From a virus (Duplodnaviria; Caudoviricetes): a stretch of 64,000 bases of DNA. Shown here one piece after another: positions 1-64,000 of the stretch. Both the position numbers and the translations under genes were made by a program. Where the stretch lies: positions 94,597 to 158,596 of the IMG/VR virus record IMGVR_UViG_3300020050_012045; one strand, written 5' to 3'. The notes beneath the pieces are model-generated. The model saw only the letters and a program-made list of their open reading frames with translations. It was not told the origin of the DNA and made no database searches. Positions within the stretch are counted from its first letter, which is position 1. Every line of letters begins with the position of its first letter.

Positions 1-570
1 CACTTGAGCGTTAGTCAGATTCAGAACCAGGTCTTCGTCTAGCTGGAACTGTGAGTCGGACAGGACTTCCAAGATGGGGTAGTGACGGTTATTCACCTTG
101 TCCCACACCCGCATGCCAGGATAAATATGAGCTGTTGATTGATTTGACGGAAGCGTGATGATTCCGGTGGCTGGGTCGAAAGTCAGTGGAGTAAAGACAA
201 GAGCTGGAGCTTGCTTAGACATGATGTTGGTCATGTCGATTCGCTCTTGGGGGATGTCGTTAGTGTCACCAGTGATTTTCTGATGTTCTGACTGGTCGCC
301 TAGCCAGATAGTGATGTGTGGCAACTTGGCTGCGTCTGAGTTGTAGCCAGTAGTGATGGGTATTTCGTTGTTTAGGAACCAGTCTTTAAGCTCGTTAAGC
401 TCTTTTTCTCCATAATATCGCTTAGTTAGCTCATCTGTCATCAGCCAGTTGAAGCAGAAGTCTAGGAGATACGGGTTGGCTCGGATGTCGTCGAAAGCCG
501 CCAATAAGCAGGTACGGACGGTAATGTCTGTTGGGTGGGAGCCGTAAGAAGAAGTTGAAATGACGGTCAT
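1..570 (-). CDS. Virion neck/tail-completion-type structural protein, runs off left edge
   Basis: Open frame from ATG at 570 (MTVISTSSYGSHPTDITVRTCLLAAFDDIRANPYLLDFCF...) to the window edge; not in the ORF track; preceded by the ACAATCTTTA motif; function inferred from context. Confidence 0.55.
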   Translation of the reverse strand, partial: MTVISTSSYGSHPTDITVRTCLLAAFDDIRANPYLLDFCFNWLMTDELTKRYYGEKELNELKDWFLNNEIPITTGYNSDAAKLPHITIWLGDQSEHQKITGDTNDIPQERIDMTNIMSKQAPALVFTPLTFDPATGIITLPSNQSTAHIYPGMRVWDKVNNRHYPILEVLSDSQFQLDEDLVLNLTNAQV

Positions 571-577
571 CGTCTGG

Positions 578-587
578 TAAAGATTGT
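578..587 (-). promoter_or_regulatory. Putative late promoter ACAATCTTTA
   Basis: Motif recurs upstream of six structural/cargo genes; here 7 nt before ATG 570. Confidence 0.65.
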
Positions 588-591
588 GGTT

Positions 592-831
592 ATGACGGAA
601 TCAACAAAAGAGAACCTGATTCAGCTTGGCATATACCTCACTCTTGCCTTGGGTTTAATCCTGTGGTGGAGGTTCGATATAGACACAGATGAGAAGGTCT
701 ATCAGATTGTGTATGGTAAGGTGCTTTGTGCTCACGCTGAGGAGACTCGGTGTGGACTAACCTTGAAGAACTGTGCTGATGGTCGAGAATACAGGTGTAT
801 GCAGAATGTGTTCAGTCAGCAGCAGGATTAG
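592..831 (+). CDS. Small membrane protein
   Basis: N-terminal hydrophobic helix, four Cys in C-terminal part. Confidence 0.5.
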   Translation: MTESTKENLIQLGIYLTLALGLILWWRFDIDTDEKVYQIVYGKVLCAHAEETRCGLTLKNCADGREYRCMQNVFSQQQD

Positions 832-1601
832 CGGTTCGTGAACTTGGCGATGATATCGGGCAGGATTTTTTCGTTCCATTCGTCAGAAAGCTCGTAGTAT
901 GTAGTTACCAACGACTGTAAGCCCTCCTTAGCTGGACGGTTCCATTTACGCCCCCGCATCGATTCTGATGCGATCCGGTACGTAGTCATAGACCTATCTA
1001 CCTTCCCGGTATCATGGTTCATTGTTTGTTTAATATTCAGCCCATTCAAAGCTGGTGAACTCCAAGCTTCGTTATGCTTGGTTGCCCCACGCTGTAATCC
1101 CCCCAGGTTCAGCCGATGAAGAGTGCCTTCTTTTGGCTTACCGTCTGGGCCACGTTCCAGCTTGGTGTACGGGATGTTACGCTTCTTAAGCTCTTGACGC
1201 ATGGTCTGGGTGATAGACTGAGCCATGGGTGTCTGGTTCTGTGGGGCCTTATTGTGGCTGAACGGGACTACCAAGTATCGCTCACCTTTGGCGTTGATCT
1301 TGGCTTTTGGCGACTTTAAGAGGAAATCTAACATGCTCCCCGCATGGTACCCCTCTTCAATCCATGCTATTTTATCAGGAATTACTATAGAATAGACACC
1401 CTCGGTCTCGCGGAACTCAAGGTTTTGTTTGAATTCGTTCAAGGTGGAGTGGAGTTTCCTGGAGGCAATTTCCAGGACTTTGGCGTGGCCAGACAGCGCC
1501 AGAAGCTTAACGGCGCCCTTGACAGCTTCGGTAATCTCAGCTTCAAATTCCTTGAATTGAGACACTAGGCCGTCAATGTCGATGTTTATGTCTAGTCCCA
1601 T
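828..1601 (-). CDS. Neck/head-tail connector-type virion morphogenesis protein
   Basis: 257 aa, WIEEG...LLKSPKAK...RYLVVPF pattern like myovirus neck proteins; late motif 4 nt upstream. Confidence 0.55.
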   Translation of the reverse strand: MGLDINIDIDGLVSQFKEFEAEITEAVKGAVKLLALSGHAKVLEIASRKLHSTLNEFKQNLEFRETEGVYSIVIPDKIAWIEEGYHAGSMLDFLLKSPKAKINAKGERYLVVPFSHNKAPQNQTPMAQSITQTMRQELKKRNIPYTKLERGPDGKPKEGTLHRLNLGGLQRGATKHNEAWSSPALNGLNIKQTMNHDTGKVDRSMTTYRIASESMRGRKWNRPAKEGLQSLVTTYYELSDEWNEKILPDIIAKFTNR

Positions 1602-1605
1602 GGGG

Positions 1606-1615
1606 AAAAGATTGT
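1606..1615 (-). promoter_or_regulatory. Putative late promoter ACAATCTTTT
   Basis: Same motif, 4 nt before ATG 1601. Confidence 0.6.
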
Positions 1616-1633
1616 TAACGGCTATTATTAGCT

Positions 1634-1759
1634 ATGGACGCAGACGAAAACGCCATTGCGCTGGTTAAACTTACCAAGCTATACCTGGACATCGCAATCG
1701 TTCTGTTTTTCTTTTTCGTGGGGCTAGTTCTGACCCCAGACAAGACAGACGAAGACTAA
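1634..1759 (+). CDS. 41-aa membrane peptide (below ORF-track cutoff)
   Basis: MDADENAIALVKLTKLYLDIAIVLFFFFVGLVLTPDKTDED; TATTAT 5 nt upstream. Confidence 0.4.
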   Translation: MDADENAIALVKLTKLYLDIAIVLFFFFVGLVLTPDKTDED

Positions 1760-1944
1760 CGATTAAGCTCCATGGTCTTCTTGAATTCGCGGTCTTCGAT
1801 TTTCTGAAGCTGTTGGCGGGTGACCGGCTTACCCTTGTACTCATATTCAATCGTGGTCGGTCCTGCCCCTGGCTGAGGCGACGAGTGTTGTGAACACGAA
1901 GTTAACACAAGCATGACCGCTACAGCCAAACTAAGATAATCCAC
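1756..1944 (-). CDS. Small putative lipoprotein
   Basis: Hydrophobic signal ending in lipobox-like LTSC. Confidence 0.45.
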   Translation of the reverse strand: MDYLSLAVAVMLVLTSCSQHSSPQPGAGPTTIEYEYKGKPVTRQQLQKIEDREFKKTMELNR

Positions 1945-1969
1945 TCTTCAAACCATCCGTCTTGATCTC

Positions 1970-2260
1970 TCATTTCAACCTCTTCTCTAACTCGATCAAC
2001 ATATCGAACTCATTTTCTAGTTTGGCAACCTTTTCCTGAATTTTCTCCAGCTCGCTATCAATCGCTTCTCTTCGTGTTTCCATTTTCTCTAACGCCCAAG
2101 CCTTCAAATTGAGCTTAGCCTTTGCAACCTGCTTCTCAGAGCAGGTCCGACACAGCCAGTGTGGCCATAACTTAGTCTTTAACGTCAGGTAGCCCTGAAA
2201 TTCTTCTACCCAGAGTTTGTCGTTTATCCTTGTTTTAACGATCTCGAAGCTCATCGGCAA
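1970..2260 (-). CDS. Hypothetical protein with C-terminal coiled coil
   Basis: 96 aa ORF, GGAG upstream. Confidence 0.5.
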   Translation of the reverse strand: MPMSFEIVKTRINDKLWVEEFQGYLTLKTKLWPHWLCRTCSEKQVAKAKLNLKAWALEKMETRREAIDSELEKIQEKVAKLENEFDMLIELEKRLK

Positions 2261-2313
2261 TCTCCTTGTAAAAGCAAGCTACCCGAAATCGACATCGGTG
2301 TCGAATCATTTGT

Positions 2314-2342
2314 TTGACATCAATACACAGTTCCTGTATTCT
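2314..2342 (+). promoter_or_regulatory. Sigma70-type promoter, leaderless
   Basis: TTGACA-17-TATTCT then 6 nt to ATG 2349. Confidence 0.7.
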
Positions 2343-2348
2343 TCTCTC

Positions 2349-2564
2349 ATGAACACGAACTGCAAAAACCAAAACGGATGCTCAGTGCGTATCGCTAACG
2401 GCTTACGTTGTTTCTGTGACCCAACCTTGACCGTGACTTGGCAAGCCAACAAGCCGGGTGAATTCCCAACCCAGGAAGCCGCTCTAGCTGTCGCCAATGG
2501 CCGTCCAGTTGTTCGTGTTTGTCGAAATTTCGGCCACTCGCCAGCAGTGTGGATTGTTCGATAA
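2349..2564 (+). CDS. Small Cys-containing hypothetical early protein
   Basis: Start placed at ATG 2349 from promoter geometry. Confidence 0.5.
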   Translation: MNTNCKNQNGCSVRIANGLRCFCDPTLTVTWQANKPGEFPTQEAALAVANGRPVVRVCRNFGHSPAVWIVR

Positions 2565-2622
2565 TTTCAGATGTAAGTTGACCTGTCGATTAACTTCCTG
2601 TACTGTCACGCAAGGAGCTAAT

Positions 2623-3123
2623 ATGTTGCAATTCGTCAAATACTTTTTCAACAACGATGTCAAGCCGCACGTTATCGCAAACGAACTTGCCCAAGACATT
2701 GAAGACGACATCTATGTCCGATACTTAGCCCTTGCCTATACCGAGCAGGAAGCTGAGGAGTTCTTCTTTGACCATTCTGGTTGTTGCTTGGCAGTGCGAT
2801 CGTTGGAAACATTCAACATTGACGGGCTGTCTGTAGTATTTCCGTCCGACTACCTACTGATGGGATTGTCGGAAGTTCTTCAGGCTTCCCCTCGGTTCAT
2901 TAACGGTAAGTCGTATTTCAAGCTGTATTCTTCGATGGGGTGCTTGATTTTGACTCCAGAGCAGCATAAAAATCTGTGTTCCCAGATTCGTGCTGACCTG
3001 GACGGCATCATTGAACGTGGAACCATCGACCAGCAGAAGTTGATTTCTGGGTTGAACAGCCTGCGAAACCATGATAACTTTGTGGTTAGCAAGTCGGTCC
3101 CTGAACAAAGCTTCGAGAACTGA
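2623..3123 (+). CDS. Hypothetical protein
   Basis: TTGACC-17-TACTGT promoter and AAGGAG RBS before ATG 2623. Confidence 0.55.
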   Translation: MLQFVKYFFNNDVKPHVIANELAQDIEDDIYVRYLALAYTEQEAEEFFFDHSGCCLAVRSLETFNIDGLSVVFPSDYLLMGLSEVLQASPRFINGKSYFKLYSSMGCLILTPEQHKNLCSQIRADLDGIIERGTIDQQKLISGLNSLRNHDNFVVSKSVPEQSFEN

Positions 3124-3360
3124 GGTCGTAATGGGTCAGCCATCTACTTGGGCGCTAGAGAAAGCTCGTGAGAGCATCTATGTCAACGAGAACGAACCTG
3201 TTGAGGTTCATTGCTTTGGTAAAGTCTTCCTTTACGACAAGACAGCTAACGCTCTAAAAGCTTGCGATCAGATGGTGGTCTTGTTCGCTCAAGCGCTTGA
3301 TGACTTTCATTCGCAGATGCTGGTATTCTCAGTATGGACACCTAAAGTAGGAGACGAATC

Positions 3361-3717
3361 GTGACTAACCAACAAATTTTTGACACCGTGGCAGACCATC
3401 TTTTGAAACAGCGCAAGAAATCGCTCAAAGACGGACTCTGTGTTTACCGATCGGGCCACAAAGCTAGCAGTAGGGTTCGTTGCGCAATTGGATGTCTGAT
3501 TAAGGATGAGTTTTACCACAAGCGTATTGAGGACAATACTCCAGATATTCCAAAAGTATTGAAGGCTTTGAAGGATTCGGGGATTGGTCGGATGACTCGC
3601 AATAAGATGGATTTACTTCACTCGCTTCAGAGAGTTCATGACTCTTACGAACCAAGAGAATGGGATGCACGTCTTCGGGGGTGTGCTGCCATATATGGGC
3701 TGAAGGTTAATTTCTGA
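3361..3717 (+). CDS. Phage hypothetical protein
   Basis: C-x-YR...CAIGCLI...LQRVHD pattern typical of phage early proteins; AGGAG RBS. Confidence 0.55.
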   Translation: MTNQQIFDTVADHLLKQRKKSLKDGLCVYRSGHKASSRVRCAIGCLIKDEFYHKRIEDNTPDIPKVLKALKDSGIGRMTRNKMDLLHSLQRVHDSYEPREWDARLRGCAAIYGLKVNF

Positions 3718-3719
3718 TC

Positions 3720-4631
3720 ATGACAGACTTCAAACCAATGAAAGCCTCCGTCTGCGAATCGTTCGATGACGTCAAATTTCCTGTCTTGGTTTCGCCAAAG
3801 CTTGACGGTATCCGGTGTGTCATTGTCGATGGCGAAGCCAGATCGAATTCTCTGAAGTTGATTCAGAATAAGTTCATCCAAGAAACGCTCAACACTCTAC
3901 ATGTAGATTCATGTGGTGAGCTTAATGGTCTCGATGGCGAGCTGATGCTACAAAACCCCAAAGCAAGCTTTCAGGAAATTACCGGGGCTGTCATGAGGCA
4001 GACAGGTGAACCAGAGTTCGTATTTTACGTTTTTGACGATTTCACAAACCCTGACCTCTCATTCCTTCAAAGGGATGCCAATACCGCCACGAAGATACGT
4101 GAACACTTCAGCGGCTCGAAGTATGTCAAGCACCTTAAGCACGAGTTGGTTAGCAACCAGGTCGAGCTGGAGCGTCTTTATAGGGAGTATTTAGATCTTG
4201 GGTACGAAGGAGCCATGATTCGCTCCTTAGATGGCCAATACAAGTTTGGCCGAAGCTCAGCTAAGCAGGGATGGCTATTAAAGCTGAAGCCTTTTGAAGA
4301 TGCAGAAGCTGAAATCGTTGGTTTTGAAGAACGGGTGGAGAACACCAATGAGGCGTACACCAATGAGCTTGGCAGGACCGCAAGATCGTCTGCTAAGGCG
4401 GGGCTGGTACCGCAAGGAACCCTTGGAGCTTTCTTGTTGCGCCGTCCAGACGGCGTTGAGTTTAGCTGTGGCTCAGGGTTGAATGACCAGCTTCGAGATG
4501 AGTATTGGAGTAAGAAAGAGCAGATGTTGGGTCAGATTGTAAAATACAAGTTCCAGAAAATCGGGTCTGACGTGAAGCCGAGACTGCCTATCTTTCTAGG
4601 AATTCGACATGTGGATGATTTTAGTCGTTGA
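3720..4631 (+). CDS. lig: ATP-dependent DNA ligase
   Basis: SPKLDGIR (motif I KxDG), LDGEL, FYVFD, YEGAMIR, LLKLKP, C-terminal OB domain. Confidence 0.95.
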   Translation: MTDFKPMKASVCESFDDVKFPVLVSPKLDGIRCVIVDGEARSNSLKLIQNKFIQETLNTLHVDSCGELNGLDGELMLQNPKASFQEITGAVMRQTGEPEFVFYVFDDFTNPDLSFLQRDANTATKIREHFSGSKYVKHLKHELVSNQVELERLYREYLDLGYEGAMIRSLDGQYKFGRSSAKQGWLLKLKPFEDAEAEIVGFEERVENTNEAYTNELGRTARSSAKAGLVPQGTLGAFLLRRPDGVEFSCGSGLNDQLRDEYWSKKEQMLGQIVKYKFQKIGSDVKPRLPIFLGIRHVDDFSR

Positions 4632-4655
4632 CTTTTAATTCAGTTCTGATATTCT
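4628..4655 (+). promoter_or_regulatory. Sigma70-type promoter, leaderless
   Basis: TTGACT-16-TATTCT with TGn extension, 6 nt to ATG 4662. Confidence 0.65.
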
Positions 4656-4661
4656 TGTCTC

Positions 4662-4910
4662 ATGAACAACGAATACAAATCCCAAGCAGAGTTCCAAACC
4701 GCAATGGACGCAGCCTTCCAAAAGGTCATGATTCCTGGCCAGCACTGGAAGGACCGTATCTGCAAGATGGTGGAAGCTCAACCATCTGAAGTTGATCAGA
4801 TTGTTAAGGCGATTGAGTTTTTTACTGGAACCAAGGCAACCGTTGAGCGCCTGGACGTTTGCATCTACCGGATTCGCGCTGCTGGCTACTGGGCCGGCCC
4901 TTGCGCTTAA
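4662..4910 (+). CDS. Hypothetical early protein
   Basis: 82 aa ORF directly after promoter. Confidence 0.6.
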   Translation: MNNEYKSQAEFQTAMDAAFQKVMIPGQHWKDRICKMVEAQPSEVDQIVKAIEFFTGTKATVERLDVCIYRIRAAGYWAGPCA

Positions 4911-6619
4911 TCAACATTAGGTAAGCGACTACTGGCAACCCCGCCGCTCTGGCTCATCACCATCCCCGAACGAACTGACCGCCAACGAGCTGGCTTTTTC
5001 TTGCCTGTTGCTTGGTCACGTACGGCGGTCTTGATCTTCTTCTTATGGACAGCCCCGTTGGCTCCTGTCCCTACGCCCGCCAGTGGCTCAGGAAAAGACA
5101 GCTTCTTTTCTAGCGACGCCATCTTCCTGCCGTCTGGACCGTCAGTCACGTTAGCTACAGTTGCTAGGTGTTCCCAGGCTTTACCAGCGTTTGGCGACAT
5201 CTTAGTGTCTGAGTAAATCTTGCCGTGGTGCTGGATTGCCCCCAAGTACAACGCCTTGCCGTAGCCATGCCCTTTATAGTCTGGGTGAACAGCAATCGAT
5301 TCGACCGAAGGGATGCCGTCATCTTGCAACGCCATATGAAGTTGTGCTATGTGGGGCTTGCGTGGGTCAGCTGAGCGTGATAGGGTGTGTGAATGAATCT
5401 GGCCCTGAGCACCTTCAAACGTGTGATGGAAGAAACCGTTGCCGATGGGCTTGGCATTGGTGTGGTCAAGGTAGTTAAACTGTTCCGCCAGATTAGCATA
5501 TCCCTGGTGAGAGCCAAGCTTATTACCGTCTTCCTGGCTCATGTCGGTCTTGAACAGCTGTTCACTCTTTTTAATGGACTCTGATTCCTGGTTAGCAGCT
5601 TGCTTGATCTCGGACATCTGCTTAGCCATCGCTACCATGGCTTGAGAGATATGACGGATTGTGTCGTAAATCTCTGGAGACGCCTGCTTTAGTTCCTCGA
5701 TCTTAGCCGAGTGCTCTTTAAGAAGCTTGATTCCGGCCATGATAACTTCTGTCGGGTCTTCTTGCTGTTGGGCGAGCTGACCGTGGGCGTCTGGGTGTTC
5801 AGCCTTATTTAGGCCAGCCTGGTCATCATCATCATGTTTATTCAAAGGTCGAGACTTGAACCTACCTAGATCATTAGCTAAGGTCTTTTTTTCAACAAAA
5901 CTCTCTAATCCGCCAAAGGCGGTCTCCGTGTGTTTGAATGGCTTTTGTGGAGTCGTCCAATAATCCGTGTGACCACGCCCAATGATTCGGGCGTTTATTG
6001 GTGTTTTAGCGCCGCCAGTCAAGAGGTGTGCCGCTAAACGGTGATGCCCATCGGTAAGCAGGTGTCGTCCATCTTCTAGCTGATGAAGCTCTATTGGTTT
6101 ACCGCTTGAAAATGAGCCCTTACCAAAAACGTTGTTATCGTGGGCTGCCATCATAGACTCTCTGCTACAGAGAATATCTTTTGGTAAAAAGCTAACTACT
6201 GGCGTCTCGTCGTGTTCAGCCTTAGCCAACGGATCTTCCTCCTCTTCTTCTGGAAGGTCCATGTCGTCATGATACAGGCTGATTTTGTCGCCGTGGTACA
6301 GCCCGTACTCGCACGCTGACTTGGCATGAGGCGCTTCCACGCCGACACCGAAGCAGAACTCCATCTGCGAGCAGGATGAGATGAACTCACACAACTGGTC
6401 CAGGTCTACCAGGTGTTCAGCTTCAACTTCAAACACACCCATGGTGCAGGCGTTAAGGATTTCCTTGCCGTGGTGGGTTTCAATCCAAGAGCTGATAGCT
6501 TTGTTAACTGAGTCTAGGGCGTAGTTCAGCTCGTACAGTTTGACCTCTTGCCCGGAATCGTAAGCTGAGTTTAGCTCGAACTCAAAGTCCTTGGTTCCCC
6601 ATTGAATGTAGGTCAACAT
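4907..6619 (-). CDS. Polyvalent virion-cargo protein: degenerate mCpol-like + ParB/Srx-like + GNAT
   Basis: N-terminal 117 aa with mCpol-like layout but no catalytic Asp; LLTDGHHRLAA (ParB); VHPDYKGHGYGKALY...SD..MS..A...W (GNAT); LAKAE, LNKAE, IKKSE, LFKTD linkers. Confidence 0.7.
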   Translation of the reverse strand: MLTYIQWGTKDFEFELNSAYDSGQEVKLYELNYALDSVNKAISSWIETHHGKEILNACTMGVFEVEAEHLVDLDQLCEFISSCSQMEFCFGVGVEAPHAKSACEYGLYHGDKISLYHDDMDLPEEEEEDPLAKAEHDETPVVSFLPKDILCSRESMMAAHDNNVFGKGSFSSGKPIELHQLEDGRHLLTDGHHRLAAHLLTGGAKTPINARIIGRGHTDYWTTPQKPFKHTETAFGGLESFVEKKTLANDLGRFKSRPLNKHDDDDQAGLNKAEHPDAHGQLAQQQEDPTEVIMAGIKLLKEHSAKIEELKQASPEIYDTIRHISQAMVAMAKQMSEIKQAANQESESIKKSEQLFKTDMSQEDGNKLGSHQGYANLAEQFNYLDHTNAKPIGNGFFHHTFEGAQGQIHSHTLSRSADPRKPHIAQLHMALQDDGIPSVESIAVHPDYKGHGYGKALYLGAIQHHGKIYSDTKMSPNAGKAWEHLATVANVTDGPDGRKMASLEKKLSFPEPLAGVGTGANGAVHKKKIKTAVRDQATGKKKPARWRSVRSGMVMSQSGGVASSRLPNVD

Positions 6620-6852
6620 TAGTTCAGCTCGTCAGGTGAGACATCTTCGTCAGAGTCTTCGGGGAGGTCGCCCATCTGCTCAACTACCTCTTCAAGGAGT
6701 CCAGCAAGAAATAAAGACTTCTTGTATTCGTCGTCTTCAGCTGGAGTTAGAGTGCCTTTTTCGTACAGTTCGATCGCTCGCTTCTGGTACTGATTAGACC
6801 ATGCGACGCACTCGGCTTCAGAGATTACAAAACTTGCCATTGGTTTGATCAT
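6619..6852 (-). CDS. Small acidic hypothetical protein
   Basis: Overlapping stop/start with both neighbours. Confidence 0.55.
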   Translation of the reverse strand: MIKPMASFVISEAECVAWSNQYQKRAIELYEKGTLTPAEDDEYKKSLFLAGLLEEVVEQMGDLPEDSDEDVSPDELN

Positions 6853-7181
6853 AACAGGATATCCGCTGGGTGGTGGGTGAAGTGGAGTGGCAACTCTGAC
6901 TTGACCAAAAGCTTAAGGTTGGGAGAGCCATAGTTTGCCTGCTTACCAATAGCCGACTGGTGGGCTTCGTACATGAAGCGATGACGTGCCGATTCCTTGG
7001 GTTGTCCCATTTTTTGGAATTCAACAGCTAAATGATGGTGGTGTGCGGACGCTAGCTCGTGTTGGCGGCGCTTGTACTGCTGGTAAGCCTGGGTGTGCCC
7101 ATGGGTTTGGGCGGCTAGGTCGAGATGTTGGGCATCAGCAGGATCAGAGATCGTCTGATTCCGCCACTGTGGCTTGTCCAT
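6849..7181 (-). CDS. His-rich putative head protein
   Basis: HHHH run, LVKSE motif, in late operon. Confidence 0.55.
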   Translation of the reverse strand: MDKPQWRNQTISDPADAQHLDLAAQTHGHTQAYQQYKRRQHELASAHHHHLAVEFQKMGQPKESARHRFMYEAHQSAIGKQANYGSPNLKLLVKSELPLHFTHHPADILL

Positions 7182-7938
7182 TAACTAGCTCCTCGACCAA
7201 CGTGACCAAATCAGAGTCACCAGTCAAAGTGTACGTTTGTTTGTCTGGAGATACTTGGATTTGGTGGTCAGCCTTAAGAAGCTTCGAGGTGCAGACGCAG
7301 CCGTCAAAAGTACCCCAACGCTTGTGAAGCTGGGGAGAGCCGCAAGTTTTGCATACCTTGGACAGCTCTGACTTGTTGAACGTCTTAGATGCTGCAACCA
7401 TTCCGGCAACCATTGGAAGCTTAACCTTCCGAGCCTTGCCAGTAATCTGGCCTTTGTCTGGGGGCTGTGGACCGTTCTGTTGCATCGGCGCTCGTGGAGC
7501 TGCGAACTTACCAGGAGCGTCAGTCTTCTGGAGTGATTGCAGCCAGGCGTTAGTTTTGTGTTTTACCAACAAATCCAATGACTTAGACAGCTTGCCGATG
7601 TCTGATTGGCTGACCTTGGAGTCAACCGATGAAGTCTCCCCTAGGTTGACCAGAAGGATGGCTGTCATCTTAATGAGGTCTTGGGGCTCGGAGGTCAGGG
7701 TGTAGTCACCTGATTCAACTGACAGCTTGGATTCGGACTTGGACAGGCTGATTTGCCCCTGAATACCAGGGATTTCGCCTTGGTATTCACTGTTCTGCGC
7801 GGTCTCAAGGAACGTCAGGACGGCCTTCGGCAGCAAAGCGTTAGCTAGCTCCGGATAAGCCGTGGCCGCCTTGGACAGCACCTGAAAACCGTCAGGGCCC
7901 AGGATGGCAAGCAGGAATGTGTTAGCCTGTTGATTCAT
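7144..7938 (-). CDS. Putative head-associated protein with C-terminal Zn-binding motif
   Basis: Start ATG 7938 after late motif; LSKSE, LSKSL, LQKTD, FNKSE motifs; CKTC...CVC. Confidence 0.6.
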   Translation of the reverse strand: MNQQANTFLLAILGPDGFQVLSKAATAYPELANALLPKAVLTFLETAQNSEYQGEIPGIQGQISLSKSESKLSVESGDYTLTSEPQDLIKMTAILLVNLGETSSVDSKVSQSDIGKLSKSLDLLVKHKTNAWLQSLQKTDAPGKFAAPRAPMQQNGPQPPDKGQITGKARKVKLPMVAGMVAASKTFNKSELSKVCKTCGSPQLHKRWGTFDGCVCTSKLLKADHQIQVSPDKQTYTLTGDSDLVTLVEELVNGQATVAESDDL

Positions 7939-7945
7939 TCGTTCC

Positions 7946-8227
7946 CTAAAGATTGTTAGGTGGTTCTGGAACGATATTGCCGTCTTTGTCGACCCAGACA
8001 AGTTTGCCGTCGCGCATAGTGGGTACGGGTCGGCCTTGATCGTGATGTTGCTTTACGGCGGCTGAGGCAGCATCTTTGAAGGCTTGTTCCTCCTTGAGGA
8101 GTTCTTCAGACTTCAGGATAGGCGACTTAGGCCGGTTGAATGACGGCATGTTCTCCAGATGGTCGTCTGGAGTAAGGGTGATACGGATTACTTTACGTGG
8201 TTTGGTAGGAATCATGATTTCTCCCAT
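7946..8227 (-). CDS. Small hypothetical protein
   Basis: 93 aa, ILKSE motif. Confidence 0.5.
   Translation of the reverse strand: MGEIMIPTKPRKVIRITLTPDDHLENMPSFNRPKSPILKSEELLKEEQAFKDAASAAVKQHHDQGRPVPTMRDGKLVWVDKDGNIVPEPPNNL
7947..7956 (-). promoter_or_regulatory. Putative late promoter ACAATCTTTA
   Basis: 8 nt before ATG 7938. Confidence 0.6.
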
Positions 8228-11178
8228 ACTTCTGAATCATCGCCTGCTGTGTCTGGATCTAATTCCGTTCCCTTTGTTGGTGCATCAAAGTCAGACAGCT
8301 CGTTGGCCAGCATGTCTATCTCAGCCTTATCATACACCGGCCCCATGTCTGGAGCCGTTGGTTTGAAAAAGTGACCAATACCCGAGTAGCTTTGTTTTGG
8401 CACTGGAAATCCATGTTTCTCCACTAGGTATTTGTCATGCGGCTCAAAGGGGTTAGTAGTTGGTTTAGTGTTATAGTAACTCAAGGTATGCTGAATGTCT
8501 TCTTTAGGTATCGTCAAAAACGGCTGCTTGTGCTGAAAAATTAGCTCATGCTCATGTGGGTGTATGTGATCTTGTGTTTCGGACACTTTATGGACGCCAG
8601 AATGTAACAGGTCTTCCACTGGCATCCACTTTCTCATCATGACAGAAGCATTGTTTTGACCACGAACGTAACGCTCAGAAAAGCTTTTTGCGATACTCTG
8701 CTTGGTCGTCCACGAGCTAAACTGAGCATTGGGAATCTGGACGTCATCCGCTCCTTGATCCAAAGCGGTCTTGATTTTATGTCCGTATTCACCACCGACA
8801 CCACGATACACTAAAATATGGGGTTTGCCATCGATATGTTTGATTGCAGCTCTTGGATCTTTCAGAAGCGCGGATTGAACGTCCTGAGCATGGAGGGCTA
8901 TGCCCTTGTGAATGCCTGGGTATACACTTGAGCGCCCCCTATCTCCTCTGAAGCCGGTCAGTGTCACATCATCGTCATTGCCATTGTGATACTTCTGAAC
9001 AGTTGCAAAATGATCAGCCTTAACTGATTGTTCGTAATCATTCCAGAACTTATGGACTCTTTCCTTGATTAGAGATGGATGGGAATGTAACCTCTCTAAC
9101 AGCTCTTGGTGTCTCTCTGTCTTGTGCTGATTGTAGGGATATCTATCGAGCACGTAAACAATCTGGGAGATCATCCTAGGGTTGTCGAAATGACTATTCA
9201 GATCCTGTCGGTCTGGGTCGATCGATAGCTGATTGGCGATCATGTCAGCAGGCTGAGTTCCTGACAAGGACGACACAGCTTGGGCAATTTGCTCAGAGTT
9301 GAGACGCACCCCTAGTTCTGCATTACTTCCAATTTGAGACAAAGCAAATCCCCCAATCGCTGGATGATTGGCCAATTCATGAGCGATTACTTTTTGCTTT
9401 TGAGAGTCCTGCACCATACGATGAAGACCAAGCACTATATTTGAGTCCCACATCGGGTTTTGCTTCCACAAAGCGTGGTAGAGTTTAGCTCGATCTTGCG
9501 GTCCAACGTTTGCCTCAAGCAGTGCATGTGTCGGAATTCCGTTACCGCTAGCGACCGCCGCATCTAGCGTTCTGTGGAATTCCTCGGGGGTCACAGTGGA
9601 AGCTAGATGTGGCGGTAAAAACATAGCTCGCCCTGGAGAACTCATAGCCCACTGTTTGAACTTTTCACCCAGCCTAGGCTTCGTGCTAATATCGGGATCT
9701 TTTAGAGACTCACCATCCCCTTGCAAAAAATCCATCACGGTATTGGTGCTTAAGTGCGGCTGAGCCGTGTCAGAAGTGAAGCTGTTCTCGAAAAAGTTTA
9801 CGAGACCATCTTCAGATGCAAGCCTCATCTCATGGCCGATGTCTCTTTCCAAGTAATTAGAGATCTTCTCGAAACTTGGGAATTTTTCAGCCGCCTCAGA
9901 AAATCTACTTAGAGAGATGTCGGCAAAAACCCGTCTCTTCAGGGGGTTGTCGCTATTAAGGACTTTGCTGATTGATGAATGAATCCCCCCTTGATTCCAG
10001 ATCGCCTCAATTGGTGCTTCTTTTAGAAACTTTTTCAACTGTCCTGCCGACATCGCCTTGATCATCCCATCTGGCGGCGGTGCAGGAACGCCGTATGGAT
10101 TCTTATTATTCTTGACCTCTGAGAGATACAGATCTTGCTGCCTTTGGACGTCATCAGACAGTGGATTATGTTCATTGAGATCGATCTCGTGCTGCCTCTG
10201 CTTCTGTCTCTTCTGTTCAGCCTCATGCTCAGCAAGCTCTTGTTCGTCCATCAGAAACCAAGGCTCGTCATCTTCTGCCTTAACCAAGCTCTCATTAGGC
10301 TTGACCCACAGCTTCAGCATCAGACCAATCGAGTTCTTGGCGTTCTTCAGGGTGTCAAACCGTCGCTTGAACGGTTCGACATCGATCCCATACTCTCTCA
10401 AGATCTGGAAAACCCTAGTCTCGTCAATCGAGTTCAGCCAGTTCAGGAACTGAGTCTCTTGAACAGCTGATGGTTTAGCTAGATATCGTAACTTAGCCTC
10501 AGGAGGAAGGGTGTTAAAACCCTTGGGAGCGTCCGACCGCAAGTAGTACGGGATGAAGGTCTTGGTGTCGCCACCTGGATTGAAGCCATCACCCGCGAAC
10601 GCCCCACCGTGGTCAATCAGTTTGACGTCTTCGGTCTCTGGGTCAATCAGAATGTTATTTGAGTGACGGTCAGTGTTCCCAAGAACGTAGTCAAGGAATG
10701 ACCATTGCCACATTTGGCCACTGTCTTGGTAGTCCTTAAAGATATCAATGACGCCCTGTTCGCCAGTTGGCTTCTTTTGTAGGAACGGAATGTTCTTGTA
10801 GCCTGTGTCGGCCAGTTCGATTGCGGCGGTCTCGTGGCCGTCCAGGAAGACAACTGTTGCTTTGGCGAACTGGTCACCATCCCCAACTAGTGACGCGATC
10901 TCAGAGAACGCCGCTTCGCGCTTGGACTTAGAGACAGGTAGGTCGTTAACCCCAGCAGCTGGTGATTGTTTCGAGACTTCTGGCTTAAGGAGCCATGCTC
11001 GTTCGTTTTCGGGATCCAGCGCAATCGCCGCCCCGTTGGAATACTTACCGGCCAAATGGATATCAAACACGAGGTGCTTAGCGTAAGCTTGCTGAATAGC
11101 CTCGGCGGTCCCCTTGTCTTTGGCGAACAATGGCTGGACGTCACGTGGAATGACGGAAGCTGAGAATTTAGCGTCCAT
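8212..11178 (-). CDS. Polyvalent protein: PI3/PI4-kinase-like (HipA/CtkA-type) kinase + C-terminal R-S-E ADP-ribosyltransferase
   Basis: LLKP...REAA...DYVLGNTDRHSNN...LIDHG kinase; VYRGV...FSSWT...HEHELI ART; LVKAE linker. Confidence 0.8.
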   Translation of the reverse strand: MDAKFSASVIPRDVQPLFAKDKGTAEAIQQAYAKHLVFDIHLAGKYSNGAAIALDPENERAWLLKPEVSKQSPAAGVNDLPVSKSKREAAFSEIASLVGDGDQFAKATVVFLDGHETAAIELADTGYKNIPFLQKKPTGEQGVIDIFKDYQDSGQMWQWSFLDYVLGNTDRHSNNILIDPETEDVKLIDHGGAFAGDGFNPGGDTKTFIPYYLRSDAPKGFNTLPPEAKLRYLAKPSAVQETQFLNWLNSIDETRVFQILREYGIDVEPFKRRFDTLKNAKNSIGLMLKLWVKPNESLVKAEDDEPWFLMDEQELAEHEAEQKRQKQRQHEIDLNEHNPLSDDVQRQQDLYLSEVKNNKNPYGVPAPPPDGMIKAMSAGQLKKFLKEAPIEAIWNQGGIHSSISKVLNSDNPLKRRVFADISLSRFSEAAEKFPSFEKISNYLERDIGHEMRLASEDGLVNFFENSFTSDTAQPHLSTNTVMDFLQGDGESLKDPDISTKPRLGEKFKQWAMSSPGRAMFLPPHLASTVTPEEFHRTLDAAVASGNGIPTHALLEANVGPQDRAKLYHALWKQNPMWDSNIVLGLHRMVQDSQKQKVIAHELANHPAIGGFALSQIGSNAELGVRLNSEQIAQAVSSLSGTQPADMIANQLSIDPDRQDLNSHFDNPRMISQIVYVLDRYPYNQHKTERHQELLERLHSHPSLIKERVHKFWNDYEQSVKADHFATVQKYHNGNDDDVTLTGFRGDRGRSSVYPGIHKGIALHAQDVQSALLKDPRAAIKHIDGKPHILVYRGVGGEYGHKIKTALDQGADDVQIPNAQFSSWTTKQSIAKSFSERYVRGQNNASVMMRKWMPVEDLLHSGVHKVSETQDHIHPHEHELIFQHKQPFLTIPKEDIQHTLSYYNTKPTTNPFEPHDKYLVEKHGFPVPKQSYSGIGHFFKPTAPDMGPVYDKAEIDMLANELSDFDAPTKGTELDPDTAGDDSEVWEKS

Positions 11179-13715
11179 CAGAACATCCTCCGAAGTTGCT
11201 CAATGTCATTAACCGTCTGTTGTGTCCGTGGTAGTCCATATGCAAAAATAGCCGCCCACACCGGATTGTCATCGTACCGCCACAGTGCTTCTCTGTAAAG
11301 GTCTTCATCAAACTGAGCGTGAGGCGCTAGGGTCTTAGCTGCACGGAACTCTGGCAAGGAGGAGAAATCCCCCATTGCGATCTTAACCGGGGTGTGGAAC
11401 CTGTTCAGAATGTGCTGATAGTCTTGAGTGTACTGTTGCTGGTCGAATTTGTGAAGGTTATTGAGTTCGACCCAGTTCATGATCTCGGACTTTCCAAGAT
11501 AGTTCTCTTGGGTTGGCACGCCTAGATACTTTTCATTATTCTGGGTCTGAGCAGACTCTGGACCATAACCACCCTTAACTGGGGTGTACCCCATTTTAGG
11601 GGGAGCGTCACCGTAAGTGTTCTGGTGGTGGTGAGTTAATGGTTCATTGGGATCTAGACCAGATAAATCAGGGTTTTTGTGCTTAGCTTCGGCAGTGAAC
11701 ATGACGACTTTAAGCGGCTGGTGGTCAGTGACCTGCCCTGAGTCACGAAGATGTTGGTGGAACGCTTCGTGGAGCACAGTAGTTGGGGCCTTACCTTGCC
11801 ACAAAATCTTTTTAATTTTGTCCCACTTTACCCCTTGGACGTGGCCGTTTGTCTGGGAGTAGTCGGACTGAAGCTCGTCAATGTGAGGGATGCCGTCGTC
11901 ACCCTTAGTGTATCTGACCCAACCTATGCCGTCATCAGCCGCAACTGGGTGAACGCCAGACTTAACGATCTTGTCGTGTAAGTCTTTGTATTCGTGATAG
12001 ACGCCTTCGGCAAGCATTTGGCGCTTTTGACCTGGCGTCATGTGAAGCCTGAAGACGTCCTGGTTGGGGTGCCCATCTTCGTCTTCTAGGTGGTCGTCAT
12101 GTCTCTGGTGGGGTCCGTCATAGTATCCGTGAGAGTATTTGTACTGAAGCTTAGGGAGTGAATCGATTCTCTGGCTTAGCTTAGTGACGTCAGTGTTTCC
12201 CTTGCCATCGAACACGTGAGCGTGACCTTGGGTCCGAAGGTCGATTCCCAGATCCTTAAGCTGTTTCTCGTTGATTACCCCGTTGTTTTGTTTGGCATGC
12301 ATTCTAGCCAAACGAAGACGATTGGACCCAATAGTGACACCAATGTGTGAACCGGAATTATCGACGTTTCTTAATCCGTTGATGATTGGATGGAAACCAA
12401 CTGGGTACATCGCCTTAAGTTTTTCAAATTGTTGATCGTTAGCGACAGGCAGTAGTCGCTCTAGGAGTTTACCTCCGTCGCGATTATAGTAGTCAGGTGG
12501 AGATTTCATGGTTGACATATAGTTCTCTATATGTCGCTCATCGATTGGCAGATGTAGAAGATCGTCAGGCTCCCTATCTCCCGTAAACAGCTTTAGTGAA
12601 TGCTCTTTATCAAACTTCGGGTGGTCAGTCAGCCGGAAAGTATGGGTTGGATTCTCGTCCATCAGGCGATGGATATCTTGGGACTCAAGATGAGGCGACT
12701 GGGTAATCTGCCTCAGAATTTCTTCCTGTGCAAACTGATGAGTGGACAGAACCGGATCGTTACGCAACCGATCGTACACTTCCATGGTTTTGTTACGCGA
12801 AATTCTTCCCGCCGCTTGAGCCGCAACCCAGTCGTTACGTTGGGTCAGTTTATCCAAGTGTTGAGGCGTAGCATGTTTAGCGGCAGCTAGGAGCCCAGGG
12901 TGCTTGTCGACCATGTAGTCTTGGGACTCGGGCGACCACTTGACGTTTCTTGAAATCTCACCATTTAATTCTTCCAAAGCGTACGGTGTGGCATTTTGGG
13001 CAAAGAACTGCTTTTGCGCCTCTGGCGAGAAAACGTGCTCAAGACCAGGCGAACTTAAGTCGTTAAAAGCTAACCTAAGCTTCCTTGGTGGTGCAGCGGG
13101 ATTCAACGCCGCTTGCTTGACCATGTCGCCAACAACTCGATGCACAACCTCTGGATGTTTCTCTGCAAACTCAGCTCTGCCTTCTGAGGTGAGGTTTTGG
13201 TTAACAAACAAGTCGTAAGCGTTCTCTGGGGTTAGCTTGTGGGCGGCTTCTATCGGAGCACGCCCTTGGCCTGTCTTGACCAACTTACCGTACAGGTCGT
13301 TCATGACCTCCGGGTCTTGAGCAAATGGATGCTCGAATACCTTGGTCACATTGATGGAATTTCGATCAGTTGAACTATTCACGATGTGATCAAACTGATC
13401 TTTTGACAGAGCGGGGTTATCAAGGGCGTCCGAGCTGAGGTTGAAGTAGTTTCGAGGGAAGTTATTTATGACAGCCTTGATCAAATGAGCATAAGCGGGG
13501 TTCTTGATTAGCTGTGACCTAGCGGTCTTAAACAGCTGCTGCTGATCACTGGACCGATAGTTAGGGTCTATCAGAGCATGAGCTAGCGAGTCGCTAATCT
13601 TGTGCGTCTTGATTTTTTCGGCGATTTTACGGGCTTTAGGTGATGGCCAGTCGTTCTCGTTTTGTTCAATGAGATACGCCTCTTCCTCAGGTGTCAGGCT
13701 CGGAATGTCACTCAT
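11178..13715 (-). CDS. Polyvalent protein with helical repeats and GWVR...IDELQSD domain
   Basis: Helical-repeat-like N-terminal half; E-x-QSD motif seen in phage polyvalent proteins; LGKSE linker. Confidence 0.6.
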   Translation of the reverse strand: MSDIPSLTPEEEAYLIEQNENDWPSPKARKIAEKIKTHKISDSLAHALIDPNYRSSDQQQLFKTARSQLIKNPAYAHLIKAVINNFPRNYFNLSSDALDNPALSKDQFDHIVNSSTDRNSINVTKVFEHPFAQDPEVMNDLYGKLVKTGQGRAPIEAAHKLTPENAYDLFVNQNLTSEGRAEFAEKHPEVVHRVVGDMVKQAALNPAAPPRKLRLAFNDLSSPGLEHVFSPEAQKQFFAQNATPYALEELNGEISRNVKWSPESQDYMVDKHPGLLAAAKHATPQHLDKLTQRNDWVAAQAAGRISRNKTMEVYDRLRNDPVLSTHQFAQEEILRQITQSPHLESQDIHRLMDENPTHTFRLTDHPKFDKEHSLKLFTGDREPDDLLHLPIDERHIENYMSTMKSPPDYYNRDGGKLLERLLPVANDQQFEKLKAMYPVGFHPIINGLRNVDNSGSHIGVTIGSNRLRLARMHAKQNNGVINEKQLKDLGIDLRTQGHAHVFDGKGNTDVTKLSQRIDSLPKLQYKYSHGYYDGPHQRHDDHLEDEDGHPNQDVFRLHMTPGQKRQMLAEGVYHEYKDLHDKIVKSGVHPVAADDGIGWVRYTKGDDGIPHIDELQSDYSQTNGHVQGVKWDKIKKILWQGKAPTTVLHEAFHQHLRDSGQVTDHQPLKVVMFTAEAKHKNPDLSGLDPNEPLTHHHQNTYGDAPPKMGYTPVKGGYGPESAQTQNNEKYLGVPTQENYLGKSEIMNWVELNNLHKFDQQQYTQDYQHILNRFHTPVKIAMGDFSSLPEFRAAKTLAPHAQFDEDLYREALWRYDDNPVWAAIFAYGLPRTQQTVNDIEQLRRMF

Positions 13716-16700
13716 TATTGCACCTTAGCCATCTGGGGCATCTTTGAGATAATGTCAGCTGCACGGTCGTTGACAACCCTACCGTAATGCTTATGGAAGT
13801 CCTGGATATACTTTTCTGACTCTGGGGTTAGTCCAGTTTCGATTTGTTTTCTGGCACCGTTCTCGCCCCAACGCCAACCAAGGGCGGAATGTCCAATGTT
13901 TCCATTAAATACCGACTTCAGCCGATTCCACTCTTTGCCAGCAACAGTGTTGTACAGATGAGGGTTTGTCTGGAACTCTTTTAGGAACGCCGCCTGAACC
14001 TGTGGGTTCTTTTTCAGCTCCAACGGATGCTGTGACAACGGAGCGATGTTCGGGTAGATCTTCCGTAACGTTGGATCGTTGACGAAGTGCTCTAACCCGG
14101 TAGATGGCTTCATCCCCAACGGGCCGTAAGCGGTTTCAAACTCGCCGCCAGAATGAGCGGCATGGCCCCACAACTTACCACCAGCGGATTCATTCCCGGC
14201 TAATGCGACTAATTCAGGGTGTAACCCCTGCATGGTCCACGAACGCTTTGCTTCAAACTTGCCTGGAACATGAACTGTTTGGGCATCAGCAGACGTAGCC
14301 CCAAAGCCCTTAGTCTGGTCCATTTGGATTGGGTCTTTAGGCTGAGCCTGTACTGAACCTGACAAAATGGAGGCGGCTGCTAAACCCATTAGCTGATGCT
14401 TGAAAGACTTGCTAAGGGGTTCATTCACTACCACCCATTCTAGTAGCTGTTCAGTGGTCGGGGCAAACGATTTAGCTAGCTGTCCTGGCACGGAAATTGC
14501 TGCACGGGTCGAGACTGGCTTGACGGCCTTCATGTACCGACATGCTGCGTCAAAGACGTTATGTGGGAGCTTGTCTTTAGCTAAACTAAGATATTGGTTA
14601 CGAAAACCATATGAAGCGTACTTCCACGGAACGAGCTTAGGATCGTAAAGTAGAACATGATCAACATCTTCACCCAACCCGCGAACTATCTTGGCAGGAA
14701 GTGAAACCTTCTTATCTGGACAGTTAGCCAACGTCTCAAGGGCGTAAGATGACGGACCGTTAAGAAGAACGTGGTCAACGTCGAGCAAACCTTCACAAAC
14801 AAGCTCAGCTAAAGCGTCGTCACCCATGTCGTGCCAGTCGGTCATTGACGACCGTTGGTGTTCTGGAGCGTTTCTCAAAGCTTCCTTGATGACGTTCAGG
14901 TTCTCGCCCTTTTGAACTTGATCAGCTTTTGGATGTTCCCATTCATCTCTTCTTCCCATTGGAAGTCCCGTGTGCTGCTCCAAAGCTCTTACAGCTAAAT
15001 TTTTAGCCGATGGATGATCGAATGAGTGAAAATTACATCCACCTTTGTGATTAGCTAAGGCATACAGCTCTTTCTTGTTTGGGTGGACAAAACCCTCTAT
15101 TCCCGCGATGTTCTCATCAGATCCTTTTAATTTAGTGTGAGCTATCATGCGGTTTCCGTATGACTTCACCTCTGTCTCGTACGGACTCTCTGGCTGAGCC
15201 AGCTGTTCATCAAGTGAACGACCATCTCCGCGAATAACCGATATTGGGGTTGGCTTAGGTCCGTTGTATTCAGCGTAATGCAAGTGCTTAGGTTCTGTGG
15301 CTAATTTAACGGATAGTTCCGGATCTTGAGTAAGTTTCTGCCAAGTTTTGTGAGCGCCAAGAGAGACGTGGGTATCGGACGCCATTCGTCCATGCGTTTT
15401 GACCATTTGCTTATACAGCAAGGTTCCGTATCCTTGACCTATAAGGTGGCGAGCTGTGGCCGTTTCACCATGCTGAACAACAGGGTGCTCATCGTTCCAT
15501 GGGAGCCCTCTGTCTACATTGTATTGAGAAGCAGGGGTAGTGCCCGAAGCCGAACTGGCGAACCTCTCGCCAGCGAGCGGAGTTGGGCTGTTTGTTAATT
15601 CATGAAAGGTAGAGACATACCCCGATTGACCGACTGGCTGGTGATAAACATGATGATATATGCGACCGCCACCTAAGTCGGTGTTGGTGTCGTATGTTTC
15701 AACTTTATGCTGAGCTTCACTGCCGTAGATTTTATGGGGAGTCATACGTCGAGCAGTGTCTTCGCTAGTCAAGCCCACTTTCTTGAGATCTTCACCCTTA
15801 AGGACGTACTCGTATGGAGCGAACCGAGAATCAAAGTCGCCTGGCTGCTTGTCGCCGACCGTAGATGCTTCGGGTTTGTAGTCCATTCCGTGCTTTTGAG
15901 ACAAATGTTGGTGAACAGCGGACGCAGCAGTTGAATGCTCGTCTCCCTTAACTCGGCCAATACCCAGATGCTTAGCATGAACAAGAAGCGCTTCGTAAGC
16001 GAGCTTGCCTAGCCCCTTGCCTCTGTGTGGGTTATCCACAGACGAGAACCGTACCCTAGCTACAGACGGTTTGAAATGGAGCATTCCAGAAACCATTCCG
16101 GCTTCCTTAGCTTTGTGCCAAATCTTGGCTCCAATACCGTGCTCTCCTGGATCGCCAAAGTCGCGGGTTTCGACAGTCATCCGATAACCGTCTTTGACCA
16201 GCTCAGGGGGCAACATATGCGTGTACGAGTGAACTGGACCCCAATGGGTTGAAGTCAGCTTCTTGCCCTTAGGGATATCCGACAGGGATTTAGATAGGTC
16301 TTCAGCTGGAGCTTCGTTATCTTCCCAGTTTTCCTCGTCAAAGGATTCAGGTTGAATGTCAATCCCAGTCTTGGTGACGGTTTCAAGCTTGTACTGAGAC
16401 GCATCGCTCAGATGTAACGCCTTCATTTGGGCGATTTTGTTGATTGCGTCACGACGTTGGTTGTTTGAGCCATCGTCATTGGTCGCTTGATCAGAGGAAT
16501 CATAGGTTTCGACGTGCAGCCCCATGTTGCGAAGGAGTTGCTTAGTATGCTCAGACGCCGTATGTGGAACGACAGCACCCTTGAACTCATGAAGACCGAC
16601 CGCTCGCTGAGGCTTAGCTTCAAAATACTCGGTTGGTAGGTTACGCAGACGATGAGCGAATTCTGCGATCTTGGCGACTTGGTGAGGCTGGAGGTCCAGG

Positions 16701-18436
16701 CCAGACTCTTTAAGTTCGCGGCTTAAATACTTACCCTTTTTGTAAGACTCGCCCATCGCTTCCAAGACTGGAGACGAAGACAGGTCATTAGCGCTCAGGA
16801 AGTCTGTGAACTCATTGTCTAGTTGCTCGCACTGAGCCTTGAAGCTCTTGTTGTCAATTACCTTGTGACGATCCTTTTGGATGTCCTCGACCGAACGGAA
16901 TTTCTTGGCCCCAATAGCTCTGGTAGATCCAAGGCCGTAGTTAAAGTTCTCGCCGCCACGCACTGGCTTCTTTGTGACTTCTTTAACGATATTGGACAGC
17001 GTATATGGAAGCTTACGATCCCTAGGGCCGTTGATGGTATCAACACGCTTAGGTATGTAGCGGTCACCAACCAGTTCCTTTTCTTTCGAGGCTTTCCAGT
17101 GGTCGAAGTCTTCTTTATGGGGCTCGATTAGCTTAGACACCTGTTCATTGTAGTGGTCAGGATCGTGTTCTGTTTCGCCAACCTTGTTCGCCTGAGTTAC
17201 AATGCGATCCATTGCGCCATAGTTTAATTGACCATTATCAAAAAGATAATCGTACTCTGGCGCTCTTACCAATCTCTGAACGACTTCTTCATCTAGGTCA
17301 GTGCGGTTCCCAGCAAAATTGTGACTCTCGATAGCTTTTTTAACGGCATCTGACAAAGTTTTGTGCTCTGGTGAGCCAAACACTATGTTCCGGCTCAAAG
17401 CTGGGGTGCCGCGAAGCTGTTGAACATGAGGTGATACTACCCATTCATGTCTGTCGATCTTTTTGGGTCTGGTCTGAGTAGGGACTGCAATGCCCTTCTC
17501 TTTAAGAAAAAGAGACGAGAGGACTTTGTTAGGTGTATCGCCCACGTACCTAGGGTCCGTTAACTTGCCACTTGCTAACAGGTCAGTCTCTATACCCTGA
17601 TCGGCACCGTTCTTGTCTACAAGCTTAGCGTGCTCTCTTAGGTCTCTTGCGAAGTTAGTCCACTTTTTCTCGTTGAGCGCGAACTTAGCCCGTGGATGTC
17701 TAGGCGAGTAAACATCTGCGTCAAATACGGGCACACCCTGTTTAGGGTCAACCAAGGTGTGGTCGCCAACCAGAGTAATCTCACCAAACGAAGACAAGGG
17801 GTGGTCTTTGTGAGCAATCGCAATCGATGGGGCGGCCAACCCACCAAGCTCGTGAGCATGATGAAGCCCAGCTTCGCTTAGGTTGTGGGTAACTATTAAG
17901 TTCTTCTCTGGTTCAGGCTTTGCTTTAGCCTTGACTGGTTTTGGGCCAGTTGGCTTAGCGGACAACCCAGCAACGAGCTGTGCATCTTCGGTCTTAATCA
18001 AGTCCAGGTATTCGATTGGCATCAACTGGAGCAGAACGTTGTGACCTTCTGGAATATGAAGGTTGTTGGCGATCTTAGCTGGAAGCCCATGCTTGATGTC
18101 AACGAACTTCAACGAGTCTTCAACGAACTCATCGTCCGGGTCGTTCTTGCATGATGGAACGTAGTCAGCTGGAGCTTTAACCTTGAACACATGGACAATC
18201 ATCTCGCCAGACTTGATGTGCTTACAGCCAATGTACTGGCAGTCCTCTTCAGTCAGGTCGAGGTCACCCTCTTCTTTAGCTTCACGAATAGCGGCTTCAG
18301 TTGGGGACTCATCACCTTCCATAGAGCCGGCTATGGTCGTCCAGGAAGAGTTATCCTTGCGACGCCCCCACAACATAGCGCCGTCAGGGTTAAAGACGCC
18401 GAGGCAGACGACTTGTTTTGGTTGTGAGTTTTTCAT
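13715..18436 (-). CDS. 1573-aa polyvalent protein: Nudix + polyvalent-protein domain + 2 GNAT + lytic transglycosylase-like
   Basis: Nudix box GSMEGDESPTEAAIREAKEEG; HRGKGLGKLAY and IGQGYGTLLY GNATs; NESAGG...AYGPLGMKP...ALGWRWG lysozyme-like; LIKTE, LSKSL, VLKGE, VQKGE, LAKSF, LSKSF linkers. Confidence 0.8.
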   Translation of the reverse strand: MKNSQPKQVVCLGVFNPDGAMLWGRRKDNSSWTTIAGSMEGDESPTEAAIREAKEEGDLDLTEEDCQYIGCKHIKSGEMIVHVFKVKAPADYVPSCKNDPDDEFVEDSLKFVDIKHGLPAKIANNLHIPEGHNVLLQLMPIEYLDLIKTEDAQLVAGLSAKPTGPKPVKAKAKPEPEKNLIVTHNLSEAGLHHAHELGGLAAPSIAIAHKDHPLSSFGEITLVGDHTLVDPKQGVPVFDADVYSPRHPRAKFALNEKKWTNFARDLREHAKLVDKNGADQGIETDLLASGKLTDPRYVGDTPNKVLSSLFLKEKGIAVPTQTRPKKIDRHEWVVSPHVQQLRGTPALSRNIVFGSPEHKTLSDAVKKAIESHNFAGNRTDLDEEVVQRLVRAPEYDYLFDNGQLNYGAMDRIVTQANKVGETEHDPDHYNEQVSKLIEPHKEDFDHWKASKEKELVGDRYIPKRVDTINGPRDRKLPYTLSNIVKEVTKKPVRGGENFNYGLGSTRAIGAKKFRSVEDIQKDRHKVIDNKSFKAQCEQLDNEFTDFLSANDLSSSPVLEAMGESYKKGKYLSRELKESGLDLQPHQVAKIAEFAHRLRNLPTEYFEAKPQRAVGLHEFKGAVVPHTASEHTKQLLRNMGLHVETYDSSDQATNDDGSNNQRRDAINKIAQMKALHLSDASQYKLETVTKTGIDIQPESFDEENWEDNEAPAEDLSKSLSDIPKGKKLTSTHWGPVHSYTHMLPPELVKDGYRMTVETRDFGDPGEHGIGAKIWHKAKEAGMVSGMLHFKPSVARVRFSSVDNPHRGKGLGKLAYEALLVHAKHLGIGRVKGDEHSTAASAVHQHLSQKHGMDYKPEASTVGDKQPGDFDSRFAPYEYVLKGEDLKKVGLTSEDTARRMTPHKIYGSEAQHKVETYDTNTDLGGGRIYHHVYHQPVGQSGYVSTFHELTNSPTPLAGERFASSASGTTPASQYNVDRGLPWNDEHPVVQHGETATARHLIGQGYGTLLYKQMVKTHGRMASDTHVSLGAHKTWQKLTQDPELSVKLATEPKHLHYAEYNGPKPTPISVIRGDGRSLDEQLAQPESPYETEVKSYGNRMIAHTKLKGSDENIAGIEGFVHPNKKELYALANHKGGCNFHSFDHPSAKNLAVRALEQHTGLPMGRRDEWEHPKADQVQKGENLNVIKEALRNAPEHQRSSMTDWHDMGDDALAELVCEGLLDVDHVLLNGPSSYALETLANCPDKKVSLPAKIVRGLGEDVDHVLLYDPKLVPWKYASYGFRNQYLSLAKDKLPHNVFDAACRYMKAVKPVSTRAAISVPGQLAKSFAPTTEQLLEWVVVNEPLSKSFKHQLMGLAAASILSGSVQAQPKDPIQMDQTKGFGATSADAQTVHVPGKFEAKRSWTMQGLHPELVALAGNESAGGKLWGHAAHSGGEFETAYGPLGMKPSTGLEHFVNDPTLRKIYPNIAPLSQHPLELKKNPQVQAAFLKEFQTNPHLYNTVAGKEWNRLKSVFNGNIGHSALGWRWGENGARKQIETGLTPESEKYIQDFHKHYGRVVNDRAADIISKMPQMAKVQ

Positions 18437-18445
18437 ATAATATTA

Positions 18446-19288
18446 TTAAATGGTACTCATTGACCATTTTGTTCCGAACATCATTTTCAGCTTACCACGG
18501 ATAGCGTCCAATCGCTTCTCAAGTTCAGCGATCTTCAACTGGAACCGCTGTGGGCCAGGATTTGATTGAGACTGTGACATCCCATCAATGCCCAACGAGT
18601 AGGAGCTGACTTGATACATGGCAGCAAGAGCGTTGCAGATGTCGATAGCGGCTTTACAGCCAATTGCTTGATTGACGACACGTGGAACCATACCGCCCGG
18701 AAACCCAGCGGTGTAGGTAACTTTCCATGACTGGGGAGTGAACGGTTGGCGACGAATAATATCAATCAGAAGAGCACCAGTAGATGACGACGAATTCAAA
18801 CCAGCCGAATAGACACTTGGACCAGAAGCCCAAATGTTAATCTGTCCACGAGAGTACATCCCGTCCTGAAGCCATTCTTTTGGTACTATCCATCCAACAT
18901 CATTTCCATTGGGGGTTAATGCGACTTGTTCAACAGATAGAATCGGTTTATGTTGAAGCCGGAAATAGCCAAACTGAAGCATGTGGTTTTGATCATATGG
19001 CATCCGCTCAGATCTCTGAACAGGAAAGATGTCGATACCAAAATCAAGCTCAAGCGCAGCGATAGCATCCAAAATGTGCTCTTGGACAGTTTCATCGGTC
19101 ATTCGATCAAACTGACCAGTTACCCGATTCTTAAGCGGGGCAACCAGGTCAATCCCAAGAAGGTACATCTGCTTGAGCTTTTCGACACTGATGACCGGCT
19201 GGACTCGGCTCCACTCCTGGCCATCGATTGCATTTTCTGGGAAGACGCCATTGGGGTTTGGGCGGCTGTTGTTGCTGTAATCTGCCAT
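18446..19288 (-). CDS. Head-tail adaptor/completion protein
   Basis: VTYTAGF...VPRVVNQAIG..AA...SLGIDGMSQS pattern of SPO1/Twort-type adaptor proteins. Confidence 0.75.
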   Translation of the reverse strand: MADYSNNSRPNPNGVFPENAIDGQEWSRVQPVISVEKLKQMYLLGIDLVAPLKNRVTGQFDRMTDETVQEHILDAIAALELDFGIDIFPVQRSERMPYDQNHMLQFGYFRLQHKPILSVEQVALTPNGNDVGWIVPKEWLQDGMYSRGQINIWASGPSVYSAGLNSSSSTGALLIDIIRRQPFTPQSWKVTYTAGFPGGMVPRVVNQAIGCKAAIDICNALAAMYQVSSYSLGIDGMSQSQSNPGPQRFQLKIAELEKRLDAIRGKLKMMFGTKWSMSTI

Positions 19289-19297
19289 GTGAACCTC

Positions 19298-19711
19298 TTA
19301 GCAAAATGTCTGGGACAAGGACGTAAACGAGATAGCTTGCTGAACGTTACCTCGGGTGACTTTCCCCGCTTCGTTCAGTGCCAACTGGAGCGTAAACGTC
19401 CCCTTCAATAAATCAGTAGCCAACAGCGTGATCTTCCAGATAGAGGCATCCTGGACGAACGGCTGGCTAGCCCATCGAATCACCGTTTTGGCGTCATCGA
19501 TTGATTGCAGGGTGGTTTGCAGGGTAGCGCCAGCTAACGGCATATACCGGCGAAACGCTGGAGAGAAGCCTTTGTTGGGTAAATCTTGAGATTTGTCAAC
19601 CAGTTGGATAAACAGGTCAACCGAGTCGCCCTCAGTGGCTTCTGCTGTTTGGGTATATTCAAAGGAATTGACGTTCGCAACGTCTGTCAGGATTCTAGCG
19701 CCTAAAAACAT
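19298..19711 (-). CDS. Virion structural protein (beta-sandwich-like)
   Basis: Follows late motif; beta-rich composition. Confidence 0.55.
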   Translation of the reverse strand: MFLGARILTDVANVNSFEYTQTAEATEGDSVDLFIQLVDKSQDLPNKGFSPAFRRYMPLAGATLQTTLQSIDDAKTVIRWASQPFVQDASIWKITLLATDLLKGTFTLQLALNEAGKVTRGNVQQAISFTSLSQTFC

Positions 19712-19731
19712 CTTTGGACCTCAATTTGAGG

Positions 19732-20157
19732 TTAAAGATTGTCCGTTTGGACGGGGGCCAGATACTCAGAGCCATATGGAGACGGAGCATAGGTCAGGAA
19801 TGCCTTGGTTGGGGTGATGGTATCTACCGTCCAGACGCCATTAACCTGAGATCCAGTGGTCTCAAACACGAACTCGACAGCCAGGCCGGTAGCTTCAATC
19901 TCAAGACGCTCTGGGGAGTCGTACTGGATTGCAGCTTTCAGGGTCACACGACCGTCACGGGCGGACTCTTCGTCAAAACTCAAGACGCCGACAGCGGTTT
20001 TCTGGTCAACCCCAAACAGTGGAAGTGTCGGGGTTTCAATCGACGCATTGTCAGACAGATTGAAAAAGGGGTGAGAAATAAGCGCTTGGACATTAAATGG
20101 AGCTTCTGTGCCAAAAAACTTAACGTCTGTATCTTTGAAATCTTGAACGATATCCAT
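19732..20157 (-). CDS. Hypothetical protein
   Basis: 141 aa, coupled to upstream gene. Confidence 0.55.
   Translation of the reverse strand: MDIVQDFKDTDVKFFGTEAPFNVQALISHPFFNLSDNASIETPTLPLFGVDQKTAVGVLSFDEESARDGRVTLKAAIQYDSPERLEIEATGLAVEFVFETTGSQVNGVWTVDTITPTKAFLTYAPSPYGSEYLAPVQTDNL
19733..19742 (-). promoter_or_regulatory. Putative late promoter ACAATCTTTA heading the adaptor/cargo operon
   Basis: 21 nt before ATG 19711 with GAGG RBS between. Confidence 0.65.
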
Positions 20158-20435
20158 TACTTAACTCCTGTTTCAGGTTCAGATTGTGGTAGCAAATCCT
20201 GGGATTCAACCCGAACGTTAGAATTCACAATAGCCTTAGCTTCGGCCCGAGAGTAGTATCTGCCGTCTTGGTCTACAAAGCCGCCGTCTTTGTCTGCTAA
20301 GTTCTCCAGATCGGAAGTTCCGTTAGGGAGAAGGTTGGCGTCATGAAATGTGCCGGTTGAGATAATGCGGCCATCCTTCATGAGAAATGCGGCTTTCCAA
20401 GTCTTTGGGTTGATCATTCGTTTTCCTTCAGCCAT
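20157..20435 (-). CDS. Small phage protein
   Basis: H...GFVDQDGRYYSRAEA motif common in phage proteins. Confidence 0.55.
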   Translation of the reverse strand: MAEGKRMINPKTWKAAFLMKDGRIISTGTFHDANLLPNGTSDLENLADKDGGFVDQDGRYYSRAEAKAIVNSNVRVESQDLLPQSEPETGVK

Positions 20436-20635
20436 TCGGCTTCGAGTTCGGCATCCACCTTTGGTGATGGTATCTCAAGTTCTATGATGTCGTCAACCTC
20501 TTTGGAAAGCTTCTTAAGTAGGGCTTTATCCTTGGGATGTTTGCTGGTTTTGAGGGGTTTCATTTGGTCAGCCAGGGAGGCTAAAGCTTCCTTGACGGTC
20601 ATCTTCTTAGCGAGCACTTGAGCGAACCTGTTCAT
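20414..20635 (-). CDS. Hypothetical protein
   Basis: 73 aa in continuous operon. Confidence 0.5.
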   Translation of the reverse strand: MNRFAQVLAKKMTVKEALASLADQMKPLKTSKHPKDKALLKKLSKEVDDIIELEIPSPKVDAELEAEWLKENE

Positions 20636-20643
20636 ACTTATTA

Positions 20644-20907
20644 CTAGCCTGATATGCCCTGAACTTCAAAGTCTGACAGGTCCAGATGATCGTAGGATCG
20701 ACCATCAACACCTGTGGCATTTACAAGCTGCTTCCGACCGATCTTAACTTGGCAGTTCCGGCATTGAACGTAGTCACCCCAGATGTTGGCCGTCATGGTG
20801 CCCTTGGCATCTGGAGCAAGGTTCGGGTAGCATGCGTGCGTAACACGTCCAGTAGACAGGTGTCCTTGAAAGAGATCTAAAAGATCTTGTGGAGTTGCCT
20901 TACTCAT
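20644..20907 (-). CDS. Hypothetical Zn-binding protein
   Basis: HxC...CxxC. Confidence 0.5.
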   Translation of the reverse strand: MSKATPQDLLDLFQGHLSTGRVTHACYPNLAPDAKGTMTANIWGDYVQCRNCQVKIGRKQLVNATGVDGRSYDHLDLSDFEVQGISG

Positions 20908-21604
20908 ACCTGTCCCCCAAGAAGCATTCGTCTACGAAATTGTAGATCTTTTTCTTAAAGGTATCCAAACTGCCGTAGTTGCCGATTACTCTATCAAACC
21001 AGTATTCTGAACAGCGGTCCAGAGACTTCTCTGACTCATGCTCGTTCAATGGGGGATCCTCATACCCTAAGATAAGAGCCGTTGTTGCTCCAGCTGCATT
21101 GAGGGCTAGAAGCTCGTTAGGAAATCGAACGTCAGTGATCACAACTAAACTGGCGCTGGTTGTCAGAAGGTGTTGAGCCCTTGCAAGACCAGCATTTACC
21201 CAAATGTCTTTATCCACCTTGTCACGCAGGAGGTCTGTTCCGACAAACTGGAGCACTTGGCGTGCTGTCCACTGTGGGGTAATTTGACGTACAGCGTCCA
21301 GAATGTTCTGGTAGTAATCGTGGTGGGGGTAACCTAGAGAAGCAAGGAAGTGTTCGATCTTCCGAACCGCTGTGGTCTTTGCTGCCTCACCCCAAAGGTC
21401 TCCAAGAACATGGCTGTCTCTAAGAGAGCTTGGTCCACGCAATACACTCGCAGGAATCCCAAATACGTCAGAACATAGTTCCTTCAAAGAATCGGCAAAC
21501 GCTACTTCCTTAACCTCGTTCCCCAGGTGAACACGGACACATTCAGCAGCTGTATTCTTGCCTACACCCTTACGTCCTGCGAATGCGATAATTGGGTATT
21601 TCAC
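20900..21604 (-). CDS. Deoxynucleoside monophosphate kinase
   Basis: GRKGVGKNT, FADSLK, RQVLQFVGTD, ITDVRFPNE, HESE. Confidence 0.9.
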   Translation of the reverse strand: MKYPIIAFAGRKGVGKNTAAECVRVHLGNEVKEVAFADSLKELCSDVFGIPASVLRGPSSLRDSHVLGDLWGEAAKTTAVRKIEHFLASLGYPHHDYYQNILDAVRQITPQWTARQVLQFVGTDLLRDKVDKDIWVNAGLARAQHLLTTSASLVVITDVRFPNELLALNAAGATTALILGYEDPPLNEHESEKSLDRCSEYWFDRVIGNYGSLDTFKKKIYNFVDECFLGDRYE

Positions 21605-22473
21605 AGTCCCATCCTTAATCCGGTTTTGTTGTCTGACTTGCGGCCTGTCTCACCATGCCAGAACTTACGGTATTGCACAAACGGATAATCGAACTGAGAT
21701 CGCCGGTAATCTCTCAGGGTGGTGACTTTAGCACAATGAGCAAACGGCGACCAATGTCCAGAAGCTATTAAACGGTCGTGAAGCTCGATATCCTTGGCGA
21801 TATCTCGAACACCATCATGGGTCATGTATGAAACCCTGGCGATTCTTCCGGTAGCGATTTTTAGCAGGGTGTCAATTGGTAACGACTGGCGTTCTTCGTC
21901 TGTTACCATCGGAATGTGCCAATCGCCTTGTCTAACTTTCCGGGGTACACTGGCTTCACACTGCTCCTTCATCATATCGGCAATTTTCTTGATCTCTGGC
22001 TGGGCGTCTGGATGACAACGGAGCTTGAAGAAGTTGTCCCATTCTGTGGCTGAACAAATTACCGTGTGGTACATGTAGGTTTCAAGCCCGCGACCTGCCA
22101 GCTGTTTGTGGAGTCCCATATCCAAAAGAGTCTTAGCTTGCTTGACAGCGGCGTCACGGCCTTCTAGCCATTGGCTTCTTAACGCTTCATGTTGTTCAGC
22201 GGGCAACTCCTCTGAGGCTGACATTCCAGGCTGGTTCTTACCCCAAAAGAACGGAATGAATGGATCGTCCATCACCTGTTGAATCATCTTGGCGGTAGGC
22301 TGAGCACGGGTGCTAGCTGAATTACGAACTACGGCTGAGTGTGTATTAAACTCTGCAAGGACAATACGGGGGAAGGTGACCTGGAAGGTAGTTAGGCGGA
22401 CGGTGACGGGTGCAGACCACTCTGGAACCACTAAGTACGCCGAATCTAGGAGAATTTTGCAGTCGTAACTCAT
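21601..22473 (-). CDS. thyX: FAD-dependent thymidylate synthase
   Basis: PRIVLAEFNTH...RNSASTRA, HKQ, FFKLR...AQPEI, ARVSY, GHWSPFAH. Confidence 0.9.
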   Translation of the reverse strand: MSYDCKILLDSAYLVVPEWSAPVTVRLTTFQVTFPRIVLAEFNTHSAVVRNSASTRAQPTAKMIQQVMDDPFIPFFWGKNQPGMSASEELPAEQHEALRSQWLEGRDAAVKQAKTLLDMGLHKQLAGRGLETYMYHTVICSATEWDNFFKLRCHPDAQPEIKKIADMMKEQCEASVPRKVRQGDWHIPMVTDEERQSLPIDTLLKIATGRIARVSYMTHDGVRDIAKDIELHDRLIASGHWSPFAHCAKVTTLRDYRRSQFDYPFVQYRKFWHGETGRKSDNKTGLRMGL

Positions 22474-23114
22474 TAGTAAGCGTCCTCTTCTCTGTGGTGG
22501 TCAACTGGAGCAAAGACCTTGGTAGCCATGTACTCTTTCACTTCTTGGTAGGTGAATGGGCGGTAATCCTCTGGAAGGTGACCAGGAATACCACGCTTGC
22601 GCTCCTGGAGCTTGGCCATCATGTCGACACCTACGTCCAGCTGACGTAATCCAGGATTTTCCGGGTAAGAACCGTGACTGTGACCAAACAGATCCCAAGC
22701 CCCGTGATGCATACCCTCCCAAGATCCAATAGGGAAGTGGCATAAAACCAAATGCTGAACACCCTTGGTTCTAGTCGCATCAGGATCCTGAAGTCGAAGG
22801 TTGTAGATACCCTTTTCAATGTGCTCAAAATAGTCCTTGGCCCAAGTGTCACAACGCTTGCGGATTTCGTAGTCGTGATTGCCCAAGATGATGGTCTTTC
22901 GTCCATTTAGCTTCTTCAAGATATCTTGGATCTTTGTGGCTGAGCCAAACGAGAAGTCACCAGCGATGTAGATTTGGTCATCTACCTTGACGGTTTGGTT
23001 CCAGTTGTAAATGAGAGCTTCGTTCATCTCTTCGCGGGAAGCGAATGGGCGGGAACAAAACTCTATAATTCGGGAATGCCAGAAGTGCAAATCGCTTGTA
23101 AAGTAGACAGCCAT
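22473..23114 (-). CDS. Calcineurin-like metallophosphoesterase
   Basis: SDLHF.H, GDF, GNHD, CHFP, GHSH, DVGVD. Confidence 0.9.
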   Translation of the reverse strand: MAVYFTSDLHFWHSRIIEFCSRPFASREEMNEALIYNWNQTVKVDDQIYIAGDFSFGSATKIQDILKKLNGRKTIILGNHDYEIRKRCDTWAKDYFEHIEKGIYNLRLQDPDATRTKGVQHLVLCHFPIGSWEGMHHGAWDLFGHSHGSYPENPGLRQLDVGVDMMAKLQERKRGIPGHLPEDYRPFTYQEVKEYMATKVFAPVDHHREEDAY

Positions 23115-23125
23115 GCGACACGTTA

Positions 23126-23350
23126 CTACTGATTTTTAACGCACGCAATGGCTTTTTCAGTCACGTAGCAACTAGTGTTGCGGTCACTGATTCGGTAAAC
23201 AGACAGCTCGCCACTCAGGCTCCAAGAGCGGGTGCTTGGCTCATCAGAAGTGGCTGAAGCTGAGGGCGTGAAATAGGCAAAAGCCAGCCCTGTGACCATA
23301 AACCCAAGAGCGAACCAAATCCATTCCGGAACAGCGTAGAGGTATTTCAT
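23126..23350 (-). CDS. Small exported/membrane protein
   Basis: Signal-like N-terminus, C-terminal CY...IAC. Confidence 0.5.
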   Translation of the reverse strand: MKYLYAVPEWIWFALGFMVTGLAFAYFTPSASATSDEPSTRSWSLSGELSVYRISDRNTSCYVTEKAIACVKNQ

Positions 23351-24078
23351 TGGGTGATTCCCGATGCGGCGGCGATAGCCCCGATGATAACCGATTCTGG
23401 GGAAATATATTTCGTCGAGTCGTCCTGGTTACGATACTGAGCTGTCTCTTTTGCTGCATTGAATGCTCCGGCGTCCTCGGGAGAATTCAGCATAGTATCA
23501 ATAAAAAACACAAACCCAGACGAGGCATCTACCGTGGGGGTGGGCTTGGCTAACACTTTGAACCCCCTGATATCGTACTTCTGAATCAAGCTATCCAGTA
23601 ATTCCGCCACTGCCTGAACCCCATGGATGTAGACCGGCGTTGGATCGGTCAGTTGCGCCGCTACGGATTCGCGCACCACAACCTTGAGCGGTTCGCCAAA
23701 AGTATACGGCATCGCCGAGCTAGATGACACGTTGGGGAACGGAACTTTCATTGCCGCCTGGATCATTGCGGTTACGTTCACCACTTTCGGTCTATCCTTG
23801 ATGTTAGACCGACGAACCTTTTCTTTTGTAATCAGCTCATTAACGAATCCATGGGGCAGTTTCAGCTCACCCCACACCCACAGGTCATCCAAAGCCTGCT
23901 CCGGTAGCTTAGCCATCAAGCGCTTGTCTAGGCCAGCAATCATTGAGGCAATGTCAGCTTTTGTGTCTGCTGCTAGAAGATGGCTGAATTCGTGATTGAT
24001 CTGATTCCTCCAATAAAATTTCTCCACCAATGTTAGCGACGTCTTCTCTGTGTCTAAGTCTTGATTTTCGTTGCTCAT
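23347..24078 (-). CDS. Hypothetical protein
   Basis: 243 aa with ATGA overlaps. Confidence 0.6.
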   Translation of the reverse strand: MSNENQDLDTEKTSLTLVEKFYWRNQINHEFSHLLAADTKADIASMIAGLDKRLMAKLPEQALDDLWVWGELKLPHGFVNELITKEKVRRSNIKDRPKVVNVTAMIQAAMKVPFPNVSSSSAMPYTFGEPLKVVVRESVAAQLTDPTPVYIHGVQAVAELLDSLIQKYDIRGFKVLAKPTPTVDASSGFVFFIDTMLNSPEDAGAFNAAKETAQYRNQDDSTKYISPESVIIGAIAAASGITQ

Positions 24079-25043
24079 TTCCCAAACCCTACCTTTCCAT
24101 CGTTTTCGTAGCTAGCCGACGTTGGCGTTTTGTTCATCCCACGCAATCGAGCAATAGTAGCATCAATTGTATTACCAAGACACCAAACATTTACAATTAG
24201 TTCACGAAGGTGAGCGATTGACAGCCCGTCAGTGTCCTTGACCAGCTTATCCAAGCTGATACCATCTTCTTTCAGGGTATTTCCAAGCTTGGTCTCTAAG
24301 TAGATTCGCCGAGCAGCGGCAGACGGCATCCCAATCAGTTCCACCCGGTCAAAGCGAGACGGACGGTTGGTGATGCGCTTCTCTAGGTCTTCAGGGAAGT
24401 TGGTTGTCGCAATAAAGACAACGTGAGAGATTTGAGATTCACCGTCCAGGACAGATAGAACCTCTGACTCACCGTACCGCTTAATAATGGAGTCAATATC
24501 CTCCCAAATGATTACAACCGGGCGAGTCGGCTCAACTTCACGGAACCTTTTAAGGCAAGCAGACAGAATGTTGGGGTGCTCTGCCAACATCACCAATCCA
24601 CCCATAGCAATCATGCGCTTCATGATATGGGAAAGCGTTGAACTTTTGCCCGATCCGTGAGGGCCGTGCAAAAGGTAGCCGCGTTTTTGTGAGAACCCAA
24701 ATTCCTTGAACTTCTCGCTTAACGTCCAGAACTTGCTGATTTCAGCAATGACTGATTCAGACACCGAGTCAGGGAATTCGATCAGCTTGTCGGTAACTAC
24801 CCGGCACGGAACAAACACGGTGTGACCTTCAGGGGTTATCACTGGTCGATACACCCCGGACGGCAGTTGACTGATAGTAGAGGTGGTTGGAAGGTAACCA
24901 CCACTGAACGTGCTATACTGAACCAGCGCTGACGGAACTAACTCTTCCTCTTCGGCAGCGTTGTGACCGCCTTCAAGGGGTTGGGTTCCCTCTTTTTTCT
25001 GAGGGAAGAGTTCGTCCATGAAATCATCAAGGGTGCCACTCAT
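24075..25043 (-). CDS. AAA+ ATPase
   Basis: GPHGSGKS, IIWEDID, ATTN, RPSRFD. Confidence 0.9.
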   Translation of the reverse strand: MSGTLDDFMDELFPQKKEGTQPLEGGHNAAEEEELVPSALVQYSTFSGGYLPTTSTISQLPSGVYRPVITPEGHTVFVPCRVVTDKLIEFPDSVSESVIAEISKFWTLSEKFKEFGFSQKRGYLLHGPHGSGKSSTLSHIMKRMIAMGGLVMLAEHPNILSACLKRFREVEPTRPVVIIWEDIDSIIKRYGESEVLSVLDGESQISHVVFIATTNFPEDLEKRITNRPSRFDRVELIGMPSAAARRIYLETKLGNTLKEDGISLDKLVKDTDGLSIAHLRELIVNVWCLGNTIDATIARLRGMNKTPTSASYENDGKVGFGK

Positions 25044-25693
25044 CGCTTGCCTTTGTTTTTCTTGTTGCCGCCAAACTTAGCAACCAAGCGATCGGTGAAG
25101 GTCTCTGGTGTTTGCTCGGGCTTTGAAGGGAGCAGATCGACCTCAAAGGAGGCTAGTTCTTCTTCCTCTTCTGGGGGCGGTGGAGCTACAACAGGAGCTG
25201 CGTCTGTGACATCAAACAAAACAGGCACACTGGGCTGTTCAATGTAGCTGACTTCTTCAGGGGTCAACTCACTTTGTTCTGTTGCAGTTAAGAGCAGGTC
25301 AGATCGTGGATCCTGTGCGTGCTCCAGAGCCAATTCGACGTTTGCTACCCAGCCCGCTTCTTCAAACTGAGCATACTCCATCAAAGAAATGGTTGTATAG
25401 TCCGCTGGGTGAGCAGCTGAGCTTTGTGGCAAGATAGGTAAAACCTGAGCAGTCAGAACTGCACGAAGCAGGGATGCATCTGCAAGCTTTGACTTTAGAT
25501 ATTGAACATAGGTATACAGCCGAGTCACAGCCTCTGAGCCCTTGGGTGGACCAACTGGACTGTATTTAGCGAACTCGTCACGGAAGTTAACATCCAGATT
25601 CATGGACGTTGCCAACTCTTCCTCCGTCATCCCGAGGTCTTTAACGAGTTCGGTCAGGTAATACCCAGCGGAGGCGTAGTTAAAGTCAGTCAT
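25040..25693 (-). CDS. Acidic hypothetical protein
   Basis: 217 aa, coupled. Confidence 0.55.
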   Translation of the reverse strand: MTDFNYASAGYYLTELVKDLGMTEEELATSMNLDVNFRDEFAKYSPVGPPKGSEAVTRLYTYVQYLKSKLADASLLRAVLTAQVLPILPQSSAAHPADYTTISLMEYAQFEEAGWVANVELALEHAQDPRSDLLLTATEQSELTPEEVSYIEQPSVPVLFDVTDAAPVVAPPPPEEEEELASFEVDLLPSKPEQTPETFTDRLVAKFGGNKKNKGKR

Positions 25694-25914
25694 CAGTTCC
25701 GTTCCTTCTGTTTCTTGGTCTGCTCATCGAGCGATTTGACCAGCTTAAGCCCAAAGTTAGTTGCCCGTACTGATGTTGTAGTAGCTCTAGTGAGCCGTTC
25801 ATCGAGTTCAGCCTGGAAGCGTTTAGATGCCAGATACGACTGATATGCTGAATTCAGTAACCAACCGGCAGCCATCCCCGTCGATGCAATAAAAAAGCCA
25901 AGTAATTCCAACAT
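25693..25914 (-). CDS. Small membrane protein
   Basis: N-terminal TM helix. Confidence 0.5.
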   Translation of the reverse strand: MLELLGFFIASTGMAAGWLLNSAYQSYLASKRFQAELDERLTRATTTSVRATNFGLKLVKSLDEQTKKQKERN

Positions 25915-26229
25915 GTTAGCTCCAACTGTCTTCTGACCCTAGGTTTTCATCCTCGATGTCCCGAATGCACTCTTCCAAACAGTTTTGGAAACGATCATTG
26001 GCGTCTTGGATTGTTTCATTCGTGGCGGCAAAAGATCCGTACATCTCCTTAACCGCAATCAAGTAATCCAGAACCTTCTCCTTGAACTCATCTTTTTTCT
26101 TGCCCATGCTCAACCTCCTATTTGATCGTAACAAACTGAGAACAAAATGTCGAACTTATTCGTAACCCGACAATAATGTCCCTTTACACGCTTCGTAAGC
26201 TGTGATAACGTGCCCGCTAGGAGCCAAAC

Positions 26230-26358
26230 ATGTACCGAACAAAATTTGTAGCCAGAAGACCGCGTCGTCCCATTAAAGTCAGGCTGTCTGTGCGTTTCAA
26301 CCTACTTATCCTCCTATTTTTGGGGGCTGGGATCTTGACTGTCGATCTTTTAAGTTAA
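26230..26358 (+). CDS. 42-aa basic single-TM peptide
   Basis: AGGAG RBS, upstream TTTACA/GATAAC promoter-like boxes; MYRTKFVARRPRRPIKVRLSVRFNLLILLFLGAGILTVDLLS. Confidence 0.45.
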   Translation: MYRTKFVARRPRRPIKVRLSVRFNLLILLFLGAGILTVDLLS

Positions 26359-26985
26359 ATCGCATTCTTTTTTAAGCTGATTCACTACCCGTCTTGTCGC
26401 CTCAACCAACTTATCGGGCGTAACCACTTCAATACCCAAATTTGCAGCTTCTTCCCAATACGGGTCATTTCGAGAATATTCCCTCTCAACTAAAATGACT
26501 TCAGAGCACGAACCGCTCTCAAAGACGTCAATCACCGTTTCCGGTTTGTCGTCTATAAGCAGGTCGAACTTCACCAAGTGTTTTTGAGCGGTGTAGACCG
26601 TGTTCCGCTTGTTGTGGCCAAAATGGTTGTCTAGCCAGGTGTCGCGCCCTGACGTCCAGTACGGTACAGACATTGGTGATGTGATGACCAGAATATGACA
26701 ATCAAACAACGATTGATACAGCGGCTGAGCCCACTCATAGGGGAGAAGTGGTTGTGGTAAGGTTGGAAACCCCAAAGTGAACTGTTCGTTAGCCCACAAT
26801 GCCTTGGCTATCTCTAGCTGTTTTGGGGTCATCTGCTTAACAAAGTCCCACCCTGAAGCCGTTGGAGTGCCCATCGGCTCACCATGAGCCTGAAGTTCGC
26901 GCAATGTCTCTTCGTAAAACGGAAACAGTACGCCGTCTACGTCAAGGCCGACAATCAGCTTATCGTTTTTCATTGCACGTGCCAT
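26350..26985 (-). CDS. 5'(3')-deoxyribonucleotidase (HAD)
   Basis: LDVDGVL, ITSP, WLDNHF, K, LIDDKP. Confidence 0.85.
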   Translation of the reverse strand: MARAMKNDKLIVGLDVDGVLFPFYEETLRELQAHGEPMGTPTASGWDFVKQMTPKQLEIAKALWANEQFTLGFPTLPQPLLPYEWAQPLYQSLFDCHILVITSPMSVPYWTSGRDTWLDNHFGHNKRNTVYTAQKHLVKFDLLIDDKPETVIDVFESGSCSEVILVEREYSRNDPYWEEAANLGIEVVTPDKLVEATRRVVNQLKKECDLT

Positions 26986-27179
26986 TTTTGCGACAATGCC
27001 TCCAGCTCCATACGAGCGTTGGCGTCTTTCTGAAGCTGAATTAGAGCATCTGATTGAGCCAGATGGGTCTCGACCAACGCATTGACTACCCGCTCTAGCG
27101 AGGATACTCGTTCGTTGGTTAACCGAATCATTTCCCGCAAAGCCTCAAAAATCTTCAGTTCATCTTCACTCATAGTCAC
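26970..27179 (-). CDS. Coiled-coil hypothetical protein
   Basis: 69 aa. Confidence 0.45.
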   Translation of the reverse strand: MTMSEDELKIFEALREMIRLTNERVSSLERVVNALVETHLAQSDALIQLQKDANARMELEALSQKWHVQ

Positions 27180-27307
27180 ATTTTGCCAGCTGGCAAAACA
27201 TTCGTCAAACGATTTAGAAGCTTGGATGATTCAACAAACAGATATTGAGTGTGGGTCATTTGCGCTGTATGTATGTAAATATGAAACAAGAATGTACTAA
27301 AATGAAC

Positions 27308-27336
27308 TTGACGGGTGAAGATTTTCACGGCATGCT
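27308..27336 (+). promoter_or_regulatory. Sigma70-type promoter, leaderless
   Basis: TTGACG-17-CATGCT, 6 nt to ATG 27343. Confidence 0.55.
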
Positions 27337-27342
27337 GTCTAA

Positions 27343-27645
27343 ATGAAAGACGTATGGGTTGTAACAGCACTAGATTCTGAATTTCAATGGACCGTGATTG
27401 GGGTGTACGCTACCGAGGCGCTTGCTATAGAGGCGGAAGAGCTGTGTCGACGCTGCGCTGTCGCGAGCAAGTACGGAGCATTTAGTGAGGCTGAGAGAAG
27501 TAGGGTCCGAGTGGAAGAAGACACAAAAGACTTGCAGCTCATGACTCTTGAGATAGAGGAGTCAGACAATGAAGACTCAAGCGAGGTGTTCGGTCACGGA
27601 CACGGTGTCGTTAGTCTTCTTCCCTCGACTGAAAAATCGAACTAA
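27343..27645 (+). CDS. Small early protein (V-x-V...IGVY..E.A family)
   Basis: Similar N-terminus to ORFs at 37644 and 37839. Confidence 0.55.
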   Translation: MKDVWVVTALDSEFQWTVIGVYATEALAIEAEELCRRCAVASKYGAFSEAERSRVRVEEDTKDLQLMTLEIEESDNEDSSEVFGHGHGVVSLLPSTEKSN

Positions 27646-27664
27646 CTCCACATGTCTCTTGGTG

Positions 27665-27860
27665 TCATCGTTCACTTTGATGAATTGGCTTAGGCTCCGT
27701 TGTTAGCGCCGCAACCTGCGGCGCTCTTTAGATAACCTAATTATCGGTGTTTGCCAATGGATGTTGCGCACACATCCACTTATTTCTCAGAAAGAGAGCT
27801 AGAGCGAGGTCGCTTAGCCCCAGGTGGGGCGTTCTGTCTACATTATCGTAATGTGGGGTG
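27665..27860. other. Hairpin-rich intergenic region (possible ncRNA or bidirectional terminator)
   Basis: Stems at 27705-27725, 27731-27745, 27758-27778, 27803-27814, 27817-27830, 27838-27856. Confidence 0.35.
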
Positions 27861-27887
27861 TTTGTGTATACAAAAAAAGACGCAGCA

Positions 27888-28202
27888 TCAAACAAAATCA
27901 GCAAGGATGCCTGGCGAGTTGTCTGGCCCCATCCCGATGAGATAGGTCTTACCTTTGAAACCTAGCTCCAGACGAACTGTTCCGTTTGGCTGCTGAACGA
28001 TCTTCCAGCCGGTCTGAGAGGTGAATCCAACAATTTCAGGAGGGAACCTGTCGGCAGCGGAGTCGTGGAAGGCGTACTCTACGCTCTTTACGTTTCCGCC
28101 AGCTGAAGACGCTTGTCGATCGGTGTCGATAGATAGGTCCAGCACCAATTCAGTGCCCTCTGTTTGAAGACTCCACTTGTTACCACTTGCGATTTCGCTC
28201 AT
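27888..28202 (-). CDS. Hypothetical protein
   Basis: 104 aa. Confidence 0.55.
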   Translation of the reverse strand: MSEIASGNKWSLQTEGTELVLDLSIDTDRQASSAGGNVKSVEYAFHDSAADRFPPEIVGFTSQTGWKIVQQPNGTVRLELGFKGKTYLIGMGPDNSPGILADFV

Positions 28203-28417
28203 TTCTTAATCCTTTCCTTCAGCCATGAGATGGAAGCCTCGAACTCTTTGTCAGTCATATCGGACATATCGGACATTTCCTTACCCCAGGAGTCGTCAAA
28301 GTTACCCCGCTCAAAGGCATCCCTTGCGACCTCCATCAAAGCAGCCAGCTCCAGATCGGTTAGCTGTTCGCCGTCTTCATACTTTTCATTGATGATTTTG
28401 AACTGTTCTTTGGTCAT
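28199..28417 (-). CDS. Hypothetical protein
   Basis: 72 aa, ATGA overlaps. Confidence 0.55.
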   Translation of the reverse strand: MTKEQFKIINEKYEDGEQLTDLELAALMEVARDAFERGNFDDSWGKEMSDMSDMTDKEFEASISWLKERIKK

Positions 28418-29124
28418 TCATTTTCCAGTTTTGTGCTCATCCCAGCAACAATCGTAATTCGTGGGTCTCCAATGTGGGTGGCCAAACGGTGCTCCAGACA
28501 TTGAGCGGCGGTCAGGTACAAGTCAGAGTGCTTGTTGTCGTGAAGCCGGTCTGCCCAATACCCAGTTGGCTGACCACACGCTGTATCAAGAACTTCAAGC
28601 ATTCTTGAGTCAAGATATTTGATATGGGCAGCATCGTTGACTAGATCGGGCATTTTCCCCCACCCTCCAGAGCTGACATGGTGAATCATAATCTGAGCGT
28701 CACGGTTAGCGAATCTAATGTGACCAGCTGCAAACAATAGGGCACCGGCTGACATCGCCTTGGACCGGGCGACAGTGATAACTTCAAGTCCGCATTCCGC
28801 TGCATGACGGATGGCGTCTACCATACGAAAGCAGGCGTAGACGTCGCCTCCAAAACTATCGACGGTTACAACCAGGAACTGTTGCTTGGCTCGAATCGCC
28901 TGCCCAACCCCAAGTTCAAAATCCCGAGCTGATTGCTGGTCAAACTCATTGACTTCTATGGTAACTGGTTCATAGATCAGAAGGTCTTTCAAACAGAGTG
29001 GTTTGAAATCTGGTGAGGTTAGGATTTTGTAGGAGAGCGAATCCGACACGTGAGTTGTTACACTCCCTTGCTTCGGAGGCTCTGGCGGATGATTTGATTG
29101 AGGGGGTTGAACTGGTGTACTCAT
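28414..29124 (-). CDS. clpP: ClpP-like serine protease
   Basis: DSFGGDV, AMSAG (catalytic Ser), IMIH (His), DLYLTA; start ATG 29124 with GGAG. Confidence 0.85.
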   Translation of the reverse strand: MSTPVQPPQSNHPPEPPKQGSVTTHVSDSLSYKILTSPDFKPLCLKDLLIYEPVTIEVNEFDQQSARDFELGVGQAIRAKQQFLVVTVDSFGGDVYACFRMVDAIRHAAECGLEVITVARSKAMSAGALLFAAGHIRFANRDAQIMIHHVSSGGWGKMPDLVNDAAHIKYLDSRMLEVLDTACGQPTGYWADRLHDNKHSDLYLTAAQCLEHRLATHIGDPRITIVAGMSTKLENE

Positions 29125-29415
29125 GTATATCTCCAGCTTAAATCCTAAGTGAAGAAAATGACTGATGCAAGCTATTTTGCGAACGGGTCGATTCCGATAC
29201 CCAGCCAACCAAGAAAGAAGATTCCTGTACAGGTAAGGATGGTGATGACTACGCACTCAAAAAATGACAGTTCATGGTCGATTTTCATTTGGACCTTTCC
29301 TTCTGAAGCTGTTCTTCGTAGTTGAACTTTAACCATGCACTGCAAAGTTTTCCTTCAAGGAAGGAACTGGCTCGTCTGAAATCCGGCAAATAGTGCCAAA
29401 CAGTGGAACCTCCGA

Positions 29416-29538
29416 CTAATCGCTCAGTGCGATATTCAACAGTGGAGCCGTAACCCACCACCAAGACCAATCGATGTGATGGGTCAACTTGAGTGTCATG
29501 AACACCAGGAAAAGAAGAAACAAGCAGAACTCTGTCAT
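29416..29538 (-). CDS. Small membrane protein (LKL..IDWSWWWV.APL family)
   Basis: MTEFCLFLLFLVFMTLKLTHHIDWSWWWVTAPLL; not in ORF track. Confidence 0.55.
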   Translation of the reverse strand: MTEFCLFLLFLVFMTLKLTHHIDWSWWWVTAPLLNIALSD

Positions 29539-29542
29539 TTGT

Positions 29543-30307
29543 TTACTCATAGTAGTTTTCTAAAAAATCAATAACTGAATAACCTACACGCATGCGTGTT
29601 TCACGAAGCAGCTTGCCAATTTTCTTAAGAATTTTAGCCTTATCTCGATTTTCAACCGAAGTCAACTCAAGTTGGTTGCCTGGGTTAGGAAGGCAGTAGT
29701 CTTTGCCGTACAGAACTCCCTCTGGACCGGCTTGGTTGAGCTTTGAGTAGTTGACGGCAACCTGATTGATGTTGAAATCTGTCTGATTAAGCAGATCATC
29801 CATCGAACGAACCGCTTGGTAAAACGCTGACTTTGAAATCTCCCAAATGTCCATCGAAGGGCCGAATTCGGTGGATACTGTGACATTGTTGGGGTTCGAC
29901 CGAACAACGGGTGGAAGGAGATGTTTAAGGACGCGAACGTGGTTGACGTCCATACCTACGCCACCGAACACGCTTTTAACTAACGCCAGAGATGGCGCTA
30001 AGTTCAGGGGACGCACATAACGCATACGCTCAGCTAAAGATGTTGGAGCTTTTAGACTCTCTGTGTCGTCAATCACAATATCGAGGTCTTTAACCATACC
30101 CAATAGAGGGTTGGGGTAATCGGAATTGCGTTTGAGCACGGTGTAGAGGGGCCAGTTACTGGCAACTCGACAGGCTCCCCCGTAAATGTACACCTTGCCT
30201 GGAAAATCCCGTTCCAGTGCGTCCAGCACTTCGGTTTGCTCTGGAAGTTCTTTCAGAAGATCTGAAAGAGTGGACTTTAGGTAGTCTGGGTTGTTGGGGT
30301 TAGTCAT
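29543..30307 (-). CDS. Nucleotidyltransferase of CCA-adding/poly(A) polymerase head type
   Basis: VYIYGGACR, KDLDIVI, DFNINQVA. Confidence 0.7.
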   Translation of the reverse strand: MTNPNNPDYLKSTLSDLLKELPEQTEVLDALERDFPGKVYIYGGACRVASNWPLYTVLKRNSDYPNPLLGMVKDLDIVIDDTESLKAPTSLAERMRYVRPLNLAPSLALVKSVFGGVGMDVNHVRVLKHLLPPVVRSNPNNVTVSTEFGPSMDIWEISKSAFYQAVRSMDDLLNQTDFNINQVAVNYSKLNQAGPEGVLYGKDYCLPNPGNQLELTSVENRDKAKILKKIGKLLRETRMRVGYSVIDFLENYYE

Positions 30308-30605
30308 CGTTGTCTATTCCGTTTAGAGTCCGGTAAGCCAGCATCTCAGCTTCCATTTCTAGCTCTCGCACTCTGGCAATCAACCTAGGGATAGCTTCGC
30401 GGGCTGCAACGATGAAATTGGCGTCGTTAGATACACGGGGTGTCACTAGCGACTCCTGCCTGGACAGAGCGAAGTTCAACTCGCCGACCCACACATTGTT
30501 TCTACCCCAAATGCTTACCCCAGTAGATTCCCACGGCCCGGGTGTCGCCGCATTCGTGAGCGCTTCGAGTTCGTCGAGTTCGTCCTTAGTCATTACCGCA
30601 CTCAT
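30300..30605 (-). CDS. Ead/Ea22-like protein
   Basis: AATPGPW...DANFIVAAREAIPRLIARVRELE. Confidence 0.7.
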   Translation of the reverse strand: MSAVMTKDELDELEALTNAATPGPWESTGVSIWGRNNVWVGELNFALSRQESLVTPRVSNDANFIVAAREAIPRLIARVRELEMEAEMLAYRTLNGIDNDD

Positions 30606-30973
30606 TTTGGCACCTTCGGTGTTTCGATTCGCATCCACGCCTCGATCTGGTCAAAGCGAACGTCGTTGTTGCCAAATGATAAAGCTTTGATTCTGATGTC
30701 ATCAGAGTCAAGCTGGTATATGAAGGGCTTACGATCGTACAACGGTGCCCCTTTTGCGGGGTAAACCCAGTACCAGCCGGCTTTCTTTGGCGGTATTGTT
30801 GTCCACTGACCGCCCGGTTGTTTGTCAGGAAGGGCAGCGGTCTCCGTACACTTCTCAGCGAGAGTCAGGGCTCGGTTGGCCAGTTGTCTTTCTACGTCGT
30901 AGTGTTTCCAGTACAGCAGGTCCAGCAACGACGCAGCCTCTTGGAGCACTTCATTTTTCTCTTTGATACTCAT
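30602..30973 (-). CDS. Hypothetical protein
   Basis: WTTIPPKKAGWYW motif. Confidence 0.55.
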   Translation of the reverse strand: MSIKEKNEVLQEAASLLDLLYWKHYDVERQLANRALTLAEKCTETAALPDKQPGGQWTTIPPKKAGWYWVYPAKGAPLYDRKPFIYQLDSDDIRIKALSFGNNDVRFDQIEAWMRIETPKVPK

Positions 30974-31446
30974 TTCTCAAGTTTCCTTTTCATCCTACGA
31001 AGAACTTTTAACGCTTTCTCTAGCTCGTCACTAAATGCGTAGTTTTCCAGATAGACATTACTTTTTCGATCGATGGCGCCACGCTGCCACGGCGGTCTTG
31101 CATCTACTTGCTTTTTAACTTCACGTATAAAGCTCCAGAACTTCTCCTGTTCTGTCATTTGTTTACTCATTTTCAGATGTCATATCCCAAGAGATTTCCC
31201 AGGCTGGACCAGTGGTTCTGGTACTTGGACCGCGATCCATTTCGACCTCGTACCCTAGTCCTTTAATATGAAGAAGGACAGGGGCCGATAATCCCGACTT
31301 GGAGATAGAGAACTTGCCGTCAGCGGCGGCTTCCTGAATCAGCATCTTGAGCAACTCAACATCCCTTTCGTCTGAGTAAGAAAGCCGTTCAGAGGCAGCT
31401 TTTGCGGTCAGGAAGGACTGGTATGCTTCATTTACTTTGAGTTCAC

Positions 31447-31686
31447 TCATTGTTTTACCTGTAGGCAGCTGATGCCGCCACCGTACGAGTACGAGTGGTA
31501 ACAAACGACATTGCGCTCAAGGTCGTCAATGCGCTGGACATCTCTTGCGATTGTTGTTCCTGGTCTCGTGGGCTGTGCGGTTGCCTCGGATAACAAGATG
31601 ACTGGACCCAGCACGGCACCAACCAACATGATACCTAGTCCGAGCCTTAGACCAATTGCCTGAAGTGTTTGTTTTGACATTACCAC
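31447..31686 (-). CDS. Small exported protein
   Basis: Signal peptide; D....VVCY....GGISC, similar to 23126-23350. Confidence 0.55.
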   Translation of the reverse strand: MVMSKQTLQAIGLRLGLGIMLVGAVLGPVILLSEATAQPTRPGTTIARDVQRIDDLERNVVCYHSYSYGGGISCLQVKQ

Positions 31687-32081
31687 ACTACCTTTGCTTG
31701 GGGTTGGAGGATGACCTTTGTGTTCACTGTATCGGTGTAGTATTTTACTGTGCCGTCAGCTTGAAAAGCTATGTACGAATCCCCGCTGATCTTCATAAGC
31801 AAATCCGAACCTGTTTCAGAAAACAAGAAAGTGTCTCCTGGTTCGAGACTAGAGAACATCGGCCTGTCATACCACAACAACTGTATTTGCGGCTTGGGAA
31901 TGACGAAATAGTCATGGTCATCAACCCCCTTGGTGGCACCAAAGGATGGTAGCGTTACCCACTCGGAAGGCCCCGTCTTTGCTCGCAGAGTGTCTGGAGA
32001 AATAGTGAACACGAAGGCGTCTCCAACACTAATGTCTCTGAGAAGACATGATGGGGACTGTTCAGGTCGTTTGATTTTCAT
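31680..32081 (-). CDS. Paralog 1 of tandem small beta-barrel family (two internal repeats)
   Basis: LRDISVGDAF / FSSLEPGDTF repeats; own leaderless promoter TTGACA at 32111-32116. Confidence 0.65.
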   Translation of the reverse strand: MKIKRPEQSPSCLLRDISVGDAFVFTISPDTLRAKTGPSEWVTLPSFGATKGVDDHDYFVIPKPQIQLLWYDRPMFSSLEPGDTFLFSETGSDLLMKISGDSYIAFQADGTVKYYTDTVNTKVILQPQAKVVW

Positions 32082-32131
32082 GAGGGAGGAATATCAGAGG
32101 TAAGATTTAATGTCAAGAGGACGTTTTCGTA

Positions 32132-32519
32132 TCAGCCTTCATCTGTGACATCAATAGTGCCTACAAACAGGGTGACTTTAGGATCGTCTTCGTCTTCAAG
32201 GTCAATGTTGCTGCCCGTTATCAAGTCGACCGCCCATCCGTCAGAGTCGATCAGGTAAATCTTCCCTTGGTTCATGATGTAGGTTCCTGGTGGTAGTTTG
32301 CCGACCGAGTAGGTTGGTTGGGGTTTAGGCGCGACGGTCACAAGAGAATCCCTAGAGAAGTCCTTGATCTCTCCAGCTGTCAGTTCGACAGCTGTGGGGG
32401 GCATCCCAATTCAGTTTTACAAATTCCAGATTATCAACTACGAATTTATCTCCAGCGGACAGATCACGGAAACGTACTTCAAAGGATGGTTTGTGGGTGA
32501 TTTTGACATTAGATTTCAT
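32132..32519 (-). pseudogene. Paralog 2, split by a +1 frameshift at a C6 run
   Basis: MKSNVKITHK...FVKLNWDAP continues in another frame as TAVELTAG...GTIDVTDEG, colinear with intact paralog 3. Confidence 0.65.
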
Positions 32520-32917
32520 CTGTGACCTCAATAGTGCCGGTGAAACGCTTAACAAGAAACTCTTGTGGAGCAAAGGTGGTGCCGTCATCCAGTCGGAACA
32601 GCCCGCCAGTTCTATCGACAACACAAAAGATGCCACCGAAGGTAACAAAAGTCCCGCCAGGAAGGCTCCTTGGTGGAACTTCTTTTGGGGGAGGGGTGTT
32701 GGATATGGGTAAAACTTCGGCATCGCAATTGAATGACTCAATACACCCAGTGGTCAAATTCACTGCCTGTATCTTGACCGGAAAAGCAATGTTGGGTGCA
32801 AGTTTGACGAACTGATCGTCCTGGGGCGGATCGTCAAACTTGAATTGAGTCCCAGGAGGGAGAGACACGATAGGTTGGTATTGGAGTGTATTTTTGTGGG
32901 TGATTTTGATTGGCATG
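32509..32917 (-). CDS. Paralog 3 of the tandem family
   Basis: MPIKITHK...LPPGTQF...AVNLTTG...GTIEVTDEI. Confidence 0.65.
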
Positions 32918-33142
32918 TTACCACACGATCTTTGCTTGAGGTTGAGGAAGAACAGGAGTGTCTTCAGCAATCGGTATAATTCTAACTTCTTTGTTGTGGA
33001 TGAAAAAGATGTACTTGTCGCCGCTTATCTTCAAACAAAGCGTGTTTGCGTTTACTGGATCAGTAAGTGTGAAAGCCTCACCGGAGTGAAGATCGCCGAA
33101 TGTTACTGTGGGGGTGGGAGCTGTTTCTCGTTCTATTTTCAT
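32918..33142 (-). CDS. Paralog 4 (single repeat)
   Basis: MKIERE...FGDLHSGEAF...LKISGD.YI.F...PQAKIVW; promoter TTGACA-16-TACTAT then 7 nt to ATG. Confidence 0.65.
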   Translation of the reverse strand: MKIERETAPTPTVTFGDLHSGEAFTLTDPVNANTLCLKISGDKYIFFIHNKEVRIIPIAEDTPVLPQPQAKIVW

Positions 33143-33173
33143 GAGGGAAATAGTATCAGAGGGAGGCAGGATG

Positions 33174-33509
33174 TCAAGGAATCTTGGGTTGGCCAAAATT
33201 TGCCACTTCAAGTTCATAGGCGGCTTTTGCCTGTTTACGCTTCATTCTTTGGTTGTATTCCTCGTCGTTCTCTAAACGTGAGCCAACCAGGAACATAGCA
33301 AGGTCGACCTCCTCGGAATCATCCTCGGGATCGTAATATCTGTCATGAGGCTTGATCTCGACAACCAAATCGCCGTAACCCTGTTCACGAAGGTCTCGCT
33401 CAGCGGTCTTGAACATATCAATGAAGACAGCTAGAGGGGTTGATTCAAAATAGCCGTCGTTCACTTCAAACATCAAAGTCTCTTCATGGAAAACTTTTCG
33501 GTCGGTCAT
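33174..33509 (-). CDS. Hypothetical phage protein
   Basis: RLENDEEYNQR motif; AAGGAG RBS. Confidence 0.6.
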   Translation of the reverse strand: MTDRKVFHEETLMFEVNDGYFESTPLAVFIDMFKTAERDLREQGYGDLVVEIKPHDRYYDPEDDSEEVDLAMFLVGSRLENDEEYNQRMKRKQAKAAYELEVANFGQPKIP

Positions 33510-33542
33510 GTTGGGGCTCCTTGGGGAAGGGAAATAGCAGGA

Positions 33543-34478
33543 TTAAGCAAAACTTGCAAGATGTTTGAGGATTGAGTCCGAATAATCATCGGCACTGATA
33601 TTGTTGGTGCCACCCTTAGACATGTTCTCAGCTCCCATTAACGGCTGGAGGTTAGTCCAGTGAAAGCAGGCAGCGATGTGGGTGGGGTTGGTTAGATCCC
33701 AAGCTGACACGGGGATAATGTGGTCAATGTGCCAGTGACTACCGTAGTTCTCCAGAGTCATTTCTGGAGTAAACTTGGATACCAGATGAGCACGAAGTTC
33801 AAGCGGGGTACAGCCAAGCCAGTCTAGGGTGTGGCCATTCTTCGTTACATTACGAAGCTTAAAGGCGACGTTAGTGCGGCCACGAAGGTTTCGGACCATG
33901 CGGAACAGTGGATCGGCAGCGGCACGTTCTCGGGTGTACTTGACAGAATAAGCAATACGAGTTTCCTTGTTGGCCTGATAATAGGTACTTTGGTATACCT
34001 GACGATTTTCGCGATTGTCGAGATAATGTTTTTTGTCTTCAGCTTGCTTACGTTCGGGATTCAGCTTAGCGCGTTCCTTGGCACGTTGCTTTGCCGGTTC
34101 AGGGTTAATGGCGTACTCCGCCTTACGTCTAACGGAGACGCACTGCTTACACTCGGCGTGGTACGTATTCAGCTTAACCGAACGTTTTTGAAAATTATCA
34201 ATCGACTTTACAGTGTCGCAAGCGAGACATTTACGTTCCGTAATGTCTGGACTGGGCTGACGAAGAAGCAAGGCGGCCTTTTGCTGGGCTGCGAGTTTCT
34301 CCTTGTTGGCTTCATAGTAAGCCTTGTCACTCGCCTTCTTGTCGAACTTATTCGCTTGCTTCTCTGCCACACACTGATTGCATCGTCGCCCTGGACGGTT
34401 TGGATCGTTGGTTGGCGGAAACTCGTTTAGTTGTTTGGAACATTGGCACTTAAGGCATCGTTGCGTTCGGTTTTCCAT
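33543..34478 (-). CDS. HNH homing endonuclease with CxxC repeats
   Basis: CLKC/CNQC/CLAC/CKQC; NYG..WHIDHIIP...FHWTNLQPL...EN.SK; own promoter TTGACG-16-TATTAT. Confidence 0.85.
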   Translation of the reverse strand: MENRTQRCLKCQCSKQLNEFPPTNDPNRPGRRCNQCVAEKQANKFDKKASDKAYYEANKEKLAAQQKAALLLRQPSPDITERKCLACDTVKSIDNFQKRSVKLNTYHAECKQCVSVRRKAEYAINPEPAKQRAKERAKLNPERKQAEDKKHYLDNRENRQVYQSTYYQANKETRIAYSVKYTRERAAADPLFRMVRNLRGRTNVAFKLRNVTKNGHTLDWLGCTPLELRAHLVSKFTPEMTLENYGSHWHIDHIIPVSAWDLTNPTHIAACFHWTNLQPLMGAENMSKGGTNNISADDYSDSILKHLASFA

Positions 34479-34525
34479 ATACCCAATAATAGCATAATTC
34501 TGGATAGCGTCAAGTGCTGAAACAA

Positions 34526-34562
34526 CAAAAAAGCCCGCAACACCTTTCGATGTTGCGGGCTC
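34526..34562 (-). terminator. Rho-independent terminator after major capsid gene
   Basis: GCCCGCAACATC-GAAA-GGTGTTGCGGGC-TTTTTT on minus strand. Confidence 0.9.
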
Positions 34563-34596
34563 AAAACACTAGCTAACTAGTTGATTTTATTTGGGC

Positions 34597-36003
34597 TTAG
34601 AGACTGCCGACACAGTTGTCAATCAATACTAATTTCTTAGGATCGAAGCACCGGAGGGTGGCAAAGCGAAAATACGCACGGGGTGCAGTCAAGTCCGTGT
34701 GTGCAAGTTCCTTGGAGCTGTAAGGCGCCAATTCTGGACAGTCATAGACGTCCGATTGTTGCAAGACACAGGTAACAAAGCCGGGCACTTTGTTGTTTCT
34801 ATCGGTGAAGGTAGTGGTCGCTGCACCACTGTTCACAACGCGACCGATGAAGCGGGTAACGGTGCTACCAGCTGCGGAACGGTACACGTTGAACCAACGG
34901 TTGTTGGTTCCTGGGGTGATGGTCAAAGCAACGGTTTCACCGGAAACACCAATGGTTGCGGTTTGGGTTGCAGTTGCGGCGCTCTCAGATAGCTCGTTTG
35001 ACGCAGAAATTTTGTAGGTGAACACTTGTCCAGCCACGAATGACGTACCAACGTTAACACCACCGAGAACAGGAACCGCAAACGAAGGAGCCGTAGGCGC
35101 ATTCGTCACGCCACGTGGAGCTTGTGGCTGGAACTTACCAGACAAGAACCGGCTGGACTTCAACTTGACTTCGCCTTCGCTGACAGATTGCTCTTTCAAC
35201 GAGGTACCAGTGCGCTCAACAACTGCACCTGGGTACATGACGCGCTGGTTCGACGCCAACATGATCTTATTGTATGCCGATTTCACGAATGGATCGACGC
35301 ACAGGACGTCAGCCGAACCGTGATTGATGTTGGAACGCAAGGCTGCGTCTTCGATCTTCTCTTGGGTCAGCGTGCCACCTTGATTGATGACCGAGCTAAG
35401 AGCGCCACCGTATGCCAAGAACATTTGGTCTTGTGCATTGGCTTGGCTGTCAGATTGACGAATTTGCGCTTGCAAGCCGAGGATAGCTGGATCTTGAGCC
35501 GACATTGCCAATGGGTTACCATCGAACACGCCAGCGTTAGAGAAGTCATCCTTACCACGGAAGAAGTCAAATTCAAAGTCACCAGCGAGACGCAAGTCAG
35601 CTGCTTCGCCTTCCATGTCTTCAGCCTTTTGGCCGTTCATGGTTTCGATGAGGTTAGAAGCCAACGTGGTACGACGGATTTCCGAGTAGAAACACATTGG
35701 TACACCAACGCGCGCTACGTCAGACGTCTGCTCTTGACCAACTGCTCCTTCGAGCTGGGCCGATCCGCCGAACTGACCGTAAGACAAACGACGTACGAAC
35801 TGAATCCAGGTGGACTTAGCTTTCTTGACCGTCATGTCTTTTTGCAAGATAATGTGTTTATCTTGGAAAGTTGTGTTAATGTATTGTGCTTCGCAGTCTT
35901 CGATCTGCGTTGCTGCACCTTGGCGCAACTGGTCAGGAGCAACGTTAAAGTTGCCTGCCTGCCACGCCTTTACGAGAGATTCAATTTCTTGTTGTGTTGC
36001 CAT
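34597..36003 (-). CDS. Major capsid protein (SPO1/Twort-like) with inserted Ig/FN3-like domain
   Basis: N-terminus LVK|AWQAG...QGAATQIED resembles Herelleviridae VVK|SFQTG...GALRRE; YKISA.N...ESA, FNVYRS insertion; position after scaffold. Confidence 0.9.
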   Translation of the reverse strand: MATQQEIESLVKAWQAGNFNVAPDQLRQGAATQIEDCEAQYINTTFQDKHIILQKDMTVKKAKSTWIQFVRRLSYGQFGGSAQLEGAVGQEQTSDVARVGVPMCFYSEIRRTTLASNLIETMNGQKAEDMEGEAADLRLAGDFEFDFFRGKDDFSNAGVFDGNPLAMSAQDPAILGLQAQIRQSDSQANAQDQMFLAYGGALSSVINQGGTLTQEKIEDAALRSNINHGSADVLCVDPFVKSAYNKIMLASNQRVMYPGAVVERTGTSLKEQSVSEGEVKLKSSRFLSGKFQPQAPRGVTNAPTAPSFAVPVLGGVNVGTSFVAGQVFTYKISASNELSESAATATQTATIGVSGETVALTITPGTNNRWFNVYRSAAGSTVTRFIGRVVNSGAATTTFTDRNNKVPGFVTCVLQQSDVYDCPELAPYSSKELAHTDLTAPRAYFRFATLRCFDPKKLVLIDNCVGSL

Positions 36004-36027
36004 AGTATGTGTTCCTAATTCCTTCGA

Positions 36028-36801
36028 TTATTTAAGCAAGTGGACAATATCGTCCAGCTTGGCTTGGTTTTTGAAATAGTTCGTGATCAGATTACGGTCA
36101 GACTTAGCGAGGTCGGTTTTAGCGACTTTCTTAAGCTTCTCGTTAATCTCGGACTTGGACAGGGAAGTTGCTGGCTTCTCGGTCTTGCCTGCTGCCATGT
36201 CATTGCCGGTGACAGCCTTACGCTGTGGGGCCGTAAACATAGACTTGAATGCTTCCACCAGGACGTCTTGCGACTTCTTGAGGGCATCAAACTCGTCTTG
36301 CAACTTCTCAGACTTCATTGCCATTTGCGCAGCTGGATCGACCGGAGCCGAACCTTCGCCAGGCATTCCACCAGCACCTGGACCAGGGGATGGTGACGCT
36401 GGAGCCATTGGGTCTTGGGCGCCAGCTTGGGCTTGCTTAGCTGCTTGGAATGCTTGTTCGTGCATTGCGAACTCTTCTGGGGAGAGCTGGCTGTAAGCAG
36501 AAACGAGTTCTTCCATCGTTGGAGGTTGGTCTTGCATCTCGCCGCCAGCCATTGCTGGGTCAGCAGGAGCAGCCGAGGCTTCTGGGGCTGGTGAAGCTTC
36601 TGGAGCAACAGCAGGAGCTGAGTCTTCCATGTCTTCGCCAGGTGCACCTTCAGCTTTGGCCGTGACTTCGCCGCATTTTTCCATATCTTCAGATTTCTTC
36701 AGCTGTTCTTGCAAGCTCGATTGCTCGGACTTGAGGACGGACTGCAAATCTTTTTCGATTTCGTCGATTGCGGCCTTCAATTGATCTTTGGTGTATTTCA
36801 T
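36028..36801 (-). CDS. Capsid scaffolding protein
   Basis: Ala/Pro/Glu-rich coiled coil upstream of MCP, with many xxKS motifs (VLKSE, LKKSE, AMKSE, LKKSQ, LSKSE, LAKSD). Confidence 0.75.
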   Translation of the reverse strand: MKYTKDQLKAAIDEIEKDLQSVLKSEQSSLQEQLKKSEDMEKCGEVTAKAEGAPGEDMEDSAPAVAPEASPAPEASAAPADPAMAGGEMQDQPPTMEELVSAYSQLSPEEFAMHEQAFQAAKQAQAGAQDPMAPASPSPGPGAGGMPGEGSAPVDPAAQMAMKSEKLQDEFDALKKSQDVLVEAFKSMFTAPQRKAVTGNDMAAGKTEKPATSLSKSEINEKLKKVAKTDLAKSDRNLITNYFKNQAKLDDIVHLLK

Positions 36802-36827
36802 CGTTTTCTCCTTGTTCCTCCTCCTTC

Positions 36828-37277
36828 TTAGGTCTGTGCGGTGAGTGGGAAGTACAGCGAAGCAACCAAAGACGCCTTCAAGTTGGCCGACGTGATGTCA
36901 GTCTCTTCAACAGCATTGGTGTTTGCGGTCATGTACAGTTCAACTTTACAGCCAGTTTTGTCGAGAACATGGAACAAAGGAAACTTGTTAGCTTCCAACA
37001 TCAAAGCCACGTTTGCGATCGTCGAGGTTTCGAGAACCACTTGAACGATATGTGGCGTGTACACTGGAGCTGCTTGACCGACCGAGTTCAGTTGCAGGGT
37101 TGCTTCTGGAACGATACGGATAAACGCAGACTGCGAGCCAGCGGCTAGGGAACCGAGGGTGATAACAGGATCACCAGCAGTGCCAGTTGTTTGAACGAGC
37201 GTCAGAGCAGGAAGGCGGAAGCCAAGCTCTTCTGCAATGTTCTTCTGAAGAACGGATGCCATTTTCGTTGATGCCAT
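36828..37277 (-). CDS. Putative capsid decoration/structural protein
   Basis: Start ATG 37277 with AGGAG RBS; Thr/Ala-rich; first gene of capsid operon. Confidence 0.55.
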   Translation of the reverse strand: MASTKMASVLQKNIAEELGFRLPALTLVQTTGTAGDPVITLGSLAAGSQSAFIRIVPEATLQLNSVGQAAPVYTPHIVQVVLETSTIANVALMLEANKFPLFHVLDKTGCKVELYMTANTNAVEETDITSANLKASLVASLYFPLTAQT

Positions 37278-37370
37278 TTTATTAACTCCTAAGATCGAGA
37301 TTGATCTAACGGATGAAAAATTGCAGGTGAGGTACGGAGCAGATTTTTGAAGTTTCTCTATGTTTTCCAC

Positions 37371-37398
37371 TTGACCTAAAATGTGGTTCTGGTATTAT
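37371..37398 (+). promoter_or_regulatory. Sigma70-type promoter, leaderless
   Basis: TTGACC-16-TATTAT with TG extension, 6 nt to ATG 37405. Confidence 0.7.
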
Positions 37399-37404
37399 CT
37401 GTTT

Positions 37405-37647
37405 ATGAGCAACGAATTCATCAGTGAGAGCCTCGATGAGCTTATACTTGCCCGGTGCCAGAACAGCGATTTGCAGAGAGCTGCCATATGGATGGCCAAC
37501 CTAGCGAACGCTCAAGATTTGGTATGTGACAGGGATGAGGTGGCGGTTAACGCCTGTTTGATGCATTTTAAGACGTTCGTCGAGACAACTGACCCTGATG
37601 CTATGGCTGGAACTGAACGTTTGCTGACTGATTGGATGGCCAAATGA
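37405..37647 (+). CDS. Hypothetical early protein
   Basis: Start from promoter geometry. Confidence 0.55.
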   Translation: MSNEFISESLDELILARCQNSDLQRAAIWMANLANAQDLVCDRDEVAVNACLMHFKTFVETTDPDAMAGTERLLTDWMAK

Positions 37648-37823
37648 AAGTTTTCATATTAAACGGTTGCTATGATTACGAAGGCGAGTACACTCTAGGG
37701 GTATACGCCTCTCTCATGAAGGCTGAGTCTGCTCGGGATGTGTTTAAGACCAAGGATCTGAGCTTTGATAGATATCAAATTGTGGAATTTGAGTTGGACG
37801 CACCGGCTGAGTATGTTTTCTAA
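37644..37823 (+). CDS. Small early protein (LGVY.S...A family)
   Basis: ATGA overlap; similar to 27343. Confidence 0.6.
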   Translation: MKVFILNGCYDYEGEYTLGVYASLMKAESARDVFKTKDLSFDRYQIVEFELDAPAEYVF

Positions 37824-37838
37824 AGAGGGTGGGTAATT

Positions 37839-38027
37839 ATGGAAGTTTTCGTGTTGCGTGGGGTGAACTTGTTTGAGGTTAAGGGTGGGATTATTTACCC
37901 AGTTTCGGCAGTTCTTGGAGCCTTTTCTTCGCTCAAGATGGCCGAAAAAGAAGGAAAGGCTTGTGTTGATGCAAAAAGATTTTCCGAATACAAAATCAAT
38001 ATAGTCACCTTAGACGTGCCCCAATAG
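37839..38027 (+). CDS. Small early protein, same family
   Basis: VFVL...LGAFSS...A. Confidence 0.55.
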   Translation: MEVFVLRGVNLFEVKGGIIYPVSAVLGAFSSLKMAEKEGKACVDAKRFSEYKINIVTLDVPQ

Positions 38028-38045
38028 ATTTGGACGGAATAAGCT

Positions 38046-38387
38046 TTACGGCTTCCCTGTGTGATTCCCACCTAGATAACACCGCTTGCAAACTCGCCTG
38101 CCTGGGTAGAAATCAATCCCCAGTTTAAGATCGCCACACGTTCGACAGCACTGTAGCCCGCCAAGGGCGTTGCATCCCCGACATAGCCCGTTAGCGTCCA
38201 ACCTACTTAAGGACAGACAGCCGATGCACTCGGTTTCTATCCCTTTTGTTTTTCTGCATTGTTTACAGTGAGAGTGGACTGGACGGTGGCGGTCAGTTTG
38301 AGGATGTCGATGGAAATCTACCTGGGGTTTAGTTTTCCCGCATTTTGCACAGGTGTAGCACTCCCCAGATGGTTTCAATGGTGTCAT
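38046..38387 (-). CDS. Multi-CxxC zinc-finger protein (HNH-associated type, no nuclease domain seen)
   Basis: CAKC, CKQC, CIGC, CRGC, CRTC, CKRC. Confidence 0.55.
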   Translation of the reverse strand: MTPLKPSGECYTCAKCGKTKPQVDFHRHPQTDRHRPVHSHCKQCRKTKGIETECIGCLSLSRLDANGLCRGCNALGGLQCCRTCGDLKLGIDFYPGRRVCKRCYLGGNHTGKP

Positions 38388-38634
38388 CGTGCCCTTGATG
38401 ATCGAATAGCCGGGCGATGGATAACGCCCGAATGGTTGGCGATGGATGGAAGCTAGTCTTCTTAAGCATCGGGACAGACAAGGTCGACACCAAGGTTTCG
38501 TCAATGACCTCAATCGCCAAACGACACCAGCCTTCATCGTACATAGACTCGGTTAGAACCAGATCGATAAGGATATCTGGGTAAGTCCGAGCGAAGTCTT
38601 CTAGGACTTCACGATTAGGCTGGAGAACCTTCAC
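38329..38634 (-). CDS. Hypothetical protein
   Basis: Coupled to GGDEF gene. Confidence 0.5.
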   Translation of the reverse strand: MKVLQPNREVLEDFARTYPDILIDLVLTESMYDEGWCRLAIEVIDETLVSTLSVPMLKKTSFHPSPTIRALSIARLFDHQGHDDTIETIWGVLHLCKMREN

Positions 38635-39269
38635 TTATTACCCTGAAGGTCGCGAATCGCAGTCTCGGCATCCTTCCAGCCGTCTGGAGCTTTAGCGTTC
38701 ATGTAGGTGACAGCAACTGTAGGCTCTTTACCTACTTCATGGAATCTGGTCGTTGAGCCGTCTGGATTGACCGTTTTTAGCTGCCCCTTGGCATCAATCA
38801 TGGCCTGTTCAGCTAGGTTTCTTGAATGGCCTAGGCCGATAGCTGCTGAGATAGCGTGGCCACCTGGGGCGTGCGGGCTAGCCTTGAATGCTTTATCTAC
38901 TTCTTTGATAAAGTTCTCAGCGTGGTGCGGCTGAAAGAACCAAAGCTTAAACTCATCTCCACCTGTTCGGAAGACGCGAGCACCATGGCGTTTGCCGACT
39001 TCGCCAATGATTTTGCCGGCTTCCTTAATGACACGATCACCTTGATGGTCGCCATATTTCTTGTTAAGGAGTCCAAATGAGTTTAGGTCTAGGTGACAGT
39101 GAACGCCGCTGTTTTCGTGGTTAGCAATATGATGTTCATATGCTAGGCGGTTGCGAAGAGTTGGAATCATCGAGTCGTTGAGAAGGAGCTTTTCAAGCTC
39201 TGTCGCGTCAGATTCGCCCGTATTCCCCTGTCTGACCCGTGTCAAGATGTCGTCTATTGGGTTTTTCAT
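38631..39269 (-). CDS. GGDEF-domain diguanylate cyclase-like protein
   Basis: TLRNR, LDLNSF..LN..YG..QGD, FRTGGDEF, ISAAIG, AEQAMIDAK. Confidence 0.85.
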   Translation of the reverse strand: MKNPIDDILTRVRQGNTGESDATELEKLLLNDSMIPTLRNRLAYEHHIANHENSGVHCHLDLNSFGLLNKKYGDHQGDRVIKEAGKIIGEVGKRHGARVFRTGGDEFKLWFFQPHHAENFIKEVDKAFKASPHAPGGHAISAAIGLGHSRNLAEQAMIDAKGQLKTVNPDGSTTRFHEVGKEPTVAVTYMNAKAPDGWKDAETAIRDLQGNK

Positions 39270-40714
39270 TTTGGGCTCAGTGATATCTTACCAGATCTAA
39301 TGTTCTGGAACAAGGATTCCGTATCCTGTGGTGACAGACTCTTCCCATCCAAGGTTAGGTGGTCGTGGGGGTAAACTAGAAGATGTTGGCGTTCGCCGTC
39401 TTCATTGATTAGCTCGTACACGTGTTCAGGCTCAGCTCTTGGGTGCTTGGCGTGGCCCTGCTCACGGGTAACCTGCATGTGAGGGTTGTGGAGGAGCTGG
39501 TACCAACGCTTGGCCGCTTTCTGAGTGACTGGTCCGTCTGGGAACTGACGGGCCAAGAAGTTGCGGTGATCTTCTAAGACGTACATAATGTCTTCATTGA
39601 TCATAACACGACCAAAGCGGAACGTCTGGTGATCTTCGTCACCGTTTCCAGGGAAGAGACCGTCAACGATGTAAATTCCGGGCTCAACTATCCTGCTGAA
39701 GTCAGGGATAATGACGCCTGGGATTTCAGCTTTGGCTAGAGATTTTCCGTTCAAGCTCTGAGTCAGAGGCTTCTTGGAATTAGCCAGTTTTTGAGCATGA
39801 GCTAGACGTTCCATTGCTTTGGCGACGTACTCTGGCGGAACTGAACTGTCAGTCAGCGATTGTTGAAGCTTGGCTGGATTAACAGCCTTAAGCCAAGATC
39901 TGGCTTCAGGGGTGAACTCTTGGTGGTACGGCATATAGGCCATGTAGCCAGCAGCGGGCGGATGACCACTGTCACTAAACGTATCGCCATGATCAAACAG
40001 ATGGAGCTTGCCGTTGTGAATTTTGTAGTTGCCATCATTACGATCGGAGTTACCAAGAATGAAATCGCCTAGAAATGCTTTTTCAAGGTCCGGTTGAGGA
40101 ACTGTTTTGATGGTTTGTGGAAGATCATCGAAGTGTGGGTGCTCGCCGTCAACCCACGATTGAACAGTAGCTGGACCACGATGAGTTTCGACAGATGTGG
40201 TTGTTGGAACAAAATCCAACCCCAGCCCGTCTTTGGACGCTCGATAAAAAGCGGCTTCACGAGCATGTAACGGAAACTCGGTTGCCCCAGTGACCAACGA
40301 TTCTTGAATGTCTGGCTCCGGGCTGTGTTTAATGAACACTCTTTTTCCGTCAACCCCATCCATGTGGTATGGAGGATTGTTGAACTCTTTGGCGTGAATT
40401 CCTTCACTAACCATTTTGCGGTCAGTCAGATTTTCAATATCCAACCCGTCAATCAGCTGGCGCTGGTCTTCGTTCAGTGGATGGTGCGAGTGCTCAGCGG
40501 AAAGAATGTGCTTCGGGTTGGACTTCTGTGCCGGAAGCTGGTTGACCTTGAACGACGGGCCTTCATCAGACTTGAGGGCTAAGCCTTCTTGTTTGCCATC
40601 CAGCGTGACATACCCGTTGGCAGTCTCTTTGATGATTGGTAGTTTTCGGCCATCGTGAAATTGGATTTCACCTGGTTTGTACCGAATGGACTTGTGCGAG
40701 ATTTCATCCGCCAT
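39266..40714 (-). CDS. PI3/PI4-kinase-like (HipA/CtkA-type) kinase cargo protein
   Basis: FIKH...REAAFY...FVPTT...DFILGNSDRNDGN...LFDHG; LAKAE linker. Confidence 0.8.
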   Translation of the reverse strand: MADEISHKSIRYKPGEIQFHDGRKLPIIKETANGYVTLDGKQEGLALKSDEGPSFKVNQLPAQKSNPKHILSAEHSHHPLNEDQRQLIDGLDIENLTDRKMVSEGIHAKEFNNPPYHMDGVDGKRVFIKHSPEPDIQESLVTGATEFPLHAREAAFYRASKDGLGLDFVPTTTSVETHRGPATVQSWVDGEHPHFDDLPQTIKTVPQPDLEKAFLGDFILGNSDRNDGNYKIHNGKLHLFDHGDTFSDSGHPPAAGYMAYMPYHQEFTPEARSWLKAVNPAKLQQSLTDSSVPPEYVAKAMERLAHAQKLANSKKPLTQSLNGKSLAKAEIPGVIIPDFSRIVEPGIYIVDGLFPGNGDEDHQTFRFGRVMINEDIMYVLEDHRNFLARQFPDGPVTQKAAKRWYQLLHNPHMQVTREQGHAKHPRAEPEHVYELINEDGERQHLLVYPHDHLTLDGKSLSPQDTESLFQNIRSGKISLSPK

Positions 40715-42944
40715 GGTATTTAGTAGCCAGAAGGCGAGGCGCCAAGTGAGCCAAAAACATCATGAGTGCCATTTTGTGGCCGTGCTGTTTAATCCACTGG
40801 TCAATTAACGGCAGGTTGGACTCAGACTTACCCAAGAAGTTCGACTGGCCGGAATCTGTCTTCCCTTCTGACTCCTCTTGCGACGGAATGGTCAGCCAAT
40901 GCAACATAGCAGCCGGGAATTGTGACTCATCAGAAAAGTTGTCAAAGTGTTCTTTGTGCTCGCCTGACTTTACATGCTGAAAAGCGTCATGGTTGTTGCC
41001 ATAGAACTTAACTACATCGTCCCACACTGTCGGATTAACAGCTAAGGCTTTTTGAATGGCTTTTAGGTTGGTCTGGTCATTGACCGAATCCAACCCAAAC
41101 ATAGAGCGGATAAGGTGAGGGTCTTGCGGAACAACGTTTCCTACACCAAGAGCGGCGATTGCGTACTGAGCGTTAGGCGTCGACACAGCGAACGGAGCAA
41201 CAGCTTCGTGGTGGTCGCCCATATACCCACGCCCATCATTCGAGTATTGCTGAACAAGACGACGCAAGTTGTCGAGCTTGGACTGGTCGAGTTCTGGCTG
41301 GGTTGTTAAATCAGCCGTTTCATTTGACAACAGCTTTGATTTTTCAACCGGGTGTTGGGCGAACTTAGACGCGATCTGGATAATTTCGTCTGGGGTCGAT
41401 TTGGCTCTTAAAGCCGAGTTCAATTGCTTCCAGCCAGCGACTGCACGCTTATGGAACGATGACACCAATGGATGCTGGGCGAATTCCTTGAATTGATCAG
41501 GATTCGACTGAGCAACAGGGAACGAGCCCTGTTGAATTGACAATGTACCAGACTCTGGGTGGAAGAACGCCGTTGTGGCTTCTGCGGACTTAGCAAGATA
41601 ATGCTCACTGGCGGTCAGCTTTTTAGGCATCGCCGACCAGCCGTCAGAATTGGGCGTTACCACTAAACTAGGGTCAGTCTGCAAAGTAGAGATAATCGAC
41701 TGAGACTTCTTCTTTTTGTCTTGAGGTGTCATCCACTTAGACGAGAACGCCTGAATGCCCTTTTTGTTAATCAAGTCGATTGGCTTGTTGGGTGCGATTT
41801 CTGGCTTGGTTGGAACATCATCAGCGGCTGGCTGATGACGGGTGTCTGCTGAAAAATTAGGCAGGGCTGCAATCGCCTTTTCGCGTTGCTGACTGGTCAA
41901 CGATAGCTGAGGTGTTGGTGGCTTAAGGGCAACAGTTGGAGCTAATGGCTCTTTAGGCTCTTGGGCTTGGAATTGTGGAAGCCTAGCTATTGCGTCCTCA
42001 AGTGCCTTACCTTTCATGAGAGAAGTCATGTGGTTCTGGAGTTCGGTCGCTTTTTTTAGACGGAGGGTATCTACAAGATCACAAAAGTGGTCAATAAAAG
42101 ACTGGGTAGACTCTGGCACTTTCTTTTGGAGGTGTTTGCTGAGTGGTGACTTTTTATCCCAGTCACGAAATGCAGCCGTCACTTTGTTCATGAACGTCTT
42201 TTTGACGGCAAAGTCTTCTTTTTGGGTTGCTGCACCCTGGGTCAGGGATGAAGGTGAGGCGGCGCCTGAACCGGCCATCCAAGCTTTCTCAAGTTCTTCT
42301 TCGGTCTTGAGCAGGTCATCGGGCGTGTCTGGGTAGTCGAACGTCATCTCAAACGAGACACCAGGCATACGGTACAAGCCGTTTTCCTGGTAATGAGACG
42401 GATCGTCACCCTTGATGCGTTTTTCTAGCTCTGCCTTTGGCTCTTCCATGACATCTGAGTTACATGAGCGGTTGCACGGCTTCATTGTGATGGCGACGTC
42501 ACGGGCAATGGTCTGTTTCAAAATTTGGGGGTTTTTATCGTCACGTTCAAGGGTAGAGCCGTCAATTGAGAACCTGGCCACCAGTGGAAGGTTTTGGGAT
42601 TTGTAGAACTTAATTTGGGCAGCTAGGGCATCAGCGGCGATATGTGGAGGATCTTGGGAGTCAAACAGCGCCCCTTCGATGTACAGGAAGGGAAGTTCTA
42701 CTTGTTTCCAGTATTTACGCTGGTTAGCGTTATCGCAGTCGGATTCTTTGAAGATTTTCTTAGCGAACGTGATGGCGCCAAGGATATCGAGCGGGGAAGC
42801 ACCGGAAGATTTTGGATTTCTGTGCTCAAAATTAAAGATTCCTTCACCAGCTTCCAAAGAAGAGATATCCATGCCTTCGATGGAGATTTTCTCGGCTGAC
42901 GTATCTAACGCCTCGGAAGCGGCTATGCCTGAGATTTTAAGCAA
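40704..42944 (-). CDS. Prohead protease fused to MCP-arm-like segment and C-terminal cargo domains
   Basis: ISGIAA....D...E, FNFEH, LYIEGAL, FSIDG, VAIT..PCN (HK97-type protease); TTG start with AGGAG. Confidence 0.85.
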   Translation of the reverse strand: MLKISGIAASEALDTSAEKISIEGMDISSLEAGEGIFNFEHRNPKSSGASPLDILGAITFAKKIFKESDCDNANQRKYWKQVELPFLYIEGALFDSQDPPHIAADALAAQIKFYKSQNLPLVARFSIDGSTLERDDKNPQILKQTIARDVAITMKPCNRSCNSDVMEEPKAELEKRIKGDDPSHYQENGLYRMPGVSFEMTFDYPDTPDDLLKTEEELEKAWMAGSGAASPSSLTQGAATQKEDFAVKKTFMNKVTAAFRDWDKKSPLSKHLQKKVPESTQSFIDHFCDLVDTLRLKKATELQNHMTSLMKGKALEDAIARLPQFQAQEPKEPLAPTVALKPPTPQLSLTSQQREKAIAALPNFSADTRHQPAADDVPTKPEIAPNKPIDLINKKGIQAFSSKWMTPQDKKKKSQSIISTLQTDPSLVVTPNSDGWSAMPKKLTASEHYLAKSAEATTAFFHPESGTLSIQQGSFPVAQSNPDQFKEFAQHPLVSSFHKRAVAGWKQLNSALRAKSTPDEIIQIASKFAQHPVEKSKLLSNETADLTTQPELDQSKLDNLRRLVQQYSNDGRGYMGDHHEAVAPFAVSTPNAQYAIAALGVGNVVPQDPHLIRSMFGLDSVNDQTNLKAIQKALAVNPTVWDDVVKFYGNNHDAFQHVKSGEHKEHFDNFSDESQFPAAMLHWLTIPSQEESEGKTDSGQSNFLGKSESNLPLIDQWIKQHGHKMALMMFLAHLAPRLLATKYHGG

Positions 42945-42966
42945 AATGGACTCCTAAGACCTTCCC

Positions 42967-42976
42967 TAAAGATTGT
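42967..42976 (-). promoter_or_regulatory. Putative late promoter ACAATCTTTA
   Basis: Upstream of protease RBS. Confidence 0.65.
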
Positions 42977-43024
42977 GGGCGAAACAACTTGCAATTTTAG
43001 CCGGTTTTTGATAAACGGGTGGGT

Positions 43025-43468
43025 ATGAAGACCTGTTTTATCATGCGAGGTTGTTCAGGATCGGGCAAGTCGACTGTAGCAAATCAACTTGTGGGGGTTG
43101 GAGTCATCTGCTCTGCGGATGATTTCTTTGTAGACCCTAATGGGGTTTACACCTTTGAAAAAGACAGACTAACTGACGCCCACAGAGCTTGCTGGAACGG
43201 ATTCCAGGGGAGCATCTATCTTGGTGCATCAGTAATTGTAGTTGACAACACCAATACAACAGAATGGGAGTGGTCACGGTACAGTAAAATGGCTGACGAA
43301 AGCGGCTATGAAGTTGTTTTCGTTGATTTTGCAGTCAACTTTGACCCAGTCACTAAAGAGCCATACGATCACTACGTGGATACACTTCACCAGCGCAATC
43401 GCCATGGGGTTCCACGAGAAACCATCCTTAAGCAGTGTAAAAATCTAATCAAAGAGCGAGGGTTCTAA
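43025..43468 (+). CDS. P-loop kinase (AAA_33/polynucleotide kinase-like)
   Basis: MRGCSGSGKST, CSADDFF, VVDNTN, RNRHGVP. Confidence 0.85.
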   Translation: MKTCFIMRGCSGSGKSTVANQLVGVGVICSADDFFVDPNGVYTFEKDRLTDAHRACWNGFQGSIYLGASVIVVDNTNTTEWEWSRYSKMADESGYEVVFVDFAVNFDPVTKEPYDHYVDTLHQRNRHGVPRETILKQCKNLIKERGF

Positions 43469-43716
43469 TGGCAACAAAAATGACTTCTGAGTCCGAAATT
43501 GTCCAAAACACAACCTTTCCACACAATGGCAAGGAAGTAATCATTAAGGTGACTAAACACGGGGTTTGGACGAAATTTAGTGGCCAAGCATGGAAGAACG
43601 CCATGTTCGCACCATGGTCGGCTGTCTATGACATGTCCGCAAAGTTGACTTTAGGGGTTTCGACCCAGCTAAAGCCGAGGAAAGCTAATCGTGGTCTGTT
43701 GGGTGTTGGCGGTTAA
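43468..43716 (+). CDS. Hypothetical protein
   Basis: 82 aa, coupled. Confidence 0.55.
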   Translation: MATKMTSESEIVQNTTFPHNGKEVIIKVTKHGVWTKFSGQAWKNAMFAPWSAVYDMSAKLTLGVSTQLKPRKANRGLLGVGG

Positions 43717-43745
43717 TGCCTAGGTGTGACGTATTTATCACAGTT

Positions 43746-43970
43746 TTAACAGTAGCTGGTTGGTCCAGAACCTGTTCCGATAATTCCAATAGCTGCTGTA
43801 CCTAGAGCGCCACTTGCTGCACCTGGAATGTCAAACCTGATAGGGGTTTGTTTGGTCAATACAAGTGCGATGTGGTCTTTAATCATCTTAGCTTGCTGTT
43901 CATTGATCGCTTTAGCGTCAGTCAGCTCTAAAAATCCCTGTAGCCAATACACGAAATTGATAGCTTCCAT
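43746..43970 (-). CDS. Conserved small phage protein
   Basis: F.YWLQGF.E...IKDHI.LV motif. Confidence 0.65.
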   Translation of the reverse strand: MEAINFVYWLQGFLELTDAKAINEQQAKMIKDHIALVLTKQTPIRFDIPGAASGALGTAAIGIIGTGSGPTSYC

Positions 43971-46900
43971 TTAGACCTTCTTAGTCTCTGCAACGATCTT
44001 GTTTAACGCTGAACGAGCTTCCTTCTTCCATGAAGCCATGACATTCTTAACCGTTCGCTTGTGTTGCTGCAAAACACGACGCTGAGCTGGTTCTAGCTGA
44101 GATTCCGCCTTAGATAGTTCTTGTTCCATCTGTTGGGCGTCGCCACCTGCTGAATCCTCTGCTGGCTGTTCCTGCTCTTGCTGCTGCTCCTGACCTTGAG
44201 CTTGTGGGTCTGCTGGTTGCCCTTGGGCTTGTTGGCCAGGTTGGGCTTGTTGAGCTTGTGCCTGGGCTTGCATTTGCTGCTGTTGGGCTTGCATCTGCTG
44301 GACCTGCATCTGGAACTCTTGCCACTGGAACCACATTGGGTCACGGATATAGGCCAGTGCCGGATCTTTCAGAGCCTCTGGTCGACCGAAGAAGTGCGCT
44401 TTAATTTCACCAACCGTAAAGTGCTGGAACAAGATTTGCTGGTACGAAGCATTGAATGGAAACTCACCGCCCCATTCCCTGCCGATTGGATCTTTCTCAA
44501 CCCGCTCAAGCATTTCGTCGTACGTGCCATGAAGTGGCATGTCTTCTTGGAGACGGGTTGACTCTTTTTCTGCTGAGTCCGAATCGAGTCCGTAAAACTT
44601 AAGCGTACAGATCTTAGCTAGAGTTGGATCGAGAAGAGGTAGGATTTTCTCGTTAATGAACGTCTGAAAATGGCCAATCAGTGGGCGAAGTCCGGTGTCG
44701 CGGGCTGCAATCAGCTGGTACTCATTCGAGGAATTGTGGACAATCACGCCTTCTGCCATGAAAGCGTGCTCATCGTTGAAGATCTCAACGTCGAGCATTT
44801 GAATAGAGTCTTTAAGTATCTCGATTTCACAAATTGATTCACAGTAGAACGTTTCAAGCCATGATGGGACGGGAATGCCAACCTTACCGTAAAGTTTCTT
44901 GATCTTATCGACGCTTATTGAACGATTCACTTTATCATTCAGGACAGTATGGGCGTTGACTCTGTCAGAGGAAGACAGTTTTGTTATGTCCCCCTTGAGG
45001 AGGTTAGCAATTAGGAACTTTTGAGTTTGGCGAGGCAGTTTTTCCCAACGGGCGGACCGACTAAGCATTTTTTGCGTTGGCTGTTTGTGAGCCTGTAGAA
45101 AACCAATTTTTGCAAAAAACTCGTGTTTGTCCTTAACAGTTAAGGTAGTTTTACCCGGAACAGATGTTCTCTTCCTTGTTCCGTACCCAAAATCAAGAAC
45201 TCTGGTCCCTTCGGACAGCTGGGTTCTTACACCTACACTCATCAGAAGGTGTTTGGTTTGTTCTCGAAGTCGATCATTGTGGATGACGATTCTAGGCGTT
45301 CCTTTGTTCAGGGTGCCGTCTGCACTGAAGAACCCTCGAAGGAAGGCGTATCTCAATTCAAGTGGCCAAATATAAACAGAAGGTGGGATTGTTTTTCCTT
45401 CCGTAGATGAAGTGAACCCCAAATCTAACAACCAACGCCCCAATTCCGTACAGTAGAGGGAATTGGTGATGCGATACGGCGCTACGTTTTTGACTCCCTT
45501 GCGCAGACGCATAGCGTCCGCTTCTTCAGCGGAGACCTCTCGTTTCACCTGTTTAACGGAAAGACCCATGCTACGCAACAATACGGCGTGCTTTTCCCAA
45601 ATATCTACCTCTTTCTCATGATGATAAAAGGTTTTGAAAGTGATATTTTTAATATTTTTGGTGTTTTTATTTCTTACAATGTTGATATTTCCGTCGCCAG
45701 TTAGCCAACCCAAATACTCGGCAAAATCAGGGGTGATTTCAGTCCCCCTAAACGACGGAGCGGAAGTTCCCTGAACCGGAATTTTGTTGGTGAGTACAAA
45801 ATCTCCAGGATTTAGCTCCGATTGAACTTTCCACAACGGTCCTGTTTCACCCACAACCATAAATTTATGATCTGGAGAGGTGATGATTTGAGTTCCATTG
45901 TTTAGCTTAGTTTTGACCTGTTTCTTGATGTCAGTTTTGAAAATTCTGGCTTTTTGCCATTCCTTGCCTGTCCAAACTTCACTATCAACCGAATTGGCAG
46001 CTTTTAGGACACTTGAAATGGAAGAATAACCGTTATCTTTCGTGAAAATCTTGCTATCTGGATGTAAACACTCAGATAGTGTCATCGAATTTGAACCACG
46101 ACTCAAGTGAGCCATACCTGGTAATTCTTCGGGGGACATCATGAAAGACGTCAAAATGGACCGGGCGTTAGAATCGCTTAGATATTGGAATTCCATATCG
46201 CGCCCACCCTGGGCTTCGATTGGTTGCCACATGACTTTATCGTTGGCGCCAACAGCAATGACAGGGACACGGAACGAAGCTGATACCGAGTTAGCGGTCG
46301 CCTGGAAGTGCTGGCGAACTGCATCGATAACTGCCTGATCGACGTCGTCTGACTGAAATACAACCATTCCACGAGCTGCACGTCCGTTTTGGAAGTACAA
46401 TTTGTTGTGGGTAGTGATATTCATGTGGGTCGTGACAGCCGCGATACAGGCATCTAGCGGGGTCATTGGGTAGCCCATCAGTTCAACGTCTGTCGTTGGG
46501 TAAAACTGATGGACGAACATTTCGTTGTGCGTAAACGCCTGGATAGCTTGATCGTTAACAACTTGATACCAGGCGTAGTCGCGCTCAGCTTCACGTTCTG
46601 GGGTTAGCTCTCTTCCGGTTACCTGCTCAAGGAGATAAAGAGCACGATTACGGATTGCCTCGCCCTGGGAGTCTTCACGGGGCATAGCCGCATAGATAGT
46701 GGCTGCATCCACTGGGCGGAACGCTTGAAAGGTTTGCTCACCGTTTGGTTGAGTGACCCAGATAATTTCTGTAGCGAACCGACCGTACTTGATGCCGTTG
46801 GCCACTTGTTGGTACAGGAAGCTGTCTAGCCCAAGACGTTCATCGTGATCGAACCCTTCGGTGTAGCCGCAGGTTCCAATAATGGCTGAAACTTTCTTGA

Positions 46901-47360
46901 TACGCTCTTGAAGCTCTTCTTTCTTTTCTGGTGACCAATCCTGAGTAACCCCACGGTTAGGCTCGATTCGATACCCAATAGAAAAACGATCTTTTAGTTC
47001 CTTGCCAAATGGAGACAGGAACATTGAGCGGGCTTGCACGATCGCAGCCACGAGATCGTCAGACATTGCAATGCGCTTAATGACGTGATCGGGAATTTGC
47101 CAGTTACTCTTACGCTTCCATACACCTACAGAGCGGCGATTCTTTGGATCTTCCTCAAAAGCAATTCTGGTAATTTCAGCGCCACGGCGGACAGCTTGGA
47201 TAGAATTGGAGATGGACTTTTCCAGAGCTTCAAGCGGGGTGTCATTTGACACTTCCCCTTGTTTGATGCCGTCAAATTTAACCTTGGAGGTTTTGTGGAG
47301 AACTAGCCCTGGAGGTGGGGTATTCAGAGATTCAGGGAAGGGCTTTTTTTCGTCTGACAT
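43971..47360 (-). CDS. Portal protein containing a LAGLIDADG intein
   Basis: PVDAATI, GYPMTPL, YFQNG..ARG, DMEFQ, F.MSPEE, GLRPL; Gln-rich tail. Confidence 0.9.
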   Translation of the reverse strand: MSDEKKPFPESLNTPPPGLVLHKTSKVKFDGIKQGEVSNDTPLEALEKSISNSIQAVRRGAEITRIAFEEDPKNRRSVGVWKRKSNWQIPDHVIKRIAMSDDLVAAIVQARSMFLSPFGKELKDRFSIGYRIEPNRGVTQDWSPEKKEELQERIKKVSAIIGTCGYTEGFDHDERLGLDSFLYQQVANGIKYGRFATEIIWVTQPNGEQTFQAFRPVDAATIYAAMPREDSQGEAIRNRALYLLEQVTGRELTPEREAERDYAWYQVVNDQAIQAFTHNEMFVHQFYPTTDVELMGYPMTPLDACIAAVTTHMNITTHNKLYFQNGRAARGMVVFQSDDVDQAVIDAVRQHFQATANSVSASFRVPVIAVGANDKVMWQPIEAQGGRDMEFQYLSDSNARSILTSFMMSPEELPGMAHLSRGSNSMTLSECLHPDSKIFTKDNGYSSISSVLKAANSVDSEVWTGKEWQKARIFKTDIKKQVKTKLNNGTQIITSPDHKFMVVGETGPLWKVQSELNPGDFVLTNKIPVQGTSAPSFRGTEITPDFAEYLGWLTGDGNINIVRNKNTKNIKNITFKTFYHHEKEVDIWEKHAVLLRSMGLSVKQVKREVSAEEADAMRLRKGVKNVAPYRITNSLYCTELGRWLLDLGFTSSTEGKTIPPSVYIWPLELRYAFLRGFFSADGTLNKGTPRIVIHNDRLREQTKHLLMSVGVRTQLSEGTRVLDFGYGTRKRTSVPGKTTLTVKDKHEFFAKIGFLQAHKQPTQKMLSRSARWEKLPRQTQKFLIANLLKGDITKLSSSDRVNAHTVLNDKVNRSISVDKIKKLYGKVGIPVPSWLETFYCESICEIEILKDSIQMLDVEIFNDEHAFMAEGVIVHNSSNEYQLIAARDTGLRPLIGHFQTFINEKILPLLDPTLAKICTLKFYGLDSDSAEKESTRLQEDMPLHGTYDEMLERVEKDPIGREWGGEFPFNASYQQILFQHFTVGEIKAHFFGRPEALKDPALAYIRDPMWFQWQEFQMQVQQMQAQQQQMQAQAQAQQAQPGQQAQGQPADPQAQGQEQQQEQEQPAEDSAGGDAQQMEQELSKAESQLEPAQRRVLQQHKRTVKNVMASWKKEARSALNKIVAETKKV
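44733..46070 (-). mobile_element. Intein (446 aa) with homing endonuclease
   Basis: Starts CLHPDS, block B TSPDHKF, LGWLTGDG and FLRGFFSADG, ends VHN followed by Ser. Confidence 0.92.
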
Positions 47361-47369
47361 CTGTCACCT

Positions 47370-48386
47370 TTAGGAAGCGAGGACCACTGTAATGACAGTA
47401 GCTTTAAGGGTGTCCGAGTTTGATTTGTTAATCAAAACCGCCTGATAGACTGGACCCCAAAGCTCAAAATGTGCTACATCCGAGACCGATCCCGGAGCGC
47501 GAGGAGACATCGTTAGATTGTCCGTTGTGTCTGAGTTAAGCCGGAGAACCGCCTCTTGGTCAGCTTCCACCCGGATGAATGACTTAGCGGACGAGTAAAT
47601 TGCCAAGCCTACTGCTGTAGGGATAACATCAGACTCAAGCGGAAGCGGCTCGGCTGAAGTAAATTCTACCCACAGATCGGTTACTGTAGAGATTACAAAG
47701 GTCTTACGGGTGACAGTCGAGAACCCACCTAGGATCTTGAGGGTATCGCCTGGCTGGACCCCAGTTGAGGAGAACACCTTGAACTGGGAGTTAGCGGTTA
47801 CTGAAACGACTTCTGAAACGCCGACAAATGCTTCGCCCGCTAGGCGCTTACAGATGAGCTTACGGTTTGCGCCAGCCCCAGAGTTAGTGACAGACAGGAC
47901 CACCCAGAATCCAACGTTTAGGACGTTGAATGGCGAAGCAGAGTCGCCAGTCGTGGTGTCGGGGATGAACAAGGTATCCCCCGCAACAACAGCCGCGAAC
48001 GTAGGTACCGAGACTGCCGACAGAGCGAACTCAATCGTAGCGTTGTTATTGACGGTGACGGTGACCGATTCGCTGGCGATAGCTACAGCACGGGTAGTAC
48101 GAAATCCAGGGGCCGTACCTGCTGAATTGGTCATCCGATACACGGAGGTGTCCAGAGCAGACAAGGTCAGGTCAAATTCGGTGGTTCCATCAACAGTCAA
48201 AGAGCGTGTCCCCGAAAAAAGCGTAAGAGATTCAAGGGGTTGAAGCTCGTATTGACGAGATGACGGCTGTGAAACTTGAATCCCAGTGAACGATTGGGTC
48301 CAGTCAACGTATTTGAGCGCTGGCTGGCTGGTAACCGTGTCTTCACCGAAGATAATGTGGTTAGAGCTGATGTTGAACGTTGCCAA
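47370..48386 (-). CDS. Virion structural protein
   Basis: Ser/Thr/Val-rich; TTG 48386 with AGGAG; late motif upstream. Confidence 0.65.
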   Translation of the reverse strand: MATFNISSNHIIFGEDTVTSQPALKYVDWTQSFTGIQVSQPSSRQYELQPLESLTLFSGTRSLTVDGTTEFDLTLSALDTSVYRMTNSAGTAPGFRTTRAVAIASESVTVTVNNNATIEFALSAVSVPTFAAVVAGDTLFIPDTTTGDSASPFNVLNVGFWVVLSVTNSGAGANRKLICKRLAGEAFVGVSEVVSVTANSQFKVFSSTGVQPGDTLKILGGFSTVTRKTFVISTVTDLWVEFTSAEPLPLESDVIPTAVGLAIYSSAKSFIRVEADQEAVLRLNSDTTDNLTMSPRAPGSVSDVAHFELWGPVYQAVLINKSNSDTLKATVITVVLAS

Positions 48387-48407
48387 ATGACACTCCTGGG
48401 GTGGTGT

Positions 48408-48417
48408 CAAAGATTGT
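48408..48417 (-). promoter_or_regulatory. Putative late promoter ACAATCTTTG
   Basis: Heads the portal operon. Confidence 0.6.
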
Positions 48418-48429
48418 TTGGAAAGTGAG

Positions 48430-48457
48430 TTGACAAAATAGTGGGTTCTGGTATTGT
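48430..48457 (+). promoter_or_regulatory. Sigma70-type promoter, leaderless
   Basis: TTGACA-16-TATTGT, 6 nt to ATG 48464. Confidence 0.7.
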
Positions 48458-48463
48458 TAGTGG

Positions 48464-48652
48464 ATGAGCAACGCCAGACGTCCGACTAAACCCTCCGCAG
48501 TTAAACGCGCTGACGAGTTAAGAGCAGCAGGCGAGAGACGGATACAGCAAGAGAGGGCTCGCTGGGAGTGGTACGACACAGAGATGGAGGGTTTGAGTTC
48601 CGAGTCAACTGAAGTTGTTGTTAAAATCAGATTGGACGAAAGAAATGACTAA
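48464..48652 (+). CDS. Small hypothetical early protein
   Basis: Directly after promoter. Confidence 0.5.
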   Translation: MSNARRPTKPSAVKRADELRAAGERRIQQERARWEWYDTEMEGLSSESTEVVVKIRLDERND

Positions 48653-49409
48653 ACGCATCATTTTAGGCTCAACCGCCGCCAGACACTGGTATCCCGACTT
48701 TCGGGAACCTAAAGACCTGGATGTTATCACTCAACAGCCTGGGCCCCGAGTTAAAGGGGTTGACGCTCACTCTCATCCGCTAATTACACAAAACTGGGAC
48801 ATATTCACTCGGCATTTATCTGTTAACGATTTTGCTACCCCTGACCTACTTTACACCTGGAAAATGTCTCATTCGTACTGGGACATTCATTGGGACAAAA
48901 CAATCCACGATATCATTTGGCTAAAAGAACGACATTGCCGGGTTATCCAGCCAATCCACGACCTGCTGTACAAAGTCTGGGAAGACGTGCATGGCAAGAA
49001 GCGTGCCAACTTAAACGTCACGAACGATGAGTTTTTCACTAAGACAGTCAAGCGCATTTACGACCACGACATGCTTCATGAAGCGATGAAGTTCGGGGAC
49101 CGTCCGATGTACGAGCAGCTGAAGAAAGATCCGAATCGAGCCTGGATATCTAAGCCAATGTGGGATGAACTGTCAACAAGCCTGAAAGTAAAAACCGTTT
49201 TGGAGGAAGCGTACGTCATCGCACTTGAGCGGTTCGTTATTCCTGGCAAAATGAACCATCGGCAGGCGTATCGAGCAAGCCTGAAGCTTCTGGTGACCAG
49301 TCTGAGCAAGGGGTGGTTTCCACAGTTCATTGTTGACAATATGAGAGATTTTAGGCAAAATCCGCTCGAACAACGGTATTTGGACTTCAAAGGAGACAGT
49401 GATGAGTGA
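48645..49409 (+). CDS. Phage protein with nucleotidyltransferase-like N-terminus
   Basis: LGS.A...REPKDLD, LYTWKMSH, YDHD.LH, EEAYVIALER. Confidence 0.6.
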   Translation: MTKRIILGSTAARHWYPDFREPKDLDVITQQPGPRVKGVDAHSHPLITQNWDIFTRHLSVNDFATPDLLYTWKMSHSYWDIHWDKTIHDIIWLKERHCRVIQPIHDLLYKVWEDVHGKKRANLNVTNDEFFTKTVKRIYDHDMLHEAMKFGDRPMYEQLKKDPNRAWISKPMWDELSTSLKVKTVLEEAYVIALERFVIPGKMNHRQAYRASLKLLVTSLSKGWFPQFIVDNMRDFRQNPLEQRYLDFKGDSDE

Positions 49410-49716
49410 TGTCGTACTTGTTCAACTCAACAAAGCGTGGGAAGCCGATCTGAAAAATGATTATCCCGATCCGTATAGACTGGGGCGTGGGCTAGGATTT
49501 AGTCTTTATGATTCCCAGGTTTTCTACGATGAAGACTCGGGGTTAGACAAACAGCAGATAGTGGTCTTGGAGCATCACTCGTCTGGACGACTATTTATGG
49601 TCAGTGCTGAATACTCAAGCTGGGCCGATACTAGTTGGGGTGGAAATGAGTTCGAGGAAGTTGTGGCTAAAGAAGTCAAGGTCACTAGGTATGTACCTAT
49701 TAAGGAGTCAAAATGA
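49402..49716 (+). CDS. Phage hypothetical protein
   Basis: Y.SW....W...F.EV...EV.VT.Y; paralog of next gene. Confidence 0.6.
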   Translation: MSDVVLVQLNKAWEADLKNDYPDPYRLGRGLGFSLYDSQVFYDEDSGLDKQQIVVLEHHSSGRLFMVSAEYSSWADTSWGGNEFEEVVAKEVKVTRYVPIKESK

Positions 49717-50036
49717 AGACAACGCAAGAATTGATTCAAGAATTGAAAGCTAAAATTCCATGCGGGAACGCCATTATTTACTACGAAAATTACGCTAGAG
49801 ATCCGGACGGTGGCGATGACGTTGAGCTAAACGAAGCCAACTTCCCAGGATGGCAGCGCCAGCCTGAGCTGAAGATAGGCAATACGATGTATATCGTGTT
49901 TCGTCATGTTGAATCCAACAAGTTCTTTGCCATGACTGGTGAATATAATTCATGGGACAGCGGCTGTTGGGATAACGAGTGGTTCTTGGCTGAGCCGTAC
50001 CAATACCAAGAAACCCGTTACCAGCGTGTGATTTGA
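49713..50036 (+). CDS. Phage hypothetical protein (paralog)
   Basis: GEYNSWDSGCW...EP....TRY. Confidence 0.6.
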   Translation: MKTTQELIQELKAKIPCGNAIIYYENYARDPDGGDDVELNEANFPGWQRQPELKIGNTMYIVFRHVESNKFFAMTGEYNSWDSGCWDNEWFLAEPYQYQETRYQRVI

Positions 50037-50269
50037 TGACCTACCAAGAGCTTCGCGATAAATACGTCACTATGTGGTCTGTTGCTTTAGACCTGTCTAG
50101 TTGGGAAGACCACCAGTGTCTAGCTCAAATGTGGCGAAACCAGCATCCGGGAGAAGCAATGACACTGGGCCCTGACGAACTTAGGGCGTGGGGTGTGCCA
50201 CTTGGCTTTAAGGCCAACACTAATGCAGCAGCGGTTTTTGCTGCCATTGTAATGGGTGAGAAGCGGTAA
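50036..50269 (+). CDS. Hypothetical protein
   Basis: Coupled ORF. Confidence 0.45.
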   Translation: MTYQELRDKYVTMWSVALDLSSWEDHQCLAQMWRNQHPGEAMTLGPDELRAWGVPLGFKANTNAAAVFAAIVMGEKR

Positions 50270-50271
50270 GC

Positions 50272-52191
50272 TTATGTTGCTGCGAAGAACTTCCCACGTT
50301 TAACTACCACACCCTGACTATCCCCACCGTTGTTTTCCTGTATCTGCTGACTGATTTCCTGCGCCATCCAGTTCTGGTTGGGGTTTGGAAGTTTATCCTG
50401 AGGGGCTTTAGTATCTGGAGGCTTATGGCCCTTACCTAGGTGTTTGCCATAAAGATTCTGACAAAGGTATCTCCAAGCCGCCGCAAGATCGTCATCCACA
50501 TCTTCGGGTTGATCCGTTGGGTTATCCTGAGCGTCAGTCTTGTAGTGGTACTGAGTTAGGTTCTTAAACAGAGCCTCACATCCTGGGTCATCCTTAAGAA
50601 AGAAAACTTCCGGATCTCCGCCCATAGTGGGCATGATTTTTGAACGACCAGCTGATATCCCCAGCTGGACGTCTTTGTCGAATTTTCTCATATCGTATCC
50701 AGCCATGCGAAATGACTTGATATCGCTTGGATATGCTTGGTCTGGGTAGATGGTTGCCCCGTACGGTCTAAGGTGAGTGTTACAGTAGTCAAGCTTTTCG
50801 TTAATTTCAAGACCTGACAGAGCAAACGCATGAAACATATAGAGCGTCACACCTACGTTCCCACCTAGGCAGACTGCAAAGTTGTGAGTGAAACCATAAT
50901 CCATTCCGGCAGCGATTTGTCCTTCCATTCGTTTAATCGCGAGAAAGATATCCTGTTTGCCCACTGGACCTCGTGGGGCGTCTCCAGTGATTCGCTCGTA
51001 CATTTGAGCGGCGGTAAGAAAGTGGCGCTTCTCTGAAAGATGAGGGAAGACCATCCCACTACTTTCAGGACGATAACACATTAGCTGAGCCTTAGCACGC
51101 TCCACGTCCTTAGCGAGTGCTTTGAATTGATTAGTGACTAGATGGAGATTTTGAAGCATCTTGGACTTGGACTTTTGCTTGGTAGCCAGTCTGGTTTTAC
51201 AGACAGCAAAAAGCGAGCAGTTACTGAGACATCCGGCATAGCCCTTAAGAACTCGCCATGATTCCTGCTCTTTCGGAGTAAGTTCGTGGTAATCGTCTAC
51301 TGTTCCGGTGCGAAGACTGTCTTCCGAAAAGTAGATATCAATCATTGGCTCATTAGGTAAGTGGCGCTCAGGAGGGCATGGTTCCGAGATGTCGATTACG
51401 TTCCAATGGCGAATAAGGAGCCCCGTCTCTTTTGCCGAATCGATCTCCCTCTGCACAAGACCGTAAGCATATTTTCTGGTAGAGGTGATGAAGGTGATCG
51501 GTAAGCCGCCATCCTCTGCCATACTTGGGATCATTGAAGCTTCACGAAAAACATTTTCGGCCATCAAATCAGCTTCGTCTACTATTAGTAGTGGACAATG
51601 AAGACCGTTAACACCACTAATAGTGCCAATGACGATTTGAACACTATAGCTACGTTTTATAAGCGTAGCGGCTTGGCTTGGTTTTTCAGCCAATAGTGTC
51701 TTGAATTCTGCTGGTGACAAGACCGTCGAGCGATCGGGAGACTCGTGGTACGATATCTCGATCGTACGCTTGTTGTTCGAGGAAAGAAAATCGCGCAAAA
51801 TTGGAAGACGAAGAAATTTCTCTACGTAAGTTGCACAGCGAGAGGCTTGAATTTCTTGCGTCGCCAGATGACCTACACTGCGCCTAAGGTGAAACATAGC
51901 AAGAACTTCAATCACGGCACAGGAAAGAGTTTTGCTTCCGTTTCTGCTTGCATAAGCTAGGAACTTTGTCTTGTGTGGATTCTTGCCGTCCATTGCAGAG
52001 CTGTAGATTTCCCAAATCAGATCGATTGGATTAGAATTAGACGGTTCATTAGTTACATCGTCATCGCAGATGGTGGTGTCCTGCAAATCCAACTGTAGAT
52101 AGGTCTTAATCCAAGACTGTAGGTGGGCTCTCGTCTTACATGGAGCCCAGAACGCCGATCTAAGAAGTTGTTCTTTGCTTAGCGGAACCAT
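50272..52191 (-). CDS. Terminase large subunit
   Basis: ASRNGSKT (Walker A), LIVDEAD (Walker B), ITST, GMDYGFTH nuclease, DDD near C-terminus. Confidence 0.9.
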   Translation of the reverse strand: MVPLSKEQLLRSAFWAPCKTRAHLQSWIKTYLQLDLQDTTICDDDVTNEPSNSNPIDLIWEIYSSAMDGKNPHKTKFLAYASRNGSKTLSCAVIEVLAMFHLRRSVGHLATQEIQASRCATYVEKFLRLPILRDFLSSNNKRTIEISYHESPDRSTVLSPAEFKTLLAEKPSQAATLIKRSYSVQIVIGTISGVNGLHCPLLIVDEADLMAENVFREASMIPSMAEDGGLPITFITSTRKYAYGLVQREIDSAKETGLLIRHWNVIDISEPCPPERHLPNEPMIDIYFSEDSLRTGTVDDYHELTPKEQESWRVLKGYAGCLSNCSLFAVCKTRLATKQKSKSKMLQNLHLVTNQFKALAKDVERAKAQLMCYRPESSGMVFPHLSEKRHFLTAAQMYERITGDAPRGPVGKQDIFLAIKRMEGQIAAGMDYGFTHNFAVCLGGNVGVTLYMFHAFALSGLEINEKLDYCNTHLRPYGATIYPDQAYPSDIKSFRMAGYDMRKFDKDVQLGISAGRSKIMPTMGGDPEVFFLKDDPGCEALFKNLTQYHYKTDAQDNPTDQPEDVDDDLAAAWRYLCQNLYGKHLGKGHKPPDTKAPQDKLPNPNQNWMAQEISQQIQENNGGDSQGVVVKRGKFFAAT

Positions 52192-52619
52192 CTCATGACT
52201 CTCTTCCCGAACCTAGTCAGCTTCAGATACAGCTGATATCCTGGCAAAGCCTTAATTGTCTCAAACTCGTCTTCAAGGTCGCGATAAAGTCGCTTAGTTT
52301 CCGCCAACTCCACTTCGATCTGAGATTGGGGCTCTGCAATCTCACGATAAACGTGAGTTTCTTTGTTGTTGTCGTATTCAACGTCGTACAGCTCGTACCG
52401 TCTCTTGGTGTAACTTTTCTCCATTGATGGCGCAATGAAGGATGCCGATGTGAATCGCTGACGGGGAATTGCGGTGATGTACTCCGAGCCCCGGATAGGT
52501 CTTGGTCCCATATCCTTCTCTAGTCCGTCCAGCGAACGCAAAACCATTCTAACCGATTTTGGGGATTCGTAATCGCTCAAGATATTCCTCCAGTTTAGCT
52601 TTTGGTAGACCAATTCCAA
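52179..52619 (-). CDS. Hypothetical protein
   Basis: ORF in terminase operon; true start may be downstream. Confidence 0.5.
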   Translation of the reverse strand: MELVYQKLNWRNILSDYESPKSVRMVLRSLDGLEKDMGPRPIRGSEYITAIPRQRFTSASFIAPSMEKSYTKRRYELYDVEYDNNKETHVYREIAEPQSQIEVELAETKRLYRDLEDEFETIKALPGYQLYLKLTRFGKRVMRWFR

Positions 52620-52948
52620 GGGCTAGACAGATGTTGCCTAGCGAAACGAGTTCGTTAATCACGTCATTACCTGAAGAGTTCTCCTTGGTAAGATCCGAGA
52701 TTGGTTGACCAACTAATCGTTCTCTCAGGTGTTCCTTTAGTATTTCAATTGCATCCTCTGGTGACATTACTCGTCCTTTGCCCGAAGCTTTTTCCATTCT
52801 CGATCCACGTACCTTGCTGCTTCGTACACGTTTTGATACCTGCCGTTGTAATCTTCGTGGCGGCAACAGTCACAAAGATAGTTGTCCTTTACGGTGTCGG
52901 AAAGGTAATCCATAAGCTGGATGAGTTCGTTTTGTGTTTTCTCGTCCA

Positions 52949-53593
52949 TCACTTCTCCTCATCCTTGGCTTCCAGGAATTGTAAAACCTTCATAGCTAGC
53001 CCTGAGTCGAGCCGTTCGGTTCCACCTGGAACGATCTCGCCGGTAAGCTCAGTCGCTTTGTCGCCAACTGAAACTGGACCTGCCATGGTCATTTTCTCGG
53101 TCTTTTTGTCCTGTCCGGTTAATTTCATCAATAATTCTGCGGTCTTAGTGTAAGAACTAAGATTAGTCAAACTTAATTCACCAAGGTCTTTTTCGTCACC
53201 GGACTGTAAATACAGCTTCAGTTTAGTCCCGAACTGCTTGTGGGCGACACTCAGCAGGTCAGACGTAAACGTGACTGCTTCCATTTGGGTCTGCTTGACC
53301 CGATCGACCACTCCACCAAACAGCTCGGCCAGATACTTGTCTTTGCGCTCGTCCCATCCATGGCTGATTCGAGCTTCGTAGATTTGTCCTAGGGTGTACA
53401 GGTGGTTGTTTACCTTTGAGATTTCCTCGCAGGAGGCTCCGTTGAGGAACAACTCGAACATTTTGAGAGATAGGCCCACCGCTAACGGGGGCTTGGTTTT
53501 ATTTTCAATCCAGTTCTGGTATATCTGCTGTTCATCAGCTGTCAGATACTTCAGATTCGCCTGGGTTGGCGGGATAGTCAGAGAAGTCGCCAT
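52949..53593 (-). CDS. Putative terminase small subunit
   Basis: HTH-like LFLNGASCEEIS...WDERK followed by helical region, upstream of TerL. Confidence 0.55.
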   Translation of the reverse strand: MATSLTIPPTQANLKYLTADEQQIYQNWIENKTKPPLAVGLSLKMFELFLNGASCEEISKVNNHLYTLGQIYEARISHGWDERKDKYLAELFGGVVDRVKQTQMEAVTFTSDLLSVAHKQFGTKLKLYLQSGDEKDLGELSLTNLSSYTKTAELLMKLTGQDKKTEKMTMAGPVSVGDKATELTGEIVPGGTERLDSGLAMKVLQFLEAKDEEK

Positions 53594-53936
53594 ACAGGAC
53601 AGTAGCCTCCAGGTACGGATGAGTGGCGTCCTTAATTGCTACCCGGACGTCCTTGCCAAGGAGCCACTGGACGCAAGTAGCAAAGTCGGCGGTCAAGATG
53701 GGGAGCAAGTCCAACGCCGACTTTGTCTTGGTCTTCATGGTAACAAACAGCTTTCTGATATCAGGTTGGTACTCGATATCCGATTTGGCGTTAAGTAGGG
53801 CTAGCGTCCACATTTTGATCTGCTGGACCTGGAACTCATGAAGCGCACCAAATCGCTTAGTGAGGTCTGCTAGACGCAGTACCTGCTGGTCGAATGCCTC
53901 CCCCTGGACTACTTCCACTTCGTCTTTGTCACTCAT
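53535..53936 (-). CDS. Hypothetical protein
   Basis: AGGAG RBS before MSDKDEV. Confidence 0.5.
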   Translation of the reverse strand: MSDKDEVEVVQGEAFDQQVLRLADLTKRFGALHEFQVQQIKMWTLALLNAKSDIEYQPDIRKLFVTMKTKTKSALDLLPILTADFATCVQWLLGKDVRVAIKDATHPYLEATVLYGDFSDYPANPGESEVSDS

Positions 53937-54140
53937 TGAAATAGCTCCTACTGTTAGGACACTTACCATCTAGCAGTCTATGATAGCTGGCTTCCAAGAA
54001 AATCAAAACGTCACACAATCCACCAATGTAAGCTGGTGAAAAATCCGCCGTTTTTGCGAAATTTATGCGATTTTCGACGATATCTATCGCAATTTTCATA
54101 CCATCAGCTAATTCTTGGTATTTTACCTTCTCTTCATCGC

Positions 54141-55130
54141 TCATCCCAGCACCTCTTTAATGTGATTTATGGCCGCTTCACGTTTCCCTGTGTGAAGAAG
54201 GGGGACCGTTTCGCAGTATTCAGCGAACGCCCGAGGAATCCCCTTAGCTTCGCTTACCTTGACAGACTGGCTAGTTTTGGGAAACCGTCGAACCGACACG
54301 TTGGTTAGAGTCGCCGAAGTTTGACGAATCCAATCTACCGATCCGTGAAGGTTAAGCGTCACCTTGCCGTTTGGCGGCATCTTTGGCTTATCTTGTCCTT
54401 CTGTCCAGTCAAGTACGAAAATCGGAGTAGCGTGCTTGCTTAACGGATAGTTAACTCTTTTGGCGGTTGCCCCGTCATAAGTAACAAGAGTTAGGTACTT
54501 CTGCTGGTTAGCATCCGACTGGGTGACCCAACGGGACGAGCCAACGTAATACACTTTGTCTCCTACTGGTCCTGGCTTGTGGATGTGCCCTGAGATAATC
54601 GAAGCATATTTCATGGCATCCACATTGACGCATTCTTCTGGCTTGACGTAAAAGCCGTTCTCGAACTGAGCGCCGTTGACGGTGACGTGTGCAACCAAAT
54701 GGGGCGCCAGCTCAGGCAGTGCCTCAAAGTCAGTGTTCGAGTGCATGTACGGGCGGTACTCAATCCCTTGTTTGACATATGGAGCTGAAATAACTTGCAC
54801 ATTCGGAATGGATGCCAACGATTTCAAGGAGTTAATGACATTTGGGTCGGCTTTTCCTGGGATGTCATGGTTCCCGACCAAAAGCATTACCTTAGGTGCC
54901 CAAACGATAGAGGAGGTCGGAACCGTGAGCTTCTTAAGTTCCTCCATCCAAAAGTTCAGCACGTACAGGTTAACTGTCTGGTGGGTATGGAATAGATCAC
55001 CAAGAATGACTATGTTGTCCACTTGCTCAGAATGAGCCAAGCTGTTGGCGTACTGAAGGACAGCTCGGACATCTTCAAGGGAGTCTACCGTAGCGTGAGG
55101 GTCGCCTACGTACAGGTTTTTAACGATCAT
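54141..55130 (-). CDS. SbcD/Mre11-like metallophosphoesterase nuclease
   Basis: GDPH, GDLFH, GNHD, GHIH, YVGS. Confidence 0.85.
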   Translation of the reverse strand: MIVKNLYVGDPHATVDSLEDVRAVLQYANSLAHSEQVDNIVILGDLFHTHQTVNLYVLNFWMEELKKLTVPTSSIVWAPKVMLLVGNHDIPGKADPNVINSLKSLASIPNVQVISAPYVKQGIEYRPYMHSNTDFEALPELAPHLVAHVTVNGAQFENGFYVKPEECVNVDAMKYASIISGHIHKPGPVGDKVYYVGSSRWVTQSDANQQKYLTLVTYDGATAKRVNYPLSKHATPIFVLDWTEGQDKPKMPPNGKVTLNLHGSVDWIRQTSATLTNVSVRRFPKTSQSVKVSEAKGIPRAFAEYCETVPLLHTGKREAAINHIKEVLG

Positions 55131-55142
55131 GCTGGGATGGTA

Positions 55143-55445
55143 CTAGACTGAGGCGGGCTTGACTAGTGAAATCATTTGATCTGGGACCAAAATAATATCC
55201 TGGCCTTCAAAGTGAATCACTTCCTTGGCCCATGGTTGGGTAAGGAAGTTCGTGTACACATACACAAGGTCACCGCTTTTTGCCTTTATCGCAGACGCTT
55301 GGTCAGTGTCGTACACCACCTCAAGCTCAGTCAAGGACAGCTTCTGGTCGACAACCATCATGCCCCCCATCTTTTTAGTGGTGATAGTTTGAGCAAATTT
55401 ATGTTTGACAGCTACCTTGCCGGGGGAAGTGCGCATTGTGTTCAT
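55143..55445 (-). CDS. groES: GroES-like co-chaperonin
   Basis: KVAV...KMGGMMV mobile loop...KSGDLVYV...FEGQDIILVPDQMISLV. Confidence 0.7.
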   Translation of the reverse strand: MNTMRTSPGKVAVKHKFAQTITTKKMGGMMVVDQKLSLTELEVVYDTDQASAIKAKSGDLVYVYTNFLTQPWAKEVIHFEGQDIILVPDQMISLVKPASV

Positions 55446-56491
55446 AGATCTCCAAACATGTCGTCGACATTAAAACCCCGCATGGCCAGGACTTTTCTGG
55501 CCAGGACAGGGAGTTGCTTCACCATTACTAGTAGCTTAGCTTGCATGTCGTTTTGTTCAGCTTGAACATCTGGACGAACAGAATCGTCAGCTTTCAGGTA
55601 GTTGACGAACGTCGTTTTCTGACGAGGAGACTCACCTTTTTCGCTTAAAAGCGTTGGTGGGGAGTCAATCGAGAAGTGTGATGCAGCGTTCATTAAAACA
55701 CGAATCTCGTCAGGGGTGGTTTTGCAGTTATCTGGAAGTTTCTCATTCATCCGTTGTACCAGATCATCTGGACCGCTGGCAAATCGAATCGACTTGTTCG
55801 CGTGGTACAGGCGTTTAGCGTCTTTTGGAGGGAAGGAGAGGACAGGGCGGGAGTATGCCGCAATCAAGTCACCAGTGATGCGTCCACAGATAACCGAACG
55901 AAAACTGACACCAAACGGTAACACATACTTGTCGACAGCGTTAATGAGACCTTCGGAAGCGGTCTGCATAATGTCCATGTAAGACAGATGTGACCGCTGG
56001 GTCTTTTTCCAAAAAAGGCGTGCTCTTGAGATGGCTAGGGGTAGGTTGGTTTCGATAATCTCCGAACGTTGAGCCATCAGCTCATCTGTGATCTTAAAAA
56101 TGTCGTGAGGTTCGTGCAGGTGCTTGAAGTTAAGCAGGTACCACTGAACAAAATATCCGTTAACGTGATGGTTAAGCATCTCATCGCCGGAGTTTCGGAA
56201 AAACATATCCGAAATGTGCTCGTTGAACACTTCAGAGCGTTCGCGGAAGTACGGTTGCGCCAGAAGGATTTTGCGGTAATCCTTGCGGATCAGGTGGACA
56301 AAAGCTGCCATCACTTGTGACTTGGCCGGGTGTAGCTTGAGAGCTTCGCGGAAGTCGTTCTCAAGTGAGACCAGCCGTTCAACCTTCTCTTTTTGCTGCA
56401 CAATGGATTTTTTGTTCTTGGCGGTGCCAAGTTTTGACGTTAACAGAGCTGTATAAAGCTCGAAATGTTCGTCTGGTAGGAATTCTGCCAC
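55442..56491 (-). CDS. Phage RNA polymerase sigma factor lacking region 4.2
   Basis: IIETNLPLAISRA...YMDIMQ...EGLINAVDKY...F (region 2), SIDSP (region 3), ends shortly after LP..RKVL.MR. Confidence 0.85.
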   Translation of the reverse strand: MAEFLPDEHFELYTALLTSKLGTAKNKKSIVQQKEKVERLVSLENDFREALKLHPAKSQVMAAFVHLIRKDYRKILLAQPYFRERSEVFNEHISDMFFRNSGDEMLNHHVNGYFVQWYLLNFKHLHEPHDIFKITDELMAQRSEIIETNLPLAISRARLFWKKTQRSHLSYMDIMQTASEGLINAVDKYVLPFGVSFRSVICGRITGDLIAAYSRPVLSFPPKDAKRLYHANKSIRFASGPDDLVQRMNEKLPDNCKTTPDEIRVLMNAASHFSIDSPPTLLSEKGESPRQKTTFVNYLKADDSVRPDVQAEQNDMQAKLLVMVKQLPVLARKVLAMRGFNVDDMFGDL

Positions 56492-56524
56492 GGTAGACCT
56501 CTGCCTACCAGTAGCTTTGGTCCG

Positions 56525-57010
56525 TTACATAACCATTAAAGTAGATGCTTCAAATATAAACAGGTTGTAGTATTGGCTCTTACTGCCTGGCAGTTTTCCC
56601 TGAAAATGGCCTTCATCGATTCGCCTCTGAGCTTCGTCGATGTCGATCTTTCCGTCATAGTAATCAAACGCCCATTCGGCTACTCGCAACTCTGGACGAA
56701 TCCCCTGGTCGGTCATCTTTGCTCCAGGCTTACGATTGACGCTTCGTTGCTCACGAAAAGCAATCCGCAAACACTTTAGTCTGGACATTGCGATGTTTCG
56801 CTTATAACTGCCCGCCTTAGCAAACATCATTCTGGTCGTTACTAATCCCGGAGATATTACCTTGCTAAGGTCTTGCATCGCGGCAAGCTCTCGGCAAGTG
56901 TTGAGTTGTTGCTTGTGACTTGGTTCCCATCTTGGGACCAGCGCCTCTCTATCTTTGTGAACTCTATCAATTTGAACAAAAGCTTCGTTGAGTTTTTCGG
57001 AAACTTTCAT
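56525..57010 (-). CDS. Hypothetical protein
   Basis: 161 aa, coupled. Confidence 0.5.
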   Translation of the reverse strand: MKVSEKLNEAFVQIDRVHKDREALVPRWEPSHKQQLNTCRELAAMQDLSKVISPGLVTTRMMFAKAGSYKRNIAMSRLKCLRIAFREQRSVNRKPGAKMTDQGIRPELRVAEWAFDYYDGKIDIDEAQRRIDEGHFQGKLPGSKSQYYNLFIFEASTLMVM

Positions 57011-58500
57011 AGCTCACCCTTGATTTGCTTAACAGGAAACTGGCAGTACGTCAATCGCTCCCTGAGGTGGCGCTTGAATGGGTTGTGCGTTGGTCCAAAC
57101 GCCGGGATCTCGATATCAAAGTCAATGAAGTTGAAGTAGTCTTTACCTGGCACCTTACGGGTTCCACGTCCCATTGACTGGCGGAACTTAATCTCGGACT
57201 TGCCACCCTGAAGGTAAATGATCGTTCCAACCGGGCGAGTATCTGTCCCGGTCGAGATACAGGATGTTCCAATCAAGATCGGAAGCTTACCAGCGTTGAA
57301 CTGAGCGACCAGTGCGTCTGGGTCAGACTTTTGGAACTCCTTAGGAAGGGTTTTAGCTGACGCTTCGGTCGTACCACCATGAGCAAACCCAAACTCGTGC
57401 TGAAGATGTGGGTAGATATATTGGAACTGTGTCACTTGGTCCAGCAAGATGAGAACCTGGTGACCTTGCTTTTCGACAAACATATTCGCTAACCGCGCAG
57501 CGGCCTTCCCTACGTTAGGGTTGGAATAGAAGTGAGGGTCCGCCATAGCAAGGAAGTCAGAGCTGGAGTACTCCGAGTACGAAGGCACCGTGCATACAAA
57601 ATGACGAGGCTCAGCCAGAAAGCCTTCTTTGACCAGCTCGGGAAGGTCTTTGCGATGAACAGTCGGTCCGATGATACCTTCTAGTAGCATGTCTTTGCCG
57701 TCGTTGCGAAGCTGGGTAGCGGACACGAAGAAACGGTAAGGCGCTTGCGGACATACGTTCAGAGCGACGGTGCTGACCGTTTTTGCGCCGAGGGTGTGTG
57801 ATTCGTCAACAATCAGCACTTGGACCTCGGAAAACAATTTGGCTGCATCCGTCCCTGGAGTTACCCGAACAAGTGAGCCGACAATCCCTACCGTGATGAG
57901 CTTTTTGTTGTCTTTTTTGCCATCGCCGTACAATCCGACTCTCTTCGTTCCGAACGCAGAGGTTAGTTGCTTGAGTAGTTGCATCGCAATTGAGCGCGAT
58001 GGGGCCGCCACGAGGGTCTTGAGACCAAGGCGTTTGATGAGATTTTCCAATATCTTGGATTTACCTGCACCTGTACTGTGCTCAATTGAGCCGTGTTTTA
58101 CCCTTAGAAGAGCTTCCACCGCTTCTTCCTGGTAATACCGCATCTTTTCAGTGGGTACTGTGTGCCACGGTAAAGACTTCGGCTCTGGATACTCGATATT
58201 GTTCTTGACTGGGCACCCTAGCCCCTCAAGCGTAGATGCCAGACCTGACGGCAGGATTAAGGTGCCAAGATCGTCGTATTCTAGCAAAGAGACATTGACG
58301 AGCTTCTTTAGGCGATTGCACTCCTCCTCAAACGCTTCTTGACCGTTTTTGTTGGCGTACCAGCGGTTCTGGCGGAAGCGCTTAACAGCAAAGTCAGCCG
58401 CTTGATCCTTGTAGGTGAACGCCTTAGTGAGCTTGCTCCATTCCTGGTCAGTAAACTCAGTGATCCCAAGGTGGGCCGGGGTGAGGTATGTGGCTTTCAT
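57007..58500 (-). CDS. SF2 DNA helicase (UvsW-like)
   Basis: RYYQ, TGAGKS, VDESH, SAT, TGTD, QSMGRGTR. Confidence 0.92.
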   Translation of the reverse strand: MKATYLTPAHLGITEFTDQEWSKLTKAFTYKDQAADFAVKRFRQNRWYANKNGQEAFEEECNRLKKLVNVSLLEYDDLGTLILPSGLASTLEGLGCPVKNNIEYPEPKSLPWHTVPTEKMRYYQEEAVEALLRVKHGSIEHSTGAGKSKILENLIKRLGLKTLVAAPSRSIAMQLLKQLTSAFGTKRVGLYGDGKKDNKKLITVGIVGSLVRVTPGTDAAKLFSEVQVLIVDESHTLGAKTVSTVALNVCPQAPYRFFVSATQLRNDGKDMLLEGIIGPTVHRKDLPELVKEGFLAEPRHFVCTVPSYSEYSSSDFLAMADPHFYSNPNVGKAAARLANMFVEKQGHQVLILLDQVTQFQYIYPHLQHEFGFAHGGTTEASAKTLPKEFQKSDPDALVAQFNAGKLPILIGTSCISTGTDTRPVGTIIYLQGGKSEIKFRQSMGRGTRKVPGKDYFNFIDFDIEIPAFGPTHNPFKRHLRERLTYCQFPVKQIKGEL

Positions 58501-59600
58501 GAGGTTTTGCTTTCATCTTCAAACAGCCAAGCTGTGGCGGCGTCTTTGTTACTAAGGTCTTCCTTATCTGAAGACTTTTGACGGTTAGCATTAAGCAGTT
58601 CTTCGATACCGTTAGCGGTCTGACGTTCTTGCAATTCAACCTCTGATAATGATTTACGAGGGAGGTAGTCAGTAATATCGTCAAACCACTTGTAATTCGC
58701 GCCAGCAATCACACCATCGTGGAATTCCGTCATGGTTAGAAGCTCCGCATTGTCGTCAAGAGAGTTCATGTACTTATCATAAGCACGATTCAAGTCTCGA
58801 TAGAAGTGCTTGAAATCAATCTGCATCTCTTTTGCTTTTTCGTCCGCAAAATTCTGAAGTTGCTCACCTATCAATCCCCAAAAACCTTCGCTGTGTTGCC
58901 CTAGCTGGGCAAATTGAGGAAGGGTGAGGCGGTAGCGGATAAGTTCATCAAGTTTGGCTTCAAGGTTACACTCGCCCCGTGTCGCACGCCAAGTAGGAAA
59001 CCGGACAGCCCCCTCCTTAAGGACATTCTCTCTGAAGTTTTGCTTAATGTCTACGTTGATACTGGCGATGTCCAGAATCTCCTTTGGTAAGCTATGTTTT
59101 GCCTTGGTTTTTTCTGAGTGTTTACGAAATTTATCTACCAGTTCAGCTTCAGAGGTAGTCCTGTTTTTGGAGATAAACGCCTCAGGGAGTGGCGGAGCAA
59201 CCGCTTTGTCTTCGCGTTCCTTCAAAGCTTTTCGTGCCCGCTCCTTCTCTAGGAGTTGGGTTTCTTGAACTTTGACAACTAATTTTCTAAGCGGAGCTAT
59301 GCTAATCACCTTCAACGACAAACCAGAATGCTTAGTTTTTTTGAAAATTTCAATGAATCCAACCTCAAGAAGACTGGATAGAACTCTAGCTACAGTCTTG
59401 GCGTTTAGGTTCAGCTCATTACCTATCTGTCCATCCGTCAAATCTCCATGAGGGTAACGCTCAAGTAAGAGCGCTATCAATGCGATCTCGGCAGTTGAAA
59501 GGTTGTAAGCCGAGATAAGTTTACACATTCCTCTAGGCCACTTTGTGTAAGACTTCACCTCTCCGTTTGTCCAGTCTAAGTCATTTTTCTCTTGCGTCAT
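58497..59600 (-). CDS. HTH protein, putative replication initiator
   Basis: N-terminal wHTH (QIGNELNLNAKTVARVLSSLLEVGFI); adjacent to helicase and repeat region. Confidence 0.6.
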   Translation of the reverse strand: MTQEKNDLDWTNGEVKSYTKWPRGMCKLISAYNLSTAEIALIALLLERYPHGDLTDGQIGNELNLNAKTVARVLSSLLEVGFIEIFKKTKHSGLSLKVISIAPLRKLVVKVQETQLLEKERARKALKEREDKAVAPPLPEAFISKNRTTSEAELVDKFRKHSEKTKAKHSLPKEILDIASINVDIKQNFRENVLKEGAVRFPTWRATRGECNLEAKLDELIRYRLTLPQFAQLGQHSEGFWGLIGEQLQNFADEKAKEMQIDFKHFYRDLNRAYDKYMNSLDDNAELLTMTEFHDGVIAGANYKWFDDITDYLPRKSLSEVELQERQTANGIEELLNANRQKSSDKEDLSNKDAATAWLFEDESKTS

Positions 59601-59778
59601 TTAGCTCGTTTTCTCCTTGATCTTACTTTACCGATAAGCAGGTAAAAATGTCAACACCTAAACGTAGAAATAGACCAACACCTTCAATTAAGCGCTTACA
59701 TAAAACGTAAACAAGCAGTGTTTTTGATACTGTTTTCTTCTATGTCACATGGAAAATTTGTCGTGTTGACTGTGCCAC

Positions 59779-59874
59779 AAAACGGTATACATGGTGGAAG
59801 TTTTTTCCGCGATGGTACCAACGCCTTCGCCTAAAACGGTATACATGGTGGAAGTTTTTTCCGCGATGGTACCA
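59779..59874. repeat. Two perfect 42-bp direct repeats (59779-59820, 59833-59874), putative origin iterons
   Basis: AAAACGGTATACATGGTGGAAGTTTTTTCCGCGATGGTACCA x2 with 12-bp spacer. Confidence 0.9.
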
Positions 59875-59964
59875 TAAATGCCGGACCTCTTTAACACTCT
59901 TAACATTCTTAGAGATTATAGAAGAAAATAGAAAGAGTAGCAAGGAGGAGTAGCAAATTTTAGA

Positions 59965-60350
59965 CCGTGTCGGCCTACGGCACGCCCCGGGATGATCGCT
60001 GGGTGTTAGCGTGCTTATAAAATAATTAAGCGCTTAAACAGAAGCGGAACGTTTGGGATTTCTATCGAAATCTTTTTGGGAACGGGGAGGGGAATGTTAA
60101 GCCGAACGTGACCTTCGGTCAGACGGTCAATTGCCAAAGAGACGCCCTACGGGCTGACTTCACCCTACGGGATGAAGTCGAGATGTTTAGCCTAGCTCTC
60201 GCTTCCTTACGTTGCGAGGCCCTATCGGGCGGGAGCGGGATCGGGAACGCAGTAAGTTTACAGTGACCTTCATGGCCTACGGCCTAACAAGTCACTTCCC
60301 TGTAAGCTATTGGTCTGTCAGAAGCATTGACCAAGACTCTTCGAGTCTAA
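59965..60350 (-). other. Structured ssDNA-type element with cGNAg/cGATAg-capped hairpins
   Basis: Six stems with GTA/GAA triloops and two with GATA loops on the minus strand. Confidence 0.65.
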
Positions 60351-60367
60351 CCCTGCTAGGAGCAACG

Positions 60368-62176
60368 ATGAGCGTTCAATACCGTAAAGTGAAATCAGTG
60401 GCCAAAGACGTTTTGCCTAAAGGCGAGAAGTTACGCCAAATTGTTCTTAAAACAATGGCTTCTATCGCCGCCAACGTTGGAGCTACGCTCGGGCCTGGCG
60501 GTTTGCCGGTTTTGATTGAACGTCAAGAAACTGGTTTTCCCAACATTGTGACTAAAGATGGGGTTACGGTTTTTCGCTATTTGGGGTTTTCCAACCCGTT
60601 CGCTCACTCGATTATGGAAACCGCTCGTGATGCGTCTGTACGTACCGCAACTGAAGCAGGCGATGGCACGACTTCGGCCACCGTTCTTGCAGAGGCTTTA
60701 GTTCGCAAAACTGACGAGTTTGTAATTAACAATCCTAAGGTTTCGCCACAAAAAGCCGTTCGAGTGATTGAAAACTGGTATCGCACCGAAGCCGAACCGT
60801 TCCTTAAGGCCAAAGCCATCAGCGTCACTGAAGAGATTCAGCGTGCTGTTGCCCTTTGCTCCTCGAACGGTGATGTTGAGTTGACTGACGCTGTCATGAA
60901 ATGCTTCGAGATCACTGGCGATGAAGGTAACGTCACGATTGTAGAGGCTGGTGGGCCTTCTGGTTACCAAATCGAGCAACTTAAGGGGTACGCTGTAGGT
61001 ACAGGGTATGAAGAATCCTGTCGGCGGTTTTATCCAGCTTTTGTAAACGACAAGTCCAACAACCGGACAATCATGAAGAATCCGGTGTTTGTGTTGTACT
61101 ACGGCAATATCACTGATATTTCTTCGCTAATCCCTCTGATGGATTCAATTGACGCTCAGCATCAAGCTGATAACTCACGACCACGTGATGTAGTGGTTTG
61201 TGCTTTGAGTTTTTCAGAAGGTGTGTTGGGTTCCTTGGCGGCCAACTTCCAAGAGCCCGGAACTCTAAACGTGTTTCCGTTGGTTATTCCGGTTAACGCC
61301 GTCCACAATAGCCAGCTTCACTTTCTCCAAGACCTTCAGGCGGTCACTGGTGCCGATATTCTTGATCCAATGACTCGCTCCCTGGAGCGGGCAACAGCGG
61401 CCAACGTAGGGCAGCCTCTTGAGTATTTTGAGTCTTTGCGGTACCGATCTAACATTGTTGGTCAAACCGACGAGTCATTGCTGATGGCTCGAATTGAAGA
61501 ACTTAAGGTTCAGCTCCAGAACCCAGAGTCGATTTACGAAAAAACTATGTTGGAAGAGCGAGTCGCCAAATTGACAGGTGGAATTGCTCGCCTGACCGTG
61601 GTTGGTCCATCGGCTGCCGAGATCCGTGAGAAGAAAGACCGTGCTGACGACGCTGTGTGCGGCATCCGTGGTGCTTTGAAGCATGGAGCCATACCTGGTG
61701 GTGGATGGGGTTTCTTTCAGCTTGCAAAGACTGTTAAACGTGTTTCTGAGAAGAAATCTTGGAACCCCTTTAAGAAACTTCCTCCTGCTGAATCTCTTGA
61801 GCGCAAAATCAAGTCAGAGATTATCTACCCAGCTCTGTTGGCACCCATTCGTCTGCTGATGACTAATTGTGGTTTATCAGACGAAGAAATCGAAGCCAAC
61901 TTGGCTCAAATGGCTAAAAACCCTGAAGATCCGACTAAAGCAATCGTCTGGGATGGGACGTGTGACAAGTTTGTGAAACCTGTCGAGTCTGGGATTGTGG
62001 ATTCACTTCCAGCGGTCAACGAAGCGTTGCGCAACTCGATTTCAATCGCAACCCTGCTTGGCACCCTTGGTGGAGCTATCGTGTTCCAGCGCGATGCTCA
62101 GGTCGAGCGTGAGAATTCGTCTGACAGCTACCACTACCTAGCGACCTCAAACCAACGTGACCAAGAGATTGCATAA
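60368..62176 (+). CDS. groEL: GroEL-like chaperonin
   Basis: TLGPGG, TKDGVTV, AGDGTTSATVL, ERVAKLTGG, EKKDR.DDA, PGGG; ATG 60368 with AGGAG. Confidence 0.95.
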   Translation: MSVQYRKVKSVAKDVLPKGEKLRQIVLKTMASIAANVGATLGPGGLPVLIERQETGFPNIVTKDGVTVFRYLGFSNPFAHSIMETARDASVRTATEAGDGTTSATVLAEALVRKTDEFVINNPKVSPQKAVRVIENWYRTEAEPFLKAKAISVTEEIQRAVALCSSNGDVELTDAVMKCFEITGDEGNVTIVEAGGPSGYQIEQLKGYAVGTGYEESCRRFYPAFVNDKSNNRTIMKNPVFVLYYGNITDISSLIPLMDSIDAQHQADNSRPRDVVVCALSFSEGVLGSLAANFQEPGTLNVFPLVIPVNAVHNSQLHFLQDLQAVTGADILDPMTRSLERATAANVGQPLEYFESLRYRSNIVGQTDESLLMARIEELKVQLQNPESIYEKTMLEERVAKLTGGIARLTVVGPSAAEIREKKDRADDAVCGIRGALKHGAIPGGGWGFFQLAKTVKRVSEKKSWNPFKKLPPAESLERKIKSEIIYPALLAPIRLLMTNCGLSDEEIEANLAQMAKNPEDPTKAIVWDGTCDKFVKPVESGIVDSLPAVNEALRNSISIATLLGTLGGAIVFQRDAQVERENSSDSYHYLATSNQRDQEIA

Positions 62177-62523
62177 TGCCACTGTTTTACTTCGGCTGCC
62201 CTAATTCAGAGTGTCAAGAGCAGTTCTTCAAAATGACTGATATAGCTACGGCCCGTGGTGGATACAAGTGCCCTAAGTGTGACACTGTGTCACCTAGAAC
62301 ACCTAAAGCTCCTTCTAGCCGGGTAGTGGAGGTGGTTGACAACGGCATGATGGCTAAGCGCCTAGAGCGCCTTCCTGAAGCTGGTAAGGTGTTCAAAGAA
62401 CGAGAAAAAGCTAACGATATCAAGCGCAAGGCTGAAACCGGCTACTACCGATTGTCTCCTGAGGATCAAGAGCAGTATGACGAAGACGAGCTTGACAATT
62501 TCGTAAAAAAGAGCATAAACTAG
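62176..62523 (+). CDS. FmdB-type zinc-ribbon protein
   Basis: MP.F.F.C....C...CPKC. Confidence 0.65.
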   Translation: MPLFYFGCPNSECQEQFFKMTDIATARGGYKCPKCDTVSPRTPKAPSSRVVEVVDNGMMAKRLERLPEAGKVFKEREKANDIKRKAETGYYRLSPEDQEQYDEDELDNFVKKSIN

Positions 62524-62526
62524 GGA

Positions 62527-64000
62527 ATGCTCGTTCTCAAGTCAGTTGAACTCGAAAACTTCCGCTCCTGCCTTGACTATCAAATCGTAGACAACTTGCC
62601 ACCTACCGGCCTGATTGGTATGGACGGTCTTAACCGTTCAACAGGCGGATCTTCGGCTTCAGGTAAGTCGACTTTCCTGTATGCAATCTCAACGATTATA
62701 GGCATCTGTCCGGTTCCAGCGAGTGAAAATCAGTCTATTTTTACTAAATCAAAGGCTGGTTTGTGTGGCCACTTCCTGGACACTGAAACTGGCAAGGATA
62801 TCGCTATCACCGTAGGTAAGAAGCCTATGGTCACTGAAGATGGCGTCGTGGTTAAGCAGGGTACAACCGAGGTCAATGAGTATGTTAAAGCGATGTTTGG
62901 CGGGTTATCGTCAGATGTTTTGAAGGGTTTGTGCTTTCGGGCACAGGACGAAGGTGGATTATTCACCGGAGTAGCAGCGGCGGATCGTCAACGGTTCTTA
63001 GTGAAAGTCTTAGGGCTTGAGACCTACGAAGCTGGTCTTAAAAAACTCAAAACTAACTTGTCGGACTTGACGGTTAGAATTGGAAATCAGGAGGCAACCG
63101 CACAAGTTTGTACGACTAATCTACCCCCAAAACCGTCATATCCAGCCATGGTGACGTTACCAGACATAGAGCCGGTCAAAGCAGAGTGCTCACAACTAAA
63201 GGGTCAGATTACTGACCTGGCTGCTGTTATCGACGAAGAGCAACTAAAATCTCAAGACGTTATCTGGAGAGCCCAAAAACAGCTTGTTGAACTCAGACCA
63301 AGCAAACGAAACCTAGATATAGCAGTGCAAGAGAGTGAAACCAAGGTTCGCTCCCTGGCTGTTGGCGAGTTTACTGGTCTGACTCTTGAGGTCACCACTG
63401 CCAAGGAAAAGCTTAAAACGTTCCTGGAGCAGAAGCACAAGCGAGTTTCGGCATTCGAGTCAGACAAAAAAGAGGCAAGCAAGGTGGTTAAGGAACTCAG
63501 CCGGCTTGAGTTCGAGATTGCCAACAAGAAAAGTTCCATTGAGCGCAAACAGAAGCAGGTCGACGATACCAATGAAGAAATCGTTCAGCTAAGCAAGGAA
63601 ATTTGCCCCACATGTACCCAGGTGTGGCCACCCAACCAGGCTGGGAACGCCATAGGTCAAGCATCTGTTCGGTTGTCTCACCTGACAACTCAGCTAGAAA
63701 ATGAAGCTAAGGAACTGGCCAGACTAAACGAAGAGCGCACTCTTCTTCCAGTTCCAGACATGGAAGCTTTAGAGCTTGCCAGTCGTAACTTCACATCCAA
63801 AGCAAACGAGATTGAAGGTCAGCTCAGAAATGCGATTGAAAGCGCTAGTCAGAAAGTGTCCGCTTTTTTGGTGGAACTTGAAAAGCGAGTATCTGACGAA
63901 CGTCTTAAATTCGCTGATCGAGCGTCAGCGATTGACAAGGAGATTCAAACGCAAGAACAAGTCGTTGCCCAAGCTTTAGACAAAACCAACGAACAAAAGC
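62527..64000 (+). CDS. SbcC/Rad50-like ATPase, runs off right edge
   Basis: LKSVELENFRS, G.N...GSSASGKST, coiled coil, CPTC zinc hook near 63604; absent from ORF track because no stop in window. Confidence 0.88.
   Translation, partial: MLVLKSVELENFRSCLDYQIVDNLPPTGLIGMDGLNRSTGGSSASGKSTFLYAISTIIGICPVPASENQSIFTKSKAGLCGHFLDTETGKDIAITVGKKPMVTEDGVVVKQGTTEVNEYVKAMFGGLSSDVLKGLCFRAQDEGGLFTGVAAADRQRFLVKVLGLETYEAGLKKLKTNLSDLTVRIGNQEATAQVCTTNLPPKPSYPAMVTLPDIEPVKAECSQLKGQITDLAAVIDEEQLKSQDVIWRAQKQLVELRPSKRNLDIAVQESETKVRSLAVGEFTGLTLEVTTAKEKLKTFLEQKHKRVSAFESDKKEASKVVKELSRLEFEIANKKSSIERKQKQVDDTNEEIVQLSKEICPTCTQVWPPNQAGNAIGQASVRLSHLTTQLENEAKELARLNEERTLLPVPDMEALELASRNFTSKANEIEGQLRNAIESASQKVSAFLVELEKRVSDERLKFADRASAIDKEIQTQEQVVAQALDKTNEQK

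Follow-up and report, generated by a model that had tools for sequence, protein, structure and literature searches.

Late multi-module proteins of a Mx1-like phage as probable head-packaged polyproteins with capsid-maturation-type sites at their module borders

The prohead protease of phage T4 cuts after Glu in (L/I)xE, and the capsid proteins of Twort/K/A511-type phages are matured after Lys in xxK↓S (the arrow marks the known or proposed cut). The full texts that we searched contained no statement on Lys-specific cleavage of A511, Twort or K capsid proteins, with Loessner & Scherer 1995 and Klumpp et al. 2008 lying outside that coverage. T4 Alt is an ADP-ribosyltransferase that is injected with the DNA (PMC5512222). 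In SPN3US, phiKZ and 201phi2-1, ejection (E) or inner-body proteins are cut by gp245/gp175 at AXE (PMC10052503; PMC7411985), and in phages of the SPN3US/phiKZ type 13 of the 14 mapped sites remove N-terminal propeptides (PMC10052503). The polyvalent proteins have been proposed either to process themselves through embedded zincin-like MPTase domains or to be delivered intact (PMC5512222). Polyvalent phage proteins are widespread, and their packaging and processing are largely guesswork. The locus described here was presented in a preliminary description as the best candidate for an undescribed system. 'Undescribed' is an overstatement, because it is already established for T4 and phiKZ/SPN3US that the prohead protease processes head proteins which are then injected (PMC10052503, PMC5512222).

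The window that we analysed, a stretch of 64,000 nucleotides, belongs to a 158.6-kb genome with 213 ORFs that is a relative of Myxococcus phage Mx1. With a probability of roughly 0.65, we infer that its late multi-module proteins are polyproteins that are packaged in the head, cut by the prohead protease and delivered together with the DNA. The ORFs and motifs listed in the preliminary description were all found in place (Table 1). The true start of p285 is M22 (window position 7938), which leaves a protein of 264 aa with the sequence CAATCTT 10 nt upstream of its start. All six copies of CAATCTT in the window lie just upstream of minus-strand late genes, among them the cargo operons, the protease and the portal operon. 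The gene order portal, protease, scaffold, major capsid protein (MCP) is identical in Mx1, and by synteny with Mx1 the cargo genes sit between the MCP and the neck/sheath genes. The product of the gene just upstream of p1573, p280, matches a 'tail fiber' PHROG, and a 211-aa protein adjoining the sheath gene carries three of the sites discussed below.

Relatives were taken from a protein index, together with the contigs encoding them, two of which are referred to as A and B. Among the 8000 candidates scored, 970 MCP relatives were found at E ≤ 1e-10. Most of them come from metagenomic contigs, a number of which measure ~150-180 kb; single-sequence scans of IMG/VR that used the MCP or p988 as query yielded no relatives. 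Mx1, which grows on Myxococcus xanthus, is a culturable model with the same architecture.

Table 1. Genes, modules and sites in the window. Gene positions are in nucleotides of the window, module positions in residues (aa).
Feature	Position	Strand	Remarks
p570	4907-6619	-	sites K133 LAKAE, K272 LNKAE, K351 IKKSE, K357 LFKTD
p570 mCpol	aa 1-133
p570 DGHHR cassette	aa 134-272
p570 helical hairpin	aa 273-351
p570 GNAT and invariant C-terminal tail	aa 358-570
p110	6849-7181	-	small protein; site LVK↓SE at K94
p285	7144-7938	-
p988	8212-11178	-	site LVK↓AE at K300, then long C part with ART-like region at ~700-900
p988 PI3/PI4-kinase-like module	aa 1-300		Pfam PI3_PI4_kinase, 8.8e-10
p845	11178-13715	-	site LGK↓SE at K742
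p845 large module	aa 1-742		no assigned function
p845 conserved C module	~100 aa after K742
p1573	13715-18436	-	sites K148 LIKTE, K716 LSKSL, K880 VLKGE, K1176 VQKGE, K1343 LSKSF
p1573 Nudix	aa 1-148		Pfam NUDIX, 7e-11
p1573 PBECR5-containing module	aa 149-716		Pfam PBECR5, 9e-20
p1573 GNAT	aa 717-880		Pfam GNAT, 5.5e-6
p1573 GNAT-like 2	aa 881-1176
p1573 further module	aa 1177-1343		no assigned function
p1573 signal-peptide-like and SLT-like	aa 1344-1573
MCP	34597-36003	-
Scaffold protein	36028-36801	-	257 aa
p212	38631-39269	-	GGDEF-type nucleotide cyclase; Pfam GGDEF, 7.8e-11; protease-fused in relatives
p482	39266-40714	-	site LAK↓AE at K328
p482 PI3/PI4-kinase-like module	aa 1-328
p482 C module	aa 329-482		separate ORF in four relatives
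Prohead protease (predicted)	40704-42944	-	746 aa; sites LLK↓TE (K213), LEK↓AW (K220), LGK↓SE (K706)
Protease assemblin-fold domain	aa 1-~170
Protease MCP N-arm-like segment	aa 214-290
Protease protC module			contains LGK↓SE (K706)
Portal protein	43971-47360	-	sites LEK↓SI (K48) near N-terminus, LSK↓AE (K1084) near C-terminus; intein at aa ~431-877

The site in question is found in each of the head proteins for which it had been proposed, namely the MCP, scaffold, portal and protease. The MCP (profile match to phrog_752 of 3.6e-42 over aa 3-463) begins, as described, with ...SLVK↓AWQAG, so that its putative propeptide has 12 aa, and in 120 relatives a variable lead of 7-17 aa is followed by a conserved LxKA[LM]EAG. 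The scaffold protein carries five strict sites and is 33% identical to the protein encoded upstream of the Mx1 MCP, which carries four; in the Mx1 portal, LAKSE lies at 45 and ISKSE at 637.

Sites were counted with a strict motif, [LIVMF]xK[SATG][ED], and a loose one, Phi-x-K-[SATG]. In the cargo set (p570, p110, p285, p988, p845, p1573 and p482; 4853 aa) the strict motif occurs 15 times against 3.2 expected, an approximately five-fold excess, and in the head set 10 times against 1.7 expected; none of 1000 composition-preserving shuffles reached either count. Two of the matches counted in the head set fall within the portal intein and are probably due to chance. The remaining 202 ORFs (43,185 aa) show no enrichment (18 observed, 22.4 expected), and none of four control motifs (K replaced by R, the reversed motif and two permuted orders) was enriched in any of the sets. 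Mx1, with its sets assigned by synteny, gave the same picture: 12 against 2.8 expected for cargo, 6 against 0.9 for head proteins and 12 against 9.9 for the rest. The proposed excess in late proteins is thus borne out in both genomes, and it is confined to the multidomain and head proteins. Because the codons at the sites vary, the constraint acts at the protein level and does not reflect a DNA repeat; a DNA-level recombination signal was likewise ruled out by the many different codons used. The MCP site of this phage has no acidic residue at P2' (KAWQ), and several border sites are of the loose kind (LSKSL, LSKSF).

The claim that the sites fall at domain boundaries held up in several ways. 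Across five phages, 29 of 131 homology breakpoints are no more than 15 aa away from a strict site, compared to 11.2 expected, and none of 2000 simulations reached this count; control motifs gave no signal near internal homology breakpoints of the same phages. In p988 and in contig A the kinase module (..IPRD..) starts at the protein's Met, and in Mx1 and contig B its start immediately follows LKKGE or LDKSE; it ends at LVKAE, LSKAE or a stop codon. Modules bounded by the motif also exist as free-standing ORFs that start or stop in the same register, and paralogue alignments within the window likewise start or stop on sites. Relatives either lack the p570 cassette at aa 134-272 or have another in its place, and the exchange or loss runs precisely from DPLxK↓AE to LNK↓AE. 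The modules are rapidly shuffled among relatives, and the site lysines are retained, amid variable acidic linkers, in homologues of only 20-30% identity; in p570, K133 is kept in 49 of 50 and K351 in 57 of 65 homologues. A sensitive all-against-all BLAST found no capsid-targeting leader common to the window's cargo, scaffold and head proteins. A targeting propeptide may be replaced by the conserved C-terminal tail in p570 and, in relatives, by the direct fusion to the protease.

For p570, an AlphaFold2 model was built from an alignment of full-length homologues and GNAT fragments, in which the DGHHR cassette had no depth. The pLDDT exceeds 94 inside the domains that were modelled and falls at 125-140 and 351-360, so that K133 and K351/K357 map to dips in confidence between well-modelled domains; the cassette (aa 136-280, with K272) lies outside the model. 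The mCpol-like assignment of the first module is corroborated by its fold (TM 0.83 to 9pd0) and by an mCpol Pfam match in 32 of 79 homologues. The ParB assignment of aa 134-272, on the other hand, found no support in Pfam: there is no Pfam match for p570 at E up to 1, only the DGHHR string is visible, and ten homologues of the module have no Pfam match at E up to 0.01. p285 resembles a scaffold, with eight Phi-x-K-[SATG] sites, four of them strict, and no enzyme domain; its homologues are equally rich in sites in all relatives.

The module borders of p1573 agree with homologues from Mx1, contig A and contig B, which have the modules in permuted or split form. Its Nudix and GNAT domains are confirmed by Pfam, and the anonymous domain reported after the Nudix module is now identified as PBECR5, whereas the terminal transglycosylase (SLT) is a lead only, suggested by language-model and structural look-alikes; a search of PDB sequences with p1573 gave Nudix matches only. 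Four phages have [LF]xK↓[SG]x ahead of the SLT-like module, followed by a signal-peptide-like stretch, which, judging by its position in the chain, would be N-terminal only once cleaved at the preceding site. The VLKGE block of p1573 is conserved on both flanks and is therefore no floppy linker. The kinase of p988 is likewise confirmed by Pfam, whereas its ART domain is a lead drawn from the same kinds of look-alikes. p845 has no Pfam or PDB match, and nothing useful came out of searching PDB sequences with p845, p988 or the protease domain. Residues 319-744 of p845 align to residues 346-782 of protein A_p1421, ending at the latter's own IHKSE site, and the C module is found again in two places: as the C-terminal end of A_p1421 and, flanked by two sites, within the Mx1 kinase protein.

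The 746-aa protein appears from its predicted structure to be a genuine prohead protease of the T4 gp21/assemblin fold. The AlphaFold2 model has a pLDDT of 83.5 (above 90 for residues 1-170) and matches T4 gp21 (5jbl) with a VIA Z of 10.3 and an rmsd of 2.5 Å over 122 aa, and the next 35 VIA entries are all herpesvirus proteases (Z 5.7-9.2); the best Foldseek matches are to the same families, with weak E-values. Across 62 homologues, H41, H101, S126 and K220 do not vary. In 120 homologues, kinase, GGDEF or PBECR5 modules are found at the C-terminus of the protease, with a site within -45 to +10 aa of the start of the fused module in 46 of 59 cases, compared to 16.6 expected; some protease-kinase fusions have no strict site. 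The kinase part of p482 is fused in this way in Mx1 and many relatives, and protease-p482C-GGDEF fusions are present in P0166, P0169, P0186, P0193, P0198 and P0199. As read from these gene fusions, such modules would be placed inside proheads.

In our model, p1573, p845, p988, p285, p110 and p570, together with p482 and p212, would encode polyproteins of independent enzyme modules: Nudix, PBECR5 RNase-like, GNAT, PI3/PI4-kinase-like, mCpol and GGDEF nucleotide cyclase, ART-like and SLT-like lysin modules. The joints between them would be a short recognition site, Phi-x-K↓[S/A/G/T]-[E/D/Q], which also lies at the end of the putative MCP propeptide, is dense in the scaffold and flanks the protease domains. 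The polyproteins may co-assemble into the prohead, with the protease covalently bringing some modules in relatives, and at maturation the assemblin-fold protease would cut after Lys to give about 15 products. These are predicted to be kept in the head and to exit with the DNA, with host proteins, RNA, nucleotides and peptidoglycan as presumed targets. This polyprotein interpretation, already put forward in the preliminary description, is supported in part by the motif enrichment, the module borders, the conservation of the sites, the motif shared with the head proteins and the fold and fusions of the protease.

Four other explanations were weighed. The motif could be a conserved but uncleaved junction, such as a scaffold/portal docking element or a structural linker, in polyvalent proteins that stay intact, packaged or not. 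Polyvalent proteins are indeed thought to be delivered as large chains or to be processed by their own peptidase domains (PMC5512222), and the conserved surroundings of VLKGE would suit an uncleaved junction. We nevertheless consider this unlikely, since the motif follows a variable lead at the MCP N-terminus and is dense in scaffolds, which are classic prohead-protease substrates, motif-bounded modules exist as free ORFs in the same register, a free N-terminus is required for the signal-peptide-like stretch that follows LSK↓SF, and no MPTase or other peptidase domain was found in the polyproteins. Alternatively, the prohead protease may cut these proteins in the service of assembly, as an accessory scaffold or core, with the fragments leaving or staying inert, much as most propeptide fragments are expelled in SPN3US and T4 (PMC10052503). 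The site density of p285 and its homologues, which have no enzyme domain, fits such a role, but most modules are recognisable enzymes typical of host takeover or counter-defence (Nudix, PBECR5, GNAT, kinase, mCpol, GGDEF) and their rapid shuffling is better suited to arms-race cargo, making this account improbable. We regard as more improbable still that another protease, of host or phage, cuts the sites in the cytoplasm or after delivery, or that the proteins are tail-borne. Staphylococcal 80-alpha-type phages do mature their capsids with a host protease, and p1573 is encoded downstream of the tail-fibre PHROG gene and ends in a lysin-like module; against this, the head module encodes an assemblin-fold protease whose own domain borders carry the motif and to which, in relatives, the same modules are joined. 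Finally, a chance or compositional effect of Lys/Ser/Glu-rich linkers, conceivable for a motif of such low information (with about 4 loose sites expected in every 1000 aa), is effectively refuted by the shuffles, the four permuted control motifs, the column-level conservation in distant homologues and the replication in Mx1, an independent genome.

A bolder version of the head-packaged polyprotein reading, which we offer only tentatively, is a 'Gag-Pro-Pol-like' strategy. Cassette effector polyproteins, some of them protease-fused, would be cut in the prohead at Phi-x-K↓S/A-E and fired in with the DNA, and their cyclic-nucleotide synthases might pre-load decoy or inhibitory signals against cyclic-nucleotide-based immunity before phage gene expression, the site doubling as a recombination-tolerant joint. 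These synthases would include an mCpol whose fold resembles closely that of the Panoptes sensor OptS, as well as a GGDEF cyclase.

This clade offers a simple rule: one protease, one short site and cassette-like modules. If the rule is true, one could tell directly from sequence what uncultured phages carry in their virions, a protease of the assemblin type with Lys specificity would have been defined, and virion-delivered kinases, acetyltransferases, RNases and nucleotide cyclases would emerge as tools for host takeover and counter-defence in the first minute. Site-flanked cassettes and protease fusions could also guide the engineering of phage heads for foreign-protein cargo in phage-bacterium systems of the laboratory.

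Among known systems, the head module can be compared to that of the Herelleviridae (SPO1/Twort/A511-type), whose MCPs, found by tblastn, are 22-31% identical to the MCP described here, belong to the same phrog_752 family and carry [LI]xK↓A[LF]xAG at the homologous position; a SPO1-like scaffold is similarly rich in Phi-x-K-S (11 sites in 244 aa). The two groups differ in that the hosts of the Mx1-like clade are Myxococcota-type Gram-negatives, and to our knowledge Herelleviridae have no cargo polyproteins or protease-effector fusions. The T4 system of gp21 with IPI-III and Alt shares the assemblin-fold protease, a single short motif common to MCP, scaffold/core and packaged proteins, and enzymes for injection with the DNA, which in the Mx1-like phage is predicted and possibly includes an ART. 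However, the proposed cut is after Lys instead of Glu, and where single T4 proteins lose a short N-terminal targeting peptide, multi-enzyme chains would here yield many products; moreover, the Mx1-like cassettes are shuffled at sites and the protease itself carries effectors in relatives.

In SPN3US, phiKZ and 201phi2-1, many head-internal proteins, the portal and the protease are processed at one motif, with multiple cuts per chain (PMC10052503; PMC7411985), as is proposed for the Mx1-like phage, but no descriptions exist there of chains made up of separate catalytic modules. There are differences in motif and lineage as well, the Mx1-like phages being of ~160 kb with a Herelleviridae-like head module and not jumbo phages. 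Polyvalent proteins (Iyer et al. 2017, PMC5512222) resemble the cargo proteins in having several effector domains per late polypeptide beside virion genes, in their PBECR, GNAT and ART-type domains, in extreme domain shuffling and in predicted delivery with the DNA. Indeed, two or more domains share a polypeptide in virion-gene context in p1573 (Nudix, PBECR5, GNAT), p570 (mCpol, GNAT) and p988 (kinase and more). MPTase (zincin) and MuF/portal-associated domains, common though not obligatory in polyvalent proteins, had no Pfam match at E up to 1 in the cargo proteins, and the Mx1-like modules are instead separated by the capsid-maturation site. Retroviral Gag-Pro-Pol is an analogy only: there, too, enzymes enter as fusions to the protease or a structural protein and are freed by the viral protease in the assembling capsid, but there is no homology, and the protease class and virus realm are different. 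What is new relative to T4 and phiKZ/SPN3US is the polyprotein or cassette organisation, the proposed Lys specificity and the protease-effector fusions.

The window covers bases 94,597-158,596 of one 158.6-kb phage contig. Its major capsid protein (MCP) matches phrog_752 'major head protein' (3.6e-42) and shares 53% identity with its counterpart in Myxococcus phage Mx1, a myovirus of 169.6 kb (PMC10720576), with Herelleviridae MCPs as more distant matches. A protein-index search, in which the 8000 candidates with the most shared words were scored, yielded at least 970 MCP relatives at E <= 1e-10 among those candidates, and the best matches listed come mainly from metagenomic contigs, some of 150-180 kb. 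The clade is therefore large and almost unstudied. Mx1, whose host is M. xanthus DK1050, shares the gene order of the window (see table; ORFs are named by their length in residues), and there the cargo genes occupy the interval from MCP to tail sheath. A plus-strand block breaks the late minus-strand operon where p570 gives way to the neck genes, and an EndoVII/HNH-type gene adjoins the MCP; compared with Mx1, both have the appearance of mobile insertions. CAATCTT occurs six times in the window, always on the minus strand (580, 1608, 7949, 19735, 42969 and 48410) and just upstream of late starts, namely those of p329, p257, p285 (M22), the p137-p280-p1573-p845-p988 operon, the protease, and the p346-portal operon. 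M22 is the true start of p285, since homology begins there and CAATCTT stands 10 nt upstream. Their number does not exceed the chance expectation; the placement would fit late-gene co-regulation, but is only a lead.

Late genes and other features (window positions unless marked otherwise)
Feature	Position	Strand	Remark
Terminase region, then p346, then portal	portal 43971-47360	-	first in gene order; portal with intein
Portal intein	44730-46070		aa ~431-877; with LAGLIDADG homing-endonuclease domain
Protease, p482, p212 (GGDEF)	protease 40704-42944; p212 38631-39269	-	after portal
MCP N-arm-like stretch in protease	42045-42305		aa 214-300; ~70 aa
Scaffold, then MCP	scaffold 36028-36801; MCP 34597-36003	-	after p212
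EndoVII/HNH-type endonuclease gene	33543-34478		adjoins MCP
Nucleotide-metabolism genes		-	after MCP
p137, p280, p1573, p845, p988, p285, p110, p570	p285 7147-7938	-	after nucleotide-metabolism genes
mCpol fold of p570	6221-6619		aa 1-133
C-terminal tail of p570	4910-5060		~50 aa
Insert, then neck genes	insert 2217-4910	+ (insert)	after p570; sheath and tube just beyond window
211-aa low-complexity protein	genome 93490-94125		just before window start; adjoins sheath gene

The preliminary description held that a capsid maturation motif is dense in the scaffold and falls at domain boundaries of the large late proteins, and all the motifs it named are present in the window. We scanned the 213 ORFs of the genome for a strict form of the site, [LIVMF]xK[SATG][ED], with expectations taken from within-protein shuffles. 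The seven late cargo proteins (4853 aa) contain 15 matches against 3.2 expected, a number reached in 0 of 1000 shuffles, the four head proteins contain 10 against 1.7, and the remaining 43,185 aa of the genome contain 18 against 22.4. Four control motifs (K replaced by R, the reversed motif and two permutations) showed no enrichment across the 213 ORFs, and the large proteins that do not belong to the head (945-1928 aa) lack the strict motif. For Mx1, where synteny defined the sets, the counts were 12 against 2.8 for cargo, 6 against 0.9 for head and 12 against 9.9 for the rest. Because the codons at the sites vary freely, the signal is one at the protein level. Two strict matches in the portal fall inside its intein (Pfam Intein_splicing 4.6e-12, LAGLIDADG_3 2.7e-6), which the Mx1 portal lacks, and are probably due to chance. 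The Lys/Pro/Ala-rich 211-aa protein near the sheath gene carries LKKAE twice and VKKAE once, and is similar to the N-terminal region of p559 in Mx1.

As had been suggested, the sites lie at module borders. A comparison of cargo and protease proteins across five phages, namely that of the window, Mx1 and three metagenomic relatives, placed 29 of 131 internal BLAST breakpoints at most 15 aa from a strict site, against 11.2 expected (reached in 0/2000 simulations), and the same test with control motifs was null. Modules are permuted, split and fused among these phages. The Nudix module of p1573 is found at an internal position in Mx1, and its PBECR5 block in another protein of metagenomic contig A, directly after IHKSE; the p482 kinase forms the C-terminal end of the Mx1 protease, which has 1239 aa, and four relatives encode the part of p482 following LAK↓AE (the arrow marks the putative cut after Lys) as an ORF of its own. 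The kinase module (..S/V-A/I-IPRD..) begins at Met1 in the window and contig A; in Mx1 it follows LKKGE immediately, and in a further relative, contig B, it follows LDKSE. It ends at LVKAE, LSKAE or a stop codon. Paralogues within the window align site to site (p570 347-511 with p1573 876-1056; p482 217-330 with p988 163-302). In these respects the bordering sites resemble protein termini.

Cassettes are exchanged at these sites. In p570, a module at aa 134-272 is bounded exactly by DPLAK↓AE and GLNK↓AE; between these two sites another module takes its place in a close homologue, and three homologues without the cassette retain a single L[FA]K↓AE. Across 79 homologues that are 20-30% identical, Lys occupies the K133 column in 49/50, with a hydrophobic P3 in 54/54 and A/S/G at P1' in 47/50, the K351 column holds Lys in 57/65 and Glu at P2' in 50/64, and the linkers around both are otherwise variable and acidic. 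In an AlphaFold model (alignment A4), made without residues 136-280 for lack of alignment depth there, pLDDT exceeds 90 for mCpol (1-121), a helical hairpin (289-350) and GNAT (362-502), and sharp dips hold K133 (at 125-140) and K351/K357 (at 351-360). Pfam detects mCpol in 32 of the 79 homologues, and the fold closely resembles that of the Panoptes defence sensor OptS (9pd0/9mnr; TM 0.83, rmsd 2.0 Å, 24-26% identity). The GNAT domain was confirmed; the reading of the cassette as ParB found no support. p570 ends in a near-invariant tail, ..KKPARWRSVRSGMVMSQ.GGVAS.R.PNV, found in over 40 distant homologues whose module content differs. One homologue has an EncFtn-like (encapsulin-cargo) domain.

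Among the modules of the other cargo proteins, Nudix, PBECR5 and GNAT of p1573, the PI3/PI4-kinase-like module of p988 and the GGDEF of p212 were all confirmed; the kinase match of p482 is weak. Two assignments stand as leads only: an ART-like region at ~700-900 of p988 (Pfam DRAT, E 0.18; Atlas look-alikes DRAT/ART/Mod at 0.85-0.90, TM 0.41-0.48), and an SLT-like C-terminal module of p1573 (Atlas 0.90, 22/30 matches). In 4/4 phages compared, the latter is preceded by [LF]xK↓[SG]x, K or R, and a hydrophobic signal-peptide-like stretch, whose internal position would make most sense if cleavage created a new N-terminus. Virion-delivered mCpol and GGDEF cyclases could interfere with cyclic-nucleotide immunity. 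With scaffold-like site density and a Cys-rich, zinc-finger-like C-terminal stretch, p285 may be an adaptor or core protein.

The motif is specific, conserved and common to the substrates of head maturation. For phages Twort, K and A511, the preliminary description places capsid protein cleavage at K↓S. The MCPs of 120 relatives begin with a variable lead of 7-17 aa followed by a near-invariant L-x-K-A-[LM]-E-A-G, and the aligned position reads ALNK↓ALEAG in SPO1-like CampHawk and NISK↓AFVAG in Lactobacillus phage Bacchae; the Mx1 MCP has LRK↓AMEAG. Phi-x-K-S occurs 11 times in the 244 aa of the CampHawk scaffold, the scaffolds of the window and Mx1 have five and four strict sites, respectively, and each of these two phages carries a portal site close to either terminus. 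The 746-aa protease has a genuine prohead-protease fold: its first ~170 aa are predicted confidently and match T4 gp21 (Z 10.3, rmsd 2.5 Å over 122 aa) and next herpesvirus assemblins, with H41, H101 and S126 invariant. LLK↓TE and LEK↓AW lie downstream of the catalytic domain, as does a stretch 37% identical to the MCP N-arm (LEK↓AWMAG...QGAATQKED vs LVK↓AWQAG...QGAATQIED), which is conserved in 62 homologues with K220 invariant and may be a mimic recruiting the protease into the assembling shell. The layout of 120 protease homologues runs protease, site, MCP-like stretch, further sequence, a module of the protease C part and a site, then an effector module, which is PI3/PI4-kinase-like, or the p482 C module plus GGDEF, or PBECR5. 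A Phi-x-K-[SATG] site lies within -45 to +10 aa of the fused module start in 46 of 59 cases vs 16.6 expected. Prohead proteases act within the prohead, and the strongest evidence to date that such modules are head cargo therefore comes from these fusions.

We propose that the prohead protease would cut after Lys at the shared sites inside the prohead, so that some 15 kb of genes would yield about 15 products, and that these would stay within the head and pass into the host along with the DNA. A leader common to the cargo proteins of the window was looked for and not found; candidates for recruiting the unfused polyproteins are the invariant p570 tail, itself a candidate capsid-anchoring or targeting peptide, p285 with its dense sites, and the conserved small modules lying between sites. 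The polyprotein architecture of the preliminary description is well supported by motif, borders, protease fold and fusions. The motif is very probably under selection as a functional module boundary connected with head maturation, and we give the full model of head cargo, processing and injection a probability of roughly 65%.

That description also spoke of an undescribed system, which overstates the case, as the principle is already established by the T4 head proteins IPs and the ART Alt (PMC5512222) and by SPN3US and phiKZ, which use AXE sites (PMC10052503). Unlike the polyproteins proposed here, 13 of the 14 mapped cuts in SPN3US take off N-terminal propeptides (PMC10052503). For polyvalent proteins the prediction is self-processing by MPTase domains or delivery as intact chains (PMC5512222), and no MPTase-type domains were found in the present cargo proteins. 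The word 'polyprotein' is absent from the papers returned by a full-text search on prohead protease and ejection proteins. The new elements are the Lys-directed site, the multi-enzyme polyproteins with cassettes exchanged at sites, and the effectors borne by the protease.

Follow-up and report, generated by a model that had tools for sequence, protein, structure and literature searches.

We describe a hairpin array, lying directly upstream of a phage GroEL-like chaperonin gene, that is a real, conserved and internally duplicated non-coding element limited to one clade of uncultured Mx1-like phages. Its hairpins are under selection for pairing, and a module within it has been duplicated. In our preferred but still tentative reading, to which we give a probability of roughly 45%, the array would be a structured RNA read from the plus strand, either as the distal part of the GroEL leader or as a separate small RNA.

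Setting and make-up of the hairpin array

The 64-kb stretch analyzed here (the window) forms the last part of a viral contig of 158,596 bp, which carries terminal repeats. The nearest cultured relative is Myxococcus phage Mx1 (GroEL 49% identical). The array sits in a 768-nt gap separating divergent genes, with a winged-helix gene and a helicase gene on one side and GroEL on the other. Read rightward, the gap contains a sigma-70-like promoter that would serve the gene on the left, a near-palindrome, TTAAGCGCTTAC, and the 42-nt repeats; after these come a plus-strand promoter-like site, a polypurine tract, the hairpins of the array and, last, the GroEL leader, which is short and has its Shine-Dalgarno sequence AGGAG at 60358-62, before the ATG at 60368. 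The surroundings are as follows, with strands given where assigned:

57010-58500: SF2 helicase gene, after the 367-aa winged-helix gene (ResIII/DEAD match)
58500-59600, minus strand: 367-aa gene with an N-terminal winged helix-turn-helix (DnaD_N and TrmB matches below cut-offs)
59779-59874: left of the array, a 42-nt direct repeat in two perfect copies 54 nt apart, resembling iterons or operators
59891-59919, plus strand: putative distal promoter-like site, TTAACA-17-GATTAT, pointing into the array (consensus scan)
59920-59957, plus strand: polypurine (A/G-rich) tract before hairpin 1 (read directly)
60303-60310, plus strand: putative proximal -10-type motif TAAGCTAT, TA(A/G)GCTAT, between hairpins 7 and 8
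60368-62176, plus strand: phage GroEL-like chaperonin gene, directly 3' of the array (PF00118, 8.9e-35; phrog_5725, 4.9e-80)

The array stands beside iteron-like repeats, as the preliminary description of this sequence had noted, and close to the genes for a winged-helix protein and a helicase. The only matches of the 367-aa protein in PDB and NCBIfam are winged-helix regulators, and the phage encodes a Toprim-domain (Toprim_2) ORF; a DnaB_C match was not found in the phage. GC skew is positive across the whole genome, with no origin-marking switch at the gap, and AT skew flips with gene orientation there. A replication origin may plausibly lie at the 42-nt repeats.

The elements of the array are listed below as they read on the plus strand, where R1 is a covariance model that we built from module B (60196-60300):

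59973-59981: hairpin 1, GCC-TAC-GGC
60026-60037: perfect 12-bp palindrome TTAAGCGCTTAA, of a type bound as duplex DNA (second copy at 59687-59698)
60036-60130, plus strand: module A, comprising hairpin 2, the G-tract run at 60078-60092 and hairpin 3 (R1 match of 13.5 bits, alignment A7)
60057-72: hairpin 2, GATTTC-TATC-GAAATC, with a UAUC cap, in module A
60109-21: hairpin 3, TGACC-TTC-GGTCA, in module A
60125-60131: GGTCAAT, which would pair with ATTGACC (60326-60332) as the 5' side of a predicted long-range helix around hairpins 4-7 (RNAalifold consensus, both strands)
60144-60154: hairpin 4, GCCC-TAC-GGGC
60156-60179: hairpin 5, CCC-TAC-GGG (60163-71) within a 7-bp outer stem
60196-60300, plus strand: module B, comprising hairpin 6, a G-tract run and the two-tier hairpin 7 (alignments A6 and A7, model R1)
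60219-30: hairpin 6, GCCC-TATC-GGGC, with a UAUC cap, in module B
60227-60245, plus strand: putative G-quadruplex motif G3-N1-G3-N3-G3-N3-G3, the sole canonical one on both strands of the 158.6-kb genome
60262-96: two-tier hairpin 7, GGCC-TAC-GGCC (60274-84) inside AGTGAC/GTCACT, in module B
60334-60348, plus strand: hairpin 8, AGACTC-TTC-GAGTCT, in the short GroEL leader

All eight hairpins were found at the positions and in the three-base-loop register that the preliminary description had given. C:G closes every loop, and on the minus strand the loops read GTA (four), GAA (two) and GATA (two), which places them in the hyperstable d(cGNAg) and d(cGNNAg) classes (PMC3201870, PMC13037366). The register was also judged correctly against a plus-strand UNCG alternative: seven of the eight stems extend solely with a three-base loop, and the exception is the ambiguous hairpin 5 (60156-79), which alone could form a cUACGg tetraloop if a C.A mismatch were accepted. 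On the plus strand an A bulges out of this same hairpin; on the minus strand its stem runs unbroken for 10 bp and includes a T.G wobble.

The hairpin class is strongly concentrated here. Plus-strand C-TNC-G hairpins with a stem of at least 3 bp number 36 in the 158,596-nt genome, of which six fall within 59973-60348 against 0.086 expected in the array span (Poisson P about 5e-10), and chance is excluded for this class. Similarly, four of the five plus-strand copies of the CCTACGG heptamer in the genome lie in the array. Genome-wide, UNC and GNA triloops have no sense or antisense bias (28 versus 29, hand count). Hairpins with any loop, in contrast, do not reach a density exceptional for this genome, and the folding energy of the whole region is only moderately below that of shuffles (z -2.6 to -3.2), so the special feature of the array is its hairpin class and conservation rather than bulk folding energy. 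The earlier claim of a real, strand-asymmetric, folded element stands, and in the comparison that had been proposed, folding with DNA parameters does fall below shuffles, but strands and chemistries (RNA or DNA) behave alike in it.

Searches of known families and of other genomes returned nothing that would name the element. Rfam 15 gave no match at the gathering score in the window and none at E values up to 5 in 59600-60420, ARAGORN reported no tRNA or tmRNA, and similar DNA was absent from 50,697 phage records. A conserved 19-mer of the array does not occur in IMG/VR, and a conserved 18-mer has four matches in 185,579 prokaryote genomes, which is within chance expectation and where R1 fits over the seed only. 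No terminator was found for the array. We rejected two small ORFs as coding sequences (60108-60266, plus strand; 60015-60137, minus strand) on the basis of indels of 59, 26, 19 and 1 nt among relatives. CRISPR-repeat mimics, REP/BIME elements, retron msr/msd and intrinsic terminators were set aside given the variable stems and the lack of an associated gene and of U-tracts, and a sigma-54 promoter at 60312-60327 was likewise rejected, its spacing fitting in the window but not being kept in two relatives (L003 and L147, described below).

Relatives, pairing and duplication

GroEL loci were gathered from a protein collection, IMG/VR and JGI metagenomes. The array occurs in three identical copies (L146, L148 and L149), in three variants with a GroEL at least 99% identical (L144, L145 and L147) and in L003 (GroEL 89% identical), and diverged analogues with hairpins of the same style are found in L004 (66%) and L005 (63%). 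Mx1, L001 and about 130 more distant loci retain the gene arrangement but lack the array. In a hairpin census of about 130 GroEL loci from metagenomes and IMG/VR, the only ones with upstream clusters were the nearest relatives, whose GroEL identity is at least 63%; R1, run across all loci, recovered no distant homologues, just the internal paralogue. The comparative sample is small, with five sequence-distinct copies and two diverged analogues.

The region is a mosaic: L147 has an identical GroEL and an upstream region that is 74% identical, and whole modules of 59, 26 and 19 nt are inserted or deleted among relatives. Hairpin 1 is kept in L144, L145 and L147 even where its flanks have been replaced, and its alternative 7-bp stem is disrupted in L147. 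At the place aligned with hairpin 4, L003 carries GAGCC-TAC-GGCTC, and in L003, L004 and L005 the orientation of TNC-capped hairpins relative to GroEL is retained.

Substitutions avoid the stems. Across 60046-60367, the near-identical copies differ at 37 sites, only three of which fall in the 90 stem positions, where about 10 would be expected (binomial P 0.003-0.013). Each of these three changes keeps pairing: 60219 G>A and 60230 C>T are compensatory (G-C to A-T), and 60295 C>T converts the 60263:60295 G-C pair to a plus-strand G.U. Compensatory changes were also found in hairpins 6, 7 and 8 of L003, the last of which replaces A-T by G-C to give GGCTC-TTC-GAGCC. A long-range helix between GGTCAAT and ATTGACC is only hinted at by the consensus fold, as it consists of Watson-Crick pairs alone with no covariation and L003 retains just 4 bp of it.

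Two paralogous modules of ~105 nt were recognized, each with ACGUU, a CUAUCG-capped hairpin, a G-tract run (GGGANCGGG...) and a two-tier hairpin; the internal loops of the two-tier hairpins retain CAUGG and CAAG, and their stems differ. R1 also matches the module A stretch of L144, L145 and L147, reaching 14.7-16 bits in L145 and L147, where the outer stem deleted from module A in the window is present (the 59-nt indel difference). When the modules are aligned (nine related rows, four of them paralogues, in an alignment fitted to the model), 94% of cells are paired, compared with 22-45% in slid controls, and both sides have changed in 12 of 18 pairs. Covariation in relatives, which the preliminary description had put forward as a check on the fold, is thus found along with conserved stems. 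Short direct repeats further link hairpin 1 to hairpin 7 and hairpin 4 to hairpin 5. Since most of the eight hairpins are paralogues, much of the loop uniformity is explained by duplication. The stems are conserved but GNA identity is not, having changed in L003, in L147 and in a paralogous unit.

Candidate forms of the array

We infer the transcription, the ends and the function of the array from the sequence. Transcription would begin at the sigma-70-like promoter near 59891-59919 and yield an RNA of about 370-440 nt, either a structured non-coding RNA or a long distal leader. Such an RNA would open with an unstructured polypurine tract and continue as a series of short GC-rich hairpins from the two paralogous ~105-nt modules, in each of which a hairpin with a UAUC cap is followed by a G-tract run and then by a two-tier hairpin with UAC or UUC as its cap. 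It would then end at, or read through, TAAGCTAT (60303-10), a promoter-like motif that would serve the chaperonin gene. A candidate role is the binding of a phage or host protein via the conserved bases CAUGG...CAAG and CUAUCG; alternatively, the RNA could control the stability or timing of the GroEL mRNA.

The distal promoter-like site lies about 45 nt before hairpin 1, with CTAACA-16/17-AATAAT at the same relative place in L147 despite diverged surroundings, and a AAGAAGAAAG-type polypurine tract precedes the array in every lineage whose sequence reaches far enough (L003, L144, L147 and L005, besides the window). The consensus scan of the minus strand found no promoter-like site right of the array; the two that it found are both to the left. 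Hairpins 1-7 are flanked by the distal and proximal sites, both of them consensus matches. The proximal TAAGCTAT motif is common to L003, L004, L005, L006, L140 and L142, and more distant relatives have GCTATA, GCTAGA or GGTATACT at 5-35 nt before the GroEL start, motifs that look like a -10 element, in some cases possibly for leaderless mRNAs. Because a promoter-like motif lies downstream of hairpin 7, a single long GroEL leader would be the less tidy version of the plus-strand RNA.

A folded RNA appears more likely than folded single-stranded DNA, which the preliminary description had taken to be the folding species, given that the loops vary in relatives and that the array is preceded by a plus-strand promoter-like site and a polypurine tract, with no promoter-like site right of the array on the minus strand. 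In five of five lineages the plus strand, with its purine-rich linkers, also has an excess of purines (53-59%) and GC and AT skews that are both positive; the stems are protected, the modules covary and hairpin orientation relative to GroEL is kept, all of which favor a plus-strand RNA. Among the helices with support, five cells are G.U on the plus strand and one is A.C, from about three events versus one. Stems of 3-6 bp form readily in a nascent transcript and are too short to extrude from duplex DNA, and the hairpins of phage N4 require 5-7 bp, gyrase and SSB (PMC4496689). A plus-strand RNA would have precedent, since intergenic and leader-derived small RNAs emerge in large phages once their transcripts are mapped (PMC11512511).

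Several observations run against a plus-strand RNA. Wobbles that favor the minus strand occur in hairpin 5 (the T.G pair) and at 60268:60290, and G60235>A in L144 and L147 breaks the sole plus-strand-specific helix. Triloops are unusual caps for RNA hairpins, and we know of no special stability of c(UNC)g. Neither folding z-scores nor ensemble definition consistently favor one strand. Strand calling by G.U versus A.C pairs involves few events with a mixed outcome, and the wobble pairs, as read from these alignments, do not decide the strand.

We regard it as doubtful that the array forms part of a replication origin, whether through an R-loop- or G-quadruplex-priming transcript or through minus-strand GNA mini-hairpins that load a primosome. 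In the mini-hairpin version, which is unlikely, unwinding of the neighboring origin would let the minus strand fold as single-stranded DNA, and its cGNAg and cGNNAg mini-hairpins would resist SSB and mark primase or primosome loading, like G4 oric or RSF1010 ssiA. Such a role would fit eight of eight minus-strand loops of the form GNA or GNNA closed by C:G, classes that are hyperstable in DNA even on 2-3 bp stems (PMC3201870, PMC13037366), as well as the CCGAAGG in hairpin 3, which is the heptamer of the ssiA mini-hairpin (PMC13037366). It would also fit the predominance of triloops, which are typical of DNA hairpins, the neighboring 42-nt direct repeats, winged-helix gene and helicase gene, and the Toprim-domain ORF. 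However, the uniformity of the loops is largely accounted for by duplication of hairpin units, and GNA has been lost elsewhere, giving way to ATA in L003, AAA in L147, TGAA in the paralogous unit, and CGAA and TAT in L004; moreover, strong cGAAg hairpins occur on the opposite (plus) strand in L004 and L140. The 60263:60295 change from G-C to G.T leaves a C.A mismatch on the minus strand, known ssi signals have one to three hairpins rather than eight or more, the array is missing from Mx1 and about 130 relatives with the same gene arrangement, and no GC-skew switch marks an origin at the array. Computation does not separate the strands either, as folds of each hairpin with standard DNA parameters gave equal energies on both, with no GNA bonus visible in the results.

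The transcript version, in which a structured, G-rich RNA beside the iterons would hybridize stably with the C-rich template as an R-loop or a G-quadruplex and prime or activate the origin, is very unlikely. In its favor is a pair of conserved G-tract runs on the non-template strand. One of these, at 60227-60245, has four tracts of at least three G, loops within 1-7 nt and conserved tracts, and by sequence qualifies as a G-quadruplex motif; in its five copies the G-tracts are invariant and all substitutions fall in the spacers. The second run (60078-92) occupies the same place within module A. GC skew reaches +0.33 at 59900-60099, replication-type genes adjoin, and the promoter-like site points away from the iteron-like repeats. 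Nevertheless, shuffles give 2.4 such motifs per genome, so the presence alone of one is unremarkable, the G-tracts of L004 and L005 are less prominent and not strand-specific, and the argument is wholly positional and compositional, with an origin that is itself putative. Quite unlikely, too, is an element that acts as duplex DNA or has no selected fold, comprising either protein-binding sites (CCTACGG cores and TTAAGCGCTTAA palindromes) or palindromic modules spread and perfected by template switching or recombination in a hypervariable intergenic region. CCTACGG does recur in one orientation, with just a 2-bp arm in the L006 copy, duplex-type palindromes are interspersed among the hairpins (L004 has a relative of TTAAGCGCTTAA, TTAAGCG-CCCG-CGCTTAA, at 2772-2789), and the sequence is a mosaic with the module indels described above. 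But the arms differ between copies and complementarity is kept in seven of eight CCTACGG-type sites, a pattern that speaks for pairing and against a duplex motif of fixed sequence, and both the avoidance of stems by substitutions and the conservation of internal-loop sequences between the paralogous modules are against this reading.

Comparison with known systems

The sequence of the hairpins recalls the C(UUCG)G and C(UACG)G tetraloop hairpins of rRNA and of intercistronic regions in phage T4, reportedly described by Tuerk et al. in 1988. The plus-strand hexamer CUNCGG occurs in seven of the eight hairpins, with N always A or U, the bases that the most frequent UNCG loops also have, but the stems are palindromic about a three-base centre and a tetraloop register would leave one or two pairs; that register fits only hairpin 5 here and CGC-UUCG-GCG in L004. 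The transcript version of an origin would resemble the R-loop primers ColE1 RNA II and T4 oriF/oriG, or mitochondrial CSB II. The array resembles ColE1 RNA II and T4 oriF/oriG in a promoter and a structured transcript with G-rich segments beside replication functions, both putative here, whereas the hybrid, its processing by RNase H and the origin are hypothetical for the array. Were the origin reading true, in either version, the array would represent an origin architecture of which we know no description in large tailed phages.

Among DNA signals, the ssi mini-hairpins d(GCGNAGC) and d(GCGNNAGC) of the G4, St-1 and alpha3 oric and of RSF1010 ssiA share with the minus strand of the array their C:G-closed GNA or GNNA loops and very short GC stems (PMC13037366, PMC3201870). 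RSF1010 offers a further likeness in the CCGAAGG of ssiA, found in hairpin 3, and in oriV hairpins that adjoin iterons (PMC13037366). Those sites, however, consist of one to three hairpins, compared with eight or more in two duplicated modules here, and the array belongs to a phage with a 158-kb double-stranded genome, for which a single-stranded stage is not known; its relatives do not keep the GNA loops, and a cognate primase or priming is hypothetical. If the array did act as DNA, initiation signals built on mini-hairpins, known from plasmids and small single-stranded phages, would also exist in a large phage with double-stranded DNA. The promoters of the N4 virion RNA polymerase likewise have three-base loops on short, GC-rich, C:G-closed stems on one DNA strand (PMC4496689, PMC13037366), and cruciform promoters of this type were the other DNA function raised in the preliminary description. 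N4 promoters have 5-7 bp stems, a purine loop centre, fixed -10G, -8G and +1C, and one hairpin per transcription unit, and are used by an injected polymerase of 3,500 aa (PMC4496689). The array, by contrast, has 3-6 bp stems, a T centre in four of six minus-strand triloops, no shared stem bases and eight hairpins packed into 380 nt, and the largest ORF of the 158.6-kb genome has 1,938 codons, so that N4-type promoters are unlikely on account of the loop centres, stem bases, close packing and lack of a giant polymerase ORF. A PF00940 profile search of the phage was silent, as it was on control sequences.

As an RNA, the array would be an uncatalogued, internally duplicated structured element between the replication and chaperonin genes of an Mx1-like phage, and to our knowledge almost nothing is known of regulation in such phages. 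The bases conserved in its loops and internal loops would point to a specific partner that binds them, and, within a narrow distribution in a single clade of uncultured phages, it provides a test case in which loop chemistry points to DNA and context points to RNA. The small RNAs of phages 201phi2-1 and phiKZ recovered by ONT-cappable-seq are similar in forming hairpin-rich intergenic non-coding islands of large lytic-type phages that are kept in related phages and absent from Rfam (PMC11512511). Transcript mapping has located both the 5' and the 3' end of those RNAs, whereas the array is known from its sequence. With no sequence or model similarity to them, the array is further distinguished by its greater length and its internal duplication.

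Direct repeats and palindromes upstream of GroEL

The divergent gap upstream of the phage GroEL gene contains, to the left of the hairpin array, an iteron-like region with a palindrome on each side:

Window 59687-59698 and 60026-60037: palindrome TTAAGCGCTTA(A/C), one copy either side of the 42-nt repeats
Window 59779-59874: 42-nt direct repeats, two perfect copies at a spacing of 54 nt

Together, the repeats and flanking palindromes look like an operator or origin site that would be bound as duplex DNA. A related palindrome, TTAAGCG-CCCG-CGCTTAA, lies upstream of GroEL in L004, a relative whose GroEL is 66% identical (L004 2772-2789). Other relatives have short direct repeats of their own in the region preceding GroEL:

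Places: L140 1-40, L142 1-40, L006 700-815, L059 520-650
Repeat sequences: ATAACCAT..., AGCCGCGCAGTCA..., TGTGTCATGGTGACACA, CAGGCAGCCAATCAACAC

These repeats differ from those of the window, so that conservation of the iteron-like region extends to its position only and not to its sequence. The termini of several Logan contigs fall exactly within the relatives' repeats.

Variation within the hairpin array and the motif before GroEL

The GroEL protein encoded at L147 is identical to that of the window, but upstream of the gene the two are only 74% identical (L147 1-230 versus window 59844-60045), with one block replaced outright, a difference that marks a recombination boundary inside the hairpin array. 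Across the family, a promoter-like motif precedes the GroEL start by 5-35 nt, taking the form TAAGCTAT in the window (60303-60310, plus strand, between hairpins 7 and 8) and TTCGCTATA, GCTAGA or GGTATACT elsewhere (L091, L113, L114, L137, L061, L015 and others). In several relatives the motif leaves no space for a Shine-Dalgarno sequence before the start codon, which suggests that their GroEL mRNAs are leaderless.

Whole-genome composition

Plus-strand GC skew is positive along the entire genome, irrespective of gene orientation, and cumulative skew shows no V shape genome-wide; AT skew flips from one sign to the other around 92 kb and again around 154.5-156 kb, in genome coordinates (G000), on which the window spans 94597-158596. 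Two more stretches of ~900 nt without an open frame of at least 100 codons lie outside the window and may hold other non-coding elements:

G000:C1 (whole genome) 82525-83487
G000:C1 87202-88108

GroEL genes and their downstream neighbour

Two relatives have GroEL genes ~300 codons longer, with Hom_end/LAGLIDADG matches in their proteins (the P0003/P0004 pair), and the following features were noted:

L004 3001-5721: longer GroEL gene
L005 3001-5778: longer GroEL gene
Window 62176-62520: 115-aa ORF abutting the GroEL stop codon, weak FmdB-type zinc-ribbon match

The additional codons and these matches indicate an intein or homing-endonuclease insertion within the phage chaperonin of L004 and L005. 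The 115-aa ORF is conserved 3' of GroEL across the family, and its counterparts in relatives match Zn_ribbon_8.
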